Shown here piece after piece: positions 1-64,000 of a DNA stretch of 64,000 nt. The notes beneath the pieces are model-generated. The model ran no database searches. It was given only the letters and a program-made list of their open reading frames with translations, and was not told where the DNA came from. Made by a program: the position numbers and the translations under genes. This DNA is from Candidatus Sumerlaeia bacterium. Lineage in GTDB: Bacteria; Sumerlaeota; Sumerlaeia; MVZB01. Location of the stretch: positions 38,615-102,614 of the forward strand of contig JBDKRG010000059.1 in NCBI GenBank assembly GCA_039683515.1, read 5' to 3'. Within the stretch, counting starts at the first letter, position 1. Each line of letters begins with the position of its first letter.

Positions 1-24
1 CAGACGCTTTCGACCGTCCGCGAC

Positions 25-1281
25 ATGATCGACCGGTTCAAGGGGCCCGAGGCCGTCATGGAATTCAACCGGCTGTTTTCCACGCTCGACATGAAACTCG
101 GACTGAACACGGAACTGCTCATCAAGTCGCTCGGCGACCGGGTGGCGTTCGTCGCCGACCAGGACCCGGCCCAGATGCTGAGGGTGCCCAACGGCGTCGA
201 GCTGAACGCGCCGCGCATCGCGCTCCTGCTCTCGGTCAAGGATGACAGCCTGTATCAGGCGATCGTCCAGAAAGCGAAGGCCAACGGCGTGGCCGGGGCC
301 GAACAGACGACGCAGGGCCTGGCCGTGACCGCGATCGACTGCCCGCCCAATCAAATCTGGCCGGTCTCGCCCGTCGTCGCCGGCGGCAAGAACATGGTCA
401 TCGTGGCGAGCCACGCCGGACTGCTGAATGAGATGATCCGGGCCTCGCAATCGGGCGGCCTCGCCCAGACGGCCGAATTCAAGCAGCTCAGCGCGGGGCT
501 GCCCACCGACGGCAACGGCATGATGTTCGTGAGCGCGCAGGTGTTCGAAACCATGCGCAAGGGCTTCAACCAGGTCAAGCCCAACATGCCGGGGCAGATG
601 GCCGCCACGTGGTCGCAGATGCTCGACGACTCCAACCTGCCGAGGCACGGAACCTACGCGATCCGCCGCCAGGAAATGGACGGCGTGATGATGATCAGCC
701 GCTCGGGCACGGGCGGCCAGCAGTTCATCGGCACGGCGGCGGTGGTGCCGATGGCGATCCTCGCGGCGATCGCGGTGCCGAACTTCCTCGAGGCGCAGAC
801 GCGGTCGAAGGTGTCGCGCGCGAACGCCGACATGCGCAGCATCTCCATCGCGATCGAGTCGTACGGGATCGACACCAATGCATACCCGGCCTCAAGCAGC
901 GATCCAAGCCAGAACTTTTATGGCAAGTTCATCGCGCAGTCGCCCGAGTTGGCCAAGGTGCCGACGTTCCGGCCGGGCGGGTTGCCGGGAATGATGTCGC
1001 TCACGACGCCGATCCAGTACATGAGCCGCATGGTCGGCGATCCCTATGCCCCCGCCGAAGGCGCCACGTACGCGTTCTATTCCACGCCGGGCGGCGACTT
1101 GCAGTCGTCGGGCTGGATCCTGTGGAGCCCGGGCCCGGACGCGCGCTACGACCTGAACGCCCTGAACATCCGCGAGGCCTATGATCCGCGCTCGCCCGCC
1201 TCCGAGATGCTGATCAATCTGACATACGACCCGACCAACGGCACCATGAGCCCAGGCGACATCTGGCGCTCGAAACAGTAA
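25..1281 (+). CDS. hypothetical protein with internal pilin/pseudopilin-like segment, possibly 5'-partial
   Basis: The ORF frame stays open back to nt 1 (no stop in nt 1-24), so the gene may start upstream of the window. Residues ~215-265 (QQFIGTAAVVPMAILAAIAVPNFLEAQTRSKVSRANADMRSISIAIESY) resemble the N-terminal hydrophobic helix of type II secretion / type IV pilin-like proteins. The rest has no family I recognise. Confidence 0.5.
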   Translation: MIDRFKGPEAVMEFNRLFSTLDMKLGLNTELLIKSLGDRVAFVADQDPAQMLRVPNGVELNAPRIALLLSVKDDSLYQAIVQKAKANGVAGAEQTTQGLAVTAIDCPPNQIWPVSPVVAGGKNMVIVASHAGLLNEMIRASQSGGLAQTAEFKQLSAGLPTDGNGMMFVSAQVFETMRKGFNQVKPNMPGQMAATWSQMLDDSNLPRHGTYAIRRQEMDGVMMISRSGTGGQQFIGTAAVVPMAILAAIAVPNFLEAQTRSKVSRANADMRSISIAIESYGIDTNAYPASSSDPSQNFYGKFIAQSPELAKVPTFRPGGLPGMMSLTTPIQYMSRMVGDPYAPAEGATYAFYSTPGGDLQSSGWILWSPGPDARYDLNALNIREAYDPRSPASEMLINLTYDPTNGTMSPGDIWRSKQ

Positions 1282-1301
1282 CACCCCAAAGGAACACGAA
1301 T

Positions 1302-2873
1302 ATGTTCGGCAGCCCAGCCAAAAAGCTGACGAAGCTCAACGCCCAGATCGACAAGGCGCTCGAAGCAAAGGATCAACGCGCCCTCGGCGAGCTGTTTAAA
1401 AAAGCGTTCGAGCTCGTGGACAACAACGACAAGGACACCAGCCTGGATTTCCTCGTCGCGCAACAGGGCCTTGCGTTGAAGCTGCTCGTCATCAACCACG
1501 TCGGCCAATCCGTCAACATGATGGGCCGGATCATCGCGCGCGCCGAACGGCTCGGCCACGAGCGCACCGCCTTCTACGCGATGGTCTGCCGCAGCTATGC
1601 CCACCTGCTGCGCGAGACCGCGCCCGGTTACGAATACGAAGGGCGCGAGGCGCTGGAAAAAGGGATCCGCCTTGCGCTCGAAGGGGACAAGAACCAGCTT
1701 CTGCGGCTGATCATGGTCATCGACAAATATACCGACGAGCTGACCAGCTACAAGCTCAAGTCATGGATTCCTCGAATCTACAAGCAAGCCGTGGCCGCGT
1801 TCGACGCCAAGGTCGGCGCCGACGCCGTCCCCACCGCCAATATGCTCGTCAACTTCGCGCCGATCCTGATGGATTCGGAATCGGCCGATGATCAGGCGCT
1901 GGCCCTCGAAGCCGTCGACCGCATCCTGGCGATCATGGCGAAATCCAAACTCGATCCCTCCGACCAGGCATGCATGCTCGTGCGCAAGGCCCAGATCCTC
2001 GACAAGATGGGGCGCACGGCCGAGGCCTATCAGCTCTTGCGCGGCACGGCCGGCACGGCCGCCGGGGAAAATGCGATTCTCGTCGCCGCGAGGCTTGCCG
2101 AAATCGAGCTGCGGATGGAGCGCGATCCGGAACAAGTCGAGTCGGCGCTCGACCAGGCGATGGCCTCGGTCAAGGGCCGGATCGATCCGCGGATGAAGAT
2201 GACTTTCCACGGCATCAAGGGCTATTGCGCGGCCCTGCGCGGCGCCGAGTCATCGACCCTCGAGTGCGCCGCCAGGCTCATGGCGTGCCGCTCCGAAAAA
2301 ACCGATGTCGGCGAATCCGACATCGCGGAAATTGTCGCCGACGGGCTCGTGCATATCGCAAGCGCGCTTTCTCACGCAGGCAATCCGGAGACGGCCCTTC
2401 AAGTGATCGACCGCGCCACGACGATCGCTGATTCCATCGACGACGAATTCCCCGACACGAAGCAGGACCTCCTGTCGAGCAAGGCGGAAATCCTGGCCGC
2501 CCTCGGCCGCAACGACGAAGCCGAAGCCATTCTCACCGACGACATTCTCGAGAAACTCGACGACGAAAATCTGCTCGACACCACCCGCCACGCCGACGCC
2601 CTCATCGACCTCGCCTCGGTGTGCATCAACAAGAAGGATTACGACCGCGCCCGGCTCGCGCTCAAAAACGCATGGGCGATGAGCGCCGAGCGCGGCGAGA
2701 AAAACAACGACCTCGCCGGCCATATTTATCTATGGATGGGAAAGCTGATGATGCTCACGGGCCAGGCGGACAGGGGCGCCGAAGCGCTCCGCCGCGCCCG
2801 CGAAACCTTCAAGGCCCGCGGCGGCGGCGTCCCGCTCAAAGCCCGCGCCATCCTGGCCGAATATGGGTGCTAG
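1302..2873 (+). CDS. hypothetical alpha-helical (TPR-like?) protein
   Basis: 523-aa ORF with ATG start and an AAGGA ribosome-binding site 8 nt upstream. Codon usage matches neighbours. Helical repeat-like composition. No family recognised. Confidence 0.5.
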   Translation: MFGSPAKKLTKLNAQIDKALEAKDQRALGELFKKAFELVDNNDKDTSLDFLVAQQGLALKLLVINHVGQSVNMMGRIIARAERLGHERTAFYAMVCRSYAHLLRETAPGYEYEGREALEKGIRLALEGDKNQLLRLIMVIDKYTDELTSYKLKSWIPRIYKQAVAAFDAKVGADAVPTANMLVNFAPILMDSESADDQALALEAVDRILAIMAKSKLDPSDQACMLVRKAQILDKMGRTAEAYQLLRGTAGTAAGENAILVAARLAEIELRMERDPEQVESALDQAMASVKGRIDPRMKMTFHGIKGYCAALRGAESSTLECAARLMACRSEKTDVGESDIAEIVADGLVHIASALSHAGNPETALQVIDRATTIADSIDDEFPDTKQDLLSSKAEILAALGRNDEAEAILTDDILEKLDDENLLDTTRHADALIDLASVCINKKDYDRARLALKNAWAMSAERGEKNNDLAGHIYLWMGKLMMLTGQADRGAEALRRARETFKARGGGVPLKARAILAEYGC

Positions 2874-2927
2874 GCGACGCGGGGGAAACCGATGCGATCG
2901 TGAACGCGCCATGAAACGGGCGGCCGC

Positions 2928-3767
2928 TCAGCCGTCGACCGACAGCTTGCGTTTATTGACCAGGGCGGCGTGGCAGGTCTTCAGGAATCTCTTGAATTGC
3001 GCGATCGACCGGTCGTCCTCGGGCGAATCCGTCAGCATGAACCGGAGGTTCTTCAGTTCTTCCGCGCCCTGCCCCCCTGTGAACATCCCGCCAAACATCA
3101 GCATCCTTGATACCGGGTCGAGGTCGACGGCGTTGAACTCCGTGAGGAGCCCGAGGAGGGTTTGATTGATCAGGTACGGCTGGCATCCGATCAGGTATTC
3201 AAGAATCATGCTGCTCGTGATGCGCTCGCCTTCAACGATTTTCTCTGCCGGACCCGGCGGAAGCAGGACCGGAATGTACCCACCGTCCTCGTGGACGTTC
3301 AATTCGGCGCGACCGTTGTCCAGCCGCTCACCCGTGATCCCGGCTTCGCGGATGTGATGCAGCAGGTAGCTCGGGCCGGGCTCGGGCGGGTTGAAATGGT
3401 CGATGATCCAATGCTCGCACGCCTGGCTGATCGGGTAGCTGATCGCCCCCCAGCAGCCCAGCGCCTCGCCCTTGACGTTCACCGGGCATTTTTCGCAAAT
3501 CGGCTTGCTCTTGCGCTCGATGCGCTGCCATGTTTCCACCAGCTCGGCAAACGTGAGCTCGGCGCTGGCGCCCATGAGCGTCTTGACCGGGAACGGAAGC
3601 GTCATCGTCTTGCTCAGCATGGCCTCGCGCTCGGGCCCCTGCTGCCGGCTCAGCGTGTAACCGATCTGCCCGGCATAGGCTCCGACCTTGGCGCGCTGCA
3701 CGAACTCCGTGTTGTCGCGCGGGGCCTGGATCGGGCACTGCGTCTTGGCGAAATAGTCGAAACCCAC
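2928..3767 (-). CDS. hypothetical Cys-rich protein
   Basis: 279-aa ORF with GTG start preceded by AAGGAG. Contains CEKCPVN...GCWG...ACEHW cysteine clusters. No family recognised. Confidence 0.45.
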   Translation of the reverse strand: MGFDYFAKTQCPIQAPRDNTEFVQRAKVGAYAGQIGYTLSRQQGPEREAMLSKTMTLPFPVKTLMGASAELTFAELVETWQRIERKSKPICEKCPVNVKGEALGCWGAISYPISQACEHWIIDHFNPPEPGPSYLLHHIREAGITGERLDNGRAELNVHEDGGYIPVLLPPGPAEKIVEGERITSSMILEYLIGCQPYLINQTLLGLLTEFNAVDLDPVSRMLMFGGMFTGGQGAEELKNLRFMLTDSPEDDRSIAQFKRFLKTCHAALVNKRKLSVDG

Positions 3768-3784
3768 GGGCAGGCTCCTTTTGG

Positions 3785-3849
3785 GCGATGAGCTTTGAGA
3801 GATGAGCGATGAGAGAGATTCTCATCGCTCATGTCTCAAAGCTCATCGC
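3785..3849. repeat. 65-bp near-perfect palindrome built from GATGAG/CTCATC units
   Basis: gcgatgagctttgagaGatgagcgatgagagaga|ttctcatcgctcatGtctcaaagctcatcgc has ~30-bp arms with one mismatch. It lies downstream of batE and upstream of the gene starting at 3767. Confidence 0.75.
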
Positions 3850-3853
3850 ATTT

Positions 3854-4609
3854 TTACAAACGCCGGATCTGGTCGCGGCTGATGAACCCGGCGCCCTTAC
3901 CGCCGAACGAGATCATCGGCCAGTCCGGGTGCGTGCGCTCGTCGGTGATGTCGACGACCGTCCCGGCCTTGAGCTTCCACGTCTCGGTCGAGTTCTCGCT
4001 CGGGCCGGATCTCACGCTCCCCTCGGGCGAAACAATCACGCCGCGCCGAACCATGCATTCCTGATGATAATGACCGAACGCGAACGGCCACGCAACCGCC
4101 GCGACGACCGCCGCCGCGATCGCCGTCTTGCGCAGCGACAGCCGCAGCCGCGTCCCGCGCGGCCGCCACAGCGCCCATGCGCCCAGAAACAGCCCCGCCA
4201 CGCTCGCCCACGCCGCGATCGCGGTCCATTCGTTGCCGCTCATGAGCCAGTAGACCATGTTGAGCGGCGGCAGCGGCGTCAGCGCGATCTGCGTCTCGTA
4301 TTCGGGATCGATGATCGAAAGGTTCTGGCGCAGCATCCGGTCGCGGGGCGCGAACTGGAGCGCCTGCAGGTAGCGCCACTGGGCGAGCCCGCGGTCGCCG
4401 AGATGGGCATAGGCCGTGCCCAGGTTGTAGAGAAGCCGCGGGTCGTGCGGCGCCTGCTCGATGAGCTGCTCGTAGATTTCGGCCGATTCCTTGTAGTTCT
4501 GGGCCGTGAACGCCTTGTTCGCGCGCTCGAGAAGCTGCTCCTCGCCGGTCGCGGCCCACGCGGCCGACGAAAGCATCAAGGCCATGATCATTGCAGCCAG
4601 CCGCCTCAT
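3854..4609 (-). CDS. BatE-like protein (TPR repeats, TM helix, C-terminal SH3-like domain)
   Basis: 251 aa. Has a signal/TM N-terminus, a TPR-like segment (YNLGTAYAHLGD...), a second TM segment and an SH3-like tail (WKLKAGTVVDITDE...). ATG at 4609 overlaps the batD stop by 4 nt (ATGA). The 874-aa ORF in the track is the same frame extended upstream into an Arg-rich artefact. Confidence 0.65.
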   Translation of the reverse strand: MRRLAAMIMALMLSSAAWAATGEEQLLERANKAFTAQNYKESAEIYEQLIEQAPHDPRLLYNLGTAYAHLGDRGLAQWRYLQALQFAPRDRMLRQNLSIIDPEYETQIALTPLPPLNMVYWLMSGNEWTAIAAWASVAGLFLGAWALWRPRGTRLRLSLRKTAIAAAVVAAVAWPFAFGHYHQECMVRRGVIVSPEGSVRSGPSENSTETWKLKAGTVVDITDERTHPDWPMISFGGKGAGFISRDQIRRL

Positions 4610-6468
4610 GCGCGCAAACCCTCCCGCAACACGGCCCGTGTCTCCTCGCTCCAGGCGCGGACGTCGATCGGCGAGTCGATCGGCGAGTAGCTGGCCCACG
4701 CGCAGGCGTCGAGCCGCTCCAAAAGCCGCGCGACCTGCTCGCGCGTCAGGTTGCTGCCGGCGAGGAGCCGCGCGATCTCGTCGCGCGTCATCCCCTCGGC
4801 CGAGGTGTTGTAATGATCGGCGATCAGGTTGCGCACGGCGTGCTCGAACGCGCCGGCGACCTCGGCGTTGCGGCCGTCGCCGCCCTTGGCCTTGATGCGG
4901 CGCAGGCGCTTCTCGAACGCGCGCCACGCGCCGTTGCGGCGCGCCGCCGCCGGGTCGAGCGTGGCCCGCCTCCAGTCGCGATACCACATGGCCAGGATCA
5001 GCATCGACCCGCCGACCAGGAACAGCCACATGAGCGGCGATTCCATGGCCGGCTCGACGCGGCCGTGCCGCACCGAGCCGATCGCCTGCACGAAATTGAG
5101 CTGCGGGCCGTTGCCCACCTTGCGCGTGACGCTCGCGCCGCCCGGCGCGGCCGGTTCGGCGGCGACCCCCTGCGGCAACGGCTGAACCGTCACCGGCACC
5201 GGCTCGGTCCTGAGCGCGCGGTACGCCTCGCGCTCGGAATCGAAAACGGGATACGAAATCGACGGGACCTGGATCCGGCCGAACTTGCGCGGCCGCAGGC
5301 TGTACTGGAAATGCTTCGTGCCGCCGACGTAATCCTTCGGCCTGGCCGTGTCCATCCGGGCCGTCTGGTCGACGACCTCGAAGGCGTCGTTGTCGGGGAA
5401 CCGGGGCGGGCTCGCCAGTTCGACGGCGCCGCGCCCCTCGAGCGTGACGTCGAGCGTCAGCAGCTCGTCCTGGCGCATCGTGGAGCGGTCGGCGGAGGCC
5501 TTGAGCGTAAAGCTGCCGACCGTGGCGCTGAAGTTCGCCGGCTGGCCGTCGGTCGGCAGGGGACGCACCTCCAGCTTGACCGGCGCCGCCGGCAGCTGAA
5601 CCTGCATCGTGTTGGCGCCGAACGGATCGCCGAAGAACGAATCGTCGAACGGGCCGCGGCCGGATTGCCGCTGAACCGGGAGCTGGACCGCGACGAAATA
5701 GGCGCCGATCTCGGCGTCGCCCGGCTGGGTCGGCGTCAGGGTGTATTGCAGGATCGGCGCGACCTGGTAGGCGCGGTCGCCGTGGGTCTCGGTGGCGGGC
5801 TGGATGTCGCCCTGGGCGCGGAACCGCTCGTCCAGAAGCCCGCCGCCGGCCTTGAGCTGTTCGTTCGGGTATTGCAGGCCCCGGATCGGGATGTTGTCCC
5901 AGTAAATCTTGTAGGTGACCAGCACCGGCTCGCTCACGTAGGGCCGCTTGTCGCTCACCTCGACGCGCAGGAACAGGCGGCCGTTGAGCTGCTTGTTCAC
6001 GGCGGCGTTGTTGCTTTGCGCCGGCAGGATCCCCTCGTGCTTGAGGTCGTCGGGAATCATCGGCGGCGCCTGCATCGTCACGGTGACCGCGATCGGCCGG
6101 CTGCGGTAGGTCTGGCCGCCGTATTCGAGCTGCGAAGAGCCGATCGTGAACGTCCCCTGCGTCGGCGCGCGCAGCTGCCAGCGCAGGATGGTCGAGACGT
6201 TGCTCGAGCCGTTGATGATCGTCATGCGGTTCTCGCGGAAGGGACCGTTGGTGTTGACGACCTGCAGCCCGCCGAAATCCGGCATCGTCGGGTTGGCGTT
6301 CATCTGGCTGATCGAGCTGATCTCGAGGCTGTAAACGATGACCGAGCCGACTTCGACGCGCGCCTGGTCGACCGACGCGTTCAACTGGATCCCCTGCGCC
6401 GGCGCGAGCGATGCCATCGCGCACAAAATCGCGCTCATGATCAGGATGCGCTGAACAGCCGGCTTCAA
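4606..6468 (-). CDS. batD: BatD-like aerotolerance-operon protein
   Basis: 620 aa with an N-terminal signal peptide, a large beta-rich periplasmic region, and a C-terminal TM helix plus cytoplasmic tail. This is the typical BatD architecture. TTG start (alternative ATG 30 nt downstream). Operonic with batC-like and batE-like genes. Confidence 0.65.
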   Translation of the reverse strand: MKPAVQRILIMSAILCAMASLAPAQGIQLNASVDQARVEVGSVIVYSLEISSISQMNANPTMPDFGGLQVVNTNGPFRENRMTIINGSSNVSTILRWQLRAPTQGTFTIGSSQLEYGGQTYRSRPIAVTVTMQAPPMIPDDLKHEGILPAQSNNAAVNKQLNGRLFLRVEVSDKRPYVSEPVLVTYKIYWDNIPIRGLQYPNEQLKAGGGLLDERFRAQGDIQPATETHGDRAYQVAPILQYTLTPTQPGDAEIGAYFVAVQLPVQRQSGRGPFDDSFFGDPFGANTMQVQLPAAPVKLEVRPLPTDGQPANFSATVGSFTLKASADRSTMRQDELLTLDVTLEGRGAVELASPPRFPDNDAFEVVDQTARMDTARPKDYVGGTKHFQYSLRPRKFGRIQVPSISYPVFDSEREAYRALRTEPVPVTVQPLPQGVAAEPAAPGGASVTRKVGNGPQLNFVQAIGSVRHGRVEPAMESPLMWLFLVGGSMLILAMWYRDWRRATLDPAAARRNGAWRAFEKRLRRIKAKGGDGRNAEVAGAFEHAVRNLIADHYNTSAEGMTRDEIARLLAGSNLTREQVARLLERLDACAWASYSPIDSPIDVRAWSEETRAVLREGLRA

Positions 6469-6471
6469 TGC

Positions 6472-7863
6472 TTACCAATCCTTCTGGAGTTTGCGTTCGC
6501 TGTCGCGGAACTGGAAGAGCCGCTTGTACTGGTTCGGCTTTTCCTTCTCGAGCAGGTTGAGCAGACGGATGGCATCCATCTGCTCGGGGGTATACTGCGG
6601 TTTCTTCTGTGAACCGTCCTCGCCGTCGATCTCGTCCTCGCCGTCGCTGGACGAGGCCTTGGCCATGGCGGAACCACCCTGCTGCGGCTGGTTCTGCCGC
6701 TTTTGGCCCTCGAGGCCGCCCCGATTCTGCTGGCCGGCCTGCCCCTGCCGGTCGCCGGCATCGTTCGGGTTCGTCGGCTGGGAGTCCGTTTGCTTCTGGT
6801 CCTGCTGATTCTGCTGCTGCTGACCTTGCGGGCCCTGCTGGTCTTGCTGGTTCTGCTGCTGCTGATCCTGCTGGCCCTGCTGGTCTTGCTGCTGCTGTTG
6901 ATCCTGGTTCTGTTGCGGGTCTTTTTGACCTTGCTGGCCTTGCCGGCCCTGCTGGTTCTGGTTTTGCTGGTTCTGCTGGTTTTGTTGCTGGCCCTGCTGG
7001 CCCTGCTGTTGTTGCTGGTTCTGCTGCTGCTGGTTCTGCTGGTTTTGTTGCTGGCCCTGCTGGCCCTGCTGTTGTTGCTGGTTCTGCTGTTGCTGGTTCT
7101 GCTGGTTTTGTTGCTGACCCTGCTGGCCTTGTTGGCCCTGCTGTTGTTGCTGGTTTTGTCCTTGTTGCTGCTGCTGCTGGCTCTGAGCCTGACCCTGGGA
7201 CTGACCTTGCTGGTCGTTTTTCTGCCCCTGCTCTTGCTGCTGCTGCTGCTGCTGCTGTTGTTGCTGGCGCGCCTGTTGCTGCCGAAGTTGATTCAGGTTC
7301 TTCTTAACGACTTCATAATTGTAGATCGCCTCGGTGTCGTCGGGGGCCTCGGCGATGGCCTGCCGGAAGGACTTGAGCGAATTTTCGAGCGACGCCATCT
7401 GGTTGTTGATCTGGTCGGGCGCGGCCTGGATGCGAGCGCCGCCGGTGCGGATCTTTTCGACGGCCGGCTTGCCCTGGGCGATGCCGAGGTTGAAGAAACT
7501 GTCGCGGCGCTGGGTGGCGGACTGGGTCTCGGTCGCCTCCGAAAGCGTCTGCTGGGCGTCCTTGTATTGACCGAGCCTGGCCTGCGCGGTGCCGAGGTTG
7601 TATTTGATCAGCGGCGAGGGATCGCGCTTCAAGGCCTCTTTGTAGGTGTCGACGGCGGCCTTGAGCTGCTGCTGGTCCTGCTTGGCGTTGCCGGCGGCGT
7701 AGTGACCGTTCCCCTTGCGCAGGAGCGCGTCGACCGACTCGGCGCGCGCCGCCGGCGGGACAAGGCTCAACCCCATCGCCAATAACGCCGTTGATGCTCG
7801 AATGATCCGCCCGCGCATGGTCACCCCACTCAGGCCTCGTTGGGTCCTGACCCGATTAAGCAT
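6472..7863 (-). CDS. BatC-like TPR protein with ~170-residue Q-rich low-complexity tract
   Basis: The signal peptide (MRGRIIRASTALLAMGLSL) follows an alternative ATG at 7818. TPR-like N-terminal half. C-terminal half is poly-Q/N/G. Located immediately upstream of batD (3-nt gap). Confidence 0.6.
   Translation of the reverse strand: MLNRVRTQRGLSGVTMRGRIIRASTALLAMGLSLVPPAARAESVDALLRKGNGHYAAGNAKQDQQQLKAAVDTYKEALKRDPSPLIKYNLGTAQARLGQYKDAQQTLSEATETQSATQRRDSFFNLGIAQGKPAVEKIRTGGARIQAAPDQINNQMASLENSLKSFRQAIAEAPDDTEAIYNYEVVKKNLNQLRQQQARQQQQQQQQQQQEQGQKNDQQGQSQGQAQSQQQQQQGQNQQQQQGQQGQQGQQQNQQNQQQQNQQQQQGQQGQQQNQQNQQQQNQQQQQGQQGQQQNQQNQQNQNQQGRQGQQGQKDPQQNQDQQQQQDQQGQQDQQQQNQQDQQGPQGQQQQNQQDQKQTDSQPTNPNDAGDRQGQAGQQNRGGLEGQKRQNQPQQGGSAMAKASSSDGEDEIDGEDGSQKKPQYTPEQMDAIRLLNLLEKEKPNQYKRLFQFRDSERKLQKDW
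6780..7290 (-). repeat. coding CTG/TTG (Gln-codon) microsatellite-like region with three ~63-bp tandem units
   Basis: The unit ctggttctgctggttttgttgctggccctgctggccctgctgttgttg recurs starting near 6966, 7029 and 7098. It encodes the GQQGQQQNQQNQQQQNQQQQQ period of the BatC-like protein. Confidence 0.8.
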
Positions 7864-8920
7864 TTTCCGGACCAGCGGAAAGCGGCGGCGCGGCGGTCGT
7901 TTCGGACGGTTTTTCGCCCCTCAGCGCCAGCCACCGCCGCAACGCCTGGCTGATATAATAATGCCTCATATCGTAAAAAAAGTCGCTCAAAGCGACGGCC
8001 ATCGCCTTTTCGGCGTCGTCGCGCCGGCCGAGGGCGTCGTACCCTAGCGCCAGATGATAATGACGTCCATAATCGTAAGGCCCCTCGACCGGCAGGCTGC
8101 GCCACAACGCCATCGCCGGCTCGAACCAACCCGCGCGCCAGTAAACCCGGCCCAGATGCGTCCGGGCGATCAACAACTGCTCGTCGAGCTCCAGCGCCCG
8201 GGCCAGGTGCGCCCGCGCGCGGGCGGGGTCGCCCATCTCGTCGGCGGCCATCCCGGCGACGGTGTTCAGCTCGGCGCTTTCGTCGCCGCGCGCGATGGAT
8301 TCCATCGCCACCGCCAGAGCCTCGCCCCCCTTGCCCTCGATCAGGAAATCCTCGACATGGCTGACGACGCGCTCGATCCGCTGCTTTTTGATTTTTTCCG
8401 GGAGCCATGCCTTGAGACGGGCGATGAGACCCGGTTTTTTTGTCGCAGGTTCGGGCGTCAAATTGTCGCAGGGATTTTCGGGCGGAATCGGGTCCGTGAA
8501 CGACTCGCGCGTGCCCAGAAACTCCGGCCACGCGATCTCGAGGCCCGGGTTCTGCGCCGGCCACGGCCGGGTCTGCGCCTCGAGCGTCAGCGCCACCTGG
8601 CCGAGCAAGTCGGTTGCATGCGGCAGGTTGATCCGGCGCCATATCCGGGCGGCGCCGAGCGCGTCGTCGGGCCGGCCGGTCCGCGCCAGCGCCAGCGCGA
8701 GCACTTGCGGCACCAGCGGGTTGGCCGGCCGGGCCTCGGCGAGCACCCGCAACAGATCGATCGCCTGATCCAGTTCCACGCCGGCTTCGGCGAAGCAACG
8801 CGCATAATAAAAATCTGGCAGGGCGCCGGTCGAATCGATCGCTCGCGCGGCTCGGGCCGGCTCAAGATCGCCCCGGCGGGCGGCGGCAAGCGCTGTGTGC
8901 CAATCGGCATGAATTTGCAT
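7856..8920 (-). CDS. TPR-like hypothetical protein (first gene of Bat-like operon)
   Basis: The track gives TTG at 8938. An ATG at 8920 has GGAGG 11 nt upstream. TPR-like helical repeats. The stop overlaps the batC-like start region. Confidence 0.5.
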   Translation of the reverse strand: MQIHADWHTALAAARRGDLEPARAARAIDSTGALPDFYYARCFAEAGVELDQAIDLLRVLAEARPANPLVPQVLALALARTGRPDDALGAARIWRRINLPHATDLLGQVALTLEAQTRPWPAQNPGLEIAWPEFLGTRESFTDPIPPENPCDNLTPEPATKKPGLIARLKAWLPEKIKKQRIERVVSHVEDFLIEGKGGEALAVAMESIARGDESAELNTVAGMAADEMGDPARARAHLARALELDEQLLIARTHLGRVYWRAGWFEPAMALWRSLPVEGPYDYGRHYHLALGYDALGRRDDAEKAMAVALSDFFYDMRHYYISQALRRWLALRGEKPSETTAAPPLSAGPENA

Positions 8921-9023
8921 CGGCCGGGCCGCCTCCAACGGCCACCCGCACTTTCTCAGATTCCTCCGCCAAAGGCAATTGTTTGAGTGATGAGGACTCC
9001 TCGATCATTCATCAAATTCGAAT

Positions 9024-9154
9024 ATTGAACCACGGAGACACGGAGGCACGGAGATGATTTCAAAATAATAGATGCCACATTGGCTCATCGCACCACGAGT
9101 CCGGTGCCGGAAAAAATCTGGTTTCTTCGGGCCTCCGTGTCTCCGTGGTTCAAT
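9024..9154. repeat. MITE-like element with 24-bp perfect terminal inverted repeats
   Basis: attgaaccacggagacacggaggc (9024-9047) and gcctccgtgtctccgtggttcaat (9131-9154) flank an 83-bp AT-rich core. The element sits in a 400-bp AT-rich intergenic region. Confidence 0.6.
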
Positions 9155-9338
9155 GAATGAAGAATCAAGGTGAGGACTGAGGACAAAAGTTATCCATTTT
9201 ATCCGATTTCTCTCCGATTCCATCCGATTGTTTCGATTTTTTGTCCGATTCGAATTTCTGAACGATTTGAATTTTATATTTGTTTCGGATTTCGATATTC
9301 GGATTTTGGATTTGTGCTCCTTCTGCTACCATCATGCT

Positions 9339-10652
9339 ATGACCACGCCCCCCCTCCACCTCCCATCCGGCATCAACTACGAATGCACCCGGTGCGGGCG
9401 GTCGTGCGGCGAGTTCTGGGAGATCAAGGTCGAGCCCGAGATCGCCGACTCGATCCGGAACCGCCCGGCCGAGGCGCTGCGCGAGGCGGGGGCCGCCGAC
9501 CCGAGCTCGCCCGTCGTCCCGAGCCCGTGGACGCCCGGCACGCTCATGATGCGGCCCGGCCCGGACGGCCACTGCTGCCTGCAGGGCGCCGACGGCCTGT
9601 GCACGCTCCACAAGATTTTCGGGTTCGCGTCCAAGCCCAACCGCTGCCGCACGTTCCCGTATCGGTTCATCGAGACGCCGCGCGGGACGTATTGCGGGCT
9701 GACGTTCGCCTGCTCGGCCGTCCTGAACAACCAGGGGCCGGCGGTCGCCGATCAGCGCGGCGAGATCGAGGACCTCTTCGGCTGGACGCTCAGCCGCCGC
9801 GCGGTCGAGGCGCCGAACGAGCTGGCCAGCGGCATCCCGCTTACGTGGGAACAGTACGAGGCGGTCGAGCAGGACCTCGCCGACCTGCTCGAGCCGGCGC
9901 TCGCCCCGATCGGCGAGCGGCTGCTGATGCAGTATCATTACCTGCACCTGCTGATCAAGCTCGTGCGCGCCGACCGCGAGAACACCTCGCGCCAGTTCGA
10001 CGGGCCCGAGGCCAACACGCAGGCCATCGAGGTCTTCCGCCACCGCGTCCGCGAGGGCGACTGGGCGCTGCTGCGCGGCATCGCCGGCCGCCGCCCCAAA
10101 TCCGGACTGCTGCGCCGCATGATCCTTGGGTTCGCCCACGCGCTGCGCAACACGTACGGCCGCCGCAGCGGCCGGCTGAGCGGCTACGCAATGGTGCTGA
10201 AGACCTACTTCACGCACGGGTTCGGCCACGGCTCGATCGACATGCCGGCGCTCGGCAAACCGGTCGCCTACCGGAAAATGAAGACGATCGGGTTCGACCC
10301 GGCGCGGCCGGAGTTCGACGAGCTGCTGACGCGCTATTTCCGCCACCGGATCCAGCGCAAGGACCTGCTGCTGGCCGATTCGGTCCAGTTCGGGCTGCAA
10401 TTGCAACTGCTCCACTGGGGGCTGATCCACTGGTACGCGGCCGCGCTGGCGGCCGACCGCGGCGCGCACGAGGTCGGCTGGGAACACCTCACCGAGGCCG
10501 TCCGGATCGTCGAGAAATATTTCGTCCTGCACTCGACATTCGACCAGCTCTTCAAGCGCATGCCGCTGCTGCGCCTGTTCCTCGACCGCCTCCTCGAGCA
10601 CCCGCTCTACGCCTTCACGATGGCCCGCGGCGAGTGGTGCGAGCGCCAGTAG
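9339..10652 (+). CDS. YkgJ/UPF0153-family Cys-cluster (putative Fe-S/Zn-binding) domain protein with long C-terminal extension
   Basis: The N-terminus (CTRCGRSC...HCCLQGADGLCTLHKIF...PNRCRTFPY) matches the CxxC...CC...C...RP..CR.FP pattern of the YkgJ-type zinc/iron-chelating domain. The first ATG in frame is at 9339. The track start at 9228 lies in the AT-rich upstream region. Confidence 0.5.
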   Translation: MTTPPLHLPSGINYECTRCGRSCGEFWEIKVEPEIADSIRNRPAEALREAGAADPSSPVVPSPWTPGTLMMRPGPDGHCCLQGADGLCTLHKIFGFASKPNRCRTFPYRFIETPRGTYCGLTFACSAVLNNQGPAVADQRGEIEDLFGWTLSRRAVEAPNELASGIPLTWEQYEAVEQDLADLLEPALAPIGERLLMQYHYLHLLIKLVRADRENTSRQFDGPEANTQAIEVFRHRVREGDWALLRGIAGRRPKSGLLRRMILGFAHALRNTYGRRSGRLSGYAMVLKTYFTHGFGHGSIDMPALGKPVAYRKMKTIGFDPARPEFDELLTRYFRHRIQRKDLLLADSVQFGLQLQLLHWGLIHWYAAALAADRGAHEVGWEHLTEAVRIVEKYFVLHSTFDQLFKRMPLLRLFLDRLLEHPLYAFTMARGEWCERQ

Positions 10653-10723
10653 CCCGCTTCGGCCCGAAGCGGCACGATTCGCTTTCGCTTGATCCGAAAA
10701 CTCATCCGACATATTGTCCCCTC

Positions 10724-11881
10724 ATGAACTTTTCCGCAAAGCTCGACGAGCAGTTCCGGCGCGAACTCGAGGCCGAGGCGCGCCGCCGCCGCTGGACGTG
10801 GCGCGTCCGCTACCTGAAAGGCCCGGTGCTCGCCATTGCGTTTCTGGCCGTGCTCGCGGCCGTTTCCGGATTGCGTGAAGACCCCAAGCTCCGCGCTGAT
10901 GGATTCGCCCACGTCCTCGCCATCGGCGTTTTGCTGGTTCCGCTCAGCATCCATGCGCTGCTTTTTCTTCCACGGCTCTTCCGGCTGTATCGGACGATGA
11001 TTTTCGGATTTGCGGTCGGTTGCCCTCCGCGGGCCATCGCGGCCGTGATTCTCGAAACCATCAATGCCGGCTCGCTCCGGTTCCTGTCACCGATAGCGCG
11101 GGCATTCCGTTATTTCTTCGGCGAATTGATCTCCGACCACGAAGGCATCGGAATTCATGCCTCGATGCTGGAGCTACGCACGCTGTTCCGGATCCCGTGG
11201 CGCAGCCGCGCGTTCGATGCATGGCTCGCCCGGCAGCCCCGGCCGGTCGACTTCGATTCGTTTCTCGCGCATTGCCAGTGCACGCTCGACACGATCTGCG
11301 GGCCGTTCAAGCCGGAGCTGCCGGCCCCACCCGACCTCAGCCGGCCGATCCCGATCCAAAGCGACACCTCGCCGATCCTGGCCCTCGTTCCGCTCGCGCA
11401 GATCGCGGGCATGAAGATCGATGACCTCGGCGAGCACCCGCGCTGGGCGCCGATGCTCGGCGCGGACGAACTCCACTTCGATCTCACGCGGCTCAACCGG
11501 CGGAACACGCTGGAGATGGTCGAGAAAATCAGCGATATCCACATGCGCATTCTGGGCGTTTCACGGCCGCCGTACACGCTCACCAAGGGCCGGCGGCGCC
11601 GCGTCGACGAAGCGCTCGCGGCCGCCGGCCTGCCCGGTGACGACTGGCCGACCCGCATCAGTTGCCGGATCCATCGCGGCGGTGAGTGGATCGACTACGC
11701 CCCGATCTCCGACGCCGGGCTGATGCAATTCGTCAACGCCTTCCTGTTTTTCTTTTACCGCGTGCCGTGGCGTTGGGAACCGTTCGAGAGCGACTACAAG
11801 CTCCAGACCGCCGACGGCCGCGTCGTGCCCGTCCGCATCACGTTCGAACCCAACACAGAACTCAAGATCGCGCGCAAGTAA
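10724..11881 (+). CDS. hypothetical membrane protein
   Basis: 385 aa starting MNFSAKLDEQF, with two or three hydrophobic helices. The 903-aa ORF in the track is the same frame with an Arg-rich upstream artefact. Confidence 0.45.
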   Translation: MNFSAKLDEQFRRELEAEARRRRWTWRVRYLKGPVLAIAFLAVLAAVSGLREDPKLRADGFAHVLAIGVLLVPLSIHALLFLPRLFRLYRTMIFGFAVGCPPRAIAAVILETINAGSLRFLSPIARAFRYFFGELISDHEGIGIHASMLELRTLFRIPWRSRAFDAWLARQPRPVDFDSFLAHCQCTLDTICGPFKPELPAPPDLSRPIPIQSDTSPILALVPLAQIAGMKIDDLGEHPRWAPMLGADELHFDLTRLNRRNTLEMVEKISDIHMRILGVSRPPYTLTKGRRRRVDEALAAAGLPGDDWPTRISCRIHRGGEWIDYAPISDAGLMQFVNAFLFFFYRVPWRWEPFESDYKLQTADGRVVPVRITFEPNTELKIARK

Positions 11882-11990
11882 TTACCGCCATGCTTCATCC
11901 GGCGGCGACAAAAATCTTTCATTATTCGGCCGGGGTTATATACTTCTCGCGTCGCCGTTCAGGTCAGTTCCTAACCGTCGAGGTGGTCTC

Positions 11991-12686
11991 ATGCGTTTTG
12001 CCCGAATCATTCCAGTCTGGTGCGTCGCGGCCGCCCTGCTGGCGGCCGGCGTCGGCTGCTCCGCGATGGACAAGTCGATGTTCAAGGGGACGTGGGTGTT
12101 CGTCGCCGTCGAGCGGGCGCCGTTCTCGCCTCCCCCGCCGCGGTTCGACATCATGGAATTCAAGGACGACCACAACCTGCGCCTCCACATGACCCCCGCG
12201 CGCGCCGACCTCGACGCCACCTACACGCTCGCGCAGGGCAGGCTCACGTTTTCGTTCCAGCCGCCCGACGCCGACGCGCCGGTCATCAATCGCGTCAAAT
12301 ACCGGTTCACGGGCGCCGGCAACAGCGTCCTGATGGAAGCCGAAGGGCTAGGCAGCGGCGTGGAGTATCTCTACCTCAGGGACACGAAGCTGCTGCCGAA
12401 CACGATCGCGGGGACCTATCGCTTCGCCGACAAGGACACCTCCTCGACGGCGACGCTGGCGCCGAACGGCACGCTCGACATCCAGCCGGAGAAGGTGGCC
12501 GGGTTTTACCGACTCTGGAAGTCGCCGGCCGGCGAGGCGCTCACGTGGGCGATCTTCATCCCGCAGGAAGGCTGGATGGCGTTCACCTACCGGATGAACA
12601 CGGACGGCAAGGACCTGCTCCTCGCCCCCGTCTACAACGGCAAGGCCCACAAAGAGGGGGAAATTCGCTGGATGCGGGTGGAGTAG
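11991..12686 (+). CDS. putative lipoprotein
   Basis: Signal peptide with lipobox (LLAAGVGC). GAGGTGG ribosome-binding site before the ATG. Confidence 0.55.
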   Translation: MRFARIIPVWCVAAALLAAGVGCSAMDKSMFKGTWVFVAVERAPFSPPPPRFDIMEFKDDHNLRLHMTPARADLDATYTLAQGRLTFSFQPPDADAPVINRVKYRFTGAGNSVLMEAEGLGSGVEYLYLRDTKLLPNTIAGTYRFADKDTSSTATLAPNGTLDIQPEKVAGFYRLWKSPAGEALTWAIFIPQEGWMAFTYRMNTDGKDLLLAPVYNGKAHKEGEIRWMRVE

Positions 12687-12715
12687 AGATTCGCGGGGAT
12701 CGAGATGCGATTCTC

Positions 12716-12800
12716 GATTACGATTACGATGCACGACGCTCGATTACGATTACGAGCACGAGCACGAGCACGATTACGACGCACGACGCACGATTACGAG
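12716..12800. repeat. array of CGATTACGA / CACGA motifs in promoter region
   Basis: cgattacgattacga occurs twice, then gcacgagcacgagcacgattacga and cgcacgacgcacgattacga. The same 21-mer cgattacgattacgagcacga recurs in reverse orientation at 26142-26162. Confidence 0.7.
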
Positions 12801-12891
12801 CAGGGTAACGACCAACGGGGGCTTGCATCCTGGCTGTTGGGCGCGATAAAATCCAGCGGCTGGTCACTTTACTGAGAATAAGGCTGAAATC

Positions 12892-14322
12892 ATGGGGCAT
12901 GCGCCCACCAATCCGATCAAAGGCTGCGTCATTATTTTTGACGACGAGCCGAATATGGGCCGCATCCTCGTCAAGACGCTCGGCCTTGAAGGCTTCCAGG
13001 CCCAGGCGTTCACCAACCCGATCGAGGGGCTCGAGGCGCTCGCCCGGCTCCAGCCCGACGTCCTGCTGACCGACATGCGCATGCCCGAAATGAGCGGCCA
13101 GCAGGTGCTGCACCGGATGCACGCGGACTGGCCCGACGTCCCGGTCCTGGTCCTGACCGGCTACGGCACGGTCGAGGGCGCGGTCGAGGCGATGCAGGCC
13201 GGCGCGTTCAACTACATCACCAAGCCGTTCGAGCCGGGCAACCTGCTGGCGCAGATCAGCCGCGCCATCGAGCACCGGCGCATGCTGCAGGAAAACGCCC
13301 GGCTGAGCGAGCACCTCGGCGAGGCGGTCGCCCCGCGCGAAATCGTCGGCGACTCGCCCGGCCTGAGCCGCGTCCGCGAGATGATCTCGCGGGCCGCGCC
13401 GACCGACTCCTCCGTGCTCATCACCGGCCGCAGCGGCGTCGGCAAGGAGCTGGTCGCGCGCGCCATCCACGACCAGAGCCGCCGCGCGCGCAACCGTTTC
13501 GTGGCGATCAACTGCCCGTCCATCCCGCCGAGCCTGATCGAGTCGGAGATGTTCGGCCACGAGCGCGGCGCGTTCACCGGCGCCGACCGCAGCAAGATGG
13601 GGCTGATCGAGCTCGCCCACGGCGGCACGCTGTTCCTGGACGAAGTCGCCGAGCTGCCGGCCGAGATGCAGGTCAAACTGCTGCGCGTCCTGCAGGAGCG
13701 CGAGATCCAGCGCGTCGGCGGCCTCAAGCAGATCCCGGTCGACATCCGGATCATCGCCGCGACCAACCGCGACCTGACCGCCGAGATGAAATCCGGCCAT
13801 TTCCGCGAAGACCTTTATTACCGCCTCAACGTGATCCGGATCGAGATCCCGCCGCTGGCCGACCGGGTCGAGGACATCGAGCCCCTGGCGCGGCATTTCA
13901 TGAACCGGATCGGCCGGCGGATGATGCGGCCGGATATCACGCTCACCCCCGCGGCGATGAACGCCCTCAAGGCCTACAACTGGCCGGGCAACATCCGCGA
14001 GTTGGAGAACGTGCTCGAGCGGGCGGTCGTGCTGTCGCGCGGGCCGCTGATCGACGTCGGCGACCTGACGCTCGACCTGCGCCCGGGCGCCGAGCCCGGC
14101 GCCGGGGCGGGCTCCGCCCACAAGGAGAGCGCCCATCGCTGGCCGATCGATTACCGCCAGGCGCGCGACCATTTCGACCGCGAATACCTCCTGAACCTGG
14201 TGGACCTGGCCGGCGGCAACATCACCCGCGCCGCCCAGCTGTCGGGCATCAGCCGGCGCAATCTCTACGAAAAACTCGAGAAGGTCGGCCTGGCGGACGA
14301 CCTGATCAAAAAACGCGAATGA
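12892..14322 (+). CDS. sigma-54-dependent response regulator (NtrC family: REC + AAA+ sigma-54 activator + Fis-type HTH)
   Basis: Receiver motifs ([14 protein letters not shown]), [10 protein letters not shown] (the GAFTGA sigma-54 contact motif), Walker A GRSGVGKE, and a C-terminal HTH. Confidence 0.9.
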
Positions 14323-14514
14323 TATTTCTTGGTTCGCCCCCGGCCGATCCCTTATCCTGTCCTTAATGCCGTTGGTTTGGCTGGGGTTGCGATTTGTTCC
14401 GTTTGAATATGGAAAAAAGGTTGCATCGGGATCGGTCTGTGACTTAAGAGGAATGAGGACCATCGCACGGTCTCGAACCATGCGGTTCAAAATCCGATCG
14501 GACGGATTGGAGTG

Positions 14515-14892
14515 ATGCCCAGGATCTTATTGATCGATGATGACGACATCGGCCGCGACGCGCTGGCGCGCCGATTGATGCGCAAAGGCTGGCAGGTCAA
14601 AACCTGCGCCGACGGCGACGAGGGCCTCACGCAGGCCCGTGACGCATCGCCCAATCTCGTGGTCATCGCAATGAACATTGTCATGCCCGATGGCTGGGAG
14701 GTCACGCGCCAGATCAAGGCGGATTCGGGAGCGCGCGGGGTGCCCGTCATCGCGATCCTGGACGAGGACACGCCCGACGAACGCTCCAAGGCCGAAGACG
14801 CCGGTTGCGACGACCTGGCGGTGCGGCCGATCCACATCGAAGCGATGATCGAAAAAATCCAGAAATACGTCGATCGTCAAACCGCGAGCTGA
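14515..14892 (+). CDS. single-domain response-regulator receiver, probably a pseudo-receiver (Asn at phospho-acceptor position)
   Basis: CheY-like fold motifs (LLIDDDD...MPDGWEV). The residue aligned to the phospho-Asp is N (AMNIVMPDG) and the conserved Lys is R (LAVRP). GGAG ribosome-binding site 5 nt before ATG 14515. Confidence 0.7.
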   Translation: MPRILLIDDDDIGRDALARRLMRKGWQVKTCADGDEGLTQARDASPNLVVIAMNIVMPDGWEVTRQIKADSGARGVPVIAILDEDTPDERSKAEDAGCDDLAVRPIHIEAMIEKIQKYVDRQTAS

Positions 14893-15000
14893 GGCGGCTT
14901 GTTTCCTGGCCGGGGGGCTTAAGTCGGGGACCCGGGATGTCGATGCATATCGATGAGGGCAATCATGTCCCCACTTCTCCAGGCCGAGGTCCGCTTGCCC

Positions 15001-17556
15001 ATGCGCATGAACACGAACTACCGCGGTTGGATGTCCGCGATCCTTCCCCTGATCCTGATGTGCGTCGCGGCGCCTTCATTTGCAATCCCGCCACTCCTCC
15101 AGATCGACCTGAACGGCCCGGCATCCGGAACCGACGTGACCGTGACGTTTACCGAGGACGCCGGCGAAGCCCTGCTGTGCCCGGCCGCCGTCATCGCCGA
15201 CGCCAGCACGACCATGACCGAACTCCTGCTGACGATGACCCCGCACCCGGAGAACCTTGCCGAAGCCCTCCATGCCGTGCCGCGCGACGGGCTGGCCGTC
15301 ACGTACAACTCGGGCAACGGCGAAATGCTGATCAACGGCACGGCGTCCGCGAGCAATTACCAGGAAGTCCTGCGCTCGCTGACCTACGGGAACGCGTCGA
15401 ACACCCCGACCGTGACGACGCGCGTCGTGACGGCCGTCGCCAAGACCGGCACGTATCAAAGCAACCAGTGCACGATCCAGATCAACATCGTCCCGACCAA
15501 CGACCCGCCGGTCATCGACCTGAACGGGACGTCCTCGGGCGTCAACCGGGCGTTCGCGTTCGACGAGGGCGCCGGCGCGCTCCCGATCGCACCGGCCGGC
15601 ACCGTCACCGATCCCGACAGCGGCCAGCTGACGTCGATGACGCTGGCGCTGTCTTCGCACCCGGACGGGGGCGCCGAGACCATCGCCGCCACCGGCGGCG
15701 GCGGGGTGACGGCCGCCTACGACCCGTCCACCGGCGTCATGCGGCTGAGCGGGACGGCGCAAATCAGCGCCTACCAGGCCGTCCTTCAGACGGCGACGTA
15801 CAACAACACGGCGACGCCCCCCGACCCGACCACGCGCACGCTGACGGTCACGGGGTGGGACACCGGCGGGCGCGGCGGCTCGGCGTTCGCCAGGATCTCG
15901 ATCCATCCCAGGAACTACGCGCCGACGGCGATCGCCCCGACCGGCCTGACTCTGGCCGAAGGGACCGCGATCGGCACCACCGTCGCCAGCCTGCAGGCCT
16001 CGGACCCCAACGTGGGCGACACGCACACCTACGCGTTCGTGGCGCCGTTCGGCAACGGCGCGGGGCGGTTCTCGCTCAGCGGCAACCAGCTCCGGGTCGC
16101 CAAGGCGCTCGACTACGAAACCTCGAGCTCGGCGATGCTTTCCATCAAGTCGACCGACAAGGGGGGCTTGAGCTGCGCGCAGAACATCGCCGTGGCCATC
16201 CTGAACGTCAACGAGACGCCGACGAACATCAACCTGGCGCCGGTGAGCCTTTACAAGGACGCCGTCGCGACGGAAACGATCGTCGGCACGCTCACCGCCT
16301 CCGACCCGGACGCCAACCAGAAATTCACCTACACGTTCTGCTCGCCGTATAGCGACAACGGCGGGCGGTTCAAGATGTACAGCAACCAGGTGCGCGTCGC
16401 GAAGGCCACGCTCCTGCGGTCCGAGTCCCAGAGCAGCTACCCGATCTCGGTGCGCGTGACCGACCAGGGCGGGCTGAATTTCTCGAAGAATTTCACGATC
16501 GAGCTCCCGCCCAACCCCAACGCGCCGGTCATCGACCTCAACGGCACGGACGCCGGCCTCGACCGGTCCGTCACGTTCACCGAGGGGGGCTCGGCCGTGA
16601 AGATCGCGCCGGCCGCGGCGATCACCGACATGAACGGCACGCAGCTGACGTCGATGACGCTGGCGCTTTCGACCCACCCCGGCGGGACGTCCGAAACGCT
16701 GACCGCCACCGCAAGCGGCGGCGTGACGGCTTCCTACAACACCTCGACCGGCGTCATGAAGCTGAGCGGCAAGGCCTCGCTGTCGAGCTACCAGACCGTC
16801 CTCCGCACCGTCGCCTACAACAACACGACCGCCCTGCCCGACCCGACCACGCGCACGCTGACCGTGACCGGCTGGGACACCGAGGGGCTCGGCGGCGTGG
16901 CGGCGGCCAGGATCGCGATCGTGCAGATCAACCGCAAGCCGACGCGCGTGACGCCGGACAAGATGACGGTCGCGGAAAACTCGCCGGTCGGGACCGTGGT
17001 CGGGACGTTCTCGACGGTCGACCCGAACCGGCTCGACACGCACACATACTCATTCGCCTCGCCGAACTACAATGCGGCCGGGAAATTCTCGCTCTCCGGC
17101 AATACGCTCAAGGTCGCCGGCGCGCTCAACCACGAGGCGCTGACGACCGCGACGCTCTCGATCAAGTCGACCGACAACCGCGGCCTGAGCTGCACGACGA
17201 CCGTGCGGGTGGGGCTCCTCGATGTCAACGAGCCGCCGGCCAACATCGACCTCGAGATGGTGGCGATCAACAAATCCATGATCGCCGCCGACACGCTCGT
17301 CGGCACGCTCATCGGCACCGACCCGGACGCTGGCGATACGCTCTCGTACACGCTGACCAGCGACGACGGCGGGCGGTTCAAGCTCGCCGGCAACACGCTG
17401 CGCATCGCGGACGCGACGCTCATCAAGGCCGACTCGCGGACGTCCTACACGATCACGGCCCGCGTCGCCGACGGCAGCGGCCTGTCGATCACGAGGGATT
17501 TCACGTTCACGATCCCCCGAACAACGGCCGCGCGCGGCTGGACGCTGCTGCGGTAA
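15001..17556 (+). CDS. large secreted cadherin-like repeat protein
   Basis: Signal peptide MRMNTNYRGWMSAILPLILMCVAAPSFA. Repeated ~100-aa modules with cadherin-like signatures (PVIDLNGT...DPD..., TLTVTGWDTGG..). The 515-aa and 655-aa ORFs overlapping it are alternate-frame artefacts. Confidence 0.65.
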   Translation: MRMNTNYRGWMSAILPLILMCVAAPSFAIPPLLQIDLNGPASGTDVTVTFTEDAGEALLCPAAVIADASTTMTELLLTMTPHPENLAEALHAVPRDGLAVTYNSGNGEMLINGTASASNYQEVLRSLTYGNASNTPTVTTRVVTAVAKTGTYQSNQCTIQINIVPTNDPPVIDLNGTSSGVNRAFAFDEGAGALPIAPAGTVTDPDSGQLTSMTLALSSHPDGGAETIAATGGGGVTAAYDPSTGVMRLSGTAQISAYQAVLQTATYNNTATPPDPTTRTLTVTGWDTGGRGGSAFARISIHPRNYAPTAIAPTGLTLAEGTAIGTTVASLQASDPNVGDTHTYAFVAPFGNGAGRFSLSGNQLRVAKALDYETSSSAMLSIKSTDKGGLSCAQNIAVAILNVNETPTNINLAPVSLYKDAVATETIVGTLTASDPDANQKFTYTFCSPYSDNGGRFKMYSNQVRVAKATLLRSESQSSYPISVRVTDQGGLNFSKNFTIELPPNPNAPVIDLNGTDAGLDRSVTFTEGGSAVKIAPAAAITDMNGTQLTSMTLALSTHPGGTSETLTATASGGVTASYNTSTGVMKLSGKASLSSYQTVLRTVAYNNTTALPDPTTRTLTVTGWDTEGLGGVAAARIAIVQINRKPTRVTPDKMTVAENSPVGTVVGTFSTVDPNRLDTHTYSFASPNYNAAGKFSLSGNTLKVAGALNHEALTTATLSIKSTDNRGLSCTTTVRVGLLDVNEPPANIDLEMVAINKSMIAADTLVGTLIGTDPDAGDTLSYTLTSDDGGRFKLAGNTLRIADATLIKADSRTSYTITARVADGSGLSITRDFTFTIPRTTAARGWTLLR

Positions 17557-17666
17557 ATACGAGAAATAAACGCGAGAAGATCGATGAGCGTGGGGCGAGT
17601 GCGAGCGCCAAATATTTTCCGGCAATAGGGATCGCCGACGAGGGCGCCGGCGCCACAGTGCGATGA

Positions 17667-17694
17667 GCTATTCGCTACCGAATAGCCGTTTTCG
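17667..17694 (+). terminator. rho-independent terminator-like hairpin
   Basis: gctattcgctaccgaatagc (8-bp stem) followed by cgttttcg. Located just after the cadherin-like gene. Confidence 0.5.
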
Positions 17695-17696
17695 AT

Positions 17697-17723
17697 GTGG
17701 GGCCGGCGCCCCCGCCGGCCATT
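17697..17723. repeat. REP-like 27-mer with GC hairpin (copy 1)
   Basis: gtggggccggcgcccccgccggccatt, with stem ggccggcg/cgccggcc and loop cccc. An identical 27-mer is at 42981-43007. Confidence 0.75.
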
Positions 17724-17774
17724 CACGCACGCCGGTTGGATCACCGGCGCCGGGATTTGATTTTTGAATTTGGA

Positions 17775-19061
17775 TCAGCGCCAGGCGATGACTTTTTCCT
17801 CGGAGAGGCACTGGGTCTCCCACTGGAAGTCGGGGCGCGTCGCGCACCGGAACTTGCCCATGAAATCGCCGCGCACACCGCCGGTGTCGTTGACGTGGAA
17901 GTGCAGGACCTCGTCCTCGCGCGTCGACCGGTCGTAGTTTTCCTTCCACAGCTCGACGGAGACGCTGTGGCGGCCGGCGTTCAGGAAATTGCCGGGCACG
18001 TTGACCCACGTCCTGTACAGCCCCTCGGGCTTGATCTTCGTGTGCCACTCGTCGTTGTTGCTGATCGAGCTGAAGACCAGCGTGCTGTCCTCGTTCCAGA
18101 CGTGGGCGGTCGCGCCGGCGCGGATCCCCGCGCGCGTGACCCAGTATTCGATCGCGATCCGGAACGGCTCCTCGATGCGGATGTCGCCGTCGATCCGGCC
18201 GTCCTTGTCGTAGACGCAGACGCGGTGCAGCCGGAGGGTGCGGTCGCCGGGGGCGCGCGCCGGGTCCTCCCAGACGCGCTCGGGGCGGTCGTCGTGCTGG
18301 TCGCCGCCGAGGTAGCGGCTGACGACGTCGTTGACCTCGCCGTCCACGGCGAGGCCGCCGCCCTCGAGCATCACGGCCCGCTGGCACAGGTTGCGCACGG
18401 CGACCATGTTGTGGCTGACGAAGATGACCGTGCGGCCGTCGCGCGCCACGCTGTTCATCTTGCCGAGGCACTTCTTCTGGAACGCGGCGTCGCCGACGGC
18501 GAGGACCTCGTCGATCAGGAGGATTTCGGGCTCGAGGTGCGCCGCGACGGCGAACGCCAGGCGCACGTACATGCCCGAGCTGTAGCGCTTGACCGGCGTG
18601 TCGAGGAAGCGCTCGACCTCGGCGAAGGCGACGATCTCGTCGAACTTGCTCTTGATCTCGCGGCGCGTCATGCCGAGGATCGCGCCGTTGAGCATGATGT
18701 TTTCCCGGCCGCTCAGCTCGGGGTGGAAGCCCGTGCCGACCTCGAGAAGGCTCGCCACGCGGCCGCGCAGCCGCACCTCGCCCTCGGTCGGCTCGGTGAT
18801 CTGGCTGAGGAGCTTGAGGAGCGTCGACTTGCCGGCGCCGTTGCGGCCGATGAGCGCGACCGCCGTCCCCTCTTCGACCTCGAACGAAACGTGGCGCAGC
18901 GCCCAGAAGTCGCGCTCGTCCTTTTTCTCGCCCGCGGTGCCGCGGCGCAGCAGGGCGTTCACGCCATCGGCGATCTTGTCGCGCAGCGTGTCGTGACGGA
19001 GCGTGCCGCCGAGCTTGTAAAGCTTGCCCAGGTCGTGAATGGAGATGGCGGGGCGACTCAT
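17775..19061 (-). CDS. wzt: polysaccharide ABC exporter ATP-binding protein (Wzt/TagH type with C-terminal carbohydrate-binding-like domain)
   Basis: Walker A GRNGAGKST, signature YSSGM, Walker B LLIDE, plus a ~180-aa C-terminal extension. Immediately downstream of the wzm permease. Confidence 0.85.
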   Translation of the reverse strand: MSRPAISIHDLGKLYKLGGTLRHDTLRDKIADGVNALLRRGTAGEKKDERDFWALRHVSFEVEEGTAVALIGRNGAGKSTLLKLLSQITEPTEGEVRLRGRVASLLEVGTGFHPELSGRENIMLNGAILGMTRREIKSKFDEIVAFAEVERFLDTPVKRYSSGMYVRLAFAVAAHLEPEILLIDEVLAVGDAAFQKKCLGKMNSVARDGRTVIFVSHNMVAVRNLCQRAVMLEGGGLAVDGEVNDVVSRYLGGDQHDDRPERVWEDPARAPGDRTLRLHRVCVYDKDGRIDGDIRIEEPFRIAIEYWVTRAGIRAGATAHVWNEDSTLVFSSISNNDEWHTKIKPEGLYRTWVNVPGNFLNAGRHSVSVELWKENYDRSTREDEVLHFHVNDTGGVRGDFMGKFRCATRPDFQWETQCLSEEKVIAWR

Positions 19062-19074
19062 GCGGGAACTCCGG

Positions 19075-19968
19075 TCAGATCACGTCGGCGAACGAGCGCT
19101 CGAATTGGCGGAAATAGTAGGCGCCGCTGACAAGCAGCGCGACGGTGACGAACAGGCTGGCCAGCATCCCCGGCCAGAAAATCGCGAATTGCGGGTCGAC
19201 CTGCGGCCCGAGGATCGCCCAGCGGAAGCCGTCGATCGGGCCGACGACAGGGTTGAGGCTGAACACCAGCCGCCACGTCAGCCACCCGGGCGCCCACGCG
19301 GCGACGGCGCGCGTGGCGTGGCCGGCCATCTGGCCGCTGGTCAGCATCACCGGGCAGACGAAGATCCCGATCCGGATGATGAACGGCACGATGTGCTTGA
19401 TGTCGCGATACTTGACGTTGAGCGCGGCCAGCCACAGGCTCGCGCCGAACGCCGACGCGAACGCCATCAGGAAGAACAGCGGCAGGGCCAGCATCCGCGC
19501 GCCGAACGCCACGTCGTAATGAACCATCAGCACCATCATCATGAGCATGGAGATCAGGAAGTCGACGAGGCCGCTGAGCGTGGCCGACGCCGGGATGATC
19601 AGACGCGGGAAATAGATCTTGCTGATCATCTGCGACGACATCACGACCGACTGGCTCCCGGCCTGCAGGGCGCTGGAGAAGAACGACCACGGCAGCAGCC
19701 CGGCGAACGCGATGATCGCATACGGCCCCTTGACGTCCACTTTCACGATTCGGCTGAAGATCCAGGTGAAGACGATGACGGTGAGGAGCGGCTGCACGAC
19801 GGCCCAGGCGATGCCGATGGCCGTCTGCTTGTAGCGGACCATGATGTCGCGCCAGGTGAGGAAACCGAACAGCTCGCGGTAGCGCCACAGCTCCGCGTAA
19901 TCGATGCCGATCAGCCCGCGCCGGGGCTTGATGATCCGTTCCTTGAACTGAGTGGCCGTCTCGGCCAT
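19075..19968 (-). CDS. wzm: ABC-2 type polysaccharide exporter permease
   Basis: 297 aa with six TM segments. ABC-2 family pattern. 13-nt gap to wzt. Confidence 0.85.
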   Translation of the reverse strand: MAETATQFKERIIKPRRGLIGIDYAELWRYRELFGFLTWRDIMVRYKQTAIGIAWAVVQPLLTVIVFTWIFSRIVKVDVKGPYAIIAFAGLLPWSFFSSALQAGSQSVVMSSQMISKIYFPRLIIPASATLSGLVDFLISMLMMMVLMVHYDVAFGARMLALPLFFLMAFASAFGASLWLAALNVKYRDIKHIVPFIIRIGIFVCPVMLTSGQMAGHATRAVAAWAPGWLTWRLVFSLNPVVGPIDGFRWAILGPQVDPQFAIFWPGMLASLFVTVALLVSGAYYFRQFERSFADVI

Positions 19969-20058
19969 ACAAATATTCCCTCCGTGGAGCGCGCGCTGTC
20001 TTCCGTGGCGCCGATAATACTACCCGAAGATCTTATCGGCCGCCAGCCCGGAGTCCTG

Positions 20059-20170
20059 AAATTTCGGATTGCGGATTGCGGATTTTAAAAACCGAACCGG
20101 GGCCAAGGCAGGGAACTCACCGAGCGGGTTTCGAATTGCAATCCGCAATCCGAAATCCGCAATCCGAAAT
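20059..20170. repeat. inverted arrays of GGATTGCG heptamer-like units forming a long stem-loop
   Basis: Left arm aaatttcggattgcggattgcggatttt; right arm gaattgcaatccgcaatccgaaatccgcaatccgaaat. About 17 bp are complementary, with a ~46-nt loop. Lies between the HU gene 3' end and the wzm start. Confidence 0.65.
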
Positions 20171-20239
20171 AACAAAAGATCCGGAACGACTCCGCTGGGG
20201 AGCCGTTCCGGATCAAATTGCTCGGCGTGAACCAGGAAC

Positions 20240-20539
20240 TTACTTGGCGGGCGCGACGGCCTCTTTGCAAGCCTTGGAGACGCGGAAACGGACGACGGTC
20301 TTGGCCGGGATCTTGATCGATTCGCCGGTGGCCGGGTTGCGGCCGATGCGCGCCTTGCGCTTGGCGACGACCAGCTTGCCGATGCCCGGGATCGTGAAGC
20401 CACGCTTGGCTTCCTTATAGGCGAGCTCGGTCAAAGCGACGAGGTAGGCGGCCGCTTCCTTCTTGCTGATCCCGACCGATTCGGCCAGGTGAGCGATCAG
20501 CTGTGACTTGCTCATCGCTTTCTTGTTCGCTGTCGGCAT
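20240..20539 (-). CDS. HU/IHF-family DNA-binding protein
   Basis: 99 aa with HU signature segments (GFGKF-like arm, ...RNPATGESIKIPAKTVVRFR...). Strong ribosome-binding site AAAGGGGA. Confidence 0.85.
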   Translation of the reverse strand: MPTANKKAMSKSQLIAHLAESVGISKKEAAAYLVALTELAYKEAKRGFTIPGIGKLVVAKRKARIGRNPATGESIKIPAKTVVRFRVSKACKEAVAPAK

Positions 20540-20894
20540 TCTTCATTCCCCTTTCGATATTTCATTCGAAAAATCACATGCATACAAGCGGCCATTATGT
20601 GATTGGCCTCGAAATAGTCAATAGGATAAACGCTCTTTTGGCTCTTTTTTTTGCAACGCCCCCCGGAAACGGCGCCTGCCGGGGTTCGCGCCCGCTTCCG
20701 GCGGAGCGCCGCGCCGGCTCCGGACGGCCGCGCGGCGTTCGAAAACGCGCAATCCATATCCGGTTTTTTGAATGCGCCCCCGGGGGCCGCCCGACGCGCT
20801 TTATTTGTTGCGCCGGTTTCACCGACGACTAGAATGAGGAAAGGCAGCACGTCCGAGGCCCGAGTCACGATCAAGCGAAACGGAGCTGATAAAC

Positions 20895-21950
20895 ATGGGT
20901 CCAATGAGGATCCTCATCATCGAGGACGATGTCGACATCATCGATCTGATGCGTTCGATGCTCGAGCCGCAGTTCGAGTGCTTCACCGCCGCCAACGGCA
21001 TGGAGGGCCTGCAGCAGGCGATCCGCGGCGAACCCGACATCGTCATCTGCGACATCATGATGCCCGTCATGGACGGCTGGGAATTCATCAAGCGCCTGCG
21101 CGCGATGAAGGGCTACGAGTGGATGCCGGTCATCATCCTGTCGGCCCTGAACTCGCGCGACCAGATCCAGCAGGGCTACCAGCTCGGGGCCGCGCTCTAC
21201 GTGACCAAGCCGATCGACCCGCCGCGCTTCAAGCGCCTGCTCGAGCTGTTCATCAAGGACCACAACATCGAGACGCGGCCCAAGCGGCTCAGCATCGAGC
21301 GCGTCCGCGCGCTCGGCCTGTTCCCGCACGTCGCCTCGCAAACGCCCGAACCGGCGCACGAGCACGAGAAACCGGCCGCGCCGCGCCAGGCGATCCCGAT
21401 GCCGCCGCCGCCGTCGTACGCCGCCGGTGCGGCCTCCCCGTCGCGCGCGCCGAGCGGCCCGCCGCGCGTCCTCGTCGTCGAGGACGACGCCGACTCGCGC
21501 CAGCTCATCTACACCGCGCTCAAGGACGACTGCGAGATCCTCGAGGCCGGCGACGGCGTCACCGCGATCGATTACGCCGTCCGCTACAAGCCCGACCTGT
21601 TCATCGTCGACGGCATGCTGCCGCGCCTGACCGGCTACCAGCTGACCGTCATGCTCAAGAAGAACCGCGAGTTCTACAAGGCCCCGATCGTGTTCATCTC
21701 GGGCAAGGCCACGCCGCGCGACCGGGAGTACGTCGACAAGCTCGGCGTCGTGCACTTCCTGGCCAAGCCGTTCAGCGGCATCCAGATCAAGCGCGTCGTC
21801 GAGGACGTCCTGAAGAGCCCCGACTTCGTGATCCGCACCGACCGGGTCAACTCCAACCAGATCGACCTCGAGCAATTCCACCGGCTCGAGACCCAGCGCG
21901 GCAAGGCCACGAATTTCCACGCGCAGGCGGAGCGCCCGGACAAGCTGTGA
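20895..21950 (+). CDS. tandem-receiver (REC-REC) response regulator without output domain
   Basis: Two CheY-like domains, each with acidic pocket, phospho-Asp (CDIMMPVMDG; VDGMLPRLTG) and Lys (VTKP; LAKP). A Pro/Ala-rich linker separates them. Confidence 0.75.
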   Translation: MGPMRILIIEDDVDIIDLMRSMLEPQFECFTAANGMEGLQQAIRGEPDIVICDIMMPVMDGWEFIKRLRAMKGYEWMPVIILSALNSRDQIQQGYQLGAALYVTKPIDPPRFKRLLELFIKDHNIETRPKRLSIERVRALGLFPHVASQTPEPAHEHEKPAAPRQAIPMPPPPSYAAGAASPSRAPSGPPRVLVVEDDADSRQLIYTALKDDCEILEAGDGVTAIDYAVRYKPDLFIVDGMLPRLTGYQLTVMLKKNREFYKAPIVFISGKATPRDREYVDKLGVVHFLAKPFSGIQIKRVVEDVLKSPDFVIRTDRVNSNQIDLEQFHRLETQRGKATNFHAQAERPDKL

Positions 21951-21955
21951 GCGCG

Positions 21956-22603
21956 ATGCCGAAGCCGATCATCAAGGTATGCGGGATCACGAGGGCCGAA
22001 GACGGCCTTGCCGCCGTGCGCGCCGGCGCCGACTGGCTCGGCCTGATCCGCTGGCCGAAATCGCCGCGCTTTCGCCCGGCCGAATCCGCGCGCGAGCTCA
22101 TCGGCCGGCTCCGCGCCGAGTCCGGACGGCCGTTCGAGGCCGTGGGCGTCTACGTCGATGCCTCGGCCGATGAAATCGAGCGCGACGCCGACGCGCTCGG
22201 CCTCGACCGCGTCCAGCTCCATGGCGACGAATCCCTGGAGACGGCGCGCGCGCTCAGCCGGCCGGCCATCAAGGTCATCAAGATTCGCGACGCCGCCTCG
22301 CTGCGCGCGGCCGACGAATTCCCCGGCCTCGACCTCCTCGCCGACACGTTCGACCCGGCGCTGCCGGGCGGCACGGGGCGCGGCTACGACTACGAATTGT
22401 TGCGCGACCTGATCAGGCGCCGGCGCGTGCTGATCGCCGGCGGGCTGACGCCGGAAACCGTCGGGGCGGTCGTCGCCGCGCTGGCCCCGTGGGGCGTCGA
22501 TGTTTCGAGCGGTGTCGAATCGGCACCGGGCATCAAAGACCATGCCCGGATCATTTCCTTTATCCATGCGGCTCGAGCCGGAGCCGCCGAGGTCAAACCA
22601 TGA
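21956..22603 (+). CDS. trpF: phosphoribosylanthranilate isomerase
   Basis: 215 aa: IKVCGIT...GADWLGLI...VQLHGDE...AGGLTPETV. This is the TrpF TIM-barrel pattern. Only the C-terminal part of a longer artefactual 650-aa ORF in the track is real. Confidence 0.8.
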   Translation: MPKPIIKVCGITRAEDGLAAVRAGADWLGLIRWPKSPRFRPAESARELIGRLRAESGRPFEAVGVYVDASADEIERDADALGLDRVQLHGDESLETARALSRPAIKVIKIRDAASLRAADEFPGLDLLADTFDPALPGGTGRGYDYELLRDLIRRRRVLIAGGLTPETVGAVVAALAPWGVDVSSGVESAPGIKDHARIISFIHAARAGAAEVKP

Positions 22604-23568
22604 ACCGGATCCTGACGAGCCTGACGTTGTTGCTGCTGATCGGCGCATCGGCCGATGCTGCCTCGACCAAATCCACCGTGCCGGAACTGAAGCTGCCCCC
22701 CCGGCAGATCACGACGCCCGTGCCGTCCATGACGAAAAAGCCGGCGCAGGCCCTGCCCGCCCGGGCGACGCCCGTCGCAACGCGGCAGCCGACGGCACGG
22801 CCGACCCCGGCCCCGACCCCCACGCCCGAAATCGCGCCGCCGCATGTGGCGATCATGCTCGAGCGCGTGACCGCCGTGCGCGGCCGCCGGTTCGGCGCCA
22901 ACGCCCCGGCCCAATCCGGCCTGTGGGACCCGCGCATGATCTACCAGTTCCGCATCGGGATCCCGCAGGGGTGGAGGCTCATGAGCGTCGACGACGGCAC
23001 GATCAAGAAGATCCTGGACAAGCGCGGCCAGATCGTCCGCCCCCGGCCGGCCGTCGGCGCGCAGGGGGCCATCGGCTCCGCGGGCCAGGCGATCGCGCTC
23101 GACCTCAAGCCCGAATACGCGATCCTCGAATTCACGAGCGACCTGCCGCCGCGCCAGGACGACAAGCTCGGCCTCATCAACGCCACGTTCTCGCTGACGG
23201 TCGGGCTGCCGCAGTCACTGCGCTTCGACAACATCCGCTCCAAGGGCGGCAACCTGCTGCCGAAGGATCGCTTCCCGGACGTCGTGCTGGCCATCGACGA
23301 GGTCGGCGACGACTCGATCTCGATCGCGGCCTTCGGCGACTACGCCAAGTTCGGCGCGTTCACGTTCATCGGGCCCGACGGCAAGGCGCTCGAGCCGTTC
23401 ACGACCGAGCACACCACGAGCAACCCCGAACCGGGGCACCCGGCGGGCAGCCTGTGGCGCTATACGTTCACGACCCTGCCGAAGCCGGTCTCGATGGAGG
23501 CGCAGTATTACCCGCTGCGGCGGCGCGCGCTGTACACTTTCGAAGAGGCGAACGTCCCGCTCCCCTAG
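22600..23568 (+). CDS. hypothetical secreted protein
   Basis: Signal peptide MNRILTSLTLLLLIGASADA followed by a Pro/Thr/Ala-rich linker. ATGA overlap with the trpF stop. Confidence 0.5.
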   Translation: MNRILTSLTLLLLIGASADAASTKSTVPELKLPPRQITTPVPSMTKKPAQALPARATPVATRQPTARPTPAPTPTPEIAPPHVAIMLERVTAVRGRRFGANAPAQSGLWDPRMIYQFRIGIPQGWRLMSVDDGTIKKILDKRGQIVRPRPAVGAQGAIGSAGQAIALDLKPEYAILEFTSDLPPRQDDKLGLINATFSLTVGLPQSLRFDNIRSKGGNLLPKDRFPDVVLAIDEVGDDSISIAAFGDYAKFGAFTFIGPDGKALEPFTTEHTTSNPEPGHPAGSLWRYTFTTLPKPVSMEAQYYPLRRRALYTFEEANVPLP

Positions 23569-23588
23569 CCCGGGCGTGATCGGCTGAC

Positions 23589-24425
23589 ATGAATTTATTC
23601 GAATCCACGTTCGTCATCTGGCTCGGCGCGATCGCCGCGGGGTTCGTGGGATCGCTGACGGGGCTGGGCGGCGGGTTCATCGTCGTGCCCATGCTCACGC
23701 TCCTTTTCGGCGTCGATATCCGCTACGCCATCGGCGCCTCGCTGGTATCGGTCATCGCGACCTCGAGCGGCGCGGCGGCGGCGTTCGTGCGCGAGGGTTT
23801 CTCCAACATCCGCATCGGCATGCTCCTGGAAGTCGCCACGACGATCGGCGCGCTGATCGGCGCGGGGCTCGCCCTCCACATCCCGACCTCCGCCATCGCC
23901 GTCGTGTTCGGGGTGGTCCTGCTTCAGTCGGCCTACCTCTCGTCGCGCAAACAGGCGGACCACCCCTTCACCGGCCCGCCCGACGTCTGGGCGGCGCGGC
24001 TGCGACTGAACGGCGACTACCCCACCGCCGAGGGGATGAAATCCTACCGGGTCAAGAACATCGCCGGCGGGTTCGGCCTCATGGGCGTCGCCGGCGTGCT
24101 CTCCGGGCTGCTCGGGATCGGCTCGGGCGCGGTCAAGGTCCTCGCCATGGACCAGATCATGCGCGTGCCGTTCAAGGTCTCGACCGCGACGAGCAACTTC
24201 ATGATCGGCGTGACGGCCGCCGCCAGCGCCGGGATCTACCTCAGCCGCGGCTACATCGAGCCGGCACTGGCGATGCCCGTCATGCTCGGCGTGCTGACCG
24301 GCTCGCTCGTCGGCGCGAAGATCCTGTTCAAAATCCGCACGCGGCTCCTGCGGAAAGTTTTCGCGATCATTATCCTGCTGCTCGGATTGCAGCTGATTTA
24401 CAAGGGCCTGACGGGAGGGATGTGA
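23589..24425 (+). CDS. TauE/SafE (DUF81) family membrane transporter
   Basis: Multi-pass membrane protein with the TauE pattern (GLTGLGGGFIVVPML...). Confidence 0.75.
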   Translation: MNLFESTFVIWLGAIAAGFVGSLTGLGGGFIVVPMLTLLFGVDIRYAIGASLVSVIATSSGAAAAFVREGFSNIRIGMLLEVATTIGALIGAGLALHIPTSAIAVVFGVVLLQSAYLSSRKQADHPFTGPPDVWAARLRLNGDYPTAEGMKSYRVKNIAGGFGLMGVAGVLSGLLGIGSGAVKVLAMDQIMRVPFKVSTATSNFMIGVTAAASAGIYLSRGYIEPALAMPVMLGVLTGSLVGAKILFKIRTRLLRKVFAIIILLLGLQLIYKGLTGGM

Positions 24426-24811
24426 TGATGGACATGGGCGGCCAGTGGACCGATCGGCGCGTCGAGCGGATCGTGGGCGGCCTGCTCAGGGCCGGCGTCA
24501 TGCTGTCGGCCTCGGTCGTGCTCGTCGGCGCGATCATGTTCCTGTTCGAGCACGGCGGCGACAAATTCGACTTCCACGAATTCCGCGGCGTGAACGCCAA
24601 AACCTGCACGATCGGCGGGATCCTCACCGAAGCCGCCGCGCTGCACAGCCGCGGGATCATTCAATTGGGCCTGCTGCTCCTGATCGCCACGCCCGTCGCC
24701 CGGGTGCTGTTTTCCGTCTTCGCCTTCGCGCTCGAAAACGACCGCGTCTACGCCGCCATCACGCTTATCGTCCTGATCATCCTGCTCTTCAGCATCACGC
24801 GAATAGGATAG
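24425..24811 (+). CDS. DUF1634-family small membrane protein (TauE partner)
   Basis: ~128 aa with two TM segments. GGGAGGG ribosome-binding site. TGATG overlap with the TauE stop. Confidence 0.65.
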   Translation: MMDMGGQWTDRRVERIVGGLLRAGVMLSASVVLVGAIMFLFEHGGDKFDFHEFRGVNAKTCTIGGILTEAAALHSRGIIQLGLLLLIATPVARVLFSVFAFALENDRVYAAITLIVLIILLFSITRIG

Positions 24812-25030
24812 AAACAAAAAAGCAAAACACGAAACTCACGAAAAGAAACCACGAAAGCACACGAAAACAAATCATGATCTCTGATTATTTTCGTGCTTTT
24901 TCGTGATCTTTATTGCGTGCGTTTCGTGTTTGAATTTCTCTGCTTCTCTGCTTATCTCCGCATCTCGGCGACAAAATCTTTTTCGTGTATTTTCGTGATC
25001 TTTATTTCGTGCGTTTCGTGTTTGAATTTT
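24812..25030 (-). repeat. dispersed CACGAAA-array repeat element, copy 1 (reverse orientation, with internal ~91-bp tandem duplication)
   Basis: Runs of cacgaaa/ttcgtg heptamers, plus the reverse complement of ttgtcgccgagatgcggagataagcagagaagcagagaa. The unit tttcgtgatctttat(t)tgcgtgcgtttcgtgtttgaattt occurs twice (24891-24935 and 24982-25026). The second unit supplies the last codons and stop of the thiE-like gene. Confidence 0.7.
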
Positions 25031-26039
25031 TCATCAGCTTTTTAATCGCCCCGGCCGGGTCGGGCGACTTGCAGATGTGCGCGATCATCGCGTAGCACTC
25101 GAACCCGTTCGCAACCAGCTCGCCCACGTTGTCGCCGGCGATCCCGCCGACGGCCACCGCCGGAATCCCCCGCGCGGCCTTGCGCATCCGCCCCGCTTTT
25201 TCGACCCCGAGCACCGGCGCGTGGTCGGCCTTGGATCCGGTCGCGAACACCGGGCCAATCCCGATGTAGTCGGGCTTTTCGCGCAGCGCGGCCGCAAGCT
25301 GGCTCCGGTTGTGCGTCGACTTGCCGACCAGCACGCGCCCGCCGACGATCTCGCGCGCGTCGGCGACCGGCAGGTCGCTCTGGCCGAGGTGAACGCCGTC
25401 GGCCCCGGCCAATTTCGCGATGTCGGGGCGGTCGTTGACGATGAACAACGTCTGCGAGCCGCCCGTGATCTCGCGGATGCGCCGCGCCAGTTCCAGGAGC
25501 GGCCCGCCGTCCATGTTCTTGGCCCGGAGCTGGACCGCGCCAACCTTGAGCCGCACCGCGATCCCGGCGAGCTTCTCGTAGCCGATCGCGGGGTCGGTCA
25601 GGATCAGATACAAGCCCTTGAGGCGCGCGGCATTTCCGGTCCGGACGAACAGCGGCACGACCAGCGCCTCGAGCTGATACGCCTCGTAACGCATCGCCTT
25701 GGCGCGCGCGACGGCTTCGGGATATCCAAGCTTCGCCATCTCTTCAAGGACGCGCAGCGATTCCTGCACGCGCCCGAACGACGCCCCCAGGATCGCGGCC
25801 TGATCGGTGCGGCGCAGCGGCTCCTTCACGCGGACGCGGCCGATGTCGCCGTCGCTGTCGCGCGCGTCGAGCACCTCGCGCGGGAACAGTTTCCGCAAAT
25901 CGTTCACGCCGTGGCGCAGCCCCTTGAGCCGCGTCGAAAGCGCCGTGTCGTTCAGCCCGAACCGGCAGAAATCCTCGATCACCCGCAGCCCCTCGCCGAG
26001 CCGGTCCAGATTGGCGTCAATGATCCGATATTCCATCAT
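25002..26039 (-). CDS. thiamine-phosphate synthase-like protein with ~140-aa N-terminal extension
   Basis: The C-terminal 200 aa match the ThiE fold motifs (LYLILTDP..., VQLRAK..., IGIGPVFATGSK, VAVGGI). The N-terminal domain is unassigned. Confidence 0.65.
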   Translation of the reverse strand: MMEYRIIDANLDRLGEGLRVIEDFCRFGLNDTALSTRLKGLRHGVNDLRKLFPREVLDARDSDGDIGRVRVKEPLRRTDQAAILGASFGRVQESLRVLEEMAKLGYPEAVARAKAMRYEAYQLEALVVPLFVRTGNAARLKGLYLILTDPAIGYEKLAGIAVRLKVGAVQLRAKNMDGGPLLELARRIREITGGSQTLFIVNDRPDIAKLAGADGVHLGQSDLPVADAREIVGGRVLVGKSTHNRSQLAAALREKPDYIGIGPVFATGSKADHAPVLGVEKAGRMRKAARGIPAVAVGGIAGDNVGELVANGFECYAMIAHICKSPDPAGAIKKLMKNSNTKRTK

Positions 26040-26147
26040 GCGTGCAAATCCCTCCGAACTGGCATTTTATCGAGTCACCTGTTTGACCGCCAGCCTTTCG
26101 TGCTCGTGCCGATGCAGTAGCCCGAGCGTGAGCGAGGGCTTTCGTGC

Positions 26148-26162
26148 TCGTAATCGTAATCG
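26148..26162. repeat. CGATTACGATTACGA motif (reverse orientation) in divergent thi promoter region
   Basis: tcgtaatcgtaatcg preceded by ctttcgtgctcg. Same 21-mer as 12742-12762. Confidence 0.7.
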
Positions 26163-26231
26163 AAACTCGAAGAAATCATCATCTCTCCCCCCGCTCCAAT
26201 TCATTGACGTTTCCAAATCCGGACTTTAATA

Positions 26232-26366
26232 TATGGGGACTGGGGAGCTCCACGTAGGGGCTGAGAGGGCGGTAGGCCGCCGACCCATAAAACCTGATCC
26301 GGGTAATGCCGGCGTAGGGACGCACACCGATCGTTCAGCGAGCCTCCCACGCCGGGAGGTTTTTCG
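26232..26366 (+). promoter_or_regulatory. TPP (THI-box) riboswitch with intrinsic terminator expression platform
   Basis: Aptamer: ggggactggggagc...ggggctgagagggc...gacccataaaacctgatccgggtaatgccggcgtaggga (THI-element consensus CUGAGA...ACCUGAUC.GG.UAAU.CC.GCGUAGGGA). It is followed by the hairpin agcctcccacgccgggaggt plus tttttcg. Located directly upstream of the thiS-thiF fusion gene. Confidence 0.85.
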
Positions 26367-26367
26367 T

Positions 26368-27192
26368 TTGGCCTCAGCCAACGCCACCATCCAGATTTAC
26401 ATCAACGAGCAGCCGCGGCGGATCTTGAGCGGCCTCTCGCTCATGGAACTGCGCGACGCGTTCAAGCCGGCGGCCGACATCATGATCCACAACGGCCACC
26501 CCATGCAGTCCGACGTCGAGCTCGCCGAGGGCGACCGCGTCGTGCTGATCAGGCGCGGCGAAATCCCCCCCGCCGACGAACTCGAGGCGCTCCTGGTCTC
26601 GCGCCACGGCCCCGGGATCCACGAAAAAATCAAGAACGCCACCATCGGCATCGCCGGCTGCGGCGGGCTCGGCAGCGCGGTGGCCGTCACGCTCGCGCGG
26701 CTCGGCGTCGGCGCGCTGCGGCTCGTCGATCACGACGTCGTCGAGCCGAGCAACCTCAATCGCCAGCAGTTTTTCATCGACCAGATCGGCCGGATGAAGA
26801 CCGACGCGCTGGCCGAAAATCTGAAGCGGATCAATCCGTACGTCAAAACCGAGGCGATCCTGGCGCGCCTGACGCGCGACAACATCGCCGCGACGTTCGC
26901 CGGCTGCGCCGTGGTGGCCGAGTGCTTCGACGACCCCGCCGCCAAGCGCGACATGACGATCGCGATGCGCCGCGACCTGCCGGCCGTCCCGCTCGTCACC
27001 GTTTCGGGGATCGCCGGAGCCGGACCGTCCGAGGCGATTCGCATCCGCAAGGTCATGGACAACGTCTGGCTCGTGGGCGACGGCGAGACCGCCGCCGAGC
27101 CCGGCCGCGGCCTTCTCGCCCCGCGCGTGGCGGTCGCCGCCGGCCACCAGGCCAGCGTGATTTTGCGGATCTTATTGGGCGAGGAATCCTGA
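26368..27192 (+). CDS. thiF: ThiS-like ubiquitin-fold domain fused to ThiF/MoeB-type adenylyltransferase
   Basis: N-terminus ATIQIYINEQ...GDRVVLIRRGEI is a beta-grasp ThiS-like domain. It is followed by the Rossmann motif GIAGCGGLGS and the E1-like core. Probable TTG start at 26368 after GGAGG (the track frame extends back to 26233 through the riboswitch). Start uncertain. Confidence 0.7.
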   Translation: MASANATIQIYINEQPRRILSGLSLMELRDAFKPAADIMIHNGHPMQSDVELAEGDRVVLIRRGEIPPADELEALLVSRHGPGIHEKIKNATIGIAGCGGLGSAVAVTLARLGVGALRLVDHDVVEPSNLNRQQFFIDQIGRMKTDALAENLKRINPYVKTEAILARLTRDNIAATFAGCAVVAECFDDPAAKRDMTIAMRRDLPAVPLVTVSGIAGAGPSEAIRIRKVMDNVWLVGDGETAAEPGRGLLAPRVAVAAGHQASVILRILLGEES

Positions 27193-27392
27193 TGGAAATT
27201 AAAGTCAACGGCGAGCCGCGCCGGATCGAGCCGGGGATGACGATCGTGCAACTGCTCGGCGAGCTCGGCCTCGAGCCGCTCCACCTCGCGATCGAACACA
27301 ACGGCGACATCGTCGATGAAACCTCCATCGCCGGCATCGACCTCAAAGCTGGCGACACGCTGGAGATCATCAGGTTCGTCGGTGGCGGGTGA
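27192..27392 (+). CDS. thiS: sulfur-carrier protein ThiS
   Basis: 66 aa ending ...RFVGGG (C-terminal Gly-Gly). TGATG overlap with the thiF stop. Confidence 0.8.
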   Translation: MEIKVNGEPRRIEPGMTIVQLLGELGLEPLHLAIEHNGDIVDETSIAGIDLKAGDTLEIIRFVGGG

Positions 27393-27397
27393 ACGAA

Positions 27398-28045
27398 ATG
27401 AAGAATATCGGTTTAATCTCATTGCTTGTCATCATCGCCGCAGGATGCAAATCCAACGGACCGTACTGGCGGAGCCGCGGCCATGACCTCACGGACATCG
27501 TTACGCTGACAGTCGGGGTAGGCGCCGGCGCAAAGGTCATGGTTGGCCCTTTTCATGTTGGTTTACTGGGCTGCGGTGATGTTTATGGAATACGAGATGG
27601 GGTCATCATACCCCACAACATGGAGGACTCCTCCGACATCGATGATTTCATCTTCCCGCTCGGCCCCATTGCCCCTGCAATCCTTCGCAACCCGCCTATT
27701 TTCGGATTCAGCGCGTTGCCCTGCAGAACATGCGATCAGGGTATGATGACGCATTGTTTTCCTTTGTTTTCTCTCCCCGAACCGAATTTCCACGAAGGCA
27801 AACCCGCATGGTGCGGAGGTGAGGGACCATTTTATAAACCCGTTCTGATCCATAACAATGAACATGCCCTGCAGTACTTGACCCAGATCGAAGTGGTTGG
27901 GGGACTTGTTGGCACAGTGCGCGTAGGTGTTAATCCCGGCGAACTCGTTGATTTCATTGTCGGGATCGCAGACCGGGATATTTATGGCGATGATAATGTG
28001 AAGAAGGATAGCGATAATGAGACAGCAGAAAAAACTGGTCATTGA
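27398..28045 (+). CDS. lipoprotein of unknown function embedded in thi operon
   Basis: [17 protein letters not shown] lipobox. Noticeably lower GC than its neighbours. The 3' end overlaps the thiG start by 29 nt. Confidence 0.5.
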
Positions 28046-28802
28046 CTCGATCGAGTTCACGTCGCGGCTGTTTATCGGCACGGGCAAGTTCGCCTCGGCG
28101 CAGGCGATGGCCGATGCCGTGCTGGCTTCCGGGAGCGAGCTCGTCACCGTCGCGCTGCGCCGCGTCGACCTCAAGAATCCGCACGACCCGATGCTCGAGG
28201 CGCTCGACTTCAGCAAGTACCGGCTGCTGCCGAACACCTCCGGCGCGCGCGACGCCGAGGAGGCCGTGCGGCTTGCGAAACTGGCGCGGGCGGCGACGAA
28301 AACGAACTGGGTCAAGCTCGAGGTGACGCCCGATCCGTATTATCTGCTCCCCGATCCGGTCGAGACGCTGCGCGCGGCCGAGGAACTCGTCAAGCTCGGC
28401 TTCGTCGTCCTGCCTTACATCAACGCCGACCCGGTCCTGGCCAAGCGCCTCGAGGACGCCGGCTGCGCGACCGTCATGCCGCTGGCCGCGCCGATCGGCT
28501 CCAACCGCGGCCTCAAGACGCGCGACCAGGTCGCCATCATCATCGAAAACGCGGGCGTGCCGGTCGTCGTCGACGCCGGCCTCGGCATGCCGAGCCACGC
28601 CGCGGAGGCGATCGAGCTCGGCGCCGACGCCGTGCTCGTCAACACCGCCATCGCCATCGCCGAGGACCCGGTCGCCATGGCCGAGGCGTTCAAGCTCGCC
28701 GTCATCGCCGCCGAGAAAGCGCGCGAGGCCGGCCCCGGCGGCGAAAGCCGCCTCGCAAGGGCGTCGAGCCCGCTGACGGGGTTTCTGAGGGAGAATGAAT
28801 AG
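28017..28802 (+). CDS. thiG: thiazole synthase
   Basis: Collinear with ThiG throughout ([12 protein letters not shown]..., LPNTSGA..., [14 protein letters not shown]..., [14 protein letters not shown]..., AVLVNTAIA). Confidence 0.9.
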
Positions 28803-28839
28803 TTCAACCACGGAAGGCCTGGCGCGGCGAGCCGCAACC

Positions 28840-29145
28840 AAACAACAAGACAGAAATGCGGGTCACGAAATACACGAAAGGAAACACGAAAAACCACGAA
28901 AACCTATTCTTGTCGCCGAGGGGCAGAGTCAGGCAGAGATGCAGAGAAATACTCGAAGACAGGAATGAACAGAAGGCAACGGAGGAAACGGAGGATTTCC
29001 TGGCGGATCATCTCTCGGTTGCCTTCGTTGCCTCCTGTTCAAAATCTTGCCAGAAAAACAAGATTCGGACGGATAGTAGTACGGAATACACGGAATCGAT
29101 TTTTTGTCGCAGAGATGCGGTATTGTGCAGAGGACGCAGAGAAGA
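28840..29145 (+). repeat. dispersed CACGAAA-array repeat element, copy 2 (with a second partial unit)
   Basis: cacgaaatacacgaaaggaaacacgaaaaaccacgaaaa, then ttgtcgccgaggggcagagtcaggcagagatgcagagaa...gaagacaggaatg...ggaggaaacgg...ctcggttgccttcgttgcctcc (internal inverted repeat), then a second ttgtcgcagagatgcgg...gcagagaagaatg. Located between thiG and thiH. Confidence 0.7.
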
Positions 29146-30267
29146 ATGAATTTTTACGAGCAGATTCAGAGCCTGAACTTGAATGAAATCCGGGAGAGGA
29201 TCGAGCGCGCTTCTTCGATGGACGTCGAGCGCGCGCTCGCCCGCGAGCACCTCGAAATCCACGATCTCGCCGCGCTCTTTTCGCCCGCGGCCGCCCCTTT
29301 CATCGAGGAGCTCGCCCAGCGCAGCGCCGCGCTCACCGAGCGCCGCTTCGGCCGCGTCATCCAGCTCTACGCACCGCTTTACGTCTCCAACGAGTGCGTC
29401 AACAAGTGCGTCTACTGCGGATTTTCGCACGACGTCGGGATCCCGCGCCTCACGCTCACGGTCGAGCAGGCGGTCGCCGAGGCCGACGCGATCGCGCGCG
29501 AAGGTTTCCGGCACATCCTGCTCGTCGCAGGCGAGGACCGCCGCCATGTCAGCGTCCCCTACCTCGCCGAGATCGTGCGCCGACTCAACGACAGGTTCGC
29601 CGCGATCGCGATCGAGATCCAGCCGCTCAATGAAGACGAATACCGCGAGCTAGTCGCGGCCGGCGTCGACGGCCTCGCGATCTACCAGGAGACCTACGAC
29701 GAGGCACTCTACAAGACGCTCCACCCAGCCGGCCCCAAGCGCAATTACAAGGGGCGGCTCGAGGCGATCGAGGCGGGCGGCCGCGCCGGCATGCGCGCCC
29801 TCGGCATCGGCGCGCTCCTGGGCCTCGGCGACTGGCGCTTCGAGGCGGTGATGGTCGCCATGCACGGCCGCCACCTGGCGCGCCGGTTCTGGCGCAGCCG
29901 CGTGGCGATCAGCTTCCCGCGCATCCGCGGCAACGCGCACATGTTCCGACCCGAGCGCCTGCCGACCGACGCCGACCTCGTCCAGATGATCTGCGCGATG
30001 CGGCTGGTGCTGCCCGACGCCGAGCTGGTCATGTCGACGCGCGAAAACGCGAAGCTGCGCGACCGGCTCATCGGCCTCGGCATCACGCGCACGAGCGCCG
30101 GCAGCAAGACCAACCCCGGCGGCTACCAGATGGACGAAGCGATGGACAGCGGCGAGCAGTTCGCCGTCAGCGACCCGCGCCCGGCCGCCGAAGTCGCCGC
30201 GGCCATCGCCGCGCGCGGATTCGAACCGGTCTGGAAAGACTTCGACCGCAGCCTGGCCAAGTGCTGA
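29146..30267 (+). CDS. thiH: 2-iminoacetate synthase (tyrosine lyase), radical SAM
   Basis: Radical-SAM cluster motif NECVNKCVYCGF. Collinear with ThiH through to the C-terminus (…QFAVSDPRPAAEVAAAIAARGFEPVWKDFD). Confidence 0.9.
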   Translation: MNFYEQIQSLNLNEIRERIERASSMDVERALAREHLEIHDLAALFSPAAAPFIEELAQRSAALTERRFGRVIQLYAPLYVSNECVNKCVYCGFSHDVGIPRLTLTVEQAVAEADAIAREGFRHILLVAGEDRRHVSVPYLAEIVRRLNDRFAAIAIEIQPLNEDEYRELVAAGVDGLAIYQETYDEALYKTLHPAGPKRNYKGRLEAIEAGGRAGMRALGIGALLGLGDWRFEAVMVAMHGRHLARRFWRSRVAISFPRIRGNAHMFRPERLPTDADLVQMICAMRLVLPDAELVMSTRENAKLRDRLIGLGITRTSAGSKTNPGGYQMDEAMDSGEQFAVSDPRPAAEVAAAIAARGFEPVWKDFDRSLAKC

Positions 30268-30291
30268 TCATCAAGACCGCGCCTTGGCGGT

Positions 30292-30912
30292 TTAAAAATG
30301 ATCCATGCCAATCCGCTCGAGGATGCGCGCGACGGCCGCCGCGGGATCGGGCCGGCCGAAGACGCTTCGGATCGCGGCGATGCCGTACGCCCCGGCCCGC
30401 ATCACTTCCCCGATCCGCTCGGGCCCGATCCCGCCGAGCGCGATCACGGGCGATTGCGTTTTCCCGGTCAACTCGCGCAGCGGCTCCAGCCCGAGCGGAC
30501 GGCCCTTGCCCGGCGTCTCATAAATCGGGCTGAGCGTCACGTAATCGGCGCCGTCCGCGAACGCGTCGAGCGCCTCCCGGACCGAATGCGCCGACCAGCC
30601 GATGACGGCGCCCTCGCCCAGGGCCGCGCGCGCCTCGGCGATCGCCGGGCCGTTCGCGCCGAGGTGGATCCCATCGGCGCCGAGCATCCGCGCCAGCCCG
30701 ATCCGGCGATTGACGATCAGCTGCGCGCCGCAAGCCGTCGTCAGCGGCCGCAGCCAGCGGCATGATTCGAACAAATCGGCGTCGCTCACGGCCGATTTCT
30801 CGCGCAGCATGATCGCCGCCCGCCCGCCCCCGAGCGCCTGCATTACGATCGACTGGCAATCGTGTCGCGAAAAGAAACCCGGCGGCGTGATGGCGATCAG
30901 GCGAGCGATCAT
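30292..30912 (-). CDS. thiE: thiamine-phosphate synthase
   Basis: 206 aa with canonical ThiE motifs (AITPPG..., IMLREK, DGIHLG, YVTLSPIYETPGK, VIALGGI). Confidence 0.85.
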   Translation of the reverse strand: MIARLIAITPPGFFSRHDCQSIVMQALGGGRAAIMLREKSAVSDADLFESCRWLRPLTTACGAQLIVNRRIGLARMLGADGIHLGANGPAIAEARAALGEGAVIGWSAHSVREALDAFADGADYVTLSPIYETPGKGRPLGLEPLRELTGKTQSPVIALGGIGPERIGEVMRAGAYGIAAIRSVFGRPDPAAAVARILERIGMDHF

Positions 30913-30956
30913 CGTGGGTTGGGAATATCACGCAAAGCGTCAAGGCGCAAAGATTT

Positions 30957-31865
30957 TCACGCGGATGCGTCTTTGGAAAAGAAACGCTCGAACGCCGTCT
31001 CGATGTCCGGGTCGCGGAATTCGAACCCGCCCGCCAACAGGCTCCTGGGGAAGACCCGGGCGCTGGCCAGGATCGTCTCCTCGGCCATCTGCCCGAACAT
31101 CAGGCGCAGCGCGGTCGCCGGCGTCGGGACGAGCGCCGGCCGCCCGAGCGCCTTGCCCAGCTCGGACGCGAATTCGGCCTGCCGGACCGGGTTGGGCGCG
31201 ACGGCGTTGATCGCCCCCCGGACGCTCTCGTTCGCCAGGACGTGGTCCATCATCCAGACCACGTCGTCGAGCGTGATCCAGCTGATGTATTGTTTCCCGC
31301 TCCCTATCCGACCGCCAATGCCCGATTTAAAATACGGCAGCATCTTCGCGAGCGCGCCGCCGTGCGGGTCGAGCACCACCCCGAACCGCGCGCGCACGAC
31401 GCGGACCCCGGCGCGCTCGGCCGGCTCGGTCGCCGCTTCCCAGTCCCGGCAGACGTCGGCGAGGTAGCCGCTCCCGGGCGCGCTCGACTCGTCGAGCGGC
31501 TCGTCGCCGCGGTTTCCGTAAATCCCGACCGCCGACGCATTGACGAGAACCCGCGGCCGCCGCCCGACCGCGGCGATCGCCTCGGCCAGGAGCTGGGTGC
31601 TCACGACGCGGCTGTCGCGCATCGAGCGCTTGCGCTCCTCGGTCCAGCGGCCGGCGGCGATGTTTTCGCCCGCCAGGTTGATGACCGCGTCGGCCTCCTC
31701 CAGCACCGAACGGTCGAACCGCCCCGAGGCCGGCTGCCAGAAGACCGCCTCATCGCCGGGCGGCTGCGAGCGCACCATGCGCACGACCTCGTGCCCCCCG
31801 GCGCGCAGGTGCGCCACCAGGCGATTGCCGATGAAACCACCCGAACCGCTGATGAAAATTTTCAT
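30957..31865 (-). CDS. TIGR01777/YfcH-type NAD-dependent epimerase family protein (SDR with C-terminal DUF1731)
   Basis: MKIFISGSGGFIG Rossmann motif. Pattern typical of the YfcH family. Confidence 0.75.
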   Translation of the reverse strand: MKIFISGSGGFIGNRLVAHLRAGGHEVVRMVRSQPPGDEAVFWQPASGRFDRSVLEEADAVINLAGENIAAGRWTEERKRSMRDSRVVSTQLLAEAIAAVGRRPRVLVNASAVGIYGNRGDEPLDESSAPGSGYLADVCRDWEAATEPAERAGVRVVRARFGVVLDPHGGALAKMLPYFKSGIGGRIGSGKQYISWITLDDVVWMMDHVLANESVRGAINAVAPNPVRQAEFASELGKALGRPALVPTPATALRLMFGQMAEETILASARVFPRSLLAGGFEFRDPDIETAFERFFSKDASA

Positions 31866-31889
31866 CGCGCCACCCCGGGCGCGCCGGGC

Positions 31890-32783
31890 CTACGCGCCGA
31901 CCGGCGTCGGCGCGACGGAACCGCCGCGCAGCGTTCTTGCGAATCCGACCAGATGACCCAGAGTATCACAAAACGCCGCGTAGCGCATTTGCTGGCGAAT
32001 CTCGCGGGTCAGCTCGTGGCCGGCCACGACCAGCGCGACCCCGGTCTCCTCGGCCGTGGCGGCCAGCGTGTCGTACTGCTTGACGAAGGACGGGGGGGCC
32101 GAGACCTGCCCGACCGCGAGCCAGAAGAGCCTCGGGCGCAGGTCGCGCAGCAGCTCGCTGAGCGAACCCAGCGGCGCCTCGCACCCCAGCGACTCCGTCC
32201 GCCACCCGATCTCGCGCAGCGAGACGTCCATCATCGCCGTGGTCACGCCGAGCAACCGCTCGCCATGCATGCCGCAGCCGATCGCCAGCGAGGCCGTCTC
32301 GGCCGGGCGCTGCAGGCTCAGCCGCAACTCCCCGATCCAGCGCTCGATCATCTGCACCATGCGCATCTGCTGGTAGGGCTTGATCCGCCCCTGCGCGAAG
32401 GACTGCTCGAGATCGAGCAGGATCGGCGAGAGGGCCTTGTCGAAAATATCGCGCGCCTTCATGCCGGCCATGAACAGGTTCAGGCCGACCCGGCGGAAAC
32501 TCTCCTCGTCGCCCTCGAGCAGGGCCCGCAGCATCAGCTTGCGGCAGCGCTCGATGGCCAGGTTGCTGGTGGCCGTGGCCGGCGGCATGCCGAGCAGGTC
32601 CGGCCTCAGCAGCGGGTGGCCGCTTTTGAGCAGATACTGGATGACGCCGCTGACCGGCAGCCGGCGGTGGCCGCCCACGGTCCGGATCGTCGGGATCAAT
32701 CCCTTGTCGCACCACCGTTTGAGCGATGCGTCGCTGACGCCAAGCGCCATGGCCACTTGCCGTGTCGTAAGATGTTTAATCAT
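31890..32783 (-). CDS. MerR-family transcriptional regulator with C-terminal B12-binding-like domain (CarH/LitR type)
   Basis: N-terminal HTH LTTRQVAMALGVSDASLKRWCDKGLI. C-terminal Rossmann-like B12-binding-type domain. ATG at 32783 preferred over the track start 32813 (no ribosome-binding site there). Confidence 0.6.
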   Translation of the reverse strand: MIKHLTTRQVAMALGVSDASLKRWCDKGLIPTIRTVGGHRRLPVSGVIQYLLKSGHPLLRPDLLGMPPATATSNLAIERCRKLMLRALLEGDEESFRRVGLNLFMAGMKARDIFDKALSPILLDLEQSFAQGRIKPYQQMRMVQMIERWIGELRLSLQRPAETASLAIGCGMHGERLLGVTTAMMDVSLREIGWRTESLGCEAPLGSLSELLRDLRPRLFWLAVGQVSAPPSFVKQYDTLAATAEETGVALVVAGHELTREIRQQMRYAAFCDTLGHLVGFARTLRGGSVAPTPVGA

Positions 32784-33167
32784 AGGGGTGATCTCTTTTC
32801 TACGGTCGATCATATTGAATTGATCGATTTATACCACCTTCCGCCGTGTCTGTAAATACCCTATTTGATCTTTGTGTCGTAATTTGATGCTGGAGCGGTG
32901 TTGCTCGGATCTTATTTATTCTCAGTGCCATACAACACAATAAAGCCTTCTTTCGAAGCCCGGGAATCAATCGGATTTCATGACATAAATAATACTAAAT
33001 GAATATGGCACATTGAACGATTTGCACGAATTGCGAGCCGCGCCGTGGAGGGGACTTGAACCACCTGGCGTGCCGAACGGCCCCGCCTTTCCCTTTTTCC
33101 GATGCAAAAACCGACCGCTATGATAAATTTTCAGCGGTATTGAACCCAACAAGGGCCGATTCGCCTG

Positions 33168-34946
33168 ATGAAGCCGATCGTCATCGCCGAACAAATCCGC
33201 AAAAAGTATTCCCTGCATGCCGACGCCAACCGGCATTACGGCGTGGCCGACCTGTTCCGCGAGCTGACCGGCCGGCGCTCGTCCAACGCGCTGCGCCCGG
33301 ACGAGTTCTGGGCGGTCGACGGCATCTCGTTCTACCTCAACCCCGGCGACTCGATCGCGCTGGTCGGCCGCAACGGCTCGGGCAAGAGCACCATGCTCAA
33401 GCTCCTGGCCGGCCTCATCAAGCCCGACGACGGCGTGATCCAGATCAACGGCCGCGTCCAGGGGCTCATCAACCTGGGCGCCGGGTTCAGCCCGCGCCTT
33501 TCCGGGCGCGAGAACATCATGAACGGGGCGGCGCTCATGGGCCTCAGCCGCAAGCGCACCCTCGCGATCATGGACGAGATCGTCGACTTCGCCGAGTTGG
33601 GCGAGTTCATCGACAGCCCGGTCTCGACCTACAGCTCCGGCATGTATGCGCGCCTCGGCTTCTCGGTCGCCGTCCACCTCGACCCGCAGATCCTCCTCAT
33701 CGACGAGATCCTGTCGGTCGGCGACTTCGCGTTCCAGAACAAGTGCTTCGTCAAGATGCACGAGATCAAGAAGCGCGGCGCCACGATCGTCCTCGTCTCG
33801 CACAGCTTCACGCACGTCAACCAGATCTGCGACCAGGCGCTGTGGCTCGACCGCGGCCGGCTCGTCCAGGCCGGCGCCGCCGGCGACGTCACCAAGGCCT
33901 ACATGGAGCACCTCGAGGCCCGGCAGGTCGACGAGCTCAAGCGCCTGAACGAGGCCCAGGCCGGCCCCTCGACCAGCCGCACGCTCCAGGGCCTGTACGG
34001 CCCCATTTACGACGAGTTCGACAAGATCTCCGACCTGGAGTTCTCGTTCAGCTCCGGCGGCGGCGAGACCGACGTCGTCCGCACCCACGACGAGCTCCAG
34101 ATCGAATACCGCTTCACGCTCAACCAGCCCGTCACCGACCTGAACGTCTCGCTCGTCTTCATCCGCAAGGACGGCCTGTGGATGACGGCGATCTCGACGC
34201 TCAACGGCGACCTGGTCAGGGAAATCCACGACGGCCAGGTCCACTGCCGCGTGCGCATCGCCGACTGCCACCTGAACCCCGGCAACTACGTCCTCGTCAT
34301 GCCCGTGCACGAGGGCAAGAGCTACCTGTGGCGCAACATCGTCAAGGAGTTCGTCGTGGTGAGCCGCGAGCGGTTCACGTGGCACCTGACCGATTTCGAT
34401 TACTCCTACGAGGTCCTCAACGGCTCGACCGAGGGCCCGCTCCTGACCGAGCACAGTGAAGCCGCGCCGAAGCACGCGGCGGATGCGTCGACCAGCCCCA
34501 ACGACTCGGTCCGGCCGCTACATTTCCCGTACGAATACTCGATGGGCACGCTGCGGATGCGGCCGGCGGGCTCGACCGTCTGGGAATGGGAAGACCTCGG
34601 CGAGGCGATCGGCCGGGTGTTCGCCCCGAGGGACAAAGAACTGCTCCTGGTCGTCGGCGCGGACGCGGCCGGCCGGCTCTTCGGCCTGAGCCGACTGGCC
34701 CCGGACGACCTGTTCGGGCTGCACCTGGCGCGCACGCCCGTCCGCGACCAGGACCTGGCGCACCTGGCCCGCTTCACCGGCCTGCGCACGCTCGAGCTGC
34801 GCCACACCGAGATTACCGACCGCGCCCTCGAATCGCTCGCGCCGCTGAGGAGCTTGAAAACGCTGGCGCTTCCGGCCACCATCAGCGAGAAGGCCATGAA
34901 CCGGTTGCGTGAAACGCTCCCAGGCTGCACATTGATTCAGAACTGA
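33168..34946 (+). CDS. orphan Wzt-like polysaccharide ABC exporter ATPase with C-terminal jelly-roll-like domain and LRR-like tail module
   Basis: Walker A GRNGSGKST, YSSGM, Walker B LLIDE. Residues ~250-440 form a Wzt-C-like domain. The C-terminal ~140 aa (…WEWEDLGEAIG…LRTLELRHTEITD…LKTLALPATISEKAMNRLRETLPGC) is repeated twice in the glycosyltransferase at 38484. No adjacent wzm permease. Confidence 0.8.
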   Translation: MKPIVIAEQIRKKYSLHADANRHYGVADLFRELTGRRSSNALRPDEFWAVDGISFYLNPGDSIALVGRNGSGKSTMLKLLAGLIKPDDGVIQINGRVQGLINLGAGFSPRLSGRENIMNGAALMGLSRKRTLAIMDEIVDFAELGEFIDSPVSTYSSGMYARLGFSVAVHLDPQILLIDEILSVGDFAFQNKCFVKMHEIKKRGATIVLVSHSFTHVNQICDQALWLDRGRLVQAGAAGDVTKAYMEHLEARQVDELKRLNEAQAGPSTSRTLQGLYGPIYDEFDKISDLEFSFSSGGGETDVVRTHDELQIEYRFTLNQPVTDLNVSLVFIRKDGLWMTAISTLNGDLVREIHDGQVHCRVRIADCHLNPGNYVLVMPVHEGKSYLWRNIVKEFVVVSRERFTWHLTDFDYSYEVLNGSTEGPLLTEHSEAAPKHAADASTSPNDSVRPLHFPYEYSMGTLRMRPAGSTVWEWEDLGEAIGRVFAPRDKELLLVVGADAAGRLFGLSRLAPDDLFGLHLARTPVRDQDLAHLARFTGLRTLELRHTEITDRALESLAPLRSLKTLALPATISEKAMNRLRETLPGCTLIQN

Positions 34947-34963
34947 ACGGGAACCGGCACGAG

Positions 34964-37900
34964 ATGAGCCAACTCACCAGCTCAATGCGAAAGATTGCCG
35001 GCCGCGCCCTGTCCCTCCACCCGGCGCTGGCGCGCCTCGCCGCGCGCATCGCCATCGACGACCGCCTCATCCCGTACCTGTTCGGCGACCCGCGCCTGCC
35101 GCTGCGGCTGAGCCTCGACGCTTCGCTGATGCGCGAGTTCCTCGCGCTGGCCGGCGACGACCGGCTGCTGGGCGCGATCCTCGACGAGCCGCTCCTGGGC
35201 GAGCGCATTTACCTGAGCGAGCCCGCGCTGCGCCAGCTCCGGTCCAACCCGCGCGTCCAGCATTTCCTCCTGCTCGACGACCAGGTCCTGCGATACGTCT
35301 GCAAGTCCAAGGAAGCCGCCGCGAAGCTCGCGGTCCATGCCGGCCTGCGCGAGCTGCTTCTGGCCGAGCAGCCGTTCCGGGAATGGGCGGCCCGAAACGA
35401 ACACGTTCTCCAGCTGATCCTCGGCCGCGAGGACATCGTCGAGAAATTCATCGCCGCGGACGGCCTCCTCGCGCGCATCGTCCGCCACCCGGCGCTGTTC
35501 GAGGGCGTCATCGCGGATAAGGATGTCCTCGCGCGCATCGTCCGTGACGAGCGCGTGGTCCGGCGCGGCCTCGCCGAGCCGTCGTGGCCCGCGATGGCGA
35601 CGGCCGAGTTGCTCAAGCGGTTCTCCGCCGACCCATCGATCCTCGATTCGATCATCAACGATGAATCCGTTGCCGACCGCTCGTACGCGAGCGAGCCGAT
35701 CCGCCGCCGCATTCACGCCGATATCCCCCTGTTTCTCGAAATCGCGAACTCCGGTTCAGGTCTTGCCGCGATCTCGGCCGACCGGCCACTCCTCCTCCGC
35801 ATCTTGAATGAGGCCGGCATCGAGGCGATCTTGGCGCATCCGGTGTTGCTCGATCGCGTCCTCGCCGACCCGCGCGCCTTCGACCGGATCCTGGGTCACG
35901 CCGGCCTCATCGCCCAACTGCTCCGGAACGAAACGGTCATCGATCAGCTTTTGGCGGACGATGAGCTGCTCCACAAGTTGCTTTCGAACGACGCGGCGTG
36001 GACGGCTCTGTTTGGCGATGATCTCTTCATCGATCGCATGATCGGCAACGGGCGCGTCTTCGAAAAAATCATCGCCGACGATCGGCTGCTTGCACGGCTT
36101 GTCGCGCACGACCGCGCCTTCGACAAGATCCTCGCCGACGACCGACTCCTGGCCCAACTCGTCGCGCATGATCGCGCATTCGCTCGCATCATCGCGAACG
36201 ACCGGCTCCTCGCCCGGCTCGTGGCCCATGACCGGGCGTTCGAGAAGATCGTCGCGAACGAACAACTCCTGTCGCGCCTGATCGCCGACGAACGCGCATT
36301 CGATATCATGATCGCCAACGACCGGCTCCTCGCCCGGCTCGTGGCCCACAATCGGGCGTTCGAGAAGATCGTCGCGAACGAACAGCTCCTGGCGCGCCTG
36401 ATCGCCGACGACCGCGCGTTCGGCCTCATCATCGCAAACGACCGACTGCTCGCCAAAGTCATCGATCACGACCGCGCATTCGGCGTCATCGTTGCCCATG
36501 ACGCGTTGCTGGTCAAAATCGTCGGCAACGAACGCGCATTCGAAAAGATTGCCGCGAACGAACGGCTCCTGGCGCGCCTGATCGCCGACGACCGCGCATT
36601 CGATATCATGATCGCAAACGACCGGCTTCTCGCCCGCCTGATCGCCCATGACCGCGCGTTCGGTTTCATCGTTGCTCATGACGCGTTGCTGGTTCAAATC
36701 GTCGGCAACGAACGCGCGTTCGAAAAGATTGCCGCGAACGAACAGCTCCTGGCGCGCCTGATCGCCGACGACCGCGCATTCGAAAAAATCACCGCCAACG
36801 AGCGGCTCCTGGCGCGGCTCGTCTCCGATCGCCGCGCCTTCGGCAAGATCCTCGACGACGAACAACTGCTCGCAAAGGTCGTCGCAAACGACCGGGCATT
36901 CGGCAAAATTCTCGCCGACGATCAGCTCCTCGCAAAACTCCTCTCGAACGAGCGCGCCTTCGGCCTTGTCATCGCCGACGGCCAACTCGTCTCGAGGCTT
37001 GTCTCGCATGAGGGCGCTTTCGATAAAATCATCGACGACGAACGACTCCTGGCCCGCATCATCCTCAGCGACCGCGCGTTCAATGCCATCGTCGCCGACG
37101 GCAATCTGCTTTCGCGCATCGTTTCCGACGAGCGCGCATTCGGCTTCATCCTCGCCGACGATCAGCTCATTGCGCGCGTCGTCTTGCATGATCGAGCCTT
37201 CGGCTTCATCGTCTCGAACGAACCGCTGCTCGACCGGCTCCTCGCGCACGCCCGCGCCTTCGAAGGAATCCTGTCGGATGACCGGCTCCTGGCCCGCGTC
37301 GTCACGAACGAGCGCGCGTTCGATCAAATCGTCGCCGATGAAAATCTCTTCAAGCGCCTTGTCGCGAACGAGCGGGCGCTCAAGGTGATTTTCGCCAACG
37401 AGTCGCTCTCCAAACGCATGTTCACCCACCCGAAGACCTCGGACTGGGTCAGGCAGACCCCGTCCATCTTCAGCCGGGTGGTCCTCAACGAGCAGGGCGC
37501 GCGCAAGATCATGACCAACCCGATCCTGGCGGCCAACCGGCCGATCGGCGGGCTCATGGAGGCGCACGCCGAATTCGACCGGATCTGGCTCGAAATCCAG
37601 CCGCACGTCGATTCGTCGCGGCCCGGGTTCGACGACCGCCTCCAGGAGGCGCTGAAAAAGCTCACGAAAATCGAGGACGTCCAGAGGACGCTGCTCGACA
37701 TCATTTGCGACGGCAACCGCGCGTATCTGAACGGCGCGACGATCGCGTTTACCGACCGGTTCTCGTTCTGGACCGAGCTCAACGAGATCATGCTCGACGA
37801 GGATTATTACTTCGAGACCGACGCCGCCAAGCCGCGCATCCTCGACTGCGGCACGAACTTCGGCCTCGCGATCTATTACTTCAAGCGTCTCTACCCGTCG

Positions 37901-38440
37901 GCCCGCGTGACAGGGTTCGAGCCCGTCCCGTCGCTCTGCCGGATGGCCCGCGCCAACGTGCGCGACAATGGCTTTAAAAACGTCAGGATCCACAAATACG
38001 CCGTCGCCGCGCAGCCCGGCCGCAAAAGATTCTACGAATCGAAATCATTCCCGATGGCGGGCTCGCTCACCGCGCGCCGGGTCGAGTTCGGCGACGATGT
38101 CGCCGAGATCAAGGTCGAATGCAGGCCGCTGAGCGAGTTCCTGGAGGAGCCGGTCCATTTCCTCAAGCTCGACATCGAGGGCTCGGAGGACTCGGTCCTG
38201 GCCGAGGCCGCCGCGCGGCTGCCGATGGTCCACAACATGTTCATCGAATACCACCACGGCGCGGGCGCTCCGGACGGCCGCCTCACCACCATCCTGCAAC
38301 TGCTCGACCGCTCCGGTTTCGACTGGCAGATCGGCAAGTCGTTCCACTTCGGCCGCCAGTCGCGCCGCCGCGCGCTCAGTTTCGCCGGCCGGCCCTTCAG
38401 CCTCAACATCTGGGCAAAGAACCGAGCACTCAACGACTGA
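34964..38440 (+). CDS. giant 20-residue tandem-repeat protein fused to C-terminal FkbM-family methyltransferase
   Basis: 1158 aa. At least ~25 clear units of consensus DRAFxKIxANxxLLARLIAD (60-nt DNA period) plus degenerate units. The C-terminal ~250 aa carry FkbM-type methyltransferase motifs (ILDCGTNFG…, FLKLDIEGSE). Confidence 0.75.
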   Translation: MSQLTSSMRKIAGRALSLHPALARLAARIAIDDRLIPYLFGDPRLPLRLSLDASLMREFLALAGDDRLLGAILDEPLLGERIYLSEPALRQLRSNPRVQHFLLLDDQVLRYVCKSKEAAAKLAVHAGLRELLLAEQPFREWAARNEHVLQLILGREDIVEKFIAADGLLARIVRHPALFEGVIADKDVLARIVRDERVVRRGLAEPSWPAMATAELLKRFSADPSILDSIINDESVADRSYASEPIRRRIHADIPLFLEIANSGSGLAAISADRPLLLRILNEAGIEAILAHPVLLDRVLADPRAFDRILGHAGLIAQLLRNETVIDQLLADDELLHKLLSNDAAWTALFGDDLFIDRMIGNGRVFEKIIADDRLLARLVAHDRAFDKILADDRLLAQLVAHDRAFARIIANDRLLARLVAHDRAFEKIVANEQLLSRLIADERAFDIMIANDRLLARLVAHNRAFEKIVANEQLLARLIADDRAFGLIIANDRLLAKVIDHDRAFGVIVAHDALLVKIVGNERAFEKIAANERLLARLIADDRAFDIMIANDRLLARLIAHDRAFGFIVAHDALLVQIVGNERAFEKIAANEQLLARLIADDRAFEKITANERLLARLVSDRRAFGKILDDEQLLAKVVANDRAFGKILADDQLLAKLLSNERAFGLVIADGQLVSRLVSHEGAFDKIIDDERLLARIILSDRAFNAIVADGNLLSRIVSDERAFGFILADDQLIARVVLHDRAFGFIVSNEPLLDRLLAHARAFEGILSDDRLLARVVTNERAFDQIVADENLFKRLVANERALKVIFANESLSKRMFTHPKTSDWVRQTPSIFSRVVLNEQGARKIMTNPILAANRPIGGLMEAHAEFDRIWLEIQPHVDSSRPGFDDRLQEALKKLTKIEDVQRTLLDIICDGNRAYLNGATIAFTDRFSFWTELNEIMLDEDYYFETDAAKPRILDCGTNFGLAIYYFKRLYPSARVTGFEPVPSLCRMARANVRDNGFKNVRIHKYAVAAQPGRKRFYESKSFPMAGSLTARRVEFGDDVAEIKVECRPLSEFLEEPVHFLKLDIEGSEDSVLAEAAARLPMVHNMFIEYHHGAGAPDGRLTTILQLLDRSGFDWQIGKSFHFGRQSRRRALSFAGRPFSLNIWAKNRALND
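35790..37440 (+). repeat. coding 60-bp tandem repeat array (120-bp near-identical super-units in places)
   Basis: For example, 36290-36410 nearly duplicates 36170-36290. The repeats also keep the antisense frame open (track ORF 35756..37993 minus), which I treat as an artefact. Confidence 0.85.
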
Positions 38441-38483
38441 CGGATTTTATTCATCACTCCTCATTCATCTTTAGGAATTTAAA

Positions 38484-41432
38484 ATGCCGATTGTCTGGAC
38501 CAAGAACTTCCCCGCGAGCGAACGCCCCCTCGGATACCTGCGCCTCCTGCTGGCCCGCTACCGCTACCATAACCGGCTCGTCCCGACGCTGCGCGGCGGC
38601 CTGCCCGCCGTGCGCGAAGTCCCCGGCTACAAGGCCGTCCTCAAAAGCTGGCGCAACAAGCACCGCGGCCGGCGAGCGTTCGTCATCGGCAACGGCCCGA
38701 GCCTCAACCGCATGGACCTCTCGCCGCTCCGGGACGAAATCACGATCGGCTGCAACGCGATCTACAAAAACTTCGCCCAGTGGGGGTGGCATACCGACTA
38801 CCTCCTCTTCGAGGACATCGAGCAGACCGAGCTGCGCCGCAAGGACATCCCCGGCGTCAAGGGCCCGATGAAGCTCCTCGGCCTGCACAACGCCTACGCG
38901 ATCAAGGCCGACGCCGACACGTTCTTCATGAACGTCCGCAACCTCGACGCGGCCTTTATGGACGAACAGTTTCCGCAGTTTTCCAAGGATTTCGGCCACA
39001 TCGTCCACCTTGCGAGCACGGTCACCCACATCGGCCTTCAGCTGGCCTGGCACCTCGGGTGCGACCCCGTCTACCTGATCGGCGTCGACCACAACTACGG
39101 CGAGCTGCCGCGCCTCTACCCGCCGTGCAAGATCACGATCACCGAGGACAACTACGACCTCGTCCGCGGCATCCACGTCCAGGACGACTACTACAAGATC
39201 GGCGACGTGATCGGCGTCCCGCCGGTCGACTACATGGAGGCCGGCTACCGCAAGGCGCGCGAGGCGTTCGAGGAGGACGGCCGCCGGGTCATCAACGCCG
39301 GCCTCGACAGCAAGCTCGAGGTCTTCGAGAAGGCCGAATTCGCCGCGCTGTTCACAAAGCCCGAGCCAAGCCCGAAGGATGCGGACGGAAAACCGAAGGT
39401 CCTGTTCATCACCCACGACGTCGGCCGGCTCGGCGCGCAGATGTCGCTGCTGGGGCTGATCCGGCGGCTGCGCGCCACGCACGGCTTCGATTGCCGCGTC
39501 CTCGTCCGCGAGCCCAACGGCACGCTCATGGGCGAATTCAAAAAACTCGGCGAGACGGACGTCTTCTGGCCCGCCGACGCCCCGCGCACGATCGGCGGTC
39601 ACCAGAAGGCGATCCTCGACAAGACGCGCGCATGGGCGCCCGACCTCATTTACTCCAACACCGCCGTCAACGGCGACGTCACCGAATACCTCGGCTCGAT
39701 CGCCCCGGTCGTCGTTCACGTGCACGAGCTCGAGTGGTACCTGAAGACGCTCGACGAGCCGCGCCACCGCGCGCTTGTCAGCCAGCCGGCGCTTTACATC
39801 GCGTGCTCGGACGCGGTCAGGCGAAACCTCGTCGCGAACCACTCGATCCCCGTTGGCAAGATCGAAGTCATGTACGAGTCGATCGACTTCGACGACGTGC
39901 GCGGCAAAACGAACGCCGTCCCGCGCGAGGAAATCCGCCGCAAGCTCGGTATTCCGGCCGACGCCGTCGTCGTCGGCAATTGCGGCCGCATCGACGAGCG
40001 CAAGGGCTGGGACCTGTTCGTCGACATCGCCGAGCGCGTGATCAAGGCCAACGACAATGTTTATTTCCTCTGGGTCGGCCACGGCCCCAACCACGCCGAC
40101 CTCATCAAGGCCGCCGAGGCGCGCGGCATCGCCGACCGCGTCAAGGCGCCCGGCCCGCAGGAGAACCCGTTCCCGTACTTCAACTCGATGGACATCGCTC
40201 TCGTGACTTCGCGCGACGACCCGTTCCCGCTGGTCGTCATGGAAGCGGCGTTCCACGGCTGCCCGGTCTGCGCGTTCGCGTCCTCCGGCGGGGCGTGCGA
40301 GTTCATCGGTTCCGATCGCGGATTGACCGTGCCCGAGGTCGACGCCGCCGCGATGGCCGCGCAGATCGACCGGCTCGTGCGCGACGCGGAACTGCGCAAA
40401 AAGCTCGGCGAAAACGCGCGCCGCGCCGCGATGGGCTACGACACCGAGCCGATCGCCAGGCGCCTCATGCAAATCCTCGGCGATCGCTTCGGATTCGGCT
40501 CGCTCAGTCCATCTCGTCCGCAATCCGATGCTTCACGCATCCTTTCGTTCCCGTCGCGCGCGGTCGGCAAGCTGCAAATCCGCGACGCCGGCTCGCGCGT
40601 CTGGTCGTGGCGCGACCTCGCACCGGCCGCCGGCCACGTCGAGGTCCCGCCGGGCCAGGAAGTCCTCTTCCTGCTCGACCGCGACGCCGCGTCCGACGTC
40701 TCGTTCTTCAGCGCCCTGGAGCCCGACGCGATCCAGTCGATGTTCCTCGGCCGCACGCAATTGAACGACCGCCAGATCGAAAACGTCGCGCGCATGAGCG
40801 GCCTCTTGACGCTCGACCTGCGCGAGACGCCGATCACCGACACAAGCGCCGGCCACCTCGCCAGGCTGACCGCGCTCAAGTCGCTCGTCCTCCCGTCGCA
40901 GATCACCGAGGCCGCCGTCGCGCGCCTCAAGACCGCCCTGCCCAATTGCAACGTCACGCGCGCCGACGGCCCGCCGACGCTCGCGCAGGCGCAGCCCGGC
41001 GGCCGGCGCACCGTCACGTTCCCGGAGAAATCCGTCGGCTTGCTCATGACCCGGCCGTGGGGCCTGACGGTGTGGAACTGGAACGAGCTCGGCTCGGCGA
41101 AGGGAGAGGTGGCCGTCCCGCCGCGCAGCGAGCTGATGCTGGTCGTCAGCCGCGGCTGCGCGAATGATTTAGGTTTTTTGGACCAATTAAATCCCGATGA
41201 CATCCAGTCGATCCACATGCGCCAGGCGGCGATCGGCGACGATCAATTGAAGCGCCTCGCGCGCCTGACCGGCCTGCGCACGCTCGACCTGCGCGACAGC
41301 AAGATCACCGACGCCGGCACGCAACAACTGAAGTCGCTACTCAATTTGAAACTGTTGAACCTGCCAGATCAAATCACGGCCAATGTAAGAGCGGACCTCA
41401 AGAAATCCCTGCGTGATTGCAGAATCAACTAA
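38484..41432 (+). CDS. multidomain glycosyltransferase: DUF115 (Maf/CstII-like, GNGPS motif) + GT4 glycosyltransferase + two LRR-like tail modules
   Basis: N-terminus …RAFVIGNGPSLN… (DUF115 / motility-associated-factor / sialyltransferase-like). Middle: GT-B family-4 motifs (…GNCGRIDERKGWDLF…, EAAFHGCPV…). C-terminal 290 aa hold two copies of the module shared with the Wzt-like ATPase. Confidence 0.7.
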   Translation: MPIVWTKNFPASERPLGYLRLLLARYRYHNRLVPTLRGGLPAVREVPGYKAVLKSWRNKHRGRRAFVIGNGPSLNRMDLSPLRDEITIGCNAIYKNFAQWGWHTDYLLFEDIEQTELRRKDIPGVKGPMKLLGLHNAYAIKADADTFFMNVRNLDAAFMDEQFPQFSKDFGHIVHLASTVTHIGLQLAWHLGCDPVYLIGVDHNYGELPRLYPPCKITITEDNYDLVRGIHVQDDYYKIGDVIGVPPVDYMEAGYRKAREAFEEDGRRVINAGLDSKLEVFEKAEFAALFTKPEPSPKDADGKPKVLFITHDVGRLGAQMSLLGLIRRLRATHGFDCRVLVREPNGTLMGEFKKLGETDVFWPADAPRTIGGHQKAILDKTRAWAPDLIYSNTAVNGDVTEYLGSIAPVVVHVHELEWYLKTLDEPRHRALVSQPALYIACSDAVRRNLVANHSIPVGKIEVMYESIDFDDVRGKTNAVPREEIRRKLGIPADAVVVGNCGRIDERKGWDLFVDIAERVIKANDNVYFLWVGHGPNHADLIKAAEARGIADRVKAPGPQENPFPYFNSMDIALVTSRDDPFPLVVMEAAFHGCPVCAFASSGGACEFIGSDRGLTVPEVDAAAMAAQIDRLVRDAELRKKLGENARRAAMGYDTEPIARRLMQILGDRFGFGSLSPSRPQSDASRILSFPSRAVGKLQIRDAGSRVWSWRDLAPAAGHVEVPPGQEVLFLLDRDAASDVSFFSALEPDAIQSMFLGRTQLNDRQIENVARMSGLLTLDLRETPITDTSAGHLARLTALKSLVLPSQITEAAVARLKTALPNCNVTRADGPPTLAQAQPGGRRTVTFPEKSVGLLMTRPWGLTVWNWNELGSAKGEVAVPPRSELMLVVSRGCANDLGFLDQLNPDDIQSIHMRQAAIGDDQLKRLARLTGLRTLDLRDSKITDAGTQQLKSLLNLKLLNLPDQITANVRADLKKSLRDCRIN

Positions 41433-41434
41433 GC

Positions 41435-41466
41435 GATGAGAGATGAAATAATTCTCATCTCTCATC
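41435..41466. terminator. bidirectional terminator-like hairpin (GATGAGAGATGA stem)
   Basis: gatgagagatgaaataattctcatctctcatc (12-bp stem) lies between convergent genes. More ctcatc units follow. Confidence 0.55.
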
Positions 41467-41489
41467 TCTCATAGCTCATCTCTATCTCT

Positions 41490-42869
41490 CTATCCCTTCC
41501 GCATCCGCACGATCGTCTCGATGTGGTACGTGTGCGGGAAGAGGTCGACGGGCTGCACGGCTTCGATCTTGTAGCCGTGGTCCTCGAACTCGAGCAGGTC
41601 GCGCGCGAGCGTCGCCGGATTGCACGAGACGTAAACGAAGACCGGCGCGCCCAACTCGATCAGGCCGCGCCGCGAGCGCTTGTCCATGCCGCCGCGCGGC
41701 GGGTCGATGATAATCCTCGAAAACTCGCCGCCGGCCGCTTGTTTAGCAAGCGGCAGACCCTCGTCCATTGGCGCGGCCAGGAACGTGACCCCCTCGATCC
41801 CGTTGCGCCGGGCGTTCTCGCGGGCGTCCCAGATCGCCTCGCGGATCAGCTCGACGCCGACCACGTTGGCGCCCTGTCTGGCGCAGTGCAGCGCGATCGA
41901 GCCCGCGCCGCAGAACGCGTCGAGGACGCGCGTCCCCGGCTCGATCTGCGCCATCTCGACGACCTTCGCGTAGAGCAGCTCGGCCGCGACGGTGTTCGTC
42001 TGGAAGAACGACTGCGGCGAAATCCGGAACGTCAGGCCGTTGACCGTCTCGATCAGCTCCGGCTCGCCCCAGCGCCACGCCTCCTTCTCGATTCGCGCGA
42101 CGTCGCTCATCCCCGTATACAAGCCCCACATCATTCCCTTGAACCCCGGGACCTTCGCCGCGAGCCGCTCGGCAAGGGCTTCCTTGTCGGGCAGCGTTCC
42201 GCGTTGCGTGATCAGCACGAGGATGCATTCGCCGGTCGTGCGGGAGTGCCTCATCATGGCGTGGCGCAAAAATTTCGTGTGCGTCTTGGGGTCGTAGGCC
42301 TCGAGCCCGTGCTCGCGCACGTAGGCCTGGACCTCGGCGAGCATGACGTCGAGCGACTCCGGCTGAAGCAGGCACGCCGGCACCTCGAAGACGCGGTCGT
42401 AGCGGCCCGGGACGTGGAACCCGAGCACGCTTTTCGCCTCGCCGTCGACTCCGAACGTGAATTCCATCTTGTTGCGGTAGCGCCACTGCACGGGCGAGCC
42501 GATGATCGGCATCACCTCGAAATCGCGCTGGCGGCCGATGTGCGCGATCGTGTCGAGGACCTGCTTCTGTTTCCAGACGAGCTGCTGGTCATACGTGAAA
42601 TTCTGCCACGTGCACCCGCCGCAGTACCCGAACAGGGGGCACGGCGGATCGGCGATCCGATGCGGCGAGGGGCGCTCGATCTTCTCGATCACCGCCTGCG
42701 CATGATTCGCCTTTTTCTTGATGATCCGCGCCGAGACGAGCTCGCCCGGGAGCGCCCCCTCGACGAAAACCACGAATCCGTCGAGCTTGCCGACCCCAAG
42801 CCCGCCATAAGCCAAATCCTCGATTTCGACGCTGACGACGTCGTTTTTGCAGACCGGTTTTTGATTCAT
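41490..42869 (-). CDS. rlmD: 23S rRNA (uracil-5-)-methyltransferase RlmD/RumA family (TRAM + Fe-S + SAM MTase)
   Basis: TRAM domain at the N-terminus. Cys cluster CPLFGYCGGC. SAM-binding motif VLDAFCGAGS. PPRGG and a catalytic Cys near the C-terminus. ATG at 42869 preferred to the track TTG at 42890. Confidence 0.8.
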   Translation of the reverse strand: MNQKPVCKNDVVSVEIEDLAYGGLGVGKLDGFVVFVEGALPGELVSARIIKKKANHAQAVIEKIERPSPHRIADPPCPLFGYCGGCTWQNFTYDQQLVWKQKQVLDTIAHIGRQRDFEVMPIIGSPVQWRYRNKMEFTFGVDGEAKSVLGFHVPGRYDRVFEVPACLLQPESLDVMLAEVQAYVREHGLEAYDPKTHTKFLRHAMMRHSRTTGECILVLITQRGTLPDKEALAERLAAKVPGFKGMMWGLYTGMSDVARIEKEAWRWGEPELIETVNGLTFRISPQSFFQTNTVAAELLYAKVVEMAQIEPGTRVLDAFCGAGSIALHCARQGANVVGVELIREAIWDARENARRNGIEGVTFLAAPMDEGLPLAKQAAGGEFSRIIIDPPRGGMDKRSRRGLIELGAPVFVYVSCNPATLARDLLEFEDHGYKIEAVQPVDLFPHTYHIETIVRMRKG

Positions 42870-42980
42870 CGGGTGAGAAATCCTTGTCAACTTCGGCCTT
42901 CATGCACGCGGCCATCGATATCCTAACACGAACCCCAGACGCATGAAAGCGCGCAGTCGCCCGAGCGCAGGCGGGGAAGC

Positions 42981-43007
42981 GTGGGGCCGGCGCCCCCGCC
43001 GGCCATT
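42981..43007. repeat. REP-like 27-mer with GC hairpin (copy 2)
   Basis: Identical to 17697-17723. Sits in the divergent rlmD/queE promoter region next to a tcgtaatcg motif (43026-43034). Confidence 0.75.
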
Positions 43008-43092
43008 TCGTATTCATGCTCATCATCGTAATCGCGTGTCGACTCTTCTTTTCCCCCTGTTATCTTCAATTCCACCGTGCTAAAGTGTGGCC

Positions 43093-43788
43093 ATGGAATC
43101 GCTTCGGATGACCACCGCCGAGTCCAACGCCCCCAGGCGCGCCGCGACGCTGCCGATCAACGAGCTGTATGCCTCGATCCAGGGCGAGTCGACCTACGCC
43201 GGGCGGCCCTGCTCGTTCGTGCGGCTGACCGGCTGCCCGCTGCGCTGCGCCTGGTGCGACAGCGAGTTCTCATTCGCCGGCGGCAGGGGCATGACGATCG
43301 ACGCGATCGTGGACGAGGTCGCCCGGCTCGGCCTGCCGCTCGTCGAGGTCACCGGCGGCGAGCCTCTGGCCCACCCCGGCTGCGCCGAGCTCCTGACGCG
43401 GCTGTGCGACGCGAATTTCACGGTTCTGCTCGAGACCAGCGGCGCGTTCGACGTCTCGCCGGTCGACCCGCGCGTCATCAAGATCCTCGACATCAAGTGC
43501 CCCGGCAGCGGCATGGCCGACCGCAACACCTGGGAAAACCTCGGCCGCCTCTCGCCCGCCGACGAGATCAAGTTCGTCCTGGCCGACCGCGCCGACTACG
43601 AGTGGGCCCGCCACATCATCGAGCGCAACCCGGTGCTGCGCGACGGCCGCCCCGTCCTTTTCTCGCCCGTGCACGGCCAGCTCGAGCCGGGCGAGCTCGG
43701 CGACTGGATCGTCGCCGACCGCCTGCCGGTCCGGCTTCAAATCCAGCTTCACAAATACGTCTGGCCCAACCGCAACCGGCTCGTGTAG
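43093..43788 (+). CDS. queE: 7-carboxy-7-deazaguanine synthase
   Basis: Radical-SAM QueE pattern: ELYASIQGEST…GRPCSFVRLTGCPLRCAWCDSEF…VEVTGGEPL. Track start GTG 43087; ATG 43093 chosen. Confidence 0.8.
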   Translation: MESLRMTTAESNAPRRAATLPINELYASIQGESTYAGRPCSFVRLTGCPLRCAWCDSEFSFAGGRGMTIDAIVDEVARLGLPLVEVTGGEPLAHPGCAELLTRLCDANFTVLLETSGAFDVSPVDPRVIKILDIKCPGSGMADRNTWENLGRLSPADEIKFVLADRADYEWARHIIERNPVLRDGRPVLFSPVHGQLEPGELGDWIVADRLPVRLQIQLHKYVWPNRNRLV

Positions 43789-43802
43789 ACCGCCGCCCTG
43801 CT

Positions 43803-44735
43803 TCAGCCAGACACCACCTGATTGACCAGCACCCCGATCCCCTCGACGCCGCATGCCACAATATCCCCGGCCTTCAAGAACCGTTGCGGCGTCCTGAACG
43901 CGCCCACGCCCGCGGGCGTCCCGGTCGCGATCAGGTCGCCCGGCCGGAGCGTCATCCCGCGCGACAAATAGGAAATGATGCAGGGCAGCGAGAAGAACAT
44001 GTCGTCGGTGTCGCTCTCCTGCATGCGCTCGCCATTGACGTCGGTCCAGAGCTTGAGCGGCCATTTGCCCCCGAGTTCGTCGGCCGTCACGATCCACGGC
44101 CCGCACGGCGCGAACGTGTCGAAGCTCTTGGCGCGGGTGAACTGGCGGTCGCTGAACTGGCAGTCGCGCGCCGAGACGTCGTTCATGACAGTGTAGCCGG
44201 CGACGTATTTCAGCGCGTCGGCCTCGCTGACGTTGCGCGTTATTTTGCCGATCACGGCGACGACCTCGCACTCGTAATCGACCTGCGTCGTCACGCCGGG
44301 CGGCGGCAGCACGATCGGGTCGCGCGGCCCGGCGAGCGCGCTGGCATACTTGGCAAAGATCACCGGCGCGCGCGGCGCCTCGATCGGCTTCTTGAAAAAC
44401 GCCTTCTGTTCCGCGACGTGGCTCTTGTAATTGAACCCGAGCGCGATGATTTTCTCGGGATCCGGAACCGGCGGCCCAAGCTCGACGTCGTCGAATCGCA
44501 TCCACCACCGCGGCCGGCGCTCGCCGGCAGCAATGGATCTCTCCACCATCGGCAGCTGCGCGATCACGTGCTGCGCCGATGCCATCCCATCGTCGCCCAT
44601 TACCAGCAATTCGCGGACCGAACTCGGCAGCCGTACGCCATACGCCTTTCCCGACCGCTCCGCATCAACCACCCAGTCGCCCCAAACCAAACCGGCGCGA
44701 ACCGACTCTCCAACACGATATGAAATAATTTTCAT
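43803..44735 (-). CDS. fumarylacetoacetate hydrolase (FAH) family protein
   Basis: FAH-fold motifs (…IIALGFNYKSH…, DYECEVVAVIG…, GTPAGVG…). Confidence 0.8.
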   Translation of the reverse strand: MKIISYRVGESVRAGLVWGDWVVDAERSGKAYGVRLPSSVRELLVMGDDGMASAQHVIAQLPMVERSIAAGERRPRWWMRFDDVELGPPVPDPEKIIALGFNYKSHVAEQKAFFKKPIEAPRAPVIFAKYASALAGPRDPIVLPPPGVTTQVDYECEVVAVIGKITRNVSEADALKYVAGYTVMNDVSARDCQFSDRQFTRAKSFDTFAPCGPWIVTADELGGKWPLKLWTDVNGERMQESDTDDMFFSLPCIISYLSRGMTLRPGDLIATGTPAGVGAFRTPQRFLKAGDIVACGVEGIGVLVNQVVSG

Positions 44736-44908
44736 TTATCTTCCCCTGCGATTTCGTTACCGCAAATGCATTTTCACCGCCCGCGGTTCGCGCTTCAAGC
44801 TGGATTATGATGATTCGGAATTTTATGCTCAATGTTATGATGTTTCGTAACACGCCCACGCCGGTACAACCGATCGGACGTGCATTTTAGCAAGGACGCA
44901 TCGACCTT

Positions 44909-46222
44909 ATGCCCACTCAATCCAAACGCAGCCGCAAGCATAGCAACACACCCACCGTCGGCGTCATCGGACTTGGCTACGTCGGCCTGCCGCTCGTCGT
45001 CGAAATGGCCCGCAGCGGCGGCTTCAACGTCATCGGCTTCGACGTCAGCGTCGACAAAGTCGAATCGATCAACATGGGGAAATCCTACATCGAGGACATC
45101 CCGACCTCCGAGCTCGGGCCGCTCGTGCGCGAGGGCCGGATCCGCGCGACCTACGACTTCAGCCACCTCGAACAGGTCGAGGCGGTCTCGATCTGCGTGC
45201 CCACCCCGCTGCGCAAGACCAAGGACCCCGACATCTCCTACATCCTGGCCGCCGTCGACGAAATCCAGCAGCACCTCCAGCGCGGCCAGACGATCATCCT
45301 CGAATCGACGACCTACCCCGGGACGACCGACGAGGCCGTCCTGCCGGTCCTCGAGTCGACCGGCCTCAACGTCGGCGAGGATTTCTACCTGGCGTTCTCG
45401 CCCGAGCGCGTCGACCCCGGCAACCCGCAGTGGAAAACCCGCAACACGCCGAAGATCGTCGGCGGCATCACCGAGAAATGCACGAAGCAGGCGATCAAAT
45501 ATTACGGCCGCGTCTTCGAGAACATCATCCCGGTCAGCTCGACGCGCTGCGCCGAGATGGTCAAGCTCCTCGAGAACACGTTCCGCAGCGTCAACATCGG
45601 CATGGTCAACGAGATGGCGCTGATGTGCGACAAGCTCGGCCTGGACGTCTGGGAAGTCATCGAGGCCGCCGCGACCAAGCCGTTCGGCTTCATGCCGTTC
45701 TTCCCCGGCCCAGGCCTCGGCGGCCACTGCATCCCGATCGACCCGCATTACCTGTCGTGGAAGCTCAAGACGCTGAACTACCAGGCCCGCTTCATCGAGA
45801 TGGCGGCCGAGATCAACGGCTCGATGCCGCGCTACGTCGTCCAGAAGGTCGCCGACGCGCTGAACGACGCGGCCAAGCCGGTCAACGGCTCCAAGATCCT
45901 CGTCCTCGGCGTGGCCTACAAGCGCGACGTCAGCGACGTCCGCGAGAGCCCGGCCCTGGACATCATCGAGATGCTCGCCGACCGCGGCGCCGACGTCACC
46001 TACCACGACCCGCACGTCCCCGTGCTCGACGAGAACTCGATCGAGATGAAGTCGGTCGAGCTGACCGCCGGCCGACTGCGCCGCGCCGACTGCGTCGTGA
46101 TCGTCACCGACCACAAGGCGGTCAACCTGCCGATGGTCGCGCGCGAGGCGCGCCTCATCGTCGACACCCGCAACGCCACCAAGCGCCTCAAGAATCCGAA
46201 GGCAAGAATCGTGAAGCTGTAA
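44909..46222 (+). CDS. nucleotide-sugar dehydrogenase (UDP-GlcNAc/ManNAc dehydrogenase-like, Ugd/WecC/WbpA family)
   Basis: GVIGLGYVGLP Rossmann motif. Catalytic GGHCIP. Family-typical C-terminal domain. Confidence 0.85.
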   Translation: MPTQSKRSRKHSNTPTVGVIGLGYVGLPLVVEMARSGGFNVIGFDVSVDKVESINMGKSYIEDIPTSELGPLVREGRIRATYDFSHLEQVEAVSICVPTPLRKTKDPDISYILAAVDEIQQHLQRGQTIILESTTYPGTTDEAVLPVLESTGLNVGEDFYLAFSPERVDPGNPQWKTRNTPKIVGGITEKCTKQAIKYYGRVFENIIPVSSTRCAEMVKLLENTFRSVNIGMVNEMALMCDKLGLDVWEVIEAAATKPFGFMPFFPGPGLGGHCIPIDPHYLSWKLKTLNYQARFIEMAAEINGSMPRYVVQKVADALNDAAKPVNGSKILVLGVAYKRDVSDVRESPALDIIEMLADRGADVTYHDPHVPVLDENSIEMKSVELTAGRLRRADCVVIVTDHKAVNLPMVAREARLIVDTRNATKRLKNPKARIVKL

Positions 46223-46242
46223 CCGCACAAACGACGCAAAAA

Positions 46243-46283
46243 CGCCGGAGCCGCGAATCAGCGCGCTCCGGCGGTTTTTTTGT
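46243..46283 (+). terminator. rho-independent terminator
   Basis: cgccggagccgcgaatcagcgcgctccggcg hairpin followed by gttttttt. Confidence 0.7.
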
Positions 46284-46314
46284 TCGCTCTTTCGGAAAGC
46301 TATTGGAATTTACT

Positions 46315-46343
46315 CCGCAATCCGAAATCCGCAATCCGCAATC
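46315..46343. repeat. CCGCAATCC heptamer-like array (relative of 20133-20170)
   Basis: ccgcaatccgaaatccgcaatccgcaatc, bracketed by cggaaag…ctttccg. Immediately 3' of the argC stop. Confidence 0.6.
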
Positions 46344-46346
46344 AAT

Positions 46347-47378
46347 TTACTTTCCGATCAGCCCCAGCGTCTCGGGCAGGCCGAACATGATGTTCATGTT
46401 CTGGACGGCCTGGCCGCTGGCGCCCTTGGTCAGGTTGTCGATCGTCGAGACCACGATCAGCGTCTCGCTGTGCTTGTCGGCAACGACGCCGATATCGACG
46501 AAGTTCGTCATGTAGGTCGCGGCCGTCGCCGGGACCGCGCCCGGCGCCATCAGCCGGATGAACGGCTCGCTGCCGTACTTGTCCTCGAACCACGCGTGCG
46601 CCTCGGCCGTCTCGATCGGCCGGCGCATCGGGATCGTGCACGTGGCCAGGATGCCGCGGTTCATCGGCACGAGGTGCGGCGTGAACGTCAGCGTGACCGG
46701 CCAGCCGGCCACTTTCGAAAGCTTCTCCTCGATCTCGGGCCGGTGCCGGTGCTTGCCGACGCCGTAGGCCGAGACCGCCTCATTGCACTCGGGGAAATGC
46801 GTGTTGTCGGACGGCTTGCGGCCGGCCCCGGTCACGCCCGACATCGCGTTGATGACGATGCGGTCGAGCTCCAGGTCGTCGGGCTGGTGCATGAGCGGCG
46901 CCAGCGCCAGGATGCTGGCCGTCGTGTAGCAGCCCGGGTTGGCGATCGCCTGCGGGCCGGCCAGTTCCGGCCGGAACAGCTCGGGCAGGCCGTACGGGAT
47001 CTTCGCGTTGAGCTCGGGGGCCTGGTGCGTCACGCCGTAAGTGGCCTCGAACAGCCCGATCGAATCGAACCGGAAGTCGGCGGACAGATCGATCACGCGC
47101 AGCCCCGACGCGAGCAACTCGCCCATGTAGGACTGTGCGGCGGTGTGCGGCAGCGCCAGGAACACCACGTCGCAGCGCTCGGCCAGGGCCTTGGTGTCCA
47201 TCGGCTCGATCTTGCAGCCGACCTGCCCGCGCAGGAACGGGAAGTAGTGCTCGACCGGCTCGGGGGCGTCGACGCGCGCCATCAGGCACTCGACCCGCGC
47301 CTCCGGATGAAACGCGAGCAGCCGCATCAGCTCGCCCGCCGTGTAACCCTTCGCCCCAAGAATGCCAACCCGGATCAT
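46347..47378 (-). CDS. argC: N-acetyl-gamma-glutamyl-phosphate reductase
   Basis: MIRVGILGAKGYTAGEL…, catalytic Cys region …NPGCYTTASILAL…. Collinear with ArgC. ATG 47378 preferred to the track GTG 47396. Confidence 0.9.
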   Translation of the reverse strand: MIRVGILGAKGYTAGELMRLLAFHPEARVECLMARVDAPEPVEHYFPFLRGQVGCKIEPMDTKALAERCDVVFLALPHTAAQSYMGELLASGLRVIDLSADFRFDSIGLFEATYGVTHQAPELNAKIPYGLPELFRPELAGPQAIANPGCYTTASILALAPLMHQPDDLELDRIVINAMSGVTGAGRKPSDNTHFPECNEAVSAYGVGKHRHRPEIEEKLSKVAGWPVTLTFTPHLVPMNRGILATCTIPMRRPIETAEAHAWFEDKYGSEPFIRLMAPGAVPATAATYMTNFVDIGVVADKHSETLIVVSTIDNLTKGASGQAVQNMNIMFGLPETLGLIGK

Positions 47379-47508
47379 GTTTACATCGACCTCCACCGCA
47401 GAATGTTCCCCATGATATCGCCCCCGCCCCCGATTTGAAATAGCATTTTGAGTGGTTTTTAGTCACGATGGATCGGTTCGTTTTCTGAGACCGATGCCGA
47501 TTTTCGAT

Positions 47509-47520
47509 CACGATTACGAG
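47509..47520. repeat. CACGATTACGAG motif in divergent argC/ABM promoter region
   Basis: cacgattacgagcgcga. Fourth occurrence of the CGATTACGA core in a divergent promoter. Confidence 0.55.
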
Positions 47521-47544
47521 CGCGATCAATAGGAGGGCAATACC

Positions 47545-47862
47545 ATGTTCGTCGTCAGCGTCAGCGTCCACGTCAAGCCCGAGAACGTCCAGGATTTCAT
47601 CGACTCCATCCTCGAGAACGCCCGCGGCACCCGCCAGGAACCGGGCAACCTGCGCTTCGACGTCCTGCAGGACAAGGAAGACGCGAGCCACTTCATGCTC
47701 TACGAGGTCTACCGCAGCGAGGACGACCTGCGCGCGCACCAGACGACTCCCCACTACCTCGGCTGGCGCGAAAAGGCCAACCCGTGGATGGCCCAGGCAC
47801 GCAAGGGCACCCGCTACACCCCGCTCTTCCCCGAGGGCGAATCGAAATGGGAATCGAAGTAA
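47545..47862 (+). CDS. antibiotic-biosynthesis-monooxygenase (ABM) family protein
   Basis: 105 aa with the ferredoxin-like ABM pattern (FVVSVSVHVKPENV…, FMLYEVYRSEDDLRAHQTTPHY). AGGAGGG ribosome-binding site. Confidence 0.7.
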   Translation: MFVVSVSVHVKPENVQDFIDSILENARGTRQEPGNLRFDVLQDKEDASHFMLYEVYRSEDDLRAHQTTPHYLGWREKANPWMAQARKGTRYTPLFPEGESKWESK

Positions 47863-47864
47863 GA

Positions 47865-48060
47865 AAATGCAGGCCACTAAAAGCACGCAAGACACGAAAA
47901 GAAACCATTTGTCGCAGAGACGCAGAGTTAGGCAGAGATGCGGAGAATTCTTGAAGACAGGAATGGGCAAAAGATAACCGGAGGAAACGCAGATGTTTTT
48001 ACAGATTAAGTCTCCGTTGCCTTAGTTTCCTCATGGTATCTGCTTTGAAGGTTTTTTGAT
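47865..48060 (+). repeat. dispersed CACGAAA-array repeat element, copy 3
   Basis: …cacgaaaagaaaccatttgtcgcagagacgcagagttaggcagagatgcggagaattcttgaagacaggaatgggcaaaagataaccggaggaaacgcag…tctccgttgccttagtttcctc. Collinear with copy 2. Confidence 0.7.
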
Positions 48061-48105
48061 TTTGGATTTGTTTAGGATTTCGATATTAGAAATTAGGATT
48101 TGCAA

Positions 48106-49335
48106 ATGCTTCACTTCAACTTGACCCTCCCCCGCCAGGTCGTCTTCGGGCCTGGGCGCCTGAATGAACTCGGCAAGCTCGCCGCCGCGATCGGCAAGCG
48201 CGCCGTTCTCGTCACCGGCCGCGAGTGGATCGAAAAAAGCGGCCGCCTCGCCAGGATCCAGGAGCAGTTCGCATTCCAGTCGGTCGAGTGCCGCCGCGTC
48301 GTCGCCTCGCCCGAGCCGACCGTCGAGCAGGTCACGCAGATCCGCGCCGGGCTCGAGGATTTCCCGGCCGACCTCGTCGTCGCGATCGGCGGCGGCAGCG
48401 TGATCGACGTCGGCAAGGTCCTGGCCGCGCTCATCGCCAACGGCGGCGAGCCGATGGACTACATCGAGGGGGTCGGTTACGGCAAGTCGCTCACGAAACC
48501 GGCGCTGCCGGTCATCGCCGTCCCGACGACCGCCGGCACCGGCGCCGAGGCGACCAAGAACTCGGTCCTCGGCGACGACGCCCACACGTTCAAGAAAAGC
48601 ATCCGCCACGACTCGATGATGCCCGCCGTCGCGCTGCTCGATCCCGAGCTCCTGGCGGACTGCCCGCCCGCCGTCGCCGCCGCGTGCGGGATGGATACCG
48701 TCGCGCAGCTCATCGAATCCTACGTCTCGCTCGGATCGAGCCCGCTGACCGACGTTCTCGCCCACGAAGGCCTCGCCTCGGCCGGCGCGCTCGTCACGTT
48801 CCTGCGCGACCGCTCCGACCCGCAGGCCTCCGGGGCGATGGCGATGGCCAGCATGCTGAGCGGCGTCTGCCTCGCCAACGCCGGCCTGGGTTCGGTCCAT
48901 GCCCTGGCGTCCGCGATCGGCGGGTTCTTCCCCGCGCCGCACGGCGCCGTCTGCGCGGCGCTCCTGCCGCCTGCCATCGAGCTCAACGCCCACTACGCCA
49001 ACGAGATGGGCAACACGGAGTTGCTCGAGAAATATTCGCTCGCGTGGCAGCTCCTGACCGGATGGGGGCCGTCGATGCAGGTCAGCGGCGACCCCCTCGG
49101 CAACGAAACCGTCTTCACCGGCATGATCGACAACACGTTCGACGCGTCGAAACGCCTCGTCATGTTCCTGGCCTCGCTCCGCGACGGACTGCGCATCCCG
49201 AAGCTCTCGCACTGGGGCGTGACGGCCGACGACTTCGACCGCATCATCGACAACGCCGGCCCCGGCAACCTCAAGAAGAACCCGATCGAGCTCGACCGCG
49301 ACAGCCTCGCATGGATCCTGGAGGCCGCGCTTTGA
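48106..49335 (+). CDS. iron-containing alcohol dehydrogenase family protein
   Basis: Fe-ADH motifs (…AIGGGSVIDVGK…, …PTTAGTGAEAT…, metal-binding His region). The track starts at TTG 48100; ATG 48106 chosen. Confidence 0.8.
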   Translation: MLHFNLTLPRQVVFGPGRLNELGKLAAAIGKRAVLVTGREWIEKSGRLARIQEQFAFQSVECRRVVASPEPTVEQVTQIRAGLEDFPADLVVAIGGGSVIDVGKVLAALIANGGEPMDYIEGVGYGKSLTKPALPVIAVPTTAGTGAEATKNSVLGDDAHTFKKSIRHDSMMPAVALLDPELLADCPPAVAAACGMDTVAQLIESYVSLGSSPLTDVLAHEGLASAGALVTFLRDRSDPQASGAMAMASMLSGVCLANAGLGSVHALASAIGGFFPAPHGAVCAALLPPAIELNAHYANEMGNTELLEKYSLAWQLLTGWGPSMQVSGDPLGNETVFTGMIDNTFDASKRLVMFLASLRDGLRIPKLSHWGVTADDFDRIIDNAGPGNLKKNPIELDRDSLAWILEAAL

Positions 49336-50921
49336 TCCGGCCGGTCCACTGGCTCTTGCTGGCGGTCATCGTTTTCGGCGCCGGCGCGATGCGCTTCGCC
49401 GACCTCGGCGGCCGGCCCGCCGGACTGTTCCGCGACGAGGCGGAAAAAGGCTACAACGGCTGGGCCCTGGCCACGACCGGCGGCGCCATCGAGTTCGACC
49501 CGAGCCTCAAAACCCAGATCCGCTGGCACCCCCTGCCGTGGATGATCGATGTCGTCGGCGTGCAAACGTCGGCCACGTACCAATACGCGTCGATCCCGTT
49601 CATGTGGGCCGGCGGGCTGACGGTCGCCACGGCGCGCATGGCCGCCGCGGCCGCGGGCACGCTCGCCGTCCTCGTCATCGGCCTCCTCTTGATGCACGCG
49701 TGGGGCCCGGGCGCGGGGCTGGCCGCGGCGCTGTGGACCGCCCTCTGCCCATGGCACCTTGTCTTCAGCCGGTGGGCGCTGCAGGGCGCGTTCACCCCGT
49801 TGTTCATGGCGCTTGTTCTGGCGGGGCTCTACGGCGTCGAACAAAGACGCCGCTGGGGCTGGCCGCTGGCGTGGGCGGCGATGGGCTGGCTGTTTTACAC
49901 CTATTCCGGCGCGCAGCCGCTCGTGCTGGCGTGGGGATTCTTCCTGCTCATCATCTATCGCCGCGAGCTCCTTCGCGGCGGCTGGCCGCTGGCCGTCGGC
50001 ATCGCGTTGTTCCTCATCCCCGTCATCCCGACGATCGTCGTCACGCTCCGGCCCGGCGGCTCGGCGCGCTGGTCGAACGTCTCGATCTTCAACCAGCCCG
50101 GCGCGACGTTCCTATCCGCCTCGCTTGTTTTCATTAAGAATTACCTCGCGCACTTCAACCCCGTCGCGCTCTTTTTCCACGGCGATCCGAACCCGCGCCA
50201 CTGCATCCCCGGCGCCGGCCAGCTCGCCCCGATCGATCTCGTTCTGCTTCCCATCGGCCTCGTCTGGACGATCCGCGCGAAAAAGCCGCTTGCGTGGGCG
50301 CTTCTGGCGGCGTGGCTGTGCGGGCCGCTCCCCGCCGCCCCGACTCTGGGCGGCATGCCGCACGCGCTGCGCGCGCTCGGGATGGCGCTGCCGTCGGCCG
50401 TGTGGGGCGGCGCGGGCCTGTGGCTCGCCACCCGGTACGTTCGCGAGCGCAACGCCAGGATGCATCTGGACAAGCTCCTGTGGGCCGCGGCGATCGCGGT
50501 CGGCCTGAGCCTGTTCGCGCTTTACTGGAAGACCTACGCGAACGACCCGCGCGCGCAGGTGGCGTTCGAAAAGGGCGAGCGCGACGCGTGGGTCCGGATC
50601 GCCCGCGATTACAAGCCCGGCCAGCGCGTCCTGGTCAGCATCCAAATCCCTTACGCGCAGTATTTCCAGCTGTTCTTTTTCAGGATGGACCCGCGCAAGG
50701 CCGCCGACCGCGGCCTCGGCGCCGACTTCTACTACTTCGACATCGCGCTCGACAAAAAAAATCAATTCATGAACCAGATGCGCCCCGGCGACTGGATGGT
50801 CACCCCCGTCGTCCCGTGGCGCGCCCTGAGCCCCTCGGGCGAACCGCTCCTTCCCAGGGAAGAATCCGAGATCATCTCCGAAAATTGGGTGATGGCCTGG
50901 CAGAAACCGTATACGCCATGA
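49311..50921 (+). CDS. GT39/GT83-like (ArnT/PMT-type) membrane glycosyltransferase
   Basis: Multi-pass membrane protein with FRDEAEKGYNGW… in the first periplasmic loop. Starts at ATG 49311 (overlapping the adh 3' end) or TTG 49332. The 898-aa track ORF contains an upstream Arg-rich artefact. Confidence 0.6.
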   Translation: MDPGGRALIRPVHWLLLAVIVFGAGAMRFADLGGRPAGLFRDEAEKGYNGWALATTGGAIEFDPSLKTQIRWHPLPWMIDVVGVQTSATYQYASIPFMWAGGLTVATARMAAAAAGTLAVLVIGLLLMHAWGPGAGLAAALWTALCPWHLVFSRWALQGAFTPLFMALVLAGLYGVEQRRRWGWPLAWAAMGWLFYTYSGAQPLVLAWGFFLLIIYRRELLRGGWPLAVGIALFLIPVIPTIVVTLRPGGSARWSNVSIFNQPGATFLSASLVFIKNYLAHFNPVALFFHGDPNPRHCIPGAGQLAPIDLVLLPIGLVWTIRAKKPLAWALLAAWLCGPLPAAPTLGGMPHALRALGMALPSAVWGGAGLWLATRYVRERNARMHLDKLLWAAAIAVGLSLFALYWKTYANDPRAQVAFEKGERDAWVRIARDYKPGQRVLVSIQIPYAQYFQLFFFRMDPRKAADRGLGADFYYFDIALDKKNQFMNQMRPGDWMVTPVVPWRALSPSGEPLLPREESEIISENWVMAWQKPYTP

Positions 50922-51406
50922 CGATTTCGATCCGCCCCGCCGACGCATCCGATCGAGAGCCGCTGGCCGAAATCATTCGCGCTTCGTTCGCCGACGTCGC
51001 CGAGATCTTCGGCATCACGCCCGAGAACTGCCCGTCCAATCCGGCGTTCGCGACCGCCGAGAGCATCGACCGCATGACGGCCAGGGGCTCGCTGTTTTAC
51101 ATCCTGGAAGAAGACGGAAAAGCGTGCGGCTGCGTCGCGCTGGAGCGCCCGAGCCCGGGCGTCGCCTGGCTCGAGCGCCTCGCCGTGCTCCCCGCCTGCC
51201 GCCGCCGCGGCCACGGCCGGATGCTCATCGAGCACGGCGTCGCGGAAGCCCGCCGCGCCGGCGCCGCCCGCGTCGAGCTGGCCCTCATCGCCCGCCACGA
51301 GCACCTGCGCCGCTGGTACGAACGCCTCGGCTTCACCGCGACCGAAACCAAATCCTTCCCCCACCTGCCGTTCGACGTCCTGTTCATGGCAAAAACCCTC
51401 GAATGA
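50918..51406 (+). CDS. GNAT-family N-acetyltransferase
   Basis: Acetyl-CoA binding motif …RRRGHGRMLIEHGVAEARRAGA…. ATGA overlap with the upstream gene. Confidence 0.75.
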   Translation: MTISIRPADASDREPLAEIIRASFADVAEIFGITPENCPSNPAFATAESIDRMTARGSLFYILEEDGKACGCVALERPSPGVAWLERLAVLPACRRRGHGRMLIEHGVAEARRAGAARVELALIARHEHLRRWYERLGFTATETKSFPHLPFDVLFMAKTLE

Positions 51407-51500
51407 GCTTGCATCCGCTTACGCCCGGCGGGAATATCCTGCTGCCGATCGAGTCGTCGCAAACGCATTTTATCTATTGGAATTCGGGGTAAGGCCTTCT

Positions 51501-52754
51501 ATGACCGATACTTCCACGTTATCCACATCCATGCCGGCGGGCGTATCCGCGCAGGCCGCGTCATCCTCCAAGCGCATCTGCTCGCTCGACATCATGCGCG
51601 GCTTCATGATCACGGCCATGGTGTTCGTCAACGACATGGCCGACCTCGTGCCGGTCCAGGGCGTCCCGCAGTTCCTGCGGCACATGCCCGGCGGCGTCGA
51701 CGGCTTCACGTTCGTCGACCTCATCATCCCGATCTTCATGTTCCTCCTGGGCGCGTCGATCCCGCTTGCGCTCGGCAAGCGCCTCGGGCGCGGCGACTCG
51801 ATCCCGGCCGTCATCGGCCACATCGCGCTGCGCGCCGCCGCGCTGATCGTCATGGGCCTCATGGACGTCAACCGCTGGGGTGGCATGGGCCGGGAGTTCG
51901 GCGTCATGTTCGACTGGCCGCTCGGCCTGTGGAAGTTCCTCGCGTGGAGCTTCATTTTCGTGATCTGGCTCGATTTCCCGAAGCAATCGCGCACGGCGAA
52001 AAACGTCCACACCGGGCTGCGCGTCGCGGCGATCGCCGGGCTCGTCTGGCTGGCCGTCGTGTTCCGGACCTCCAAGGGCGCCACGTTCACGACGTCGTGG
52101 TGGGGGACGCTCGGCCAGCTCGGCTGGTCGTACCTGATCGCCTCGCTGGCGTGGCTGGCGTTCAAGAAAAACAAGATCGGCATCCTCGTCGTTTTCGCGC
52201 TGATGCACGCGGCCTACCTGGCGATGTCGGCGGGGTGGTACACGGCGCCGGCGTGGATGAAGTGGGTCGGCCGCTCGACGATCACCACAAATTCGGCCAA
52301 CACCGTCGCGGGGCTCTGCGTCGGGATGCTGCTGGCCGACGCCTCGGCGTGGAAGGACAAGATCCGCTGGGCGCTGATCTTCGCGCTGGCCGCGGCGATC
52401 GGCGCCGTCATCGCGCATCCGGTCGGCGACATCGGCTACCACATGCCGTCTTCGTCGTGGTCGCTGAGCGCCACGGCGATCGCGCTCGTCGCCTGGGCCG
52501 GGCTTTACTGGCTGACCGACATCAAGGGGTTCCGGACGGGGCTCGATCCGCTGCGCACGGTCGGCCAGAACTCGCTCCTGCTGTTCCAGCTTTCGCGCTA
52601 CGGGATTTTATGTTACTGGCTGACGGGCCTGACGTTCTACGACGCGCTGGCCCGGCCGACGGCCGTCGGGATGGCGCGCTCGTTCGGCTACGCGATCCTG
52701 CTCGCGGCGATCACGTACATCGCAACGAAAAAGCGCGTGTTCCTGAAGGTCTGA
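51501..52754 (+). CDS. DUF5009/DUF1624 (HGSNAT-like acyltransferase) membrane protein
   Basis: …RICSLDIMRGFMITAMVFVN… (LDxxRG motif). About 10 TM segments. ATG 51501 preferred to the track TTG 51477. Confidence 0.6.
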   Translation: MTDTSTLSTSMPAGVSAQAASSSKRICSLDIMRGFMITAMVFVNDMADLVPVQGVPQFLRHMPGGVDGFTFVDLIIPIFMFLLGASIPLALGKRLGRGDSIPAVIGHIALRAAALIVMGLMDVNRWGGMGREFGVMFDWPLGLWKFLAWSFIFVIWLDFPKQSRTAKNVHTGLRVAAIAGLVWLAVVFRTSKGATFTTSWWGTLGQLGWSYLIASLAWLAFKKNKIGILVVFALMHAAYLAMSAGWYTAPAWMKWVGRSTITTNSANTVAGLCVGMLLADASAWKDKIRWALIFALAAAIGAVIAHPVGDIGYHMPSSSWSLSATAIALVAWAGLYWLTDIKGFRTGLDPLRTVGQNSLLLFQLSRYGILCYWLTGLTFYDALARPTAVGMARSFGYAILLAAITYIATKKRVFLKV

Positions 52755-52765
52755 GCCTTCGATTG

Positions 52766-53086
52766 TTACACGTAGACGAACCGCAGAATCTTGTCCAGCC
52801 GGGCCAGGTGCAGAATCGAGGCCACCTTTGAATGCTGGCCCAGGATCAGGCGCAGATTCCCGCTTTTGCTGAGCAGCACGGCGTTCATGGTGACCATCAT
52901 GCCGATGACAAAGCTGCTGACCGTCGGCATTTGCGTCAGATTGAGATCCCAGTAAACGACGCCTCGATTGGCCCGCTCGAGCACGATGCCCATCAGTTCT
53001 TCCTGGTCCTCCGGCGTAAAGCCGGTGGACAGCGTAATCTCCATGGTCTTGGTGTCTTCGACATGCCGATACGTGAAATTTCCCAT
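52766..53086 (-). CDS. STAS-domain (anti-sigma-factor antagonist-like) protein
   Basis: 106 aa with the SpoIIAA-like fold pattern (…LNLTQMPTVSSFVIGMMVTMN…). Confidence 0.7.
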   Translation of the reverse strand: MGNFTYRHVEDTKTMEITLSTGFTPEDQEELMGIVLERANRGVVYWDLNLTQMPTVSSFVIGMMVTMNAVLLSKSGNLRLILGQHSKVASILHLARLDKILRFVYV

Positions 53087-53132
53087 GCCTTCATGAACCC
53101 TTTTGAATCCTGGCGATCGTTTGCGCCTTGGT

Positions 53133-53969
53133 TTAATTGATCCCGATCCGCTGGCTCATCTGGTCGCGGATCTGGTGGAAAACGGCGTTGTATTTTGCCT
53201 CGCTGAGCCGCAGTTCCTTCACGTACGGGCGATCCAGCAGCGAAGCGCCGTCGCCCGGGCGCGCGCCGGCGGCAACGGTCCGGCAGAAATGGTTTGCCAG
53301 CGTCACGATGCACAGCAGTTGGCCGTGGTTGACGCAGGGCGGCAGTTCCTCCTCGAGGTCGTGGTGGAAGCGGGCCGCCTCCGCGACGCTGTCGTGCAGC
53401 TTCCATTTGCGGATGACGAGTCCCCCGACCATCATGTGATTGAAAAAATTGAAATTCTCCTCCTCGAGCCGGTGCAACGGCGTTCCGTCGGCGATCGACT
53501 GCTGGATCATCGGCCCGTAGACGCCGGGGTATTGCCGCAGGATGATCATTTTGCCGACGTCGTGCAGCAGGCCGGCGATGAACACCTCGTTTTGCTGGCT
53601 GAACGACAATTCGTTGGCGAGATAGCTGGAAGCCATCGCCGTGGCGATCGAATGGTCCCACAAGTATTGCACGGTGGGATCGGAGTCGTTGAAGAATTCG
53701 CCGGTGGCCGCGATCACGATCACATGGCGCAGGTTGCGCATCCCGAGCCGGAAAATCGCGTTGGCGATGCTGGTAACCCCCGCCCGCCCGCAGTAAAACG
53801 GCGAATTGGCGGCCCGCAATACCCGCGCCGCAAGGGACGGATCCCTGCAGATCAGGTCCTCGAGCATGTGATTGTTGGCGTCCGGGTCCTGCAGCATGTC
53901 GAGGGCTTCGGAGGCGACTGCGGAAATAAGCGGCAAATCCTGGTCATCAATCCTAATGTCATATTTCAT
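53133..53969 (-). CDS. HDOD-domain signalling protein
   Basis: …GLLHDVGKMIIL… HD-like motif and HDOD pattern. ATG 53969 (GGAGA 11 nt upstream) preferred to the track start 54032. The plus-strand ORF 53103..54077 is antisense to this gene and rejected. Confidence 0.65.
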   Translation of the reverse strand: MKYDIRIDDQDLPLISAVASEALDMLQDPDANNHMLEDLICRDPSLAARVLRAANSPFYCGRAGVTSIANAIFRLGMRNLRHVIVIAATGEFFNDSDPTVQYLWDHSIATAMASSYLANELSFSQQNEVFIAGLLHDVGKMIILRQYPGVYGPMIQQSIADGTPLHRLEEENFNFFNHMMVGGLVIRKWKLHDSVAEAARFHHDLEEELPPCVNHGQLLCIVTLANHFCRTVAAGARPGDGASLLDRPYVKELRLSEAKYNAVFHQIRDQMSQRIGIN

Positions 53970-54241
53970 AACACGGGTTCTCCACAAAACAATAGCGAGG
54001 GCGCATGGTCCCCGCCAAACAACAACCATCATGGTCGCAGTTTACGCCGCAAGTTCGTACTATCAAGAAAAACATGAGACAATATTATAATCCACGGCTC
54101 GGCCGGGCCGGCGCCATTCGGCCCGAACGCAATATTCGATTATTCCGCGCCGGCTTATTGGAATTTAATGATGTAATATTATTGGCATTTCATTTGATTT
54201 ATTTCTATTTGATTCACATGTGGTTTATTTATCCGTCCGGA

Positions 54242-55573
54242 TCAGGTTCGCGGCCATGGCCCCGTCGCCTGCTCCTCGACGCCGATCCGCGTTCCCCGCG
54301 TCTCGGGAAGCACCCACACCCACAGCCCCGTGAAGATCGCGAACGCCGCGGCCAGCGAAATCCCGCCGCCCAGGCCGTAGCGGGCGGCCACCATGGTGAT
54401 GATCCACGGCGTGAAGAACTGGACGCCGCGCGCCAGGTTGAAGACCGTGCCCATCACCGTGTTGCGCATCTGCGTCGGGAACAGCTCCGCGAAGATCGGC
54501 CCGTAGCCGGAGAAATTCCCCGTCCCCACGCCCACCATGAACATGAACGCCAGCGTCAGCAGCGGCCAGACGGCAATCGTCGTCCAGAACCACGTGATCG
54601 CCAGCAGCCCCACGGCCCACACGGCCGAAAAGACGCTGTAAGCCGTCCGGCGCCCCTTCCAGTCGGCGACGAACCCGAACGACAGGTAGCCGAGGAACCC
54701 GCCCGCCTGCGTCGCCAGCAGCCACAACCCCGACTTCGTCATTGAAAACCCGAGCCGCTCGTAGAGGTACGCGGGCAGCCACGTGTAGGTGAACCAGTAG
54801 GCCGACATGTCGGTCAGCGACAGCACCATGCCGAGGTGGAAATAATGGCGCAGCTTCGGGATATGATACATGTCGATGAGCGGCCGCGGCGGCCTGGCGG
54901 GCGGGCCGAGCCGGCGCTGGCGCTCGCGCTCCTGCCAGACGTCCGACTCCGGCATGCTGCGGCGGATGACGCAGACCATCAGCGCCGGCAGCACGGAGAC
55001 GAAGAAACAGGAGCGCCACCCCCACTCCGGGCCGAAGTGGCGCGCCATGAACGGCTCGAAGAATCCGCCGACGATGGCGGCCAGCGCGACCCCCAGCGGC
55101 GCGCCGGTCTGCATGACCGCCGCGAACCGGGCGCGCATCCGCGCCGGGAAGGTTTCGCCGACGAGCGTCTGGCCGGTCGCCCACTCCCCGCCGACGCCCA
55201 GGCCGGTGACGATCCGGAAGACCAGCAGCCAGACGACGCCATGCGCGAACCCGCACAGGAGCGCGCCCACCGAATAGACGAGGATCGTCCACGAGAGGAC
55301 GGTCTTGCGCCCGAAGCGGTCCGAGAGCCAGCCGAAGGCGATCCCGCCGACGGCCGTCGCGGCGAGCGACGAGCCCAGCACCAGCGACAGCGCGTTGTTG
55401 CTCAGCCCGAGCGTCTGCTTGATCGGGATCAGCAGGAACGAAAACAGCATCAGGTCATAGAAGTCGAACATCCACCCCGCCCAGGACATCCCCAGGATCA
55501 CGTAATGGGCGCGGATGGGACGCTCGCACTCGTTCAGCAGATGCGCCGGACGCCGCTCCGCTTCGGGCTCCAT
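54242..55573 (-). CDS. MFS transporter
   Basis: 12 TM segments. MFS signature G…DRFGRK between TM2 and TM3. Confidence 0.85.
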   Translation of the reverse strand: MEPEAERRPAHLLNECERPIRAHYVILGMSWAGWMFDFYDLMLFSFLLIPIKQTLGLSNNALSLVLGSSLAATAVGGIAFGWLSDRFGRKTVLSWTILVYSVGALLCGFAHGVVWLLVFRIVTGLGVGGEWATGQTLVGETFPARMRARFAAVMQTGAPLGVALAAIVGGFFEPFMARHFGPEWGWRSCFFVSVLPALMVCVIRRSMPESDVWQERERQRRLGPPARPPRPLIDMYHIPKLRHYFHLGMVLSLTDMSAYWFTYTWLPAYLYERLGFSMTKSGLWLLATQAGGFLGYLSFGFVADWKGRRTAYSVFSAVWAVGLLAITWFWTTIAVWPLLTLAFMFMVGVGTGNFSGYGPIFAELFPTQMRNTVMGTVFNLARGVQFFTPWIITMVAARYGLGGGISLAAAFAIFTGLWVWVLPETRGTRIGVEEQATGPWPRT

Positions 55574-55831
55574 GGTTGGCCTCGTAAGATCGAAATTTCA
55601 CATCGTGCTTAAAATTATCGGCCATTCACCGCCGGTTGTAAATCAGTTTGCGCGGTGACGCGCCCGTGCATGCGGAGAGGCCGTCGGTGAGCGAGTTTGC
55701 TTTGACGCCACGGACCGGAAACGGTTCGGAAATGATACCGCAGGTGTTTTTAATTCGGTAATTCCTCGCTTACGCCGGGCTGCTGCATTAAAATCCGCAA
55801 CCCGGAGAAGTTCCGCTGAAGGTGGTTGAAT

Positions 55832-58800
55832 ATGAAAACAGTCTGCGGCGTCTTGTTCATCATGGCCTTGATTTTCCCGGTTCGCTCCCACGCGGCCGAT
55901 TCGCCGACGCGCGAGGAAATCATCCGGACGATCGTGACCGGCGGGGGATTGATCGCGGGCGACGACGGCCGGCCCACGCCAGAGGAAATCGAATTCCGCC
56001 GGCGGATGGAAAGGCGCAAGGACGACCTGCTGGCCAGCCGCCTCCCGGTCCGGCACCCGGCGCTCCTCGGCCAGGACGCCAAGGCGACCGCCCTGCGCAA
56101 TATCGAGCAGGCCGACTGGGCGCGCCGGATGGCCGATCGATGGAAACGGCTCGCCGACGAGCTGGTCGCGCAGCCCGCCGGGTGGATCGATTCGATGATC
56201 CCCGACGAGACGCCCTGGTATTCGTTCGGCATGACCTGCCCCAACTGCGTCGGAACAAAATCGCAGGAGGGCGCCGGCCTCAGGATGAAATGGGACTGGC
56301 ACAACCCCGATTCGTACACGTGCGGCTTCTGCGGCGAGCGGTTCCCGTCGGCGAAATACCCCGAGACCCAGGCGCTCGTCTGCCCGCGGATGGGGCAGAC
56401 GTTCACGTTCTACATGAACGACAAGGAGCGCGCCAACCCGGACGACCGCAGCGGCCGGCTCGCGTATCACTGGGTCGGCTCGCCGATGCACGCCAGCTTC
56501 ACCGGCGCGATCCGCGGCCGCAAGGTCACGTTCATGGTCGGCGCGCTCGACAGCCTGGCCTACACGTATTACCTCACCGGCGACCCGAAGTACGCCGTCA
56601 TGACGCGCGACGTCCTGCTGCGGCTCGCCCGCTCGTATCGCAACTGGCTGTATTACGACTGCCGCTGCTCGCTGGCCGACTGCGACCCGCTTTACGCGGC
56701 GTGGCATCCGAAGGAACTCAAGCTGGAGTGGAAACGCCAGCTCGCGGCCGACGATTTCAAGAACGACACGGCCGAAAAGGCCGCGTTGATGCAGGAGTAC
56801 TGGGGCTGCGGGCGCATCTATCCGGACTGCGACAACACGGAAGTCGTCTTTAACGTCGCGCAGGCCTACGACCTGACCTACGACGCCAGGGACGCGAATG
56901 GGAAGCCGGTGTGGAGCGCGGCCCAGAAACGGGCGGTCGAGCGCGACCTGCTGCTCGAGTGGATTTTCGGGTCGGAGTATTACCTCGGCGGGATCGGCCA
57001 GGCCAGGCTCCTCAACAACAAGGCCCCCCGCATTTACCACGCGATGGCCTCCGTGGCGCGCGTCATCGGCATCCCCACGATGGCCGATACCGCGCTGCGC
57101 GGCTACGAGGCGATTCGCGACCAGGCGTTCGGCTACGACGGCCTGAGCCATGAAAGCCCGAGCTACACGAACCAGTATCTGAATGAATTGGTGAAAATTC
57201 CCGAACGCTTGCACGATTTCGAGTGGCCGGAAGAATACGCGCAGCGCAGGAAGGCCGGCGATCTTTACCGGAACGACGAGCGGCTGCGCCTGCTCTATCG
57301 GTCTTCGTTCTGGGAATTGCAGGGCAACGCGACGGAGCCGCCGCTGTCCGACACCCACGTCGGCGGAACCGTCAGCCCGATCATCATCGAGCAGAGCGCG
57401 CGGCGATACCCGGAACTGATCGACGGCCGCATGGGGGCGCTCCTGCGTGGCGCCCGCGTCAGCTCGTATTCGCTCTTCAACGTCGGCGCCCGCGAGCCGC
57501 TGCGCAACGAGCCGCTCGAGCTGCCCGAGGTCTATTTCCCCGACTGGATGACGTCGATCTTCCGGCATGGGCGCGGCGACAACGAGGCCGTGCTGGCGAT
57601 GAGCTTCGGCCGCGAAGGCAGCCACCGCCACTACGACAACCTGGCGCTGTTTTACGCCGATGGCGGCAACACCATGCTTGCCGACCAGGGCTACGTGACC
57701 GACACGCCGATCAACAGGTGGCTGCAAAGCACAAAGAGCCACAACCTCGTGATCGTCGACGACCTCGAGCAAAGGTTCCGCTGGCCCGGGGATCCGCGCA
57801 ACAAGGCGCCGCGCAAGCCGCGGCTCGAAATGATTTTCACCGGGCCGCGGCTGTCGGCGGTCGAGGCGTCGTCGGATGTTTACAGCCAGTGCGGGGATTA
57901 CCGGCGGCTGGTCGCGATGATCAAGGGCCCCGGCATGCGCACGTTCGCCGTCGATATCTTCCGCGTGAGCGGCGGCAAAAGGCAGGCCTATCAGCTCGTG
58001 AGCGAGCTGGCCGCGAGCGACTCCAAGAACGGGCGGCTCGAGTTCGAGGGCGTGACGTTGCCCGCCGAAAAACCGCTCCCCAATTTCGGCGCGAGCATCG
58101 CCGACGACGCGATGTTCGGGCTGCGCGACGAGCGCAAGGTCAAGGCGCCCACGAAACCATGGCAGGCGGTCTGGCGCGACGACAGCGGCGCGTATCGCTT
58201 CTGGAACCTGGGGGACGCCGATTTCGTCGCGGCCTACAACGGCCCCGGCCAGGAAACGCCGACCCCCGGCCGGCGCGCGCGGTTCCTCAACGTGATCCGC
58301 GAGGGCAACAATGTCGAGAGCACGTTCATCGGGCTGCACGAACCGGGCGCCCAAAACGCCGATTGGGTCGTCCAAAAGGCGCAGCGCCTGAAGACACCGA
58401 AAGCCGCCGGCCCCGACGCCGTCGCGCTCCTCATCGACACGGCGTGGGGCCAATACCTCGTCCTCAACGAATTCGCGGCCGAGGCGAAGGTCAAGGGCGT
58501 GAGCTTCCAGGGCAAGCTCGGCGTCTGGTGCAAGGAGCCCGGCGGCACCGAATGGATCGTCGCCTGCGGCGCGTCGACGTGCCGGGCCGGCAAGCTCGGT
58601 TTCGCCGGCAAGACCGCGATGTGGAACGATGAGGCCGCGATCACTTCGGCAGAGGAACTCAAGCCCGCGCACGCGCGGCCGGCCGACTGGCAGGACCCGC
58701 CGGCGGGCTGGCGGAATTACGTCCTGCTCAACGACGGCAAGAGCGACACGGGATTCCCGGTCGCGCGGACCGGCGCCGAAAACATCCGTGTCGGCATGTT

Positions 58801-58861
58801 CCCGCTGCCGAAGGAAGCCGGCGGATTCAGCCTGCCGTCGCTGAGCGTGGACGGGAAATAG
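55832..58861 (+). CDS. secreted heparinase II/III-like polysaccharide lyase family protein
   Basis: Signal peptide MKTVCGVLFIMALIFPVRSHA. Alpha/alpha-toroid-like N-terminal region. C-terminal …HRHYDNLALFYADGGNTMLADQGY… resembles the heparinase II/III C-terminal beta-sandwich. GAAGGTGG ribosome-binding site. Confidence 0.55.
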   Translation: MKTVCGVLFIMALIFPVRSHAADSPTREEIIRTIVTGGGLIAGDDGRPTPEEIEFRRRMERRKDDLLASRLPVRHPALLGQDAKATALRNIEQADWARRMADRWKRLADELVAQPAGWIDSMIPDETPWYSFGMTCPNCVGTKSQEGAGLRMKWDWHNPDSYTCGFCGERFPSAKYPETQALVCPRMGQTFTFYMNDKERANPDDRSGRLAYHWVGSPMHASFTGAIRGRKVTFMVGALDSLAYTYYLTGDPKYAVMTRDVLLRLARSYRNWLYYDCRCSLADCDPLYAAWHPKELKLEWKRQLAADDFKNDTAEKAALMQEYWGCGRIYPDCDNTEVVFNVAQAYDLTYDARDANGKPVWSAAQKRAVERDLLLEWIFGSEYYLGGIGQARLLNNKAPRIYHAMASVARVIGIPTMADTALRGYEAIRDQAFGYDGLSHESPSYTNQYLNELVKIPERLHDFEWPEEYAQRRKAGDLYRNDERLRLLYRSSFWELQGNATEPPLSDTHVGGTVSPIIIEQSARRYPELIDGRMGALLRGARVSSYSLFNVGAREPLRNEPLELPEVYFPDWMTSIFRHGRGDNEAVLAMSFGREGSHRHYDNLALFYADGGNTMLADQGYVTDTPINRWLQSTKSHNLVIVDDLEQRFRWPGDPRNKAPRKPRLEMIFTGPRLSAVEASSDVYSQCGDYRRLVAMIKGPGMRTFAVDIFRVSGGKRQAYQLVSELAASDSKNGRLEFEGVTLPAEKPLPNFGASIADDAMFGLRDERKVKAPTKPWQAVWRDDSGAYRFWNLGDADFVAAYNGPGQETPTPGRRARFLNVIREGNNVESTFIGLHEPGAQNADWVVQKAQRLKTPKAAGPDAVALLIDTAWGQYLVLNEFAAEAKVKGVSFQGKLGVWCKEPGGTEWIVACGASTCRAGKLGFAGKTAMWNDEAAITSAEELKPAHARPADWQDPPAGWRNYVLLNDGKSDTGFPVARTGAENIRVGMFPLPKEAGGFSLPSLSVDGK

Positions 58862-58884
58862 GCAAGCTGAACACTGATCGGAAA

Positions 58885-58999
58885 CCGAAAACGCGAAACC
58901 CCCGCCGGTGGTGAACCGACGGGGTTTTCGTATCTCTTTGAAACTCAAGTGGTGCCGGGAAGAGGTCTTGAACCTCCACACCCTTTCGGGTACAAGATT
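58885..58999. repeat. left direct repeat of islet (tRNA-Leu 3' half plus downstream terminator)
   Basis: ~115 bp matching 60746-60860 with a few mismatches. Confidence 0.8.
58950..58998 (-). pseudogene. partial tRNA-Leu copy (3' half: CCA end, T-arm, variable arm, 3' anticodon-stem strand)
   Basis: tggtgccgggaagaggTcttgaacctccacaccctttcgggtacaagat equals tRNA positions 60811-60859 with one mismatch. It diverges inside the anticodon loop. Confidence 0.8.
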
Positions 59000-59199
59000 C
59001 TTATATAAAAGCAGGACATTTCGTTACCGCAAGGTTCTCAACAAAGCGCACAATTTCCGGCCCAAATCCTAGACCGGGCGCGCGCGCCCGAAATCCCCAC
59101 CAACCCTTGGATTGTAAGGCCGCACAACAACCACGCGTGATGGACCGGCCCGCGACCGACGAACACTTGGTCTAATAACTATATACACGGCAATAAGCC

Positions 59200-59228
59200 T
59201 TGTATACACAACAGCTTTGGTGTATAAA
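59200..59228 (+). promoter_or_regulatory. sigma70-like promoter of islet operon
   Basis: TTGTAT, a 17-nt spacer, then TATAAA. About 50 nt upstream of ATG 59279. Confidence 0.4.
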
Positions 59229-59278
59229 TTTCCTGTTTTATTCGTTTTTGTACCACTTGTATCGCAGGGCGGTCCATA

Positions 59279-59965
59279 ATGACTATATCAGATTCAACAG
59301 AATCGCTGAAAAGTCATCCTGGTTTTGGAGGAGCGTTGCTCGCCGATAGCGCGACACAAACAGATACTGGGAAAGTTAATCTCCAAGGAATATTCACAAT
59401 GTTCTTGGCTTGGGGTTTTCCATGCTCAAGAACATGGTTTCTGACATTTACAGCATTTGATGTGCCCAACTACGACACATCGGTCAGTATTGGTGTGCGG
59501 AAAGCCGGATCGAGTTCAATTTCAAAACTGTCTAACGTGAAGGTTTCAGAGGGAAGTAAAGGTCCTTCCACTGTTAGTGTTCAGTTAAGGCATCGTTTCA
59601 ATTCGGCAGGAAGATATGAATTAGTGTGTACATTTCGTAAATCAGTAAAAAAATTGAGGATCCCGTTTGAAGTGCGGTGTAGAGAGTGGCCAGAGTTCTC
59701 AGAGGAAGAAATTGCTTTCTCACGTAAAGATTCTCATATCCCAATGAGAATTCGAGCCAATGTCCAATGCAAAAAATGCTCACATGCCTATATCTTTGAA
59801 GAGGCAGTCTTACAACAGAAATCGAAGGGGGGCATTCAGCGATTTCCCACTAACGGTCGATTTAAATGTGAGGAATGTGGTCATACAATGAATTTGCTAG
59901 ATATCCAAGGGCAAATGAGAGCCTCTCTAAAAGAACTTGTGCGCAATGCCATGAAAAAGGACTGA
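59279..59965 (+). CDS. hypothetical protein with C-terminal CxxC…CxxC zinc-ribbon (islet gene A)
   Basis: 228 aa. Beta-rich N-terminal ~160 aa, then CKKCSHAY…(29 aa)…CEECGHT. AT-rich codon usage unlike the flanking genes. Confidence 0.55.
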   Translation: MTISDSTESLKSHPGFGGALLADSATQTDTGKVNLQGIFTMFLAWGFPCSRTWFLTFTAFDVPNYDTSVSIGVRKAGSSSISKLSNVKVSEGSKGPSTVSVQLRHRFNSAGRYELVCTFRKSVKKLRIPFEVRCREWPEFSEEEIAFSRKDSHIPMRIRANVQCKKCSHAYIFEEAVLQQKSKGGIQRFPTNGRFKCEECGHTMNLLDIQGQMRASLKELVRNAMKKD

Positions 59966-59968
59966 GTC

Positions 59969-60670
59969 ATGTTCAGTCCATACCACAAACTCACGAATTG
60001 TCCACGGTTGGAAAGGCATATAGCAACGCTTAGGGCAGCGGGGAATGTTGCCGACGATGTGTTTCAAAATCACAATCGCTATCACTATGCACTGATACAT
60101 AAATTGAAATGTGCCCGAACCAGTTTTGACCGTCTCCAAAATGAGCTCACGGATACTTCGCCAGAGCAAATTGTGAGCGATTCAGGAGAGTTTCTATACT
60201 CGATCAATGCGTGCATCGATAGTTTCTTCTACACGAGCGGTAGCGCGATGGATATCTTAGCCAGGGAAGTCCTCACCTATTTTTCAATTGCGATGCCTAA
60301 TAAAGTCTACTATAGAACAGCTCGAGAAGAACTCACAACTCATCGACCTGGTGACGTTTTGATTTCAAAGCTTGCAGACCCTACATGGAAGAGCGAGTTT
60401 TCCAACTACAGAAACGCTTTAACACATGAGGTCCTTATTGCCGGTGTCTTTTCGATAAATTTTGTGATGGATGGAGCAACACAACGCAAGACAATCGTTT
60501 TCCCTCTCCCAGATGATCCTCGAACTGATCCTCAGGCGAGAACCTTCAGGCAGAATAAAGATGTTCAACTTTACTGTGATCGAACCTTACGCAGATTGTT
60601 GTCATTGATCAACACGATCTATGGTGATCTGTGTTCTCGAATTCAATCGAACCAATCCCTTCCTCTTTAA
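59969..60670 (+). CDS. hypothetical alpha-helical protein with R-x4-H motif (possible HEPN-like; islet gene B)
   Basis: 233 aa. Start is 3 nt after the gene A stop. YRNALTHEV matches the minimal HEPN Rx4-6H signature. No family recognised with confidence. Confidence 0.5.
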   Translation: MFSPYHKLTNCPRLERHIATLRAAGNVADDVFQNHNRYHYALIHKLKCARTSFDRLQNELTDTSPEQIVSDSGEFLYSINACIDSFFYTSGSAMDILAREVLTYFSIAMPNKVYYRTAREELTTHRPGDVLISKLADPTWKSEFSNYRNALTHEVLIAGVFSINFVMDGATQRKTIVFPLPDDPRTDPQARTFRQNKDVQLYCDRTLRRLLSLINTIYGDLCSRIQSNQSLPL

Positions 60671-60745
60671 AAAAAAAGATAGTTGCATCTTGCGGATAAT
60701 AAATCCGTATCTCTTGCCAACACCGCGGAATGTACCGGAAGCGGA

Positions 60746-60860
60746 CCGAAAACGCGAAAACCCCGCCGGTGGTGAACCGACGGGGGTTTCGTATCTTCAA
60801 GAAACTCAAGTGGTGCCGGGAAGAGGACTTGAACCTCCACACCCTTTCGGGTACAAGATC
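60746..60860. repeat. right direct repeat of islet (part of intact tRNA-Leu plus its terminator)
   Basis: Matches 58885-58999. Confidence 0.8.
60748..60788 (-). terminator. rho-independent terminator of tRNA-Leu
   Basis: In the minus-strand transcript: cccccgtcggttcaccaccggcgggg hairpin followed by ttttcgcgtttt. Duplicated at 58888-58928. Confidence 0.6.
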
Positions 60861-60897
60861 CTTAGTCTTGCGCGTCTGCCAGTTCCGCCATCCCGGC
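60811..60897 (-). tRNA. tRNA-Leu (type II, long variable arm); anticodon loop CUAAGGA reads as AAG by position
   Basis: GCCGGGATGGCGGAACTGGCAGACGCGCAAGACTAAGGATCTTGTACCCGAAAGGGTGTGGAGGTTCAAGTCCTCTTCCCGGCACCA. 7-bp acceptor stem, GG in the D-loop, GTTCAAGTC T-loop, encoded CCA. Near-collinear with bacterial tRNA-Leu. Confidence 0.8.
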
Positions 60898-61291
60898 ACC
60901 TTGGCGAGCCTTGCGGCACGCCCCAAAACTCCACCTAACCAAATTCCGCCGACGCTCTCAACCATTTTTTGAAGAGAATTTTTACTCCAGGCAACAAGGG
61001 GTTGAGAATAGCGCGTTTGGAGCGCGAAATAAATCGGCGGGGGCGGTTGACGCGGGCGTTGATGTCTTCGCGCCACGGCCCATCGATTTCCGGTTGCTCG
61101 AACAGATTTTAATCCCCTCGACCGATATCCGCCCTGGATCCGGCACAATCCACCGAGTCGGGAATGCCTTTTCTTCGCGTTCCGGGCGTCCAGGCGCCCC
61201 TGAATTCCATGTAAAAAACGATTGAATTTTTGTAATCTGCGTCATCGGACGCTCAGGGGCGATTTTCAGTCGATTTTGAAATTCCGGGGGA

Positions 61292-64000
61292 ATGCGGTCG
61301 ATGCGATCCAGCCACGCCACTTCCAGGGGCGCCTTGCGCCTGCCGATTTTGATTGTCCTCGCGCTGACGCTCGTTCAGCCGGCGCCCGCGCTCACGCCGC
61401 CGCCGGCCGGCGGCATCGAGGCCTATCGCCAGGACGGCACCTTCGAGAAGCGCCGCGCGTTCGCCGAGAAGCTCGGCAATCACCTGATCAACCCCGCGCT
61501 CCTCAAGAGCAAGCTCGCCGGGCTTTCGGGGGGGCCGGCGCTCCAGGCGCTCCCCTACAAGCCCGGCCTCGCCTCCAAGGGGACGCAGCGCGTGCTCGTC
61601 TTCGCGGTCGACTTCCCCGATTACCCCGCCAAGCTCGACACGCCGACGATGTCCAACCGCCTGTTCAGCACGACGATCACCGAGAACCAGCCCTACGAAA
61701 GCATGGCGAAATATTACCGGCGCTCCTCGTACAACCAGCTCACGATCACCGGCGAGGTCATGGCGCGCCACCGCGCCGCGCACAACCGCAGCTACTACAC
61801 CGACAACGCCGGCACGCTCATCGCCGAGCTCTTCAACGCCTACAACTACAGCAAGGACTTCTCCGTCTACGACAACGACGGCGACGGCAAGATCGATTAC
61901 TTCATCATCTTCTGGACCGGCAAGGACGAGGGCTGGGGCAGCTTCTGGTGGTCGTGGAACAACAGCATCAACGACCCCACGTGGAAGGTCGACGGCAAGA
62001 CGATCGGCAACTTCAGCTGGATCGCCGAGGACAACTGCCTGACCGATTACGGCTACGACATGGACCCGCGCACGGCGATCCACGAGACCGGCCACGCGCT
62101 CGGCCTGCCCGACTACTACGATTACGACGACAAGGTCGGCCCCAAGGGCGGGCTCGGCGGGACCGACATGATGGACAACGGCTGGCACGACCACAACGCG
62201 TTCAGCAAGTGGCTCCTGGAATGGATCGCGCCGACCGTCGTCGGCGGCACGGGGACGCTTTACAAATACCCGCAAATGCGCCCGTCGTCGCTCTACGCCG
62301 ACGCCGTCGCGATCATGCCGGGGATGACCGCGACCAACCCGTTCACCGAGTTCTACCTGGTGCAGAACCGCGTGCGCGGCTCGAAGACGACGAGCAACGA
62401 CTACACGCTCCCCGGCGACGGCGTCATCGTCTGGCACGTCGACGCGCGGCTCAACTCGACGGGCAACGGCTTCAAGTACGACAACAGCACCACCGACCAC
62501 AAGCTGCTCAAGCTGATGGAGGCCGACGGCGGCGACCACATCGAGAAAAACATGGGCTTCGCCACGGCCGATTTCTACACGCCCGGCTCGTACCTGTCGC
62601 CGGTTTCGACGCCGACGAGCGCCAACTACGCCGGGGCGCGCACGGGCGTGACCGTGTTCAACATCGCCCCCGTCACGTTCAGCTGGCCGCCGGTGGCGGC
62701 CGGGACGTGCGGCGTCCAGTTCATGAACGCCGGTTCGTCGACGAACTGGATCGGCATCGGCGAGGCGGTCGACAACAACAACCTGGTCTGGGCGACGGGC
62801 GCAAGCAGCAGCGCGCTGACGTGGTTCGGCCAGAAATCGATCTACAAAATCGGCGGCGACGCCGCGCAGTGCAGCTCGCCCGGCAATTCGCAGTACGTCA
62901 ACCTGGACGCCCGGCTGACCGGCCCCGGCCCGCTGACGTTCCAATGGAAGGTCTCGTCGGAATCCGGCAAGGACTGGCTCGAGTTCTGGCTCGACGGCGT
63001 GCGCCAGGACCGGATCAGCGGCTCGACGAACTTCGCGCAGAAAGCCTACAACCTGACGGCCGGGTCCCACACGATCCGGTGGAAATACGTCAAAGACGCC
63101 GCCGGGGCGGCCGGCTACGATTGCGGCTGGGTCGACGCCGTCGATTACTCGTACGTGCCGTTCGCAGTGGCCGTCGACAACAACTCGACAACGTGGACGC
63201 AGTCCGGCAGCATGCAGTGGTTCGGCGAGGACAAGGAATACACCTTCGGCGGCAGCGCGGCGCGCTCGGGCCCGGTCGCCGACGGCCAGGACTCGACGTT
63301 CAAGACCACCGTGGCCGGCCCCGGCTGGGTCGATTTCGCGTGGAAGGTCTCGTCGCAAAGCGGCGACATCCTGCGCCTGCGCAAAAACGGCGTCAACATC
63401 GCCAACATCAGCGGCGAGGTCGACTGGACGACGAAAACCCTCTACCTGGATTCGGGCTACAACATCATCGAATGGGCGTATATCAAGAACAGCTCGGGCG
63501 CGGCCGGCCAGGACTGCGGCTGGGTCGATCACATCCGGTTCAGTTCGCCGGCCATCAATCGGCACACGCTCGCGCAAGGGGTCGACAACAGCGTGCTGGC
63601 CTGGACGAGCATCCCGTATAATGCGTGGCGATACGTAAGCTCGCCCAACCACGACGGCGCCGACGCCGCCGCGTGCAGCATGTCGGTCAAGGGCCAGACC
63701 GCCACGCTGCGCACGGTCGTGACCGGCCCCGGCACGCTCACCTACTGGTACAAGGACGATCCGACGAATTCCTCCGGATGGCTCGATGTTTTCATCGACG
63801 GCAAGTATGCCGGCAGCGGCACCGACACGTCATGGAATCAAAAATCCCTCACGATCGCCGAGGGCCTCCATGTTGTCGATTGGGTCTATACGATCGAAGG
63901 AAACAATGTCGATACGTTCGCCATCGACCAGGTCGAATACACGCCGGCCAACCTCGATTTGGTCGAGGCGCTCGACAACCCGCAGATCAAGTGGGAAACG
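61292..64000 (+). CDS. secreted M6-family (InhA-like) zinc metalloprotease with repeated C-terminal beta-sandwich modules, 3'-partial
   Basis: Not in the ORF track because it has no stop within the window. Signal peptide ALRLPILIVLALTLVQPAPA. HExxH motif AIHETGHALGLPDYYDYDD. At least four ~120-aa repeats (…FQWKVSSESG.DWLEFWLDG…GYDCGWVDAV.YS). The two 799-aa track ORFs here are wrong frames. Confidence 0.7.
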   Translation, partial: MRSMRSSHATSRGALRLPILIVLALTLVQPAPALTPPPAGGIEAYRQDGTFEKRRAFAEKLGNHLINPALLKSKLAGLSGGPALQALPYKPGLASKGTQRVLVFAVDFPDYPAKLDTPTMSNRLFSTTITENQPYESMAKYYRRSSYNQLTITGEVMARHRAAHNRSYYTDNAGTLIAELFNAYNYSKDFSVYDNDGDGKIDYFIIFWTGKDEGWGSFWWSWNNSINDPTWKVDGKTIGNFSWIAEDNCLTDYGYDMDPRTAIHETGHALGLPDYYDYDDKVGPKGGLGGTDMMDNGWHDHNAFSKWLLEWIAPTVVGGTGTLYKYPQMRPSSLYADAVAIMPGMTATNPFTEFYLVQNRVRGSKTTSNDYTLPGDGVIVWHVDARLNSTGNGFKYDNSTTDHKLLKLMEADGGDHIEKNMGFATADFYTPGSYLSPVSTPTSANYAGARTGVTVFNIAPVTFSWPPVAAGTCGVQFMNAGSSTNWIGIGEAVDNNNLVWATGASSSALTWFGQKSIYKIGGDAAQCSSPGNSQYVNLDARLTGPGPLTFQWKVSSESGKDWLEFWLDGVRQDRISGSTNFAQKAYNLTAGSHTIRWKYVKDAAGAAGYDCGWVDAVDYSYVPFAVAVDNNSTTWTQSGSMQWFGEDKEYTFGGSAARSGPVADGQDSTFKTTVAGPGWVDFAWKVSSQSGDILRLRKNGVNIANISGEVDWTTKTLYLDSGYNIIEWAYIKNSSGAAGQDCGWVDHIRFSSPAINRHTLAQGVDNSVLAWTSIPYNAWRYVSSPNHDGADAAACSMSVKGQTATLRTVVTGPGTLTYWYKDDPTNSSGWLDVFIDGKYAGSGTDTSWNQKSLTIAEGLHVVDWVYTIEGNNVDTFAIDQVEYTPANLDLVEALDNPQIKWET

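Follow-up and report, generated by a model that had tools for sequence, protein, structure and literature searches.

The DNA analyzed here is a 64,000-nt stretch of a Candidatus Sumerlaeia genome (the window), in which an islet of 1,741 bp (59004-60744) differs clearly from its surroundings. The GC content of the islet is 0.443, against 0.642 for the window, and drops from 0.64-0.69 to 0.41-0.46 across ~59000 to 60750. The same contrast is found for GC3, which is 0.37 in gene A and 0.44 in gene B, and 0.89-0.92 in the flanking host genes. The islet contains only these two genes, which are co-directional and separated by 3 nt, and has kept both att-like ends (Table 1). On either side it is flanked by housekeeping genes (ten neighbouring genes scanned).

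Table 1. Positions in the window of the islet features and of the elements at its borders.
Feature	Position	Strand	Remarks
tRNA-Leu terminator hairpin, chromosomal copy; outer part of left direct repeat (attR-like end)	58884..58949	-	folds at -27.9 kcal/mol
Displaced tRNA-Leu 3' fragment, from nucleotide 33 through CCA; non-functional	58950..59003	-	52/54 identical to 60811-60864
Non-coding islet leader, 275 nt, with weak promoter-like sequence inside	59004..59278	+	GC 0.49
Gene A, 228 aa: DUF6941 beta-sandwich, Cys4 zinc ribbon and C-terminal helix; predicted partner of B	59279..59965	+
Gene B, 233 aa: HEPN domain protein, predicted metal-independent endoRNase	59969..60670	+
Terminator hairpin, element-side copy, now serving the intact tRNA-Leu	60745..60810	-	folds at -31.6 kcal/mol
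Intact tRNA-Leu(AAG)	60811..60897	-	ARAGORN; Rfam tRNA model 51.6 bits
3' 54 nt of the intact tRNA-Leu; inner part of right direct repeat (attL-like end)	60811..60864	-

The borders of the islet

The islet is bracketed by two direct repeats (58884-59003 and 60745-60864) of 120 nt each, which are 93% identical (8 mismatches) and consist of the 3' 54 nt of tRNA-Leu(AAG) and a 66-nt hairpin terminator. The identity stops at nucleotide 33 of the tRNA, inside the anticodon loop, and a repeat boundary at that place in a tRNA is the classic signature of a tyrosine integrase. The displaced fragment differs from the intact tRNA-Leu at tRNA position 37 and in the T-loop, and ARAGORN called no tRNA at 58950-59003. 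The two terminator copies (58884-58949 and 60745-60810) are identical at 60 of 66 positions, with terminator-like sites called at 58905-58893 and 60766-60754, respectively, and the element-side copy probably also ends the A-B transcript. Within the leader (59004-59278) no ORF remnant was found in any frame, nor similarity to other loci, nor a significant Rfam match. An earlier, sequence-only reading of the locus had assigned the islet a promoter of its own. The sequence concerned, TTGTAT-17-TATAAA (59200-59228), is indeed present, but the promoter call is weak: the -35 element matches at 3 of 6 positions, the promoter scan did not call the site, and the number of promoter-like sites in the region was not above that in shuffled sequences (4 vs 2.8 +/- 1.6). 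The other structural elements of that reading, namely the abrupt GC drop over ~1.75 kb, the direct repeats (put at ~115 bp) made of the tRNA-Leu 3' part and its terminator, the two co-directional ORFs 3 nt apart and the absence of an integrase, were all recovered.

The signature on which the Islander approach is based has been described as a 'regenerated target and displaced fragment', and anticodon-centred sites constitute its commonest class (2083 of 3919 islands; PMC4383910). As in the Islander definition, an intact tDNA and a cognate 3' fragment lie in the same orientation around foreign DNA; the integrase gene that should be on board according to the same definition is missing from the islet. 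In fact, neither the islet nor the ten neighbouring genes that were scanned include an integrase, six-frame translation of the islet arms revealed no integrase remnant, and the arms showed no similarity to other loci that would point to a conserved non-coding arm. Given the lack of an integrase and of any ORF remnant in the arms, and given the housekeeping neighbours, the islet qualifies only as a decayed or CIME-like (cis-mobilizable element) element. With tRNA-integrated genomic islands and CIMEs (PMC4383910, PMC5704250) it shares the intact tDNA and displaced 3' tDNA fragment in direct orientation, the anticodon-loop boundary, the foreign composition and the presence of both att-like ends without integration genes. 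Unlike typical tRNA-integrated islands, its repeat extends 66 nt past the tRNA into the terminator, and its size (1.74 kb) is far below theirs. The horizontal acquisition that had been proposed earlier is supported by the GC3 contrast of ~0.5, by the combination of a tRNA gene and a displaced 3' fragment with its boundary in the anticodon loop, and by the housekeeping flanks.

A candidate for an excised circle was provided by Logan contig L029 (1,889 nt), which equals positions 58969-60857 of the window and has a terminal overlap of 28 nt. Considering that both contig ends fall within the longest exact run of the repeat, the contig was read as an assembly break and not as a circle. When metagenomes were scanned with the 25-nt terminator core, one unrelated contig (L024) without a tRNA was obtained, and no empty tRNA-Leu site of a relative.

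Domain composition and family relationships of A and B

The product of gene A is large and well-folded (228 aa), unlike the typical small and labile antitoxins. The AF2 model (pLDDT 89.7) is beta-rich, with a beta-sandwich (~residues 15-134) and a conserved C-terminal helix (207-227). The sequence matches the Pfam domain DUF6941 (PF22091; E 3e-6, 28.0 bits vs a gathering cutoff of 27), and the same domain was matched by 16 of 18 members of the gene A family (best E 3e-9). Four cysteines (C164, C167, C197 and C200) are invariant in the family. In the model, C164/C167 are positioned between strands 157-163 and 170-176, and C197/C200 between strands 194-196 and 203-205. Judged from sequence and model together this is a Cys4 zinc ribbon, having two CxxC knuckles with conserved cysteines on beta-hairpins, and the initial description of A as a beta-rich protein with a CxxC…CxxC zinc ribbon was correct. 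Further invariant residues are found at 172-175 (IFEE) and at D208, Q210, G211 and R214. We predict that A acts as a regulator, antitoxin or sensor of B.

The AF2 model of the gene B product is helical (pLDDT 96) and its top Foldseek match is the HEPN toxin chain of the MntA toxin-antitoxin complex (7bxo_F, probability 0.99). The residues R148-N149-x2-T152-H153-E154 are invariant in B, the stretch R148-N149-A-L-T-H153 is invariant in 48 close homologues, and among 83 distant sequences (~20% identity) no columns other than R148 and H153 are invariant. This motif, which was already noticed as an R-x4-H HEPN signature in an alpha-helical protein, is located at the C-terminal end of helix 141-153, with an N following the R and with D95xxxR99 in the preceding long helix. 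All three features (motif position, N after R, preceding helix with D95xxxR99) match the description of HEPN domains in PMC3710099, and a conserved Rx4-6H with a polar residue after the R, the criterion for the superfamily, is thus found in B. The protein is predicted to be a metal-independent endoRNase, with R148-N-x3-H153 plus D95/R99 as its site.

In direct searches B did not match any family in Pfam, NCBIfam, PADLOC or PHROGs, nor any PDB sequence, and its family link was reached only through distant relatives. The domain of the Cthe_2314-like HEPN family (PF18730) was matched by 51 of 82 of these relatives. Comparison of B with PF18730 members by hhalign, including a protein named 'Cthe_2314 family HEPN' by NCBI, gave a probability of 99.6% (E 1.4e-23), and the B-family profile retrieved PF18730-positive proteins from 1.84 billion sequences with E 1e-21 to 1e-6. 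B aligns to the family over ~200 columns, has the same length and architecture, and shows counterparts of the RNxxTHE motif, the LPDDP segment and the C-terminal LP[IL] end. Whole-domain homology to bona fide Cthe_2314-like members is statistically supported in this way. The B protein itself (P0001) stays below the Pfam gathering score and has no match to PF18730 even at E <= 1, which indicates a divergent subfamily. On the basis of these profile comparisons and the structure model, B is a HEPN protein that belongs to a divergent branch of the Cthe_2314-like family. The earlier statement that neither protein fits a family that can be named does not hold, considering the match of A to DUF6941 and the placement of B in HEPN_Cthe2314 by profile comparison.

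Occurrence and surroundings of the A-B pair

The sequence-only reading had suggested a search for co-occurrence of A and B and for a location in defence islands. In all 23 loci that were fetched (16 non-redundant) a full-length A gene is present directly upstream of B, and in each of the 16 non-redundant loci the stop codon of A and the start codon of B overlap or are at most 5 nt apart. The pairwise identities of A and B are correlated (r = 0.81), with A diverging faster in 98% of the pairs. A and B form an obligate pair.

The antitoxin-first order and the translational coupling of the genes, as well as the faster evolution of A, would fit a pure addiction (toxin-antitoxin) module without a role in immunity, in which B is the HEPN toxin and A the antitoxin, and of which the loss would kill the cell, either stabilizing the element or as selfish DNA. 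HEPN toxins with protein antitoxins are established (e.g. the HepT-MntA structures), and the retention of both att sites with only two genes would follow if an addiction module is what an element loses last. In addition, other toxin-antitoxin pairs adjoin A-B in one of the loci (L010). On the other hand, A is a large, fully structured protein with a beta-sandwich of the ligand-binding type, which exceeds the needs of simple neutralization, and restriction-modification (RM), Gabija-like or Abi genes are frequent neighbours. We therefore regard pure addiction as conceivable, although not likely; it overlaps with the reading that is favored below, since a toxin-antitoxin role does not preclude one in abortive infection.

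The distribution of the pair is rare and patchy: it was detected in 13 of 185,579 species genomes, all MAGs, and in Bacteroidota, Acidobacteriota, Cloacimonadota, Armatimonadota, Planctomycetota, Chloroflexota, Thermotogota and Ignavibacteriota. IMG/VR, the INPHARED phages and the PLSDB plasmids yielded no copy of it. In most loci the GC content of the pair is lower than that of its flanks. In L001 the neighbours include Gabija-like OLD-TOPRIM and UvrD genes, HNH and a CI repressor, and in L004 a Type ISP RM domain and a transposase. In L007 an integrase adjoins the pair, L009 contains tRNA-Asn and a type I RM system, and L010 has IS elements, MazEF and a DUF433/DUF5615 pair. Seven further loci contain two more integrases and several PADLOC families, and at some loci (L003, L008) the neighbours are ordinary. 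The PADLOC 2.0 models, including those of PD-T7-4/RAZR, HEC-08, Abi and HEPN systems, did not match A, B or the distant HEPN relatives (E <= 0.1-1). The supposed link to defence islands is supported in so far as the pair recurs near integrases, RM, toxin-antitoxin and Gabija-like genes and IS elements, but in the Sumerlaeia genome it is a lone insert among housekeeping genes, outside any defence island. What these neighbourhoods say about a mobile or defence-like setting is anecdotal.

The ordinary neighbours at some loci, and the fact that some HEPN proteins process RNA (e.g. Las1 and Swt1; PMC3710099), could be taken to mean that the pair has a role outside conflict, in RNA processing or regulation, or that it is junk in decay that came with the element. 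The extremely patchy distribution, the varied contexts and the foreign composition speak against such a role, and the full-length state of both ORFs, in which every family-invariant residue is intact, argues against decay. We consider this explanation highly improbable.

Proposed role of the A-B module

In our view the islet is probably the cargo of an integrative element, and A-B a HEPN toxin-plus-regulator module that acts in toxin-antitoxin or abortive-infection fashion. This agrees with the sequence-only reading, of which each inference held up within the reach of sequence analysis. The element would have entered tRNA-Leu(AAG) via recombination of the tyrosine-integrase type in the anticodon loop, and the absence of an integrase could reflect either decay to a CIME-like remnant or an integrase that was always supplied in trans. 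Its cargo would be a co-translated two-gene module, and the tight translational coupling and co-inheritance of the genes lend indirect support to a toxin-antitoxin module like those of type II/VII. By analogy with other HEPN RNases, R148-N-x3-H153 of B and D95/R99 of helix 2 should come together in a homodimer as one composite active site. A, the synthesis of which would keep pace with that of B, would bind B and hold off the RNase in the resting state; upon loss of A, or its engagement by an invader cue, B would be released to cleave cellular RNA and growth would stop.

In its predicted function A-B can be likened to two-gene systems in which a HEPN RNase toxin is combined with a controlling protein partner, like HepT-MntA (HEPN-MNT, type VII toxin-antitoxin) and RnlA-RnlB/LsoA-LsoB, and both HepT and LsoA are among the best structural matches of B. 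However, A does not resemble RnlB, is not a nucleotidyltransferase (MNT) and has no sequence match to those families, and B is ~100 aa longer than HepT, with a beta-hairpin insert after the motif.

The combination of a zinc ribbon and a HEPN domain has been validated as anti-phage for RAZR/PD-T7-4 (PMC13017515) and HEC-08 (10.1101/2024.01.29.577857), the latter likewise joining HEPN with zinc fingers. In RAZR the HEPN domain is fused to a Cys4 zinc ribbon, which recognizes ring-shaped phage proteins and switches on the RNase (PMC13017515). Following this precedent, A might be a sensor and activator, in which the zinc ribbon and beta-sandwich recognize a phage protein or assembly and so bring B dimers into the form of an active RNase, whereas B by itself would be inactive and non-toxic. 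The faster divergence of A would fit, and so would the finding that in other branches of the Cthe_2314 family the HEPN gene is paired with an unrelated upstream protein of ~255 aa, a pattern of shared effector and swappable sensors. However, RAZR/PD-T7-4 is a single polypeptide with a DUF4145 HEPN and no beta-sandwich, whereas the domains of A-B reside on two polypeptides. Moreover, neither A nor B is homologous to the RAZR models in PADLOC or matches DUF4145 in Pfam, and the resemblance concerns the domain repertoire only. An activator role for A is therefore rather doubtful, and the toxin-plus-regulator module is preferred.

A wider proposal, which we put forward tentatively and hold to be unlikely at present, is that the Cthe_2314-like HEPN represents a shared RNase effector of unrecognized two-gene immune systems in which unrelated upstream sensors have been swapped, the islet being an integrase-less cassette that crosses phyla via an integrase in trans. 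The sensors would then be the DUF6941-zinc-ribbon protein here and the unannotated protein of ~255 aa in another branch; the latter has no match in Pfam, PADLOC or PDB and is unrelated to A.

Many immune and toxin-antitoxin systems, such as Cas13, Csm6, RnlA, HepT and RAZR, kill or arrest cells by means of a HEPN RNase. For the Cthe_2314 branch neither a partner nor a context was known, which has left it an orphan since 2013. In the survey of that year its operon associations were given as 'none detected' (Anantharaman et al. 2013, PMC3710099), whereas genes of the B subfamily always have a DUF6941-zinc-ribbon gene as their partner, and another branch is paired with a different upstream gene. 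The branch now has a strictly conserved partner and a setting that appears mobile and defence-like. As to the locus itself, the islet is unusually small for a tRNA-integrated element. With both att-like ends intact and an integrase lacking, it is a clean example of how a single defence or toxin-antitoxin cassette can remain at, or be brought to, a tRNA hotspot. With ~1.4 kb, the A-B pair is a concrete two-gene candidate that can be cloned. The beta-sandwich and zinc ribbon of A hint, by analogy with the zinc ribbon of RAZR, at a role in sensing, and if this is true a new trigger-recognition module would be added.

Conservation of the A-B pair and family assignment of its members

All 23 loci that were fetched via B (16 non-redundant, drawn from metagenomes and 13 species-representative genomes) carry a full-length A-family ORF (E <= 1e-52) directly upstream of B and on the same strand, so that the co-occurrence of the two genes, raised in the sequence-only reading, holds throughout. 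The stop of A and the start of B overlap (TAATG, ATGA or 8-nt) or lie at most 5 nt apart in every non-redundant locus (16/16). The pairwise identities of the two proteins are correlated (r = 0.81), with A being more divergent than B in 98% of the pairs (mean identity 38% versus 50%). A and B are one unit, and no description of this obligate pairing was found anywhere; B comes from a known but uncharacterised HEPN family and A from a DUF.

No direct match to B was obtained in Pfam, NCBIfam, PADLOC, PHROGs or the PDB sequences. Its close homologues (>140) have a near-constant length of 230-236 aa and share the invariant residues Y38, K45, N80, D84, G91, D95, W140, R148, N149, T152, H153, E154, D182, P184 and a few more, and the family profile recovered just 212 relatives among 1.84 billion representative proteins. 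In an alignment of 83 distant relatives (~20% identity) R148 and H153 are the only invariant columns, which bears out the R-x4-H signature of HEPN RNases recognized initially. The Cthe_2314-like HEPN domain (PFAM: PF18730) was matched by 51 of 82 distant relatives and HEPN_LA2681 by four. When the B family was compared, profile to profile, with 16 proteins that match PF18730, including an NCBI-named 'Cthe_2314 family HEPN domain-containing protein', the probability was 99.6% (E 1.4e-23, 199 columns), with the RNAxTHE motifs aligned. The AlphaFold model of B is helical (pLDDT 96); the motif forms the C-terminal end of helix 141-153 and is followed by a beta-hairpin insert and a long final helix, while the long helix preceding the motif helix holds an invariant D95xxxR99. 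This layout matches the HEPN description, in which the motif ends helix 3, the residue following R is polar and helix 2 carries an acidic Ex3[KR]-like element (PMC3710099). The best Foldseek match was 7bxo_F, the HEPN toxin chain of an MntA toxin-antitoxin complex (probability 0.99). Given the family profile, the profile-profile comparison, the model layout and the Foldseek match, B is therefore assigned to the Cthe_2314-like HEPN family as a divergent member, and this membership predicts it to be an RNase.

Protein A matches Pfam DUF6941 at residues 19-121, as do 16 of 18 family members; the earlier view that neither protein belongs to a nameable family thus has to be abandoned. Its model (pLDDT 89.7) comprises a beta-sandwich (~residues 15-134), a predicted zinc ribbon and a conserved C-terminal helix (207-227). 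The two CxxC knuckles of the ribbon (C164/C167 and C197/C200), already seen in the bare sequence, are invariant in the family alignment.

Features of the islet and of related loci (window positions, unless another contig is named)
Feature	Position	Strand	Remarks
tRNA-Leu(AAG)	60811-60897	-	one tRNA found, by ARAGORN and Rfam
Direct repeat	58884-59003 and 60745-60864		120 nt, 8 mismatches; brackets low-GC segment
Gene A	59279-59965		ORF, 228 aa
Gene B	59969-60670		ORF, 233 aa; 3 nt after A
~255-aa partner + HEPN, L025	4227-5744
~255-aa partner + HEPN, L027	1882-3405
~255-aa partner + HEPN, L028	4227-5753
A-B neighbours, L001			Gabija-like OLD-TOPRIM and UvrD genes, HNH protein, CI-type repressor
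A-B neighbours, L004			Type ISP RM domain, DDE transposase
A-B neighbour, L007			adjoining tyrosine integrase
A-B neighbours, L009			type I RM system, tRNA-Asn
A-B neighbours, L010			MazEF, DUF433/DUF5615 pair, two IS elements

The islet and its tRNA-Leu target

The anticodon of the tRNA-Leu is AAG (A34), which is uncommon in bacteria, where CUY is usually read by GAG. The abrupt low-GC segment, the two closely spaced ORFs and the bracketing repeats proposed from the sequence were all recovered. The GC content of 59004-60744 is 0.44 against a window mean of 0.64, the only kilobase-scale stretch below 0.58 in the 64 kb, and GC3 is 0.37 for A and 0.44 for B versus 0.89-0.92 for the flanking genes (~0.9 for host genes). 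Each repeat copy consists of the 3' 54 nt of tRNA-Leu and a 66-nt hairpin terminator (-27.9 and -31.6 kcal/mol), and the identity breaks off sharply at tRNA nucleotide 33, within the anticodon loop. Integrase-borne islands are mapped by the pairing of an intact tDNA with a displaced 3' fragment, and among them anticodon-centred sites are the commonest class (PMC4383910). Position 37 is G in the functional tRNA and A in the displaced fragment (58950-59003), which also has a T-loop change. An exact match to the 25-nt core (CCCCGCCGGTGGTGAACCGACGGGG) of the hairpin that terminates tRNA-Leu is also present in L024 (2186-2210), an unrelated metagenome contig of high GC, where it lies in an intergenic position, has no tRNA near it and is probably a convergent hairpin.

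An independent assembly, a 1,889-nt Logan contig (L029, run SRR15035646), is 100% identical to window 58969-60857. It starts and stops inside the repeat with a 28-nt terminal overlap, which we take to mean that the repeat broke the de Bruijn graph, a circular form of the islet being the less likely reading.

The flanking genes are housekeeping ones (heparinase II/III-like, MFS transporter, HDOD protein, Fe-ADH, aspartate-semialdehyde dehydrogenase, UDP-glucose dehydrogenase and others). As noted before, no integrase is found among them, and the non-coding arms hold no ORF remnant. The putative promoter TTGTAT-17-TATAAA is present but weak, its -35 element agreeing at 3/6 positions, and a promoter scan does not call it. 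Two antisense ORFs, 55643-58981 (-; 1,112 aa) and 61253-63652 (-; 799 aa), were rejected as high-GC artefacts over plus-strand genes, which GC3 analysis places at 55826-58861 (+) and from 61292 to beyond 64000 (+).

Distribution and proposed origin

The pair was found in 13 of 185,579 species genomes, all MAGs, from Bacteroidota, Acidobacteriota (Aminicenantes), Ignavibacteriota, Cloacimonadota, Armatimonadota, Planctomycetota, Chloroflexota and Thermotogota, and not in IMG/VR, INPHARED phages or PLSDB plasmids. Its neighbours vary; seven loci beyond those tabulated include two integrases and matches to several PADLOC families besides ordinary genes. As to defence islands, RM, Gabija-like or MazEF genes lie near some copies, but the islet itself lies alone amid housekeeping genes. 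The scattered hosts and varied neighbours are the pattern of a candidate mobile conflict module. The GC content of the pair is mostly below that of its own flanks, yet follows host GC (0.29-0.58). Among the loci compared, the window copy shows the greatest contrast and alone has long flanking repeats, which fits a recent arrival.

The copy in a Cyclobacteriaceae MAG (L009 4082-4156; L009 = L017) is found 1.2 kb downstream of tRNA-Asn, with a complete type I RM system as its neighbour; this site may be a further tRNA-associated island. In L010 an exact 21-nt direct repeat (CGCACCTGCCGCGCCACGGGT, at 5238 and 7423) flanks A-B together with the DUF433/DUF5615 toxin-antitoxin pair, with MazEF and IS3-family transposases nearby.

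The horizontally acquired abortive-infection or toxin-antitoxin-like cassette proposed from the sequence is supported as a hypothesis. Four steps make up the best-supported reading. First, the tRNA-Leu anticodon loop would have been entered by recombination of an integrative element, which brought in the copy of tRNA 3' half and terminator beside the intact gene. It would have resided earlier in a related host, as suggested by the 93% identity of the repeat copies, terminator included. Its integrase would since have been lost, or never been present, leaving a CIME-like remnant (see PMC5704250). Finally, its cargo would be the predicted HEPN RNase B under the control of the co-translated partner A.

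Possibly interchangeable partners of Cthe_2314 HEPN proteins

Gene order and coupling speak for A as a putative antitoxin-like inhibitor of B. A role as trigger-sensing activator is suggested by RAZR, in which a Cys4 zinc ribbon detects phage ring proteins and turns on a HEPN RNase (PMC13017515), and by HEC-08, which likewise joins HEPN with zinc fingers, although neither A nor B is homologous to these systems by the tests available. Partner exchange within the family points the same way. Bona fide Cthe_2314 HEPN genes in L025, L027 and L028 are second in a tight pair, 7-10 nt downstream of a conserved ~255-aa protein (MSLVITTFVPEGIVMASDSRQ...) that is not related to A and matches nothing in Pfam, PADLOC or the PDB; these pairs adjoin MmeI-like or HinfI RM, AbiEii and SocA/Panacea genes. 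The 2013 HEPN survey gives no operon association for the family (PMC3710099). The ~255-aa protein and its HEPN seem to form another two-gene HEPN module, likewise uncharacterised, and together the pairs suggest that the Cthe_2314 HEPN is a conserved effector with interchangeable upstream partners.

Follow-up and report, generated by a model that had tools for sequence, protein, structure and literature searches.

Results

A direct repeat anchored in a tRNA-Leu gene

The window, a 64-kb stretch of DNA from a metagenome-assembled genome of the Sumerlaeota, holds a single intact tRNA-Leu(AAG) gene, called by both ARAGORN and Rfam (RF00005, 51.6 bits) on the minus strand at 60811-60897 (87 nt, CCA encoded). 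The 3′ part of this gene belongs to a 120-nt direct repeat, whose copies, both on the minus strand, occupy 58884-59003 (left copy R1, attR-like) and 60745-60864 (right copy R2, attL-like), 1861 bp apart from start to start and enclosing an insert of 1741 bp. R2 consists of the tRNA 3′ part that completes the live gene (60811-60864) and a 66-nt trailer with a terminator hairpin (60745-60810), while R1 consists of a displaced tRNA-Leu 3′ part (58950-59003, canonical positions 33-76) and its own 66-nt trailer (58884-58949, hairpin at about 58893-58931), and begins 23 nt past the stop codon of a heparinase-like gene. On the tRNA strand the trailer hairpin folds stably in both copies, at -31.6 kcal/mol (z -4.65) in R2 and -27.9 kcal/mol in R1.

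The copies are identical at 112 of 120 positions (60/66 in the trailer, 52/54 in the tRNA part), with mismatches (left/right) at 58899 (C/A), 58925 (T/G), 58936-58939 (CTTT/TCAA), 58966 (T/A) and 58999 (T/C); since they differ at 8 positions, they are distinct loci and not the product of a collapsed repeat. The last of these mismatches, 58999 T against 60860 C, falls at canonical position 37 of the tRNA, within the anticodon loop. A search of the window with two sub-patterns taken from the repeat found each of them exactly twice, with none expected from 100 dinucleotide-preserving shuffles, and the full 120-nt sequence has only two copies there, both tied to the tRNA, so that a dispersed repeat can be rejected. 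A sequence-only reading of this DNA had described a 115-bp repeat, a displaced fragment at 58950-58998 and attL/attR-like geometry, with the intact tRNA on the right and sequence beyond the tRNA in both copies. The geometry and the extension are borne out, and the repeat is real, but its length is 120 nt; the fragment starts as proposed but runs on to 59003, past the single mismatch at 58999.

Homology between the displaced part and the live gene begins between canonical positions 32 and 33, in the anticodon loop, and because it begins at that boundary the crossover is likely to have fallen there; the earlier proposal of integration into the tRNA thus holds, but probably not at the tRNA 3′ end. 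The anticodon loop is a classical crossover site for tyrosine integrases. It is one of three recognised crossover sublocations in tRNA genes, with the T-loop and the 3′ end (PMC4383910; 10.1101/2020.11.02.365908), and anticodon-centred att sites form the commonest class of tDNA island, 2083 of 3919 (PMC4383910). Of the features by which Islander recognises such islands, the locus has, on one replicon, an intact tRNA and a displaced, directly oriented piece of it, homology that begins at a recognised crossover sublocation, and foreign composition; there is no integrase inside, neither of the two encoded proteins having a recombinase domain. In Klebsiella islands, direct repeats span 15-221 bp, and 27 of 162 islands are without an integrase (10.1101/2020.11.02.365908).

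Composition and layout of the insert

The insert has a GC content of 0.40-0.46 against 0.61-0.72 in its flanks and about 0.65 in the host, and the third-position GC of its two genes (0.37 and 0.44) compares with about 0.9 for the host, where genes range from about 0.8 to 0.96; the composition thus marks the insert as foreign. Between R1 and the first gene lies a 275-nt non-coding leader (59004-59278, plus strand) containing a 16-nt GC palindrome (59075-59090) and three TATACAC motifs, two direct (59182-59188 and 59203-59209) and one inverted (59220-59226), which may serve the cassette as promoter or operator, represent what was once an attP arm, or combine the two. A 74-nt spacer (60671-60744, plus strand) separates the stop codon of the second gene from the right repeat, bringing the non-coding DNA to 349 nt in total. 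The closest relative of the cassette (L017), a 1690-nt contig almost co-extensive with this repeat-bounded islet, has a weakly similar leader and conserves the spacer segment 60700-60722. A Logan contig from run SRR15035646 (L021) is 100% identical to window positions 58969-60857, spans both inner junctions and ends, on both sides, within an exact 32-mer common to R1 and R2.

A conserved two-gene module

The cargo comprises two genes on the plus strand, ORF1 (59279-59965, 228 aa) and ORF2 (59969-60670, 233 aa), the second starting 3 nt past the stop codon of the first. ORF1 combines an N-terminal immunoglobulin-like β-sandwich, a four-cysteine zinc ribbon and a C-terminal helix; residues 19-121 match DUF6941 at 28.0 bits, above the Pfam gathering cut-off of 27, the same domain is precomputed for several relatives, and the zinc-ribbon cysteines C164, C167, C197 and C200 are invariant. 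A literature search for the name DUF6941 found no paper that mentions it. ORF2 is helical, with a HEPN-like helical-bundle fold and the Rx4-6H signature in the form R148-x4-H153 (RNALTH), with R148 and H153 unchanged across 41 sequences. It matches no described HEPN family significantly by sequence and has no hit in Pfam or NCBIfam and no sequence match in the PDB; neither DUF4145 nor any Pfam HEPN family is matched significantly, and one relative of the 41 matches HEPN_Cthe2314 (E 0.016). PADLOC-DB 2.0 yielded no family for either protein at E <= 1, and searches of PHROGs, NCBIfam and PDB sequences returned nothing informative on the cargo.

The pair is conserved: it recurs, tightly coupled, in eight other loci, with gaps of -8 to +4 nt and partner E-values of 1e-59 to 1e-101, and the HEPN-like protein has 143 relatives in several phyla, with the gene pair present in every locus examined. 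Its neighbours elsewhere include Gabija-like OLD/UvrD genes, type ISP/MmeI restriction-modification genes, a reverse transcriptase, and tyrosine and serine recombinases. No att-like repeats surround the module in the stretches compared from other loci, and at L003, L005, L006, L009 and L011 it occurs without tRNA repeats, which shows that the ORF1-ORF2 module is not itself the mobile agent. The sequence-only reading had held that finding these two genes in related genomes without flanking repeats would count against an island; the loci just named do not overturn the island interpretation, in which the module is portable cargo. ORF1 was also considered as a recombinase and rejected, being a β-sandwich with a zinc ribbon and ordinary cargo in other genomes.

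Search for a recombinase and an empty site

As the earlier reading had noted for its surroundings, the integrase is missing: no recombinase was found in the 5 kb to the left of the islet, nor in a screen of about 42 genes across the 64 kb, made up of 39 host genes with GC3 support, the two cargo ORFs and the gene in the right flank; seven host ORFs had no Pfam match at E <= 1e-6. The right flank amounts to only 3.1 kb, but it lies beyond the island, on the 5′ side of the tRNA. Inside the islet we found no integrase pseudogene or other remnant, and tblastn with the integrases of L016 and L009 and the L016 primase gave only matches at E > 0.5; with no remnant in place, the loss of an integrase by deletion is an assumption. 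In viral contigs, neither an exact match to the 32-nt tRNA half nor an ORF2 relative turned up.

An empty site was sought by several routes. Comparison of the heparinase-like flank gene with genome contigs returned only a 47%-identical Latescibacterota locus without the tRNA; looking up its protein by exact sequence gave no match, since the start is annotated differently; the nearest two orthologues of the flank gene (79% identity; L019, L020) are not syntenic and have no tRNA-Leu nearby; and a metagenome scan for the tRNA-Leu locus made a single find, which was another occupied site.

A second island in the same tRNA gene

In that related metagenome contig (Ga0182027_10003246), the same tRNA-Leu(AAG) gene is occupied by an island of ~12 kb. 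The intact tRNA (L014 1896-1982) and the displaced tRNA 3′ part (L016 8330-8385) lie ~12.2 kb apart, and the displaced copy is abutted by a gene for a 432-aa P4-type integrase (L016 6832-8130; Phage_integrase, 2.1e-34; Arm-DNA-bind_3, 3.9e-12); the island also encodes a Prim-Pol/PriCT_2/DUF3987 primase. Its repeat starts at about canonical positions 31-32 (in the alignment the boundary falls at 30/31, with identity from 31), is identical over the tRNA part (56/56) and extends about 111 nt into the trailer, with 87/114 identity. The arms of the two elements are not significantly similar: blastn (word size 7) and shared k-mers recovered only one 10-mer, as expected by chance.

The findings document that in Sumerlaeota, a little-studied candidate phylum, tRNA-Leu(AAG) is a hot spot where elements integrate at the anticodon loop, and that elements at this gene carry the trailer and terminator within the att region. 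The suggestion, made before any comparison, that the attP-like site carried chromosomal flank gains independent support from the same extension in this integrase-bearing island.

Discussion

Origin of the islet

We consider it probable that the feature is a small genomic island, and that it goes back to the site-specific integration of an element into the tRNA-Leu(AAG) gene. A tyrosine integrase, presumably of the anticodon-loop type, would have recombined the chromosomal tRNA gene with an element att site consisting of a tRNA copy, from position 33 to the CCA end, together with ~66 nt of trailer including the terminator. After integration the element's copy would have completed the host tRNA 5′ part, thereby restoring both tRNA and terminator; from the integration geometry this copy is R2, and the original host 3′ part with its trailer, R1, would have been pushed 1861 bp downstream to its place beside the heparinase-like gene. 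Because the element and host trailers are 91% identical, the att region probably came from a tRNA-Leu locus in this lineage or one closely related to it, and the trailer may most simply have been captured when an earlier excision was imprecise and carried off host flank. The integrase would then have been deleted, or was never carried.

In Escherichia coli icd, e14 and phage 21 replace the 3′ end of their target with a diverged copy, and the islet resembles them in a long, imperfect duplication of the target 3′ end that keeps the gene functional; it differs in that the target is a tRNA gene and the duplication reaches into a non-coding trailer and terminator. Other counterparts are Islander-type islands of the anticodon-loop class with P4-like integrases, which share the intact tRNA and displaced 3′ fragment in direct orientation, the position of the island 3′ of the tRNA, homology from the anticodon loop onwards and foreign composition; such islands restore the gene that they split (PMC4383910), a further likeness. 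Unlike them, the islet has no integrase, and so would fail the Islander integrase filter, its repeat continues 66 nt past the tRNA to include the terminator, and its cargo is only 1.74 kb, the smallest Klebsiella island with integrase and direct repeats being ~3.5 kb (10.1101/2020.11.02.365908). As a feature of a genome, the islet is ordinary.

Remnant or satellite

Cis-mobilizable elements (CIMEs, as the term is used in PMC5704250 and PMC6323972) offer a third comparison, and one that bears on the present state of the islet. Like CIMEs of the ICESt1/ICESt3 family, it has attL- and attR-like bounds and no recombination or transfer genes, and might in principle be mobilised if a related element supplied the integrase; it differs from them in phylum and target, in having no cognate element in the 64-kb window, one being known in the related metagenome contig, and in an attL/attR mismatch inside the presumed overlap region. 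Most likely the islet is now an immobile remnant kept for its cargo, a preference that rests on the difference between the displaced copy and the live tRNA inside the anticodon loop, and decay is somewhat more likely than activity since position 58999 sits in the presumed strand-exchange region.

The competing view, which we regard as unlikely although the best of the alternatives, is that the 1.86-kb unit is an active, CIME-like satellite that never had an integrase and is excised, transferred and integrated in trans, with the help of an integrase from a larger island or phage targeting the same anticodon-loop site of tRNA-Leu. The compactness of the islet, with two genes, 349 nt of other sequence and both att-like sites intact, fits such a unit, as does the use of the identical site by an integrase-bearing island in a related organism, and the TATACAC repeats of the leader may be arm-type binding sites. 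The L017 contig, so nearly co-extensive with the islet and carrying the conserved 60700-60722 segment at its end, points the same way, but is weak evidence because a short Logan contig ends wherever the graph branches. On the other hand, the genes screened across the 64 kb include no integrase; the arms have no similarity to L014/L016, the sole known integrase-bearing island at the site; the module elsewhere is ordinary cargo without tRNA repeats; and attL and attR differ in the anticodon loop, a mismatch that, should the loop be the overlap region, would impede strand exchange.

A more elaborate version is somewhat less probable still: a live miniature satellite of 1.86 kb, made of a ~470-nt att region (tRNA 3′ half and terminator) and the two-gene HEPN-type module, that would move between related Sumerlaeia with the integrase of larger tRNA-Leu islands and carry an undescribed two-protein anti-phage system of zinc-ribbon sensor and HEPN RNase. 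If so, the presence of the trailer in the att site, shared by two independent islands, would be adaptive, giving the split tRNA gene its terminator back.

We think it very unlikely that the duplication was made without an integrase, either by homologous recombination that imported the insert with both repeats or by a local duplication of 120 nt followed by an unrelated insertion. The trailers are lineage-specific and 91% identical, as expected from exchange between close relatives, and no recombinase was found; but import only shifts the question to a donor in which the structure would still need an origin, the inner boundary coincides exactly with the anticodon loop, as it does again in the independent integrase-bearing island, and neither a transposase nor terminal inverted repeats were found. 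For the last two reasons, and because 120 nt is too long, a transposon with a target-site duplication was rejected; to our knowledge such a length is far beyond that of any target-site duplication.

An assembly artefact, in which a low-GC fragment of another organism was joined through shared tRNA sequence, might be suspected from the metagenomic source, the sharply different composition of the insert and the break of L021 within the repeat, but is highly improbable given that an independent assembly reproduces both inner junctions exactly and that the insert ends adjoin host-specific trailer, found nowhere else in the window, rather than tRNA alone.

The cargo as a candidate defence system

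The module most likely functions as an RNase system of the toxin-antitoxin or abortive-infection type, in which ORF2 would be the putative RNase effector and ORF1 its partner, acting as sensor or neutraliser. With its helical, HEPN-like fold and the invariant Rx4H motif, ORF2 recalls HEPN modules such as HEPN/MNT pairs, RnlA/LsoA and RAZR, and the two-gene module resembles these in its small size and in its defence-island and mobile-element neighbourhoods. The partner of ORF2 is a DUF6941 β-sandwich protein, and not an MNT nucleotidyltransferase as in HEPN/MNT pairs. RAZR is a defence protein that joins a zinc ribbon to a divergent HEPN domain (PMC13017515), and the islet likewise has a Cys4 zinc ribbon accompanying a HEPN-like part, but on separate proteins. 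As a conserved, uncharacterised module found repeatedly among defence and mobile genes, the DUF6941/zinc-ribbon and HEPN-like pair merits consideration as a candidate toxin-antitoxin or anti-phage system.

A duplicated tRNA half and terminator

The islet, an integrase-less insert of 1741 bp (59004–60744), is bracketed by a 120-nt direct repeat (58884–59003 and 60745–60864; start-to-start spacing 1861) whose left and right copies, R1 and R2, agree at 112 of 120 positions. R2 (60745–60864) joins a 66-nt trailer, 60745–60810, to the part of a tRNA gene that starts at canonical position 33 and includes the encoded CCA end (60811–60864); this gene, tRNA-Leu(aag) at 60811–60897 on the minus strand, is the sole tRNA of the window, with ARAGORN and Rfam concordant. 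R1, the displaced duplicate, consists of the corresponding tRNA part (58950–59003) and trailer (58884–58949), and starts 23 nt past the stop codon of a heparinase II/III-like gene (55826–58861). An earlier sequence-only reading, which had direct repeats duplicating the tRNA 3' half and its terminator, is thus borne out, both copies comprising a tRNA part and a hairpin-bearing trailer, although the repeat measures 120 nt and not the 115 bp then proposed. Sub-patterns taken from the repeat each have exactly two occurrences in the 64-kb window, against none expected in shuffled sequence, which rules out both a chance match and a common dispersed repeat, the alternative raised at that time. The inner junctions are reproducible, since L021, a contig from an independent Logan assembly of run SRR15035646, is 100% identical to 58969–60857; both of its ends fall within an exact 32-mer common to R1 and R2.

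The trailer hairpin is GC-rich and stable on both strands, with free energies on the tRNA strand of −31.6 kcal/mol in R2 (z −4.65) and −27.9 kcal/mol in R1. Two substitutions separate the hairpins (R1/R2: C/A at 58899 and T/G at 58925; R2 counterparts 60760 and 60786), and an intact four-T tract lies on the plus strand in R1, after the heparinase-like gene, and on the minus strand in R2, after the tRNA. This swap agrees with R1 and R2 now serving different genes, and could come either from a duplicated bidirectional terminator having specialised or, with just two substitutions, from chance.

Content of the insert

The insert is foreign DNA: its GC content is 0.40–0.46 against 0.61–0.72 in the flanks, and the GC3 of its genes is 0.37 (ORF1) and 0.44 (ORF2) against about 0.8–0.96 in host genes. 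ORF1 (59279–59965, plus strand, 228 aa) and ORF2 (59969–60670, plus strand, 233 aa), 3 nt apart, are enclosed by a 275-nt leader and a 74-nt tail. Within the leader lie a 16-nt GC palindrome, CGGGCGCGCGCGCCCG, at 59075–59090 and three TATACAC motifs, two direct (59182–59188 and 59203–59209) and one inverted (59220–59226), which could be operator or integrase arm sites. The islet holds no integrase, excisionase or visible pseudogene, and Pfam finds no recombinase or transposase domain in either ORF. The absence of a recombinase, claimed at first for the surrounding 5 kb, extends to all screened genes of the 64-kb window, by Pfam (39 GC3-supported genes, the right-flank gene and the two cargo ORFs, seven host ORFs lacking a match at E <= 1e-6) and by tblastn with two integrases and one primase from related loci. 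The islet's neighbours are housekeeping genes, and the gene order here is not shared with the nearest relatives.

Probable crossover site and a parallel island

U33, a base of the anticodon loop, is where identity between R1 and R2 starts; from position 32 towards the 5' end the sequences differ. The geometry of tRNA integration stands, but the crossover probably lies in the anticodon loop and not at the tRNA 3' end, as had been supposed. The anticodon loop, with its symmetric stem, is one of three recognised sublocations for tyrosine-integrase crossover in tRNA genes (PMC4383910; 10.1101/2020.11.02.365908), and more catalogued islands use it than either of the others (2083 of 3919 in Islander; PMC4383910).

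A single search of metagenome contigs matched the exact 32-nt core to just two others, including Ga0182027_10003246 from a related organism, retrieved as L014 (1–3477) and L016 (1–13707), the island being read without contig positions 3478–5825. This contig carries an intact tRNA-Leu(aag) (L014 1896–1982), one D-loop base different from the window's, and, about 12.2 kb downstream, a displaced tRNA 3' part (L016 8330–8385) adjoined by a 432-aa P4-type tyrosine integrase (L016 6832–8130, minus strand; Phage_integrase 2.1e-34, Arm-DNA-bind_3 3.9e-12); the same tRNA-Leu site is thus occupied there by an integrase-bearing element. Together with a Prim-Pol/PriCT_2/DUF3987 primase (L016 34–2037), this integrase makes up the gene set of a P4-like integrative element; an LVIVD-repeat protein (L016 3816–6143) and an HTH_31 regulator (L014 2537–2845) are also present. 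GC is likewise low (0.47–0.49) in the roughly 1 kb past this displaced half.

The repeat of this island begins at position 31–32, is identical throughout its tRNA part (56/56) and extends 111 nt past the tRNA (identity 87/114), in agreement with the earlier suggestion that the att site carried sequence beyond the tRNA. Within each lineage the two trailer copies are clearly homologous; between lineages the trailers are alike in the first ~25 nt alone (the TTTCAAA...TACGAAAA box), and we found no arm similarity between islet and island. An att region carrying trailer and terminator, found twice independently, is one of two points of interest here; the other is an uncharacterised HEPN-like two-gene module.

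A portable two-gene module

The modelled ORF1 (pLDDT 89.7) comprises an Ig-like beta-sandwich, matching DUF6941 just above threshold, a zinc ribbon whose four cysteines are invariant, and a C-terminal helix. ORF2, a predicted HEPN-like protein, has 143 relatives at E <= 1e-3, nearly all of 230–234 aa, from metagenome-assembled genomes named Cloacimonas, Bacteroidales, Planctomycetota and others; no relative appears among IMG/VR viral contigs. The two genes form a conserved operon, since an ORF1 homologue (E 1e-59 to 1e-101) lies upstream of ORF2 in 8/8 other loci examined, with gaps of −8 to +4 nt. The earlier description and interpretation are supported, once repeat length and crossover position are corrected and the two genes are recognised as portable cargo.

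Among these loci, L003 has a defence-island or prophage context: the stretch immediately before the module homologue (1143–5259) encodes an HNH protein and a Gabija-like pair, OLD-TOPRIM ATPase and UvrD helicase, and the region also has a CI-type repressor; L006 has type ISP/MmeI-like restriction-modification genes and an IS element; L011 a DNA methylase, an NYN protein and an SNF2 helicase. The module adjoins a tyrosine integrase in L009, and in L001 directly follows tRNA-Asn(gtt) (193–268), 2.7 kb ahead of a large serine recombinase. The 10 kb of L001 retrieved showed no repeat derived from the tRNA; a 530-aa reverse transcriptase, followed by a DUF2924 protein and the recombinase, occupies L001 2054–6308. 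On the 3-Mb chromosome of L005, short tandem repeats flank the module, with 22-nt units upstream (6587–6694) and perfect 21-nt units immediately downstream (8780–8884).

PADLOC has a model for neither protein. In RAZR, a single-protein defence system, a Cys4 zinc ribbon and a divergent HEPN domain share one chain (PMC13017515), whereas the islet carries its four-cysteine ribbon on ORF1 and its HEPN-like part on ORF2. By analogy with RAZR and with HEPN toxin–antitoxin pairs, we predict an RNase-based toxin or abortive-infection system, in which ORF2 would be the effector and ORF1 its partner.

Origin and fate of the islet

Given a reciprocal crossover in the anticodon loop, the most likely course, R2, contiguous with the tRNA 5' part, is element-derived and R1, beside the heparinase-like gene, the original host sequence; the incoming element then supplied a tRNA 3' half and terminator, restoring the whole transcription unit. 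Because the element's trailer is identical to the host's at 60 of 66 positions, the att region must, judging from this comparison, descend from a tRNA-Leu locus in the host's own lineage or a close relative of it. Most simply, an earlier imprecise excision would have carried off the displaced tRNA half and trailer, and re-integration would have followed—the capture already raised in the earlier reading, analogous to the origin of specialised transducing phages.

Apart from the missing integrase gene, the islet shows everything that defines a tRNA-integrated genomic island, and in structure it matches a CIME-type element; it is doubtful that attL and attR agree throughout the overlap region. 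Among tRNA-gene islands, long direct repeats (15–221 bp) are already documented, and 27 of 162 lack an integrase (10.1101/2020.11.02.365908). That the islet is a fixed remnant we consider roughly three times as probable as its being a satellite. R1 differs from the live tRNA at two positions, unlike the identical tRNA parts of the integrase-bearing island, and one mismatch, 58999 (position 37), lies in the anticodon loop, the probable region of strand exchange, where it would hinder excision. The lack of a recombinase among the screened genes also counts towards a remnant, as does the module's place at the edge of larger elements (L009, L001), where internal deletion could leave just the module. 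An active mini-element mobilised in trans, about one third as probable as a remnant, is favoured by the compactness of the islet and by both att-like sites being intact. It is also favoured by the cassette's closest relative (57% and 66% amino-acid identity), which occupies a 1690-nt contig nearly co-extensive with the islet and retains the sequence close to the islet's right end.

Other features of the window

The right-flank gene (61280–64000, plus strand, GC3 0.92) continues past the window end and contains internal direct repeats (62757–63982) with a period of about 396–408 nt, corresponding to repeated domains of ~135 aa; its only Pfam matches are weak ones to Peptidase_M6 and CE2_N. Some 26 kb from the islet, with no link to it found, a gene of native codon usage (31890–32813, minus strand) encodes a protein of 307 aa that begins with an HTH_17 domain (Pfam 'Helix-turn-helix domain', 9.5e-09). 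A thiamine biosynthesis cluster (25002–30912), headed by a TPP riboswitch (26231–26337, plus strand; Rfam RF00059, 74.5 bits), encodes ThiS/ThiF-like proteins, ThiG, a ThiH-like radical SAM protein, ThiE and ThiD2/TMP-TENI.
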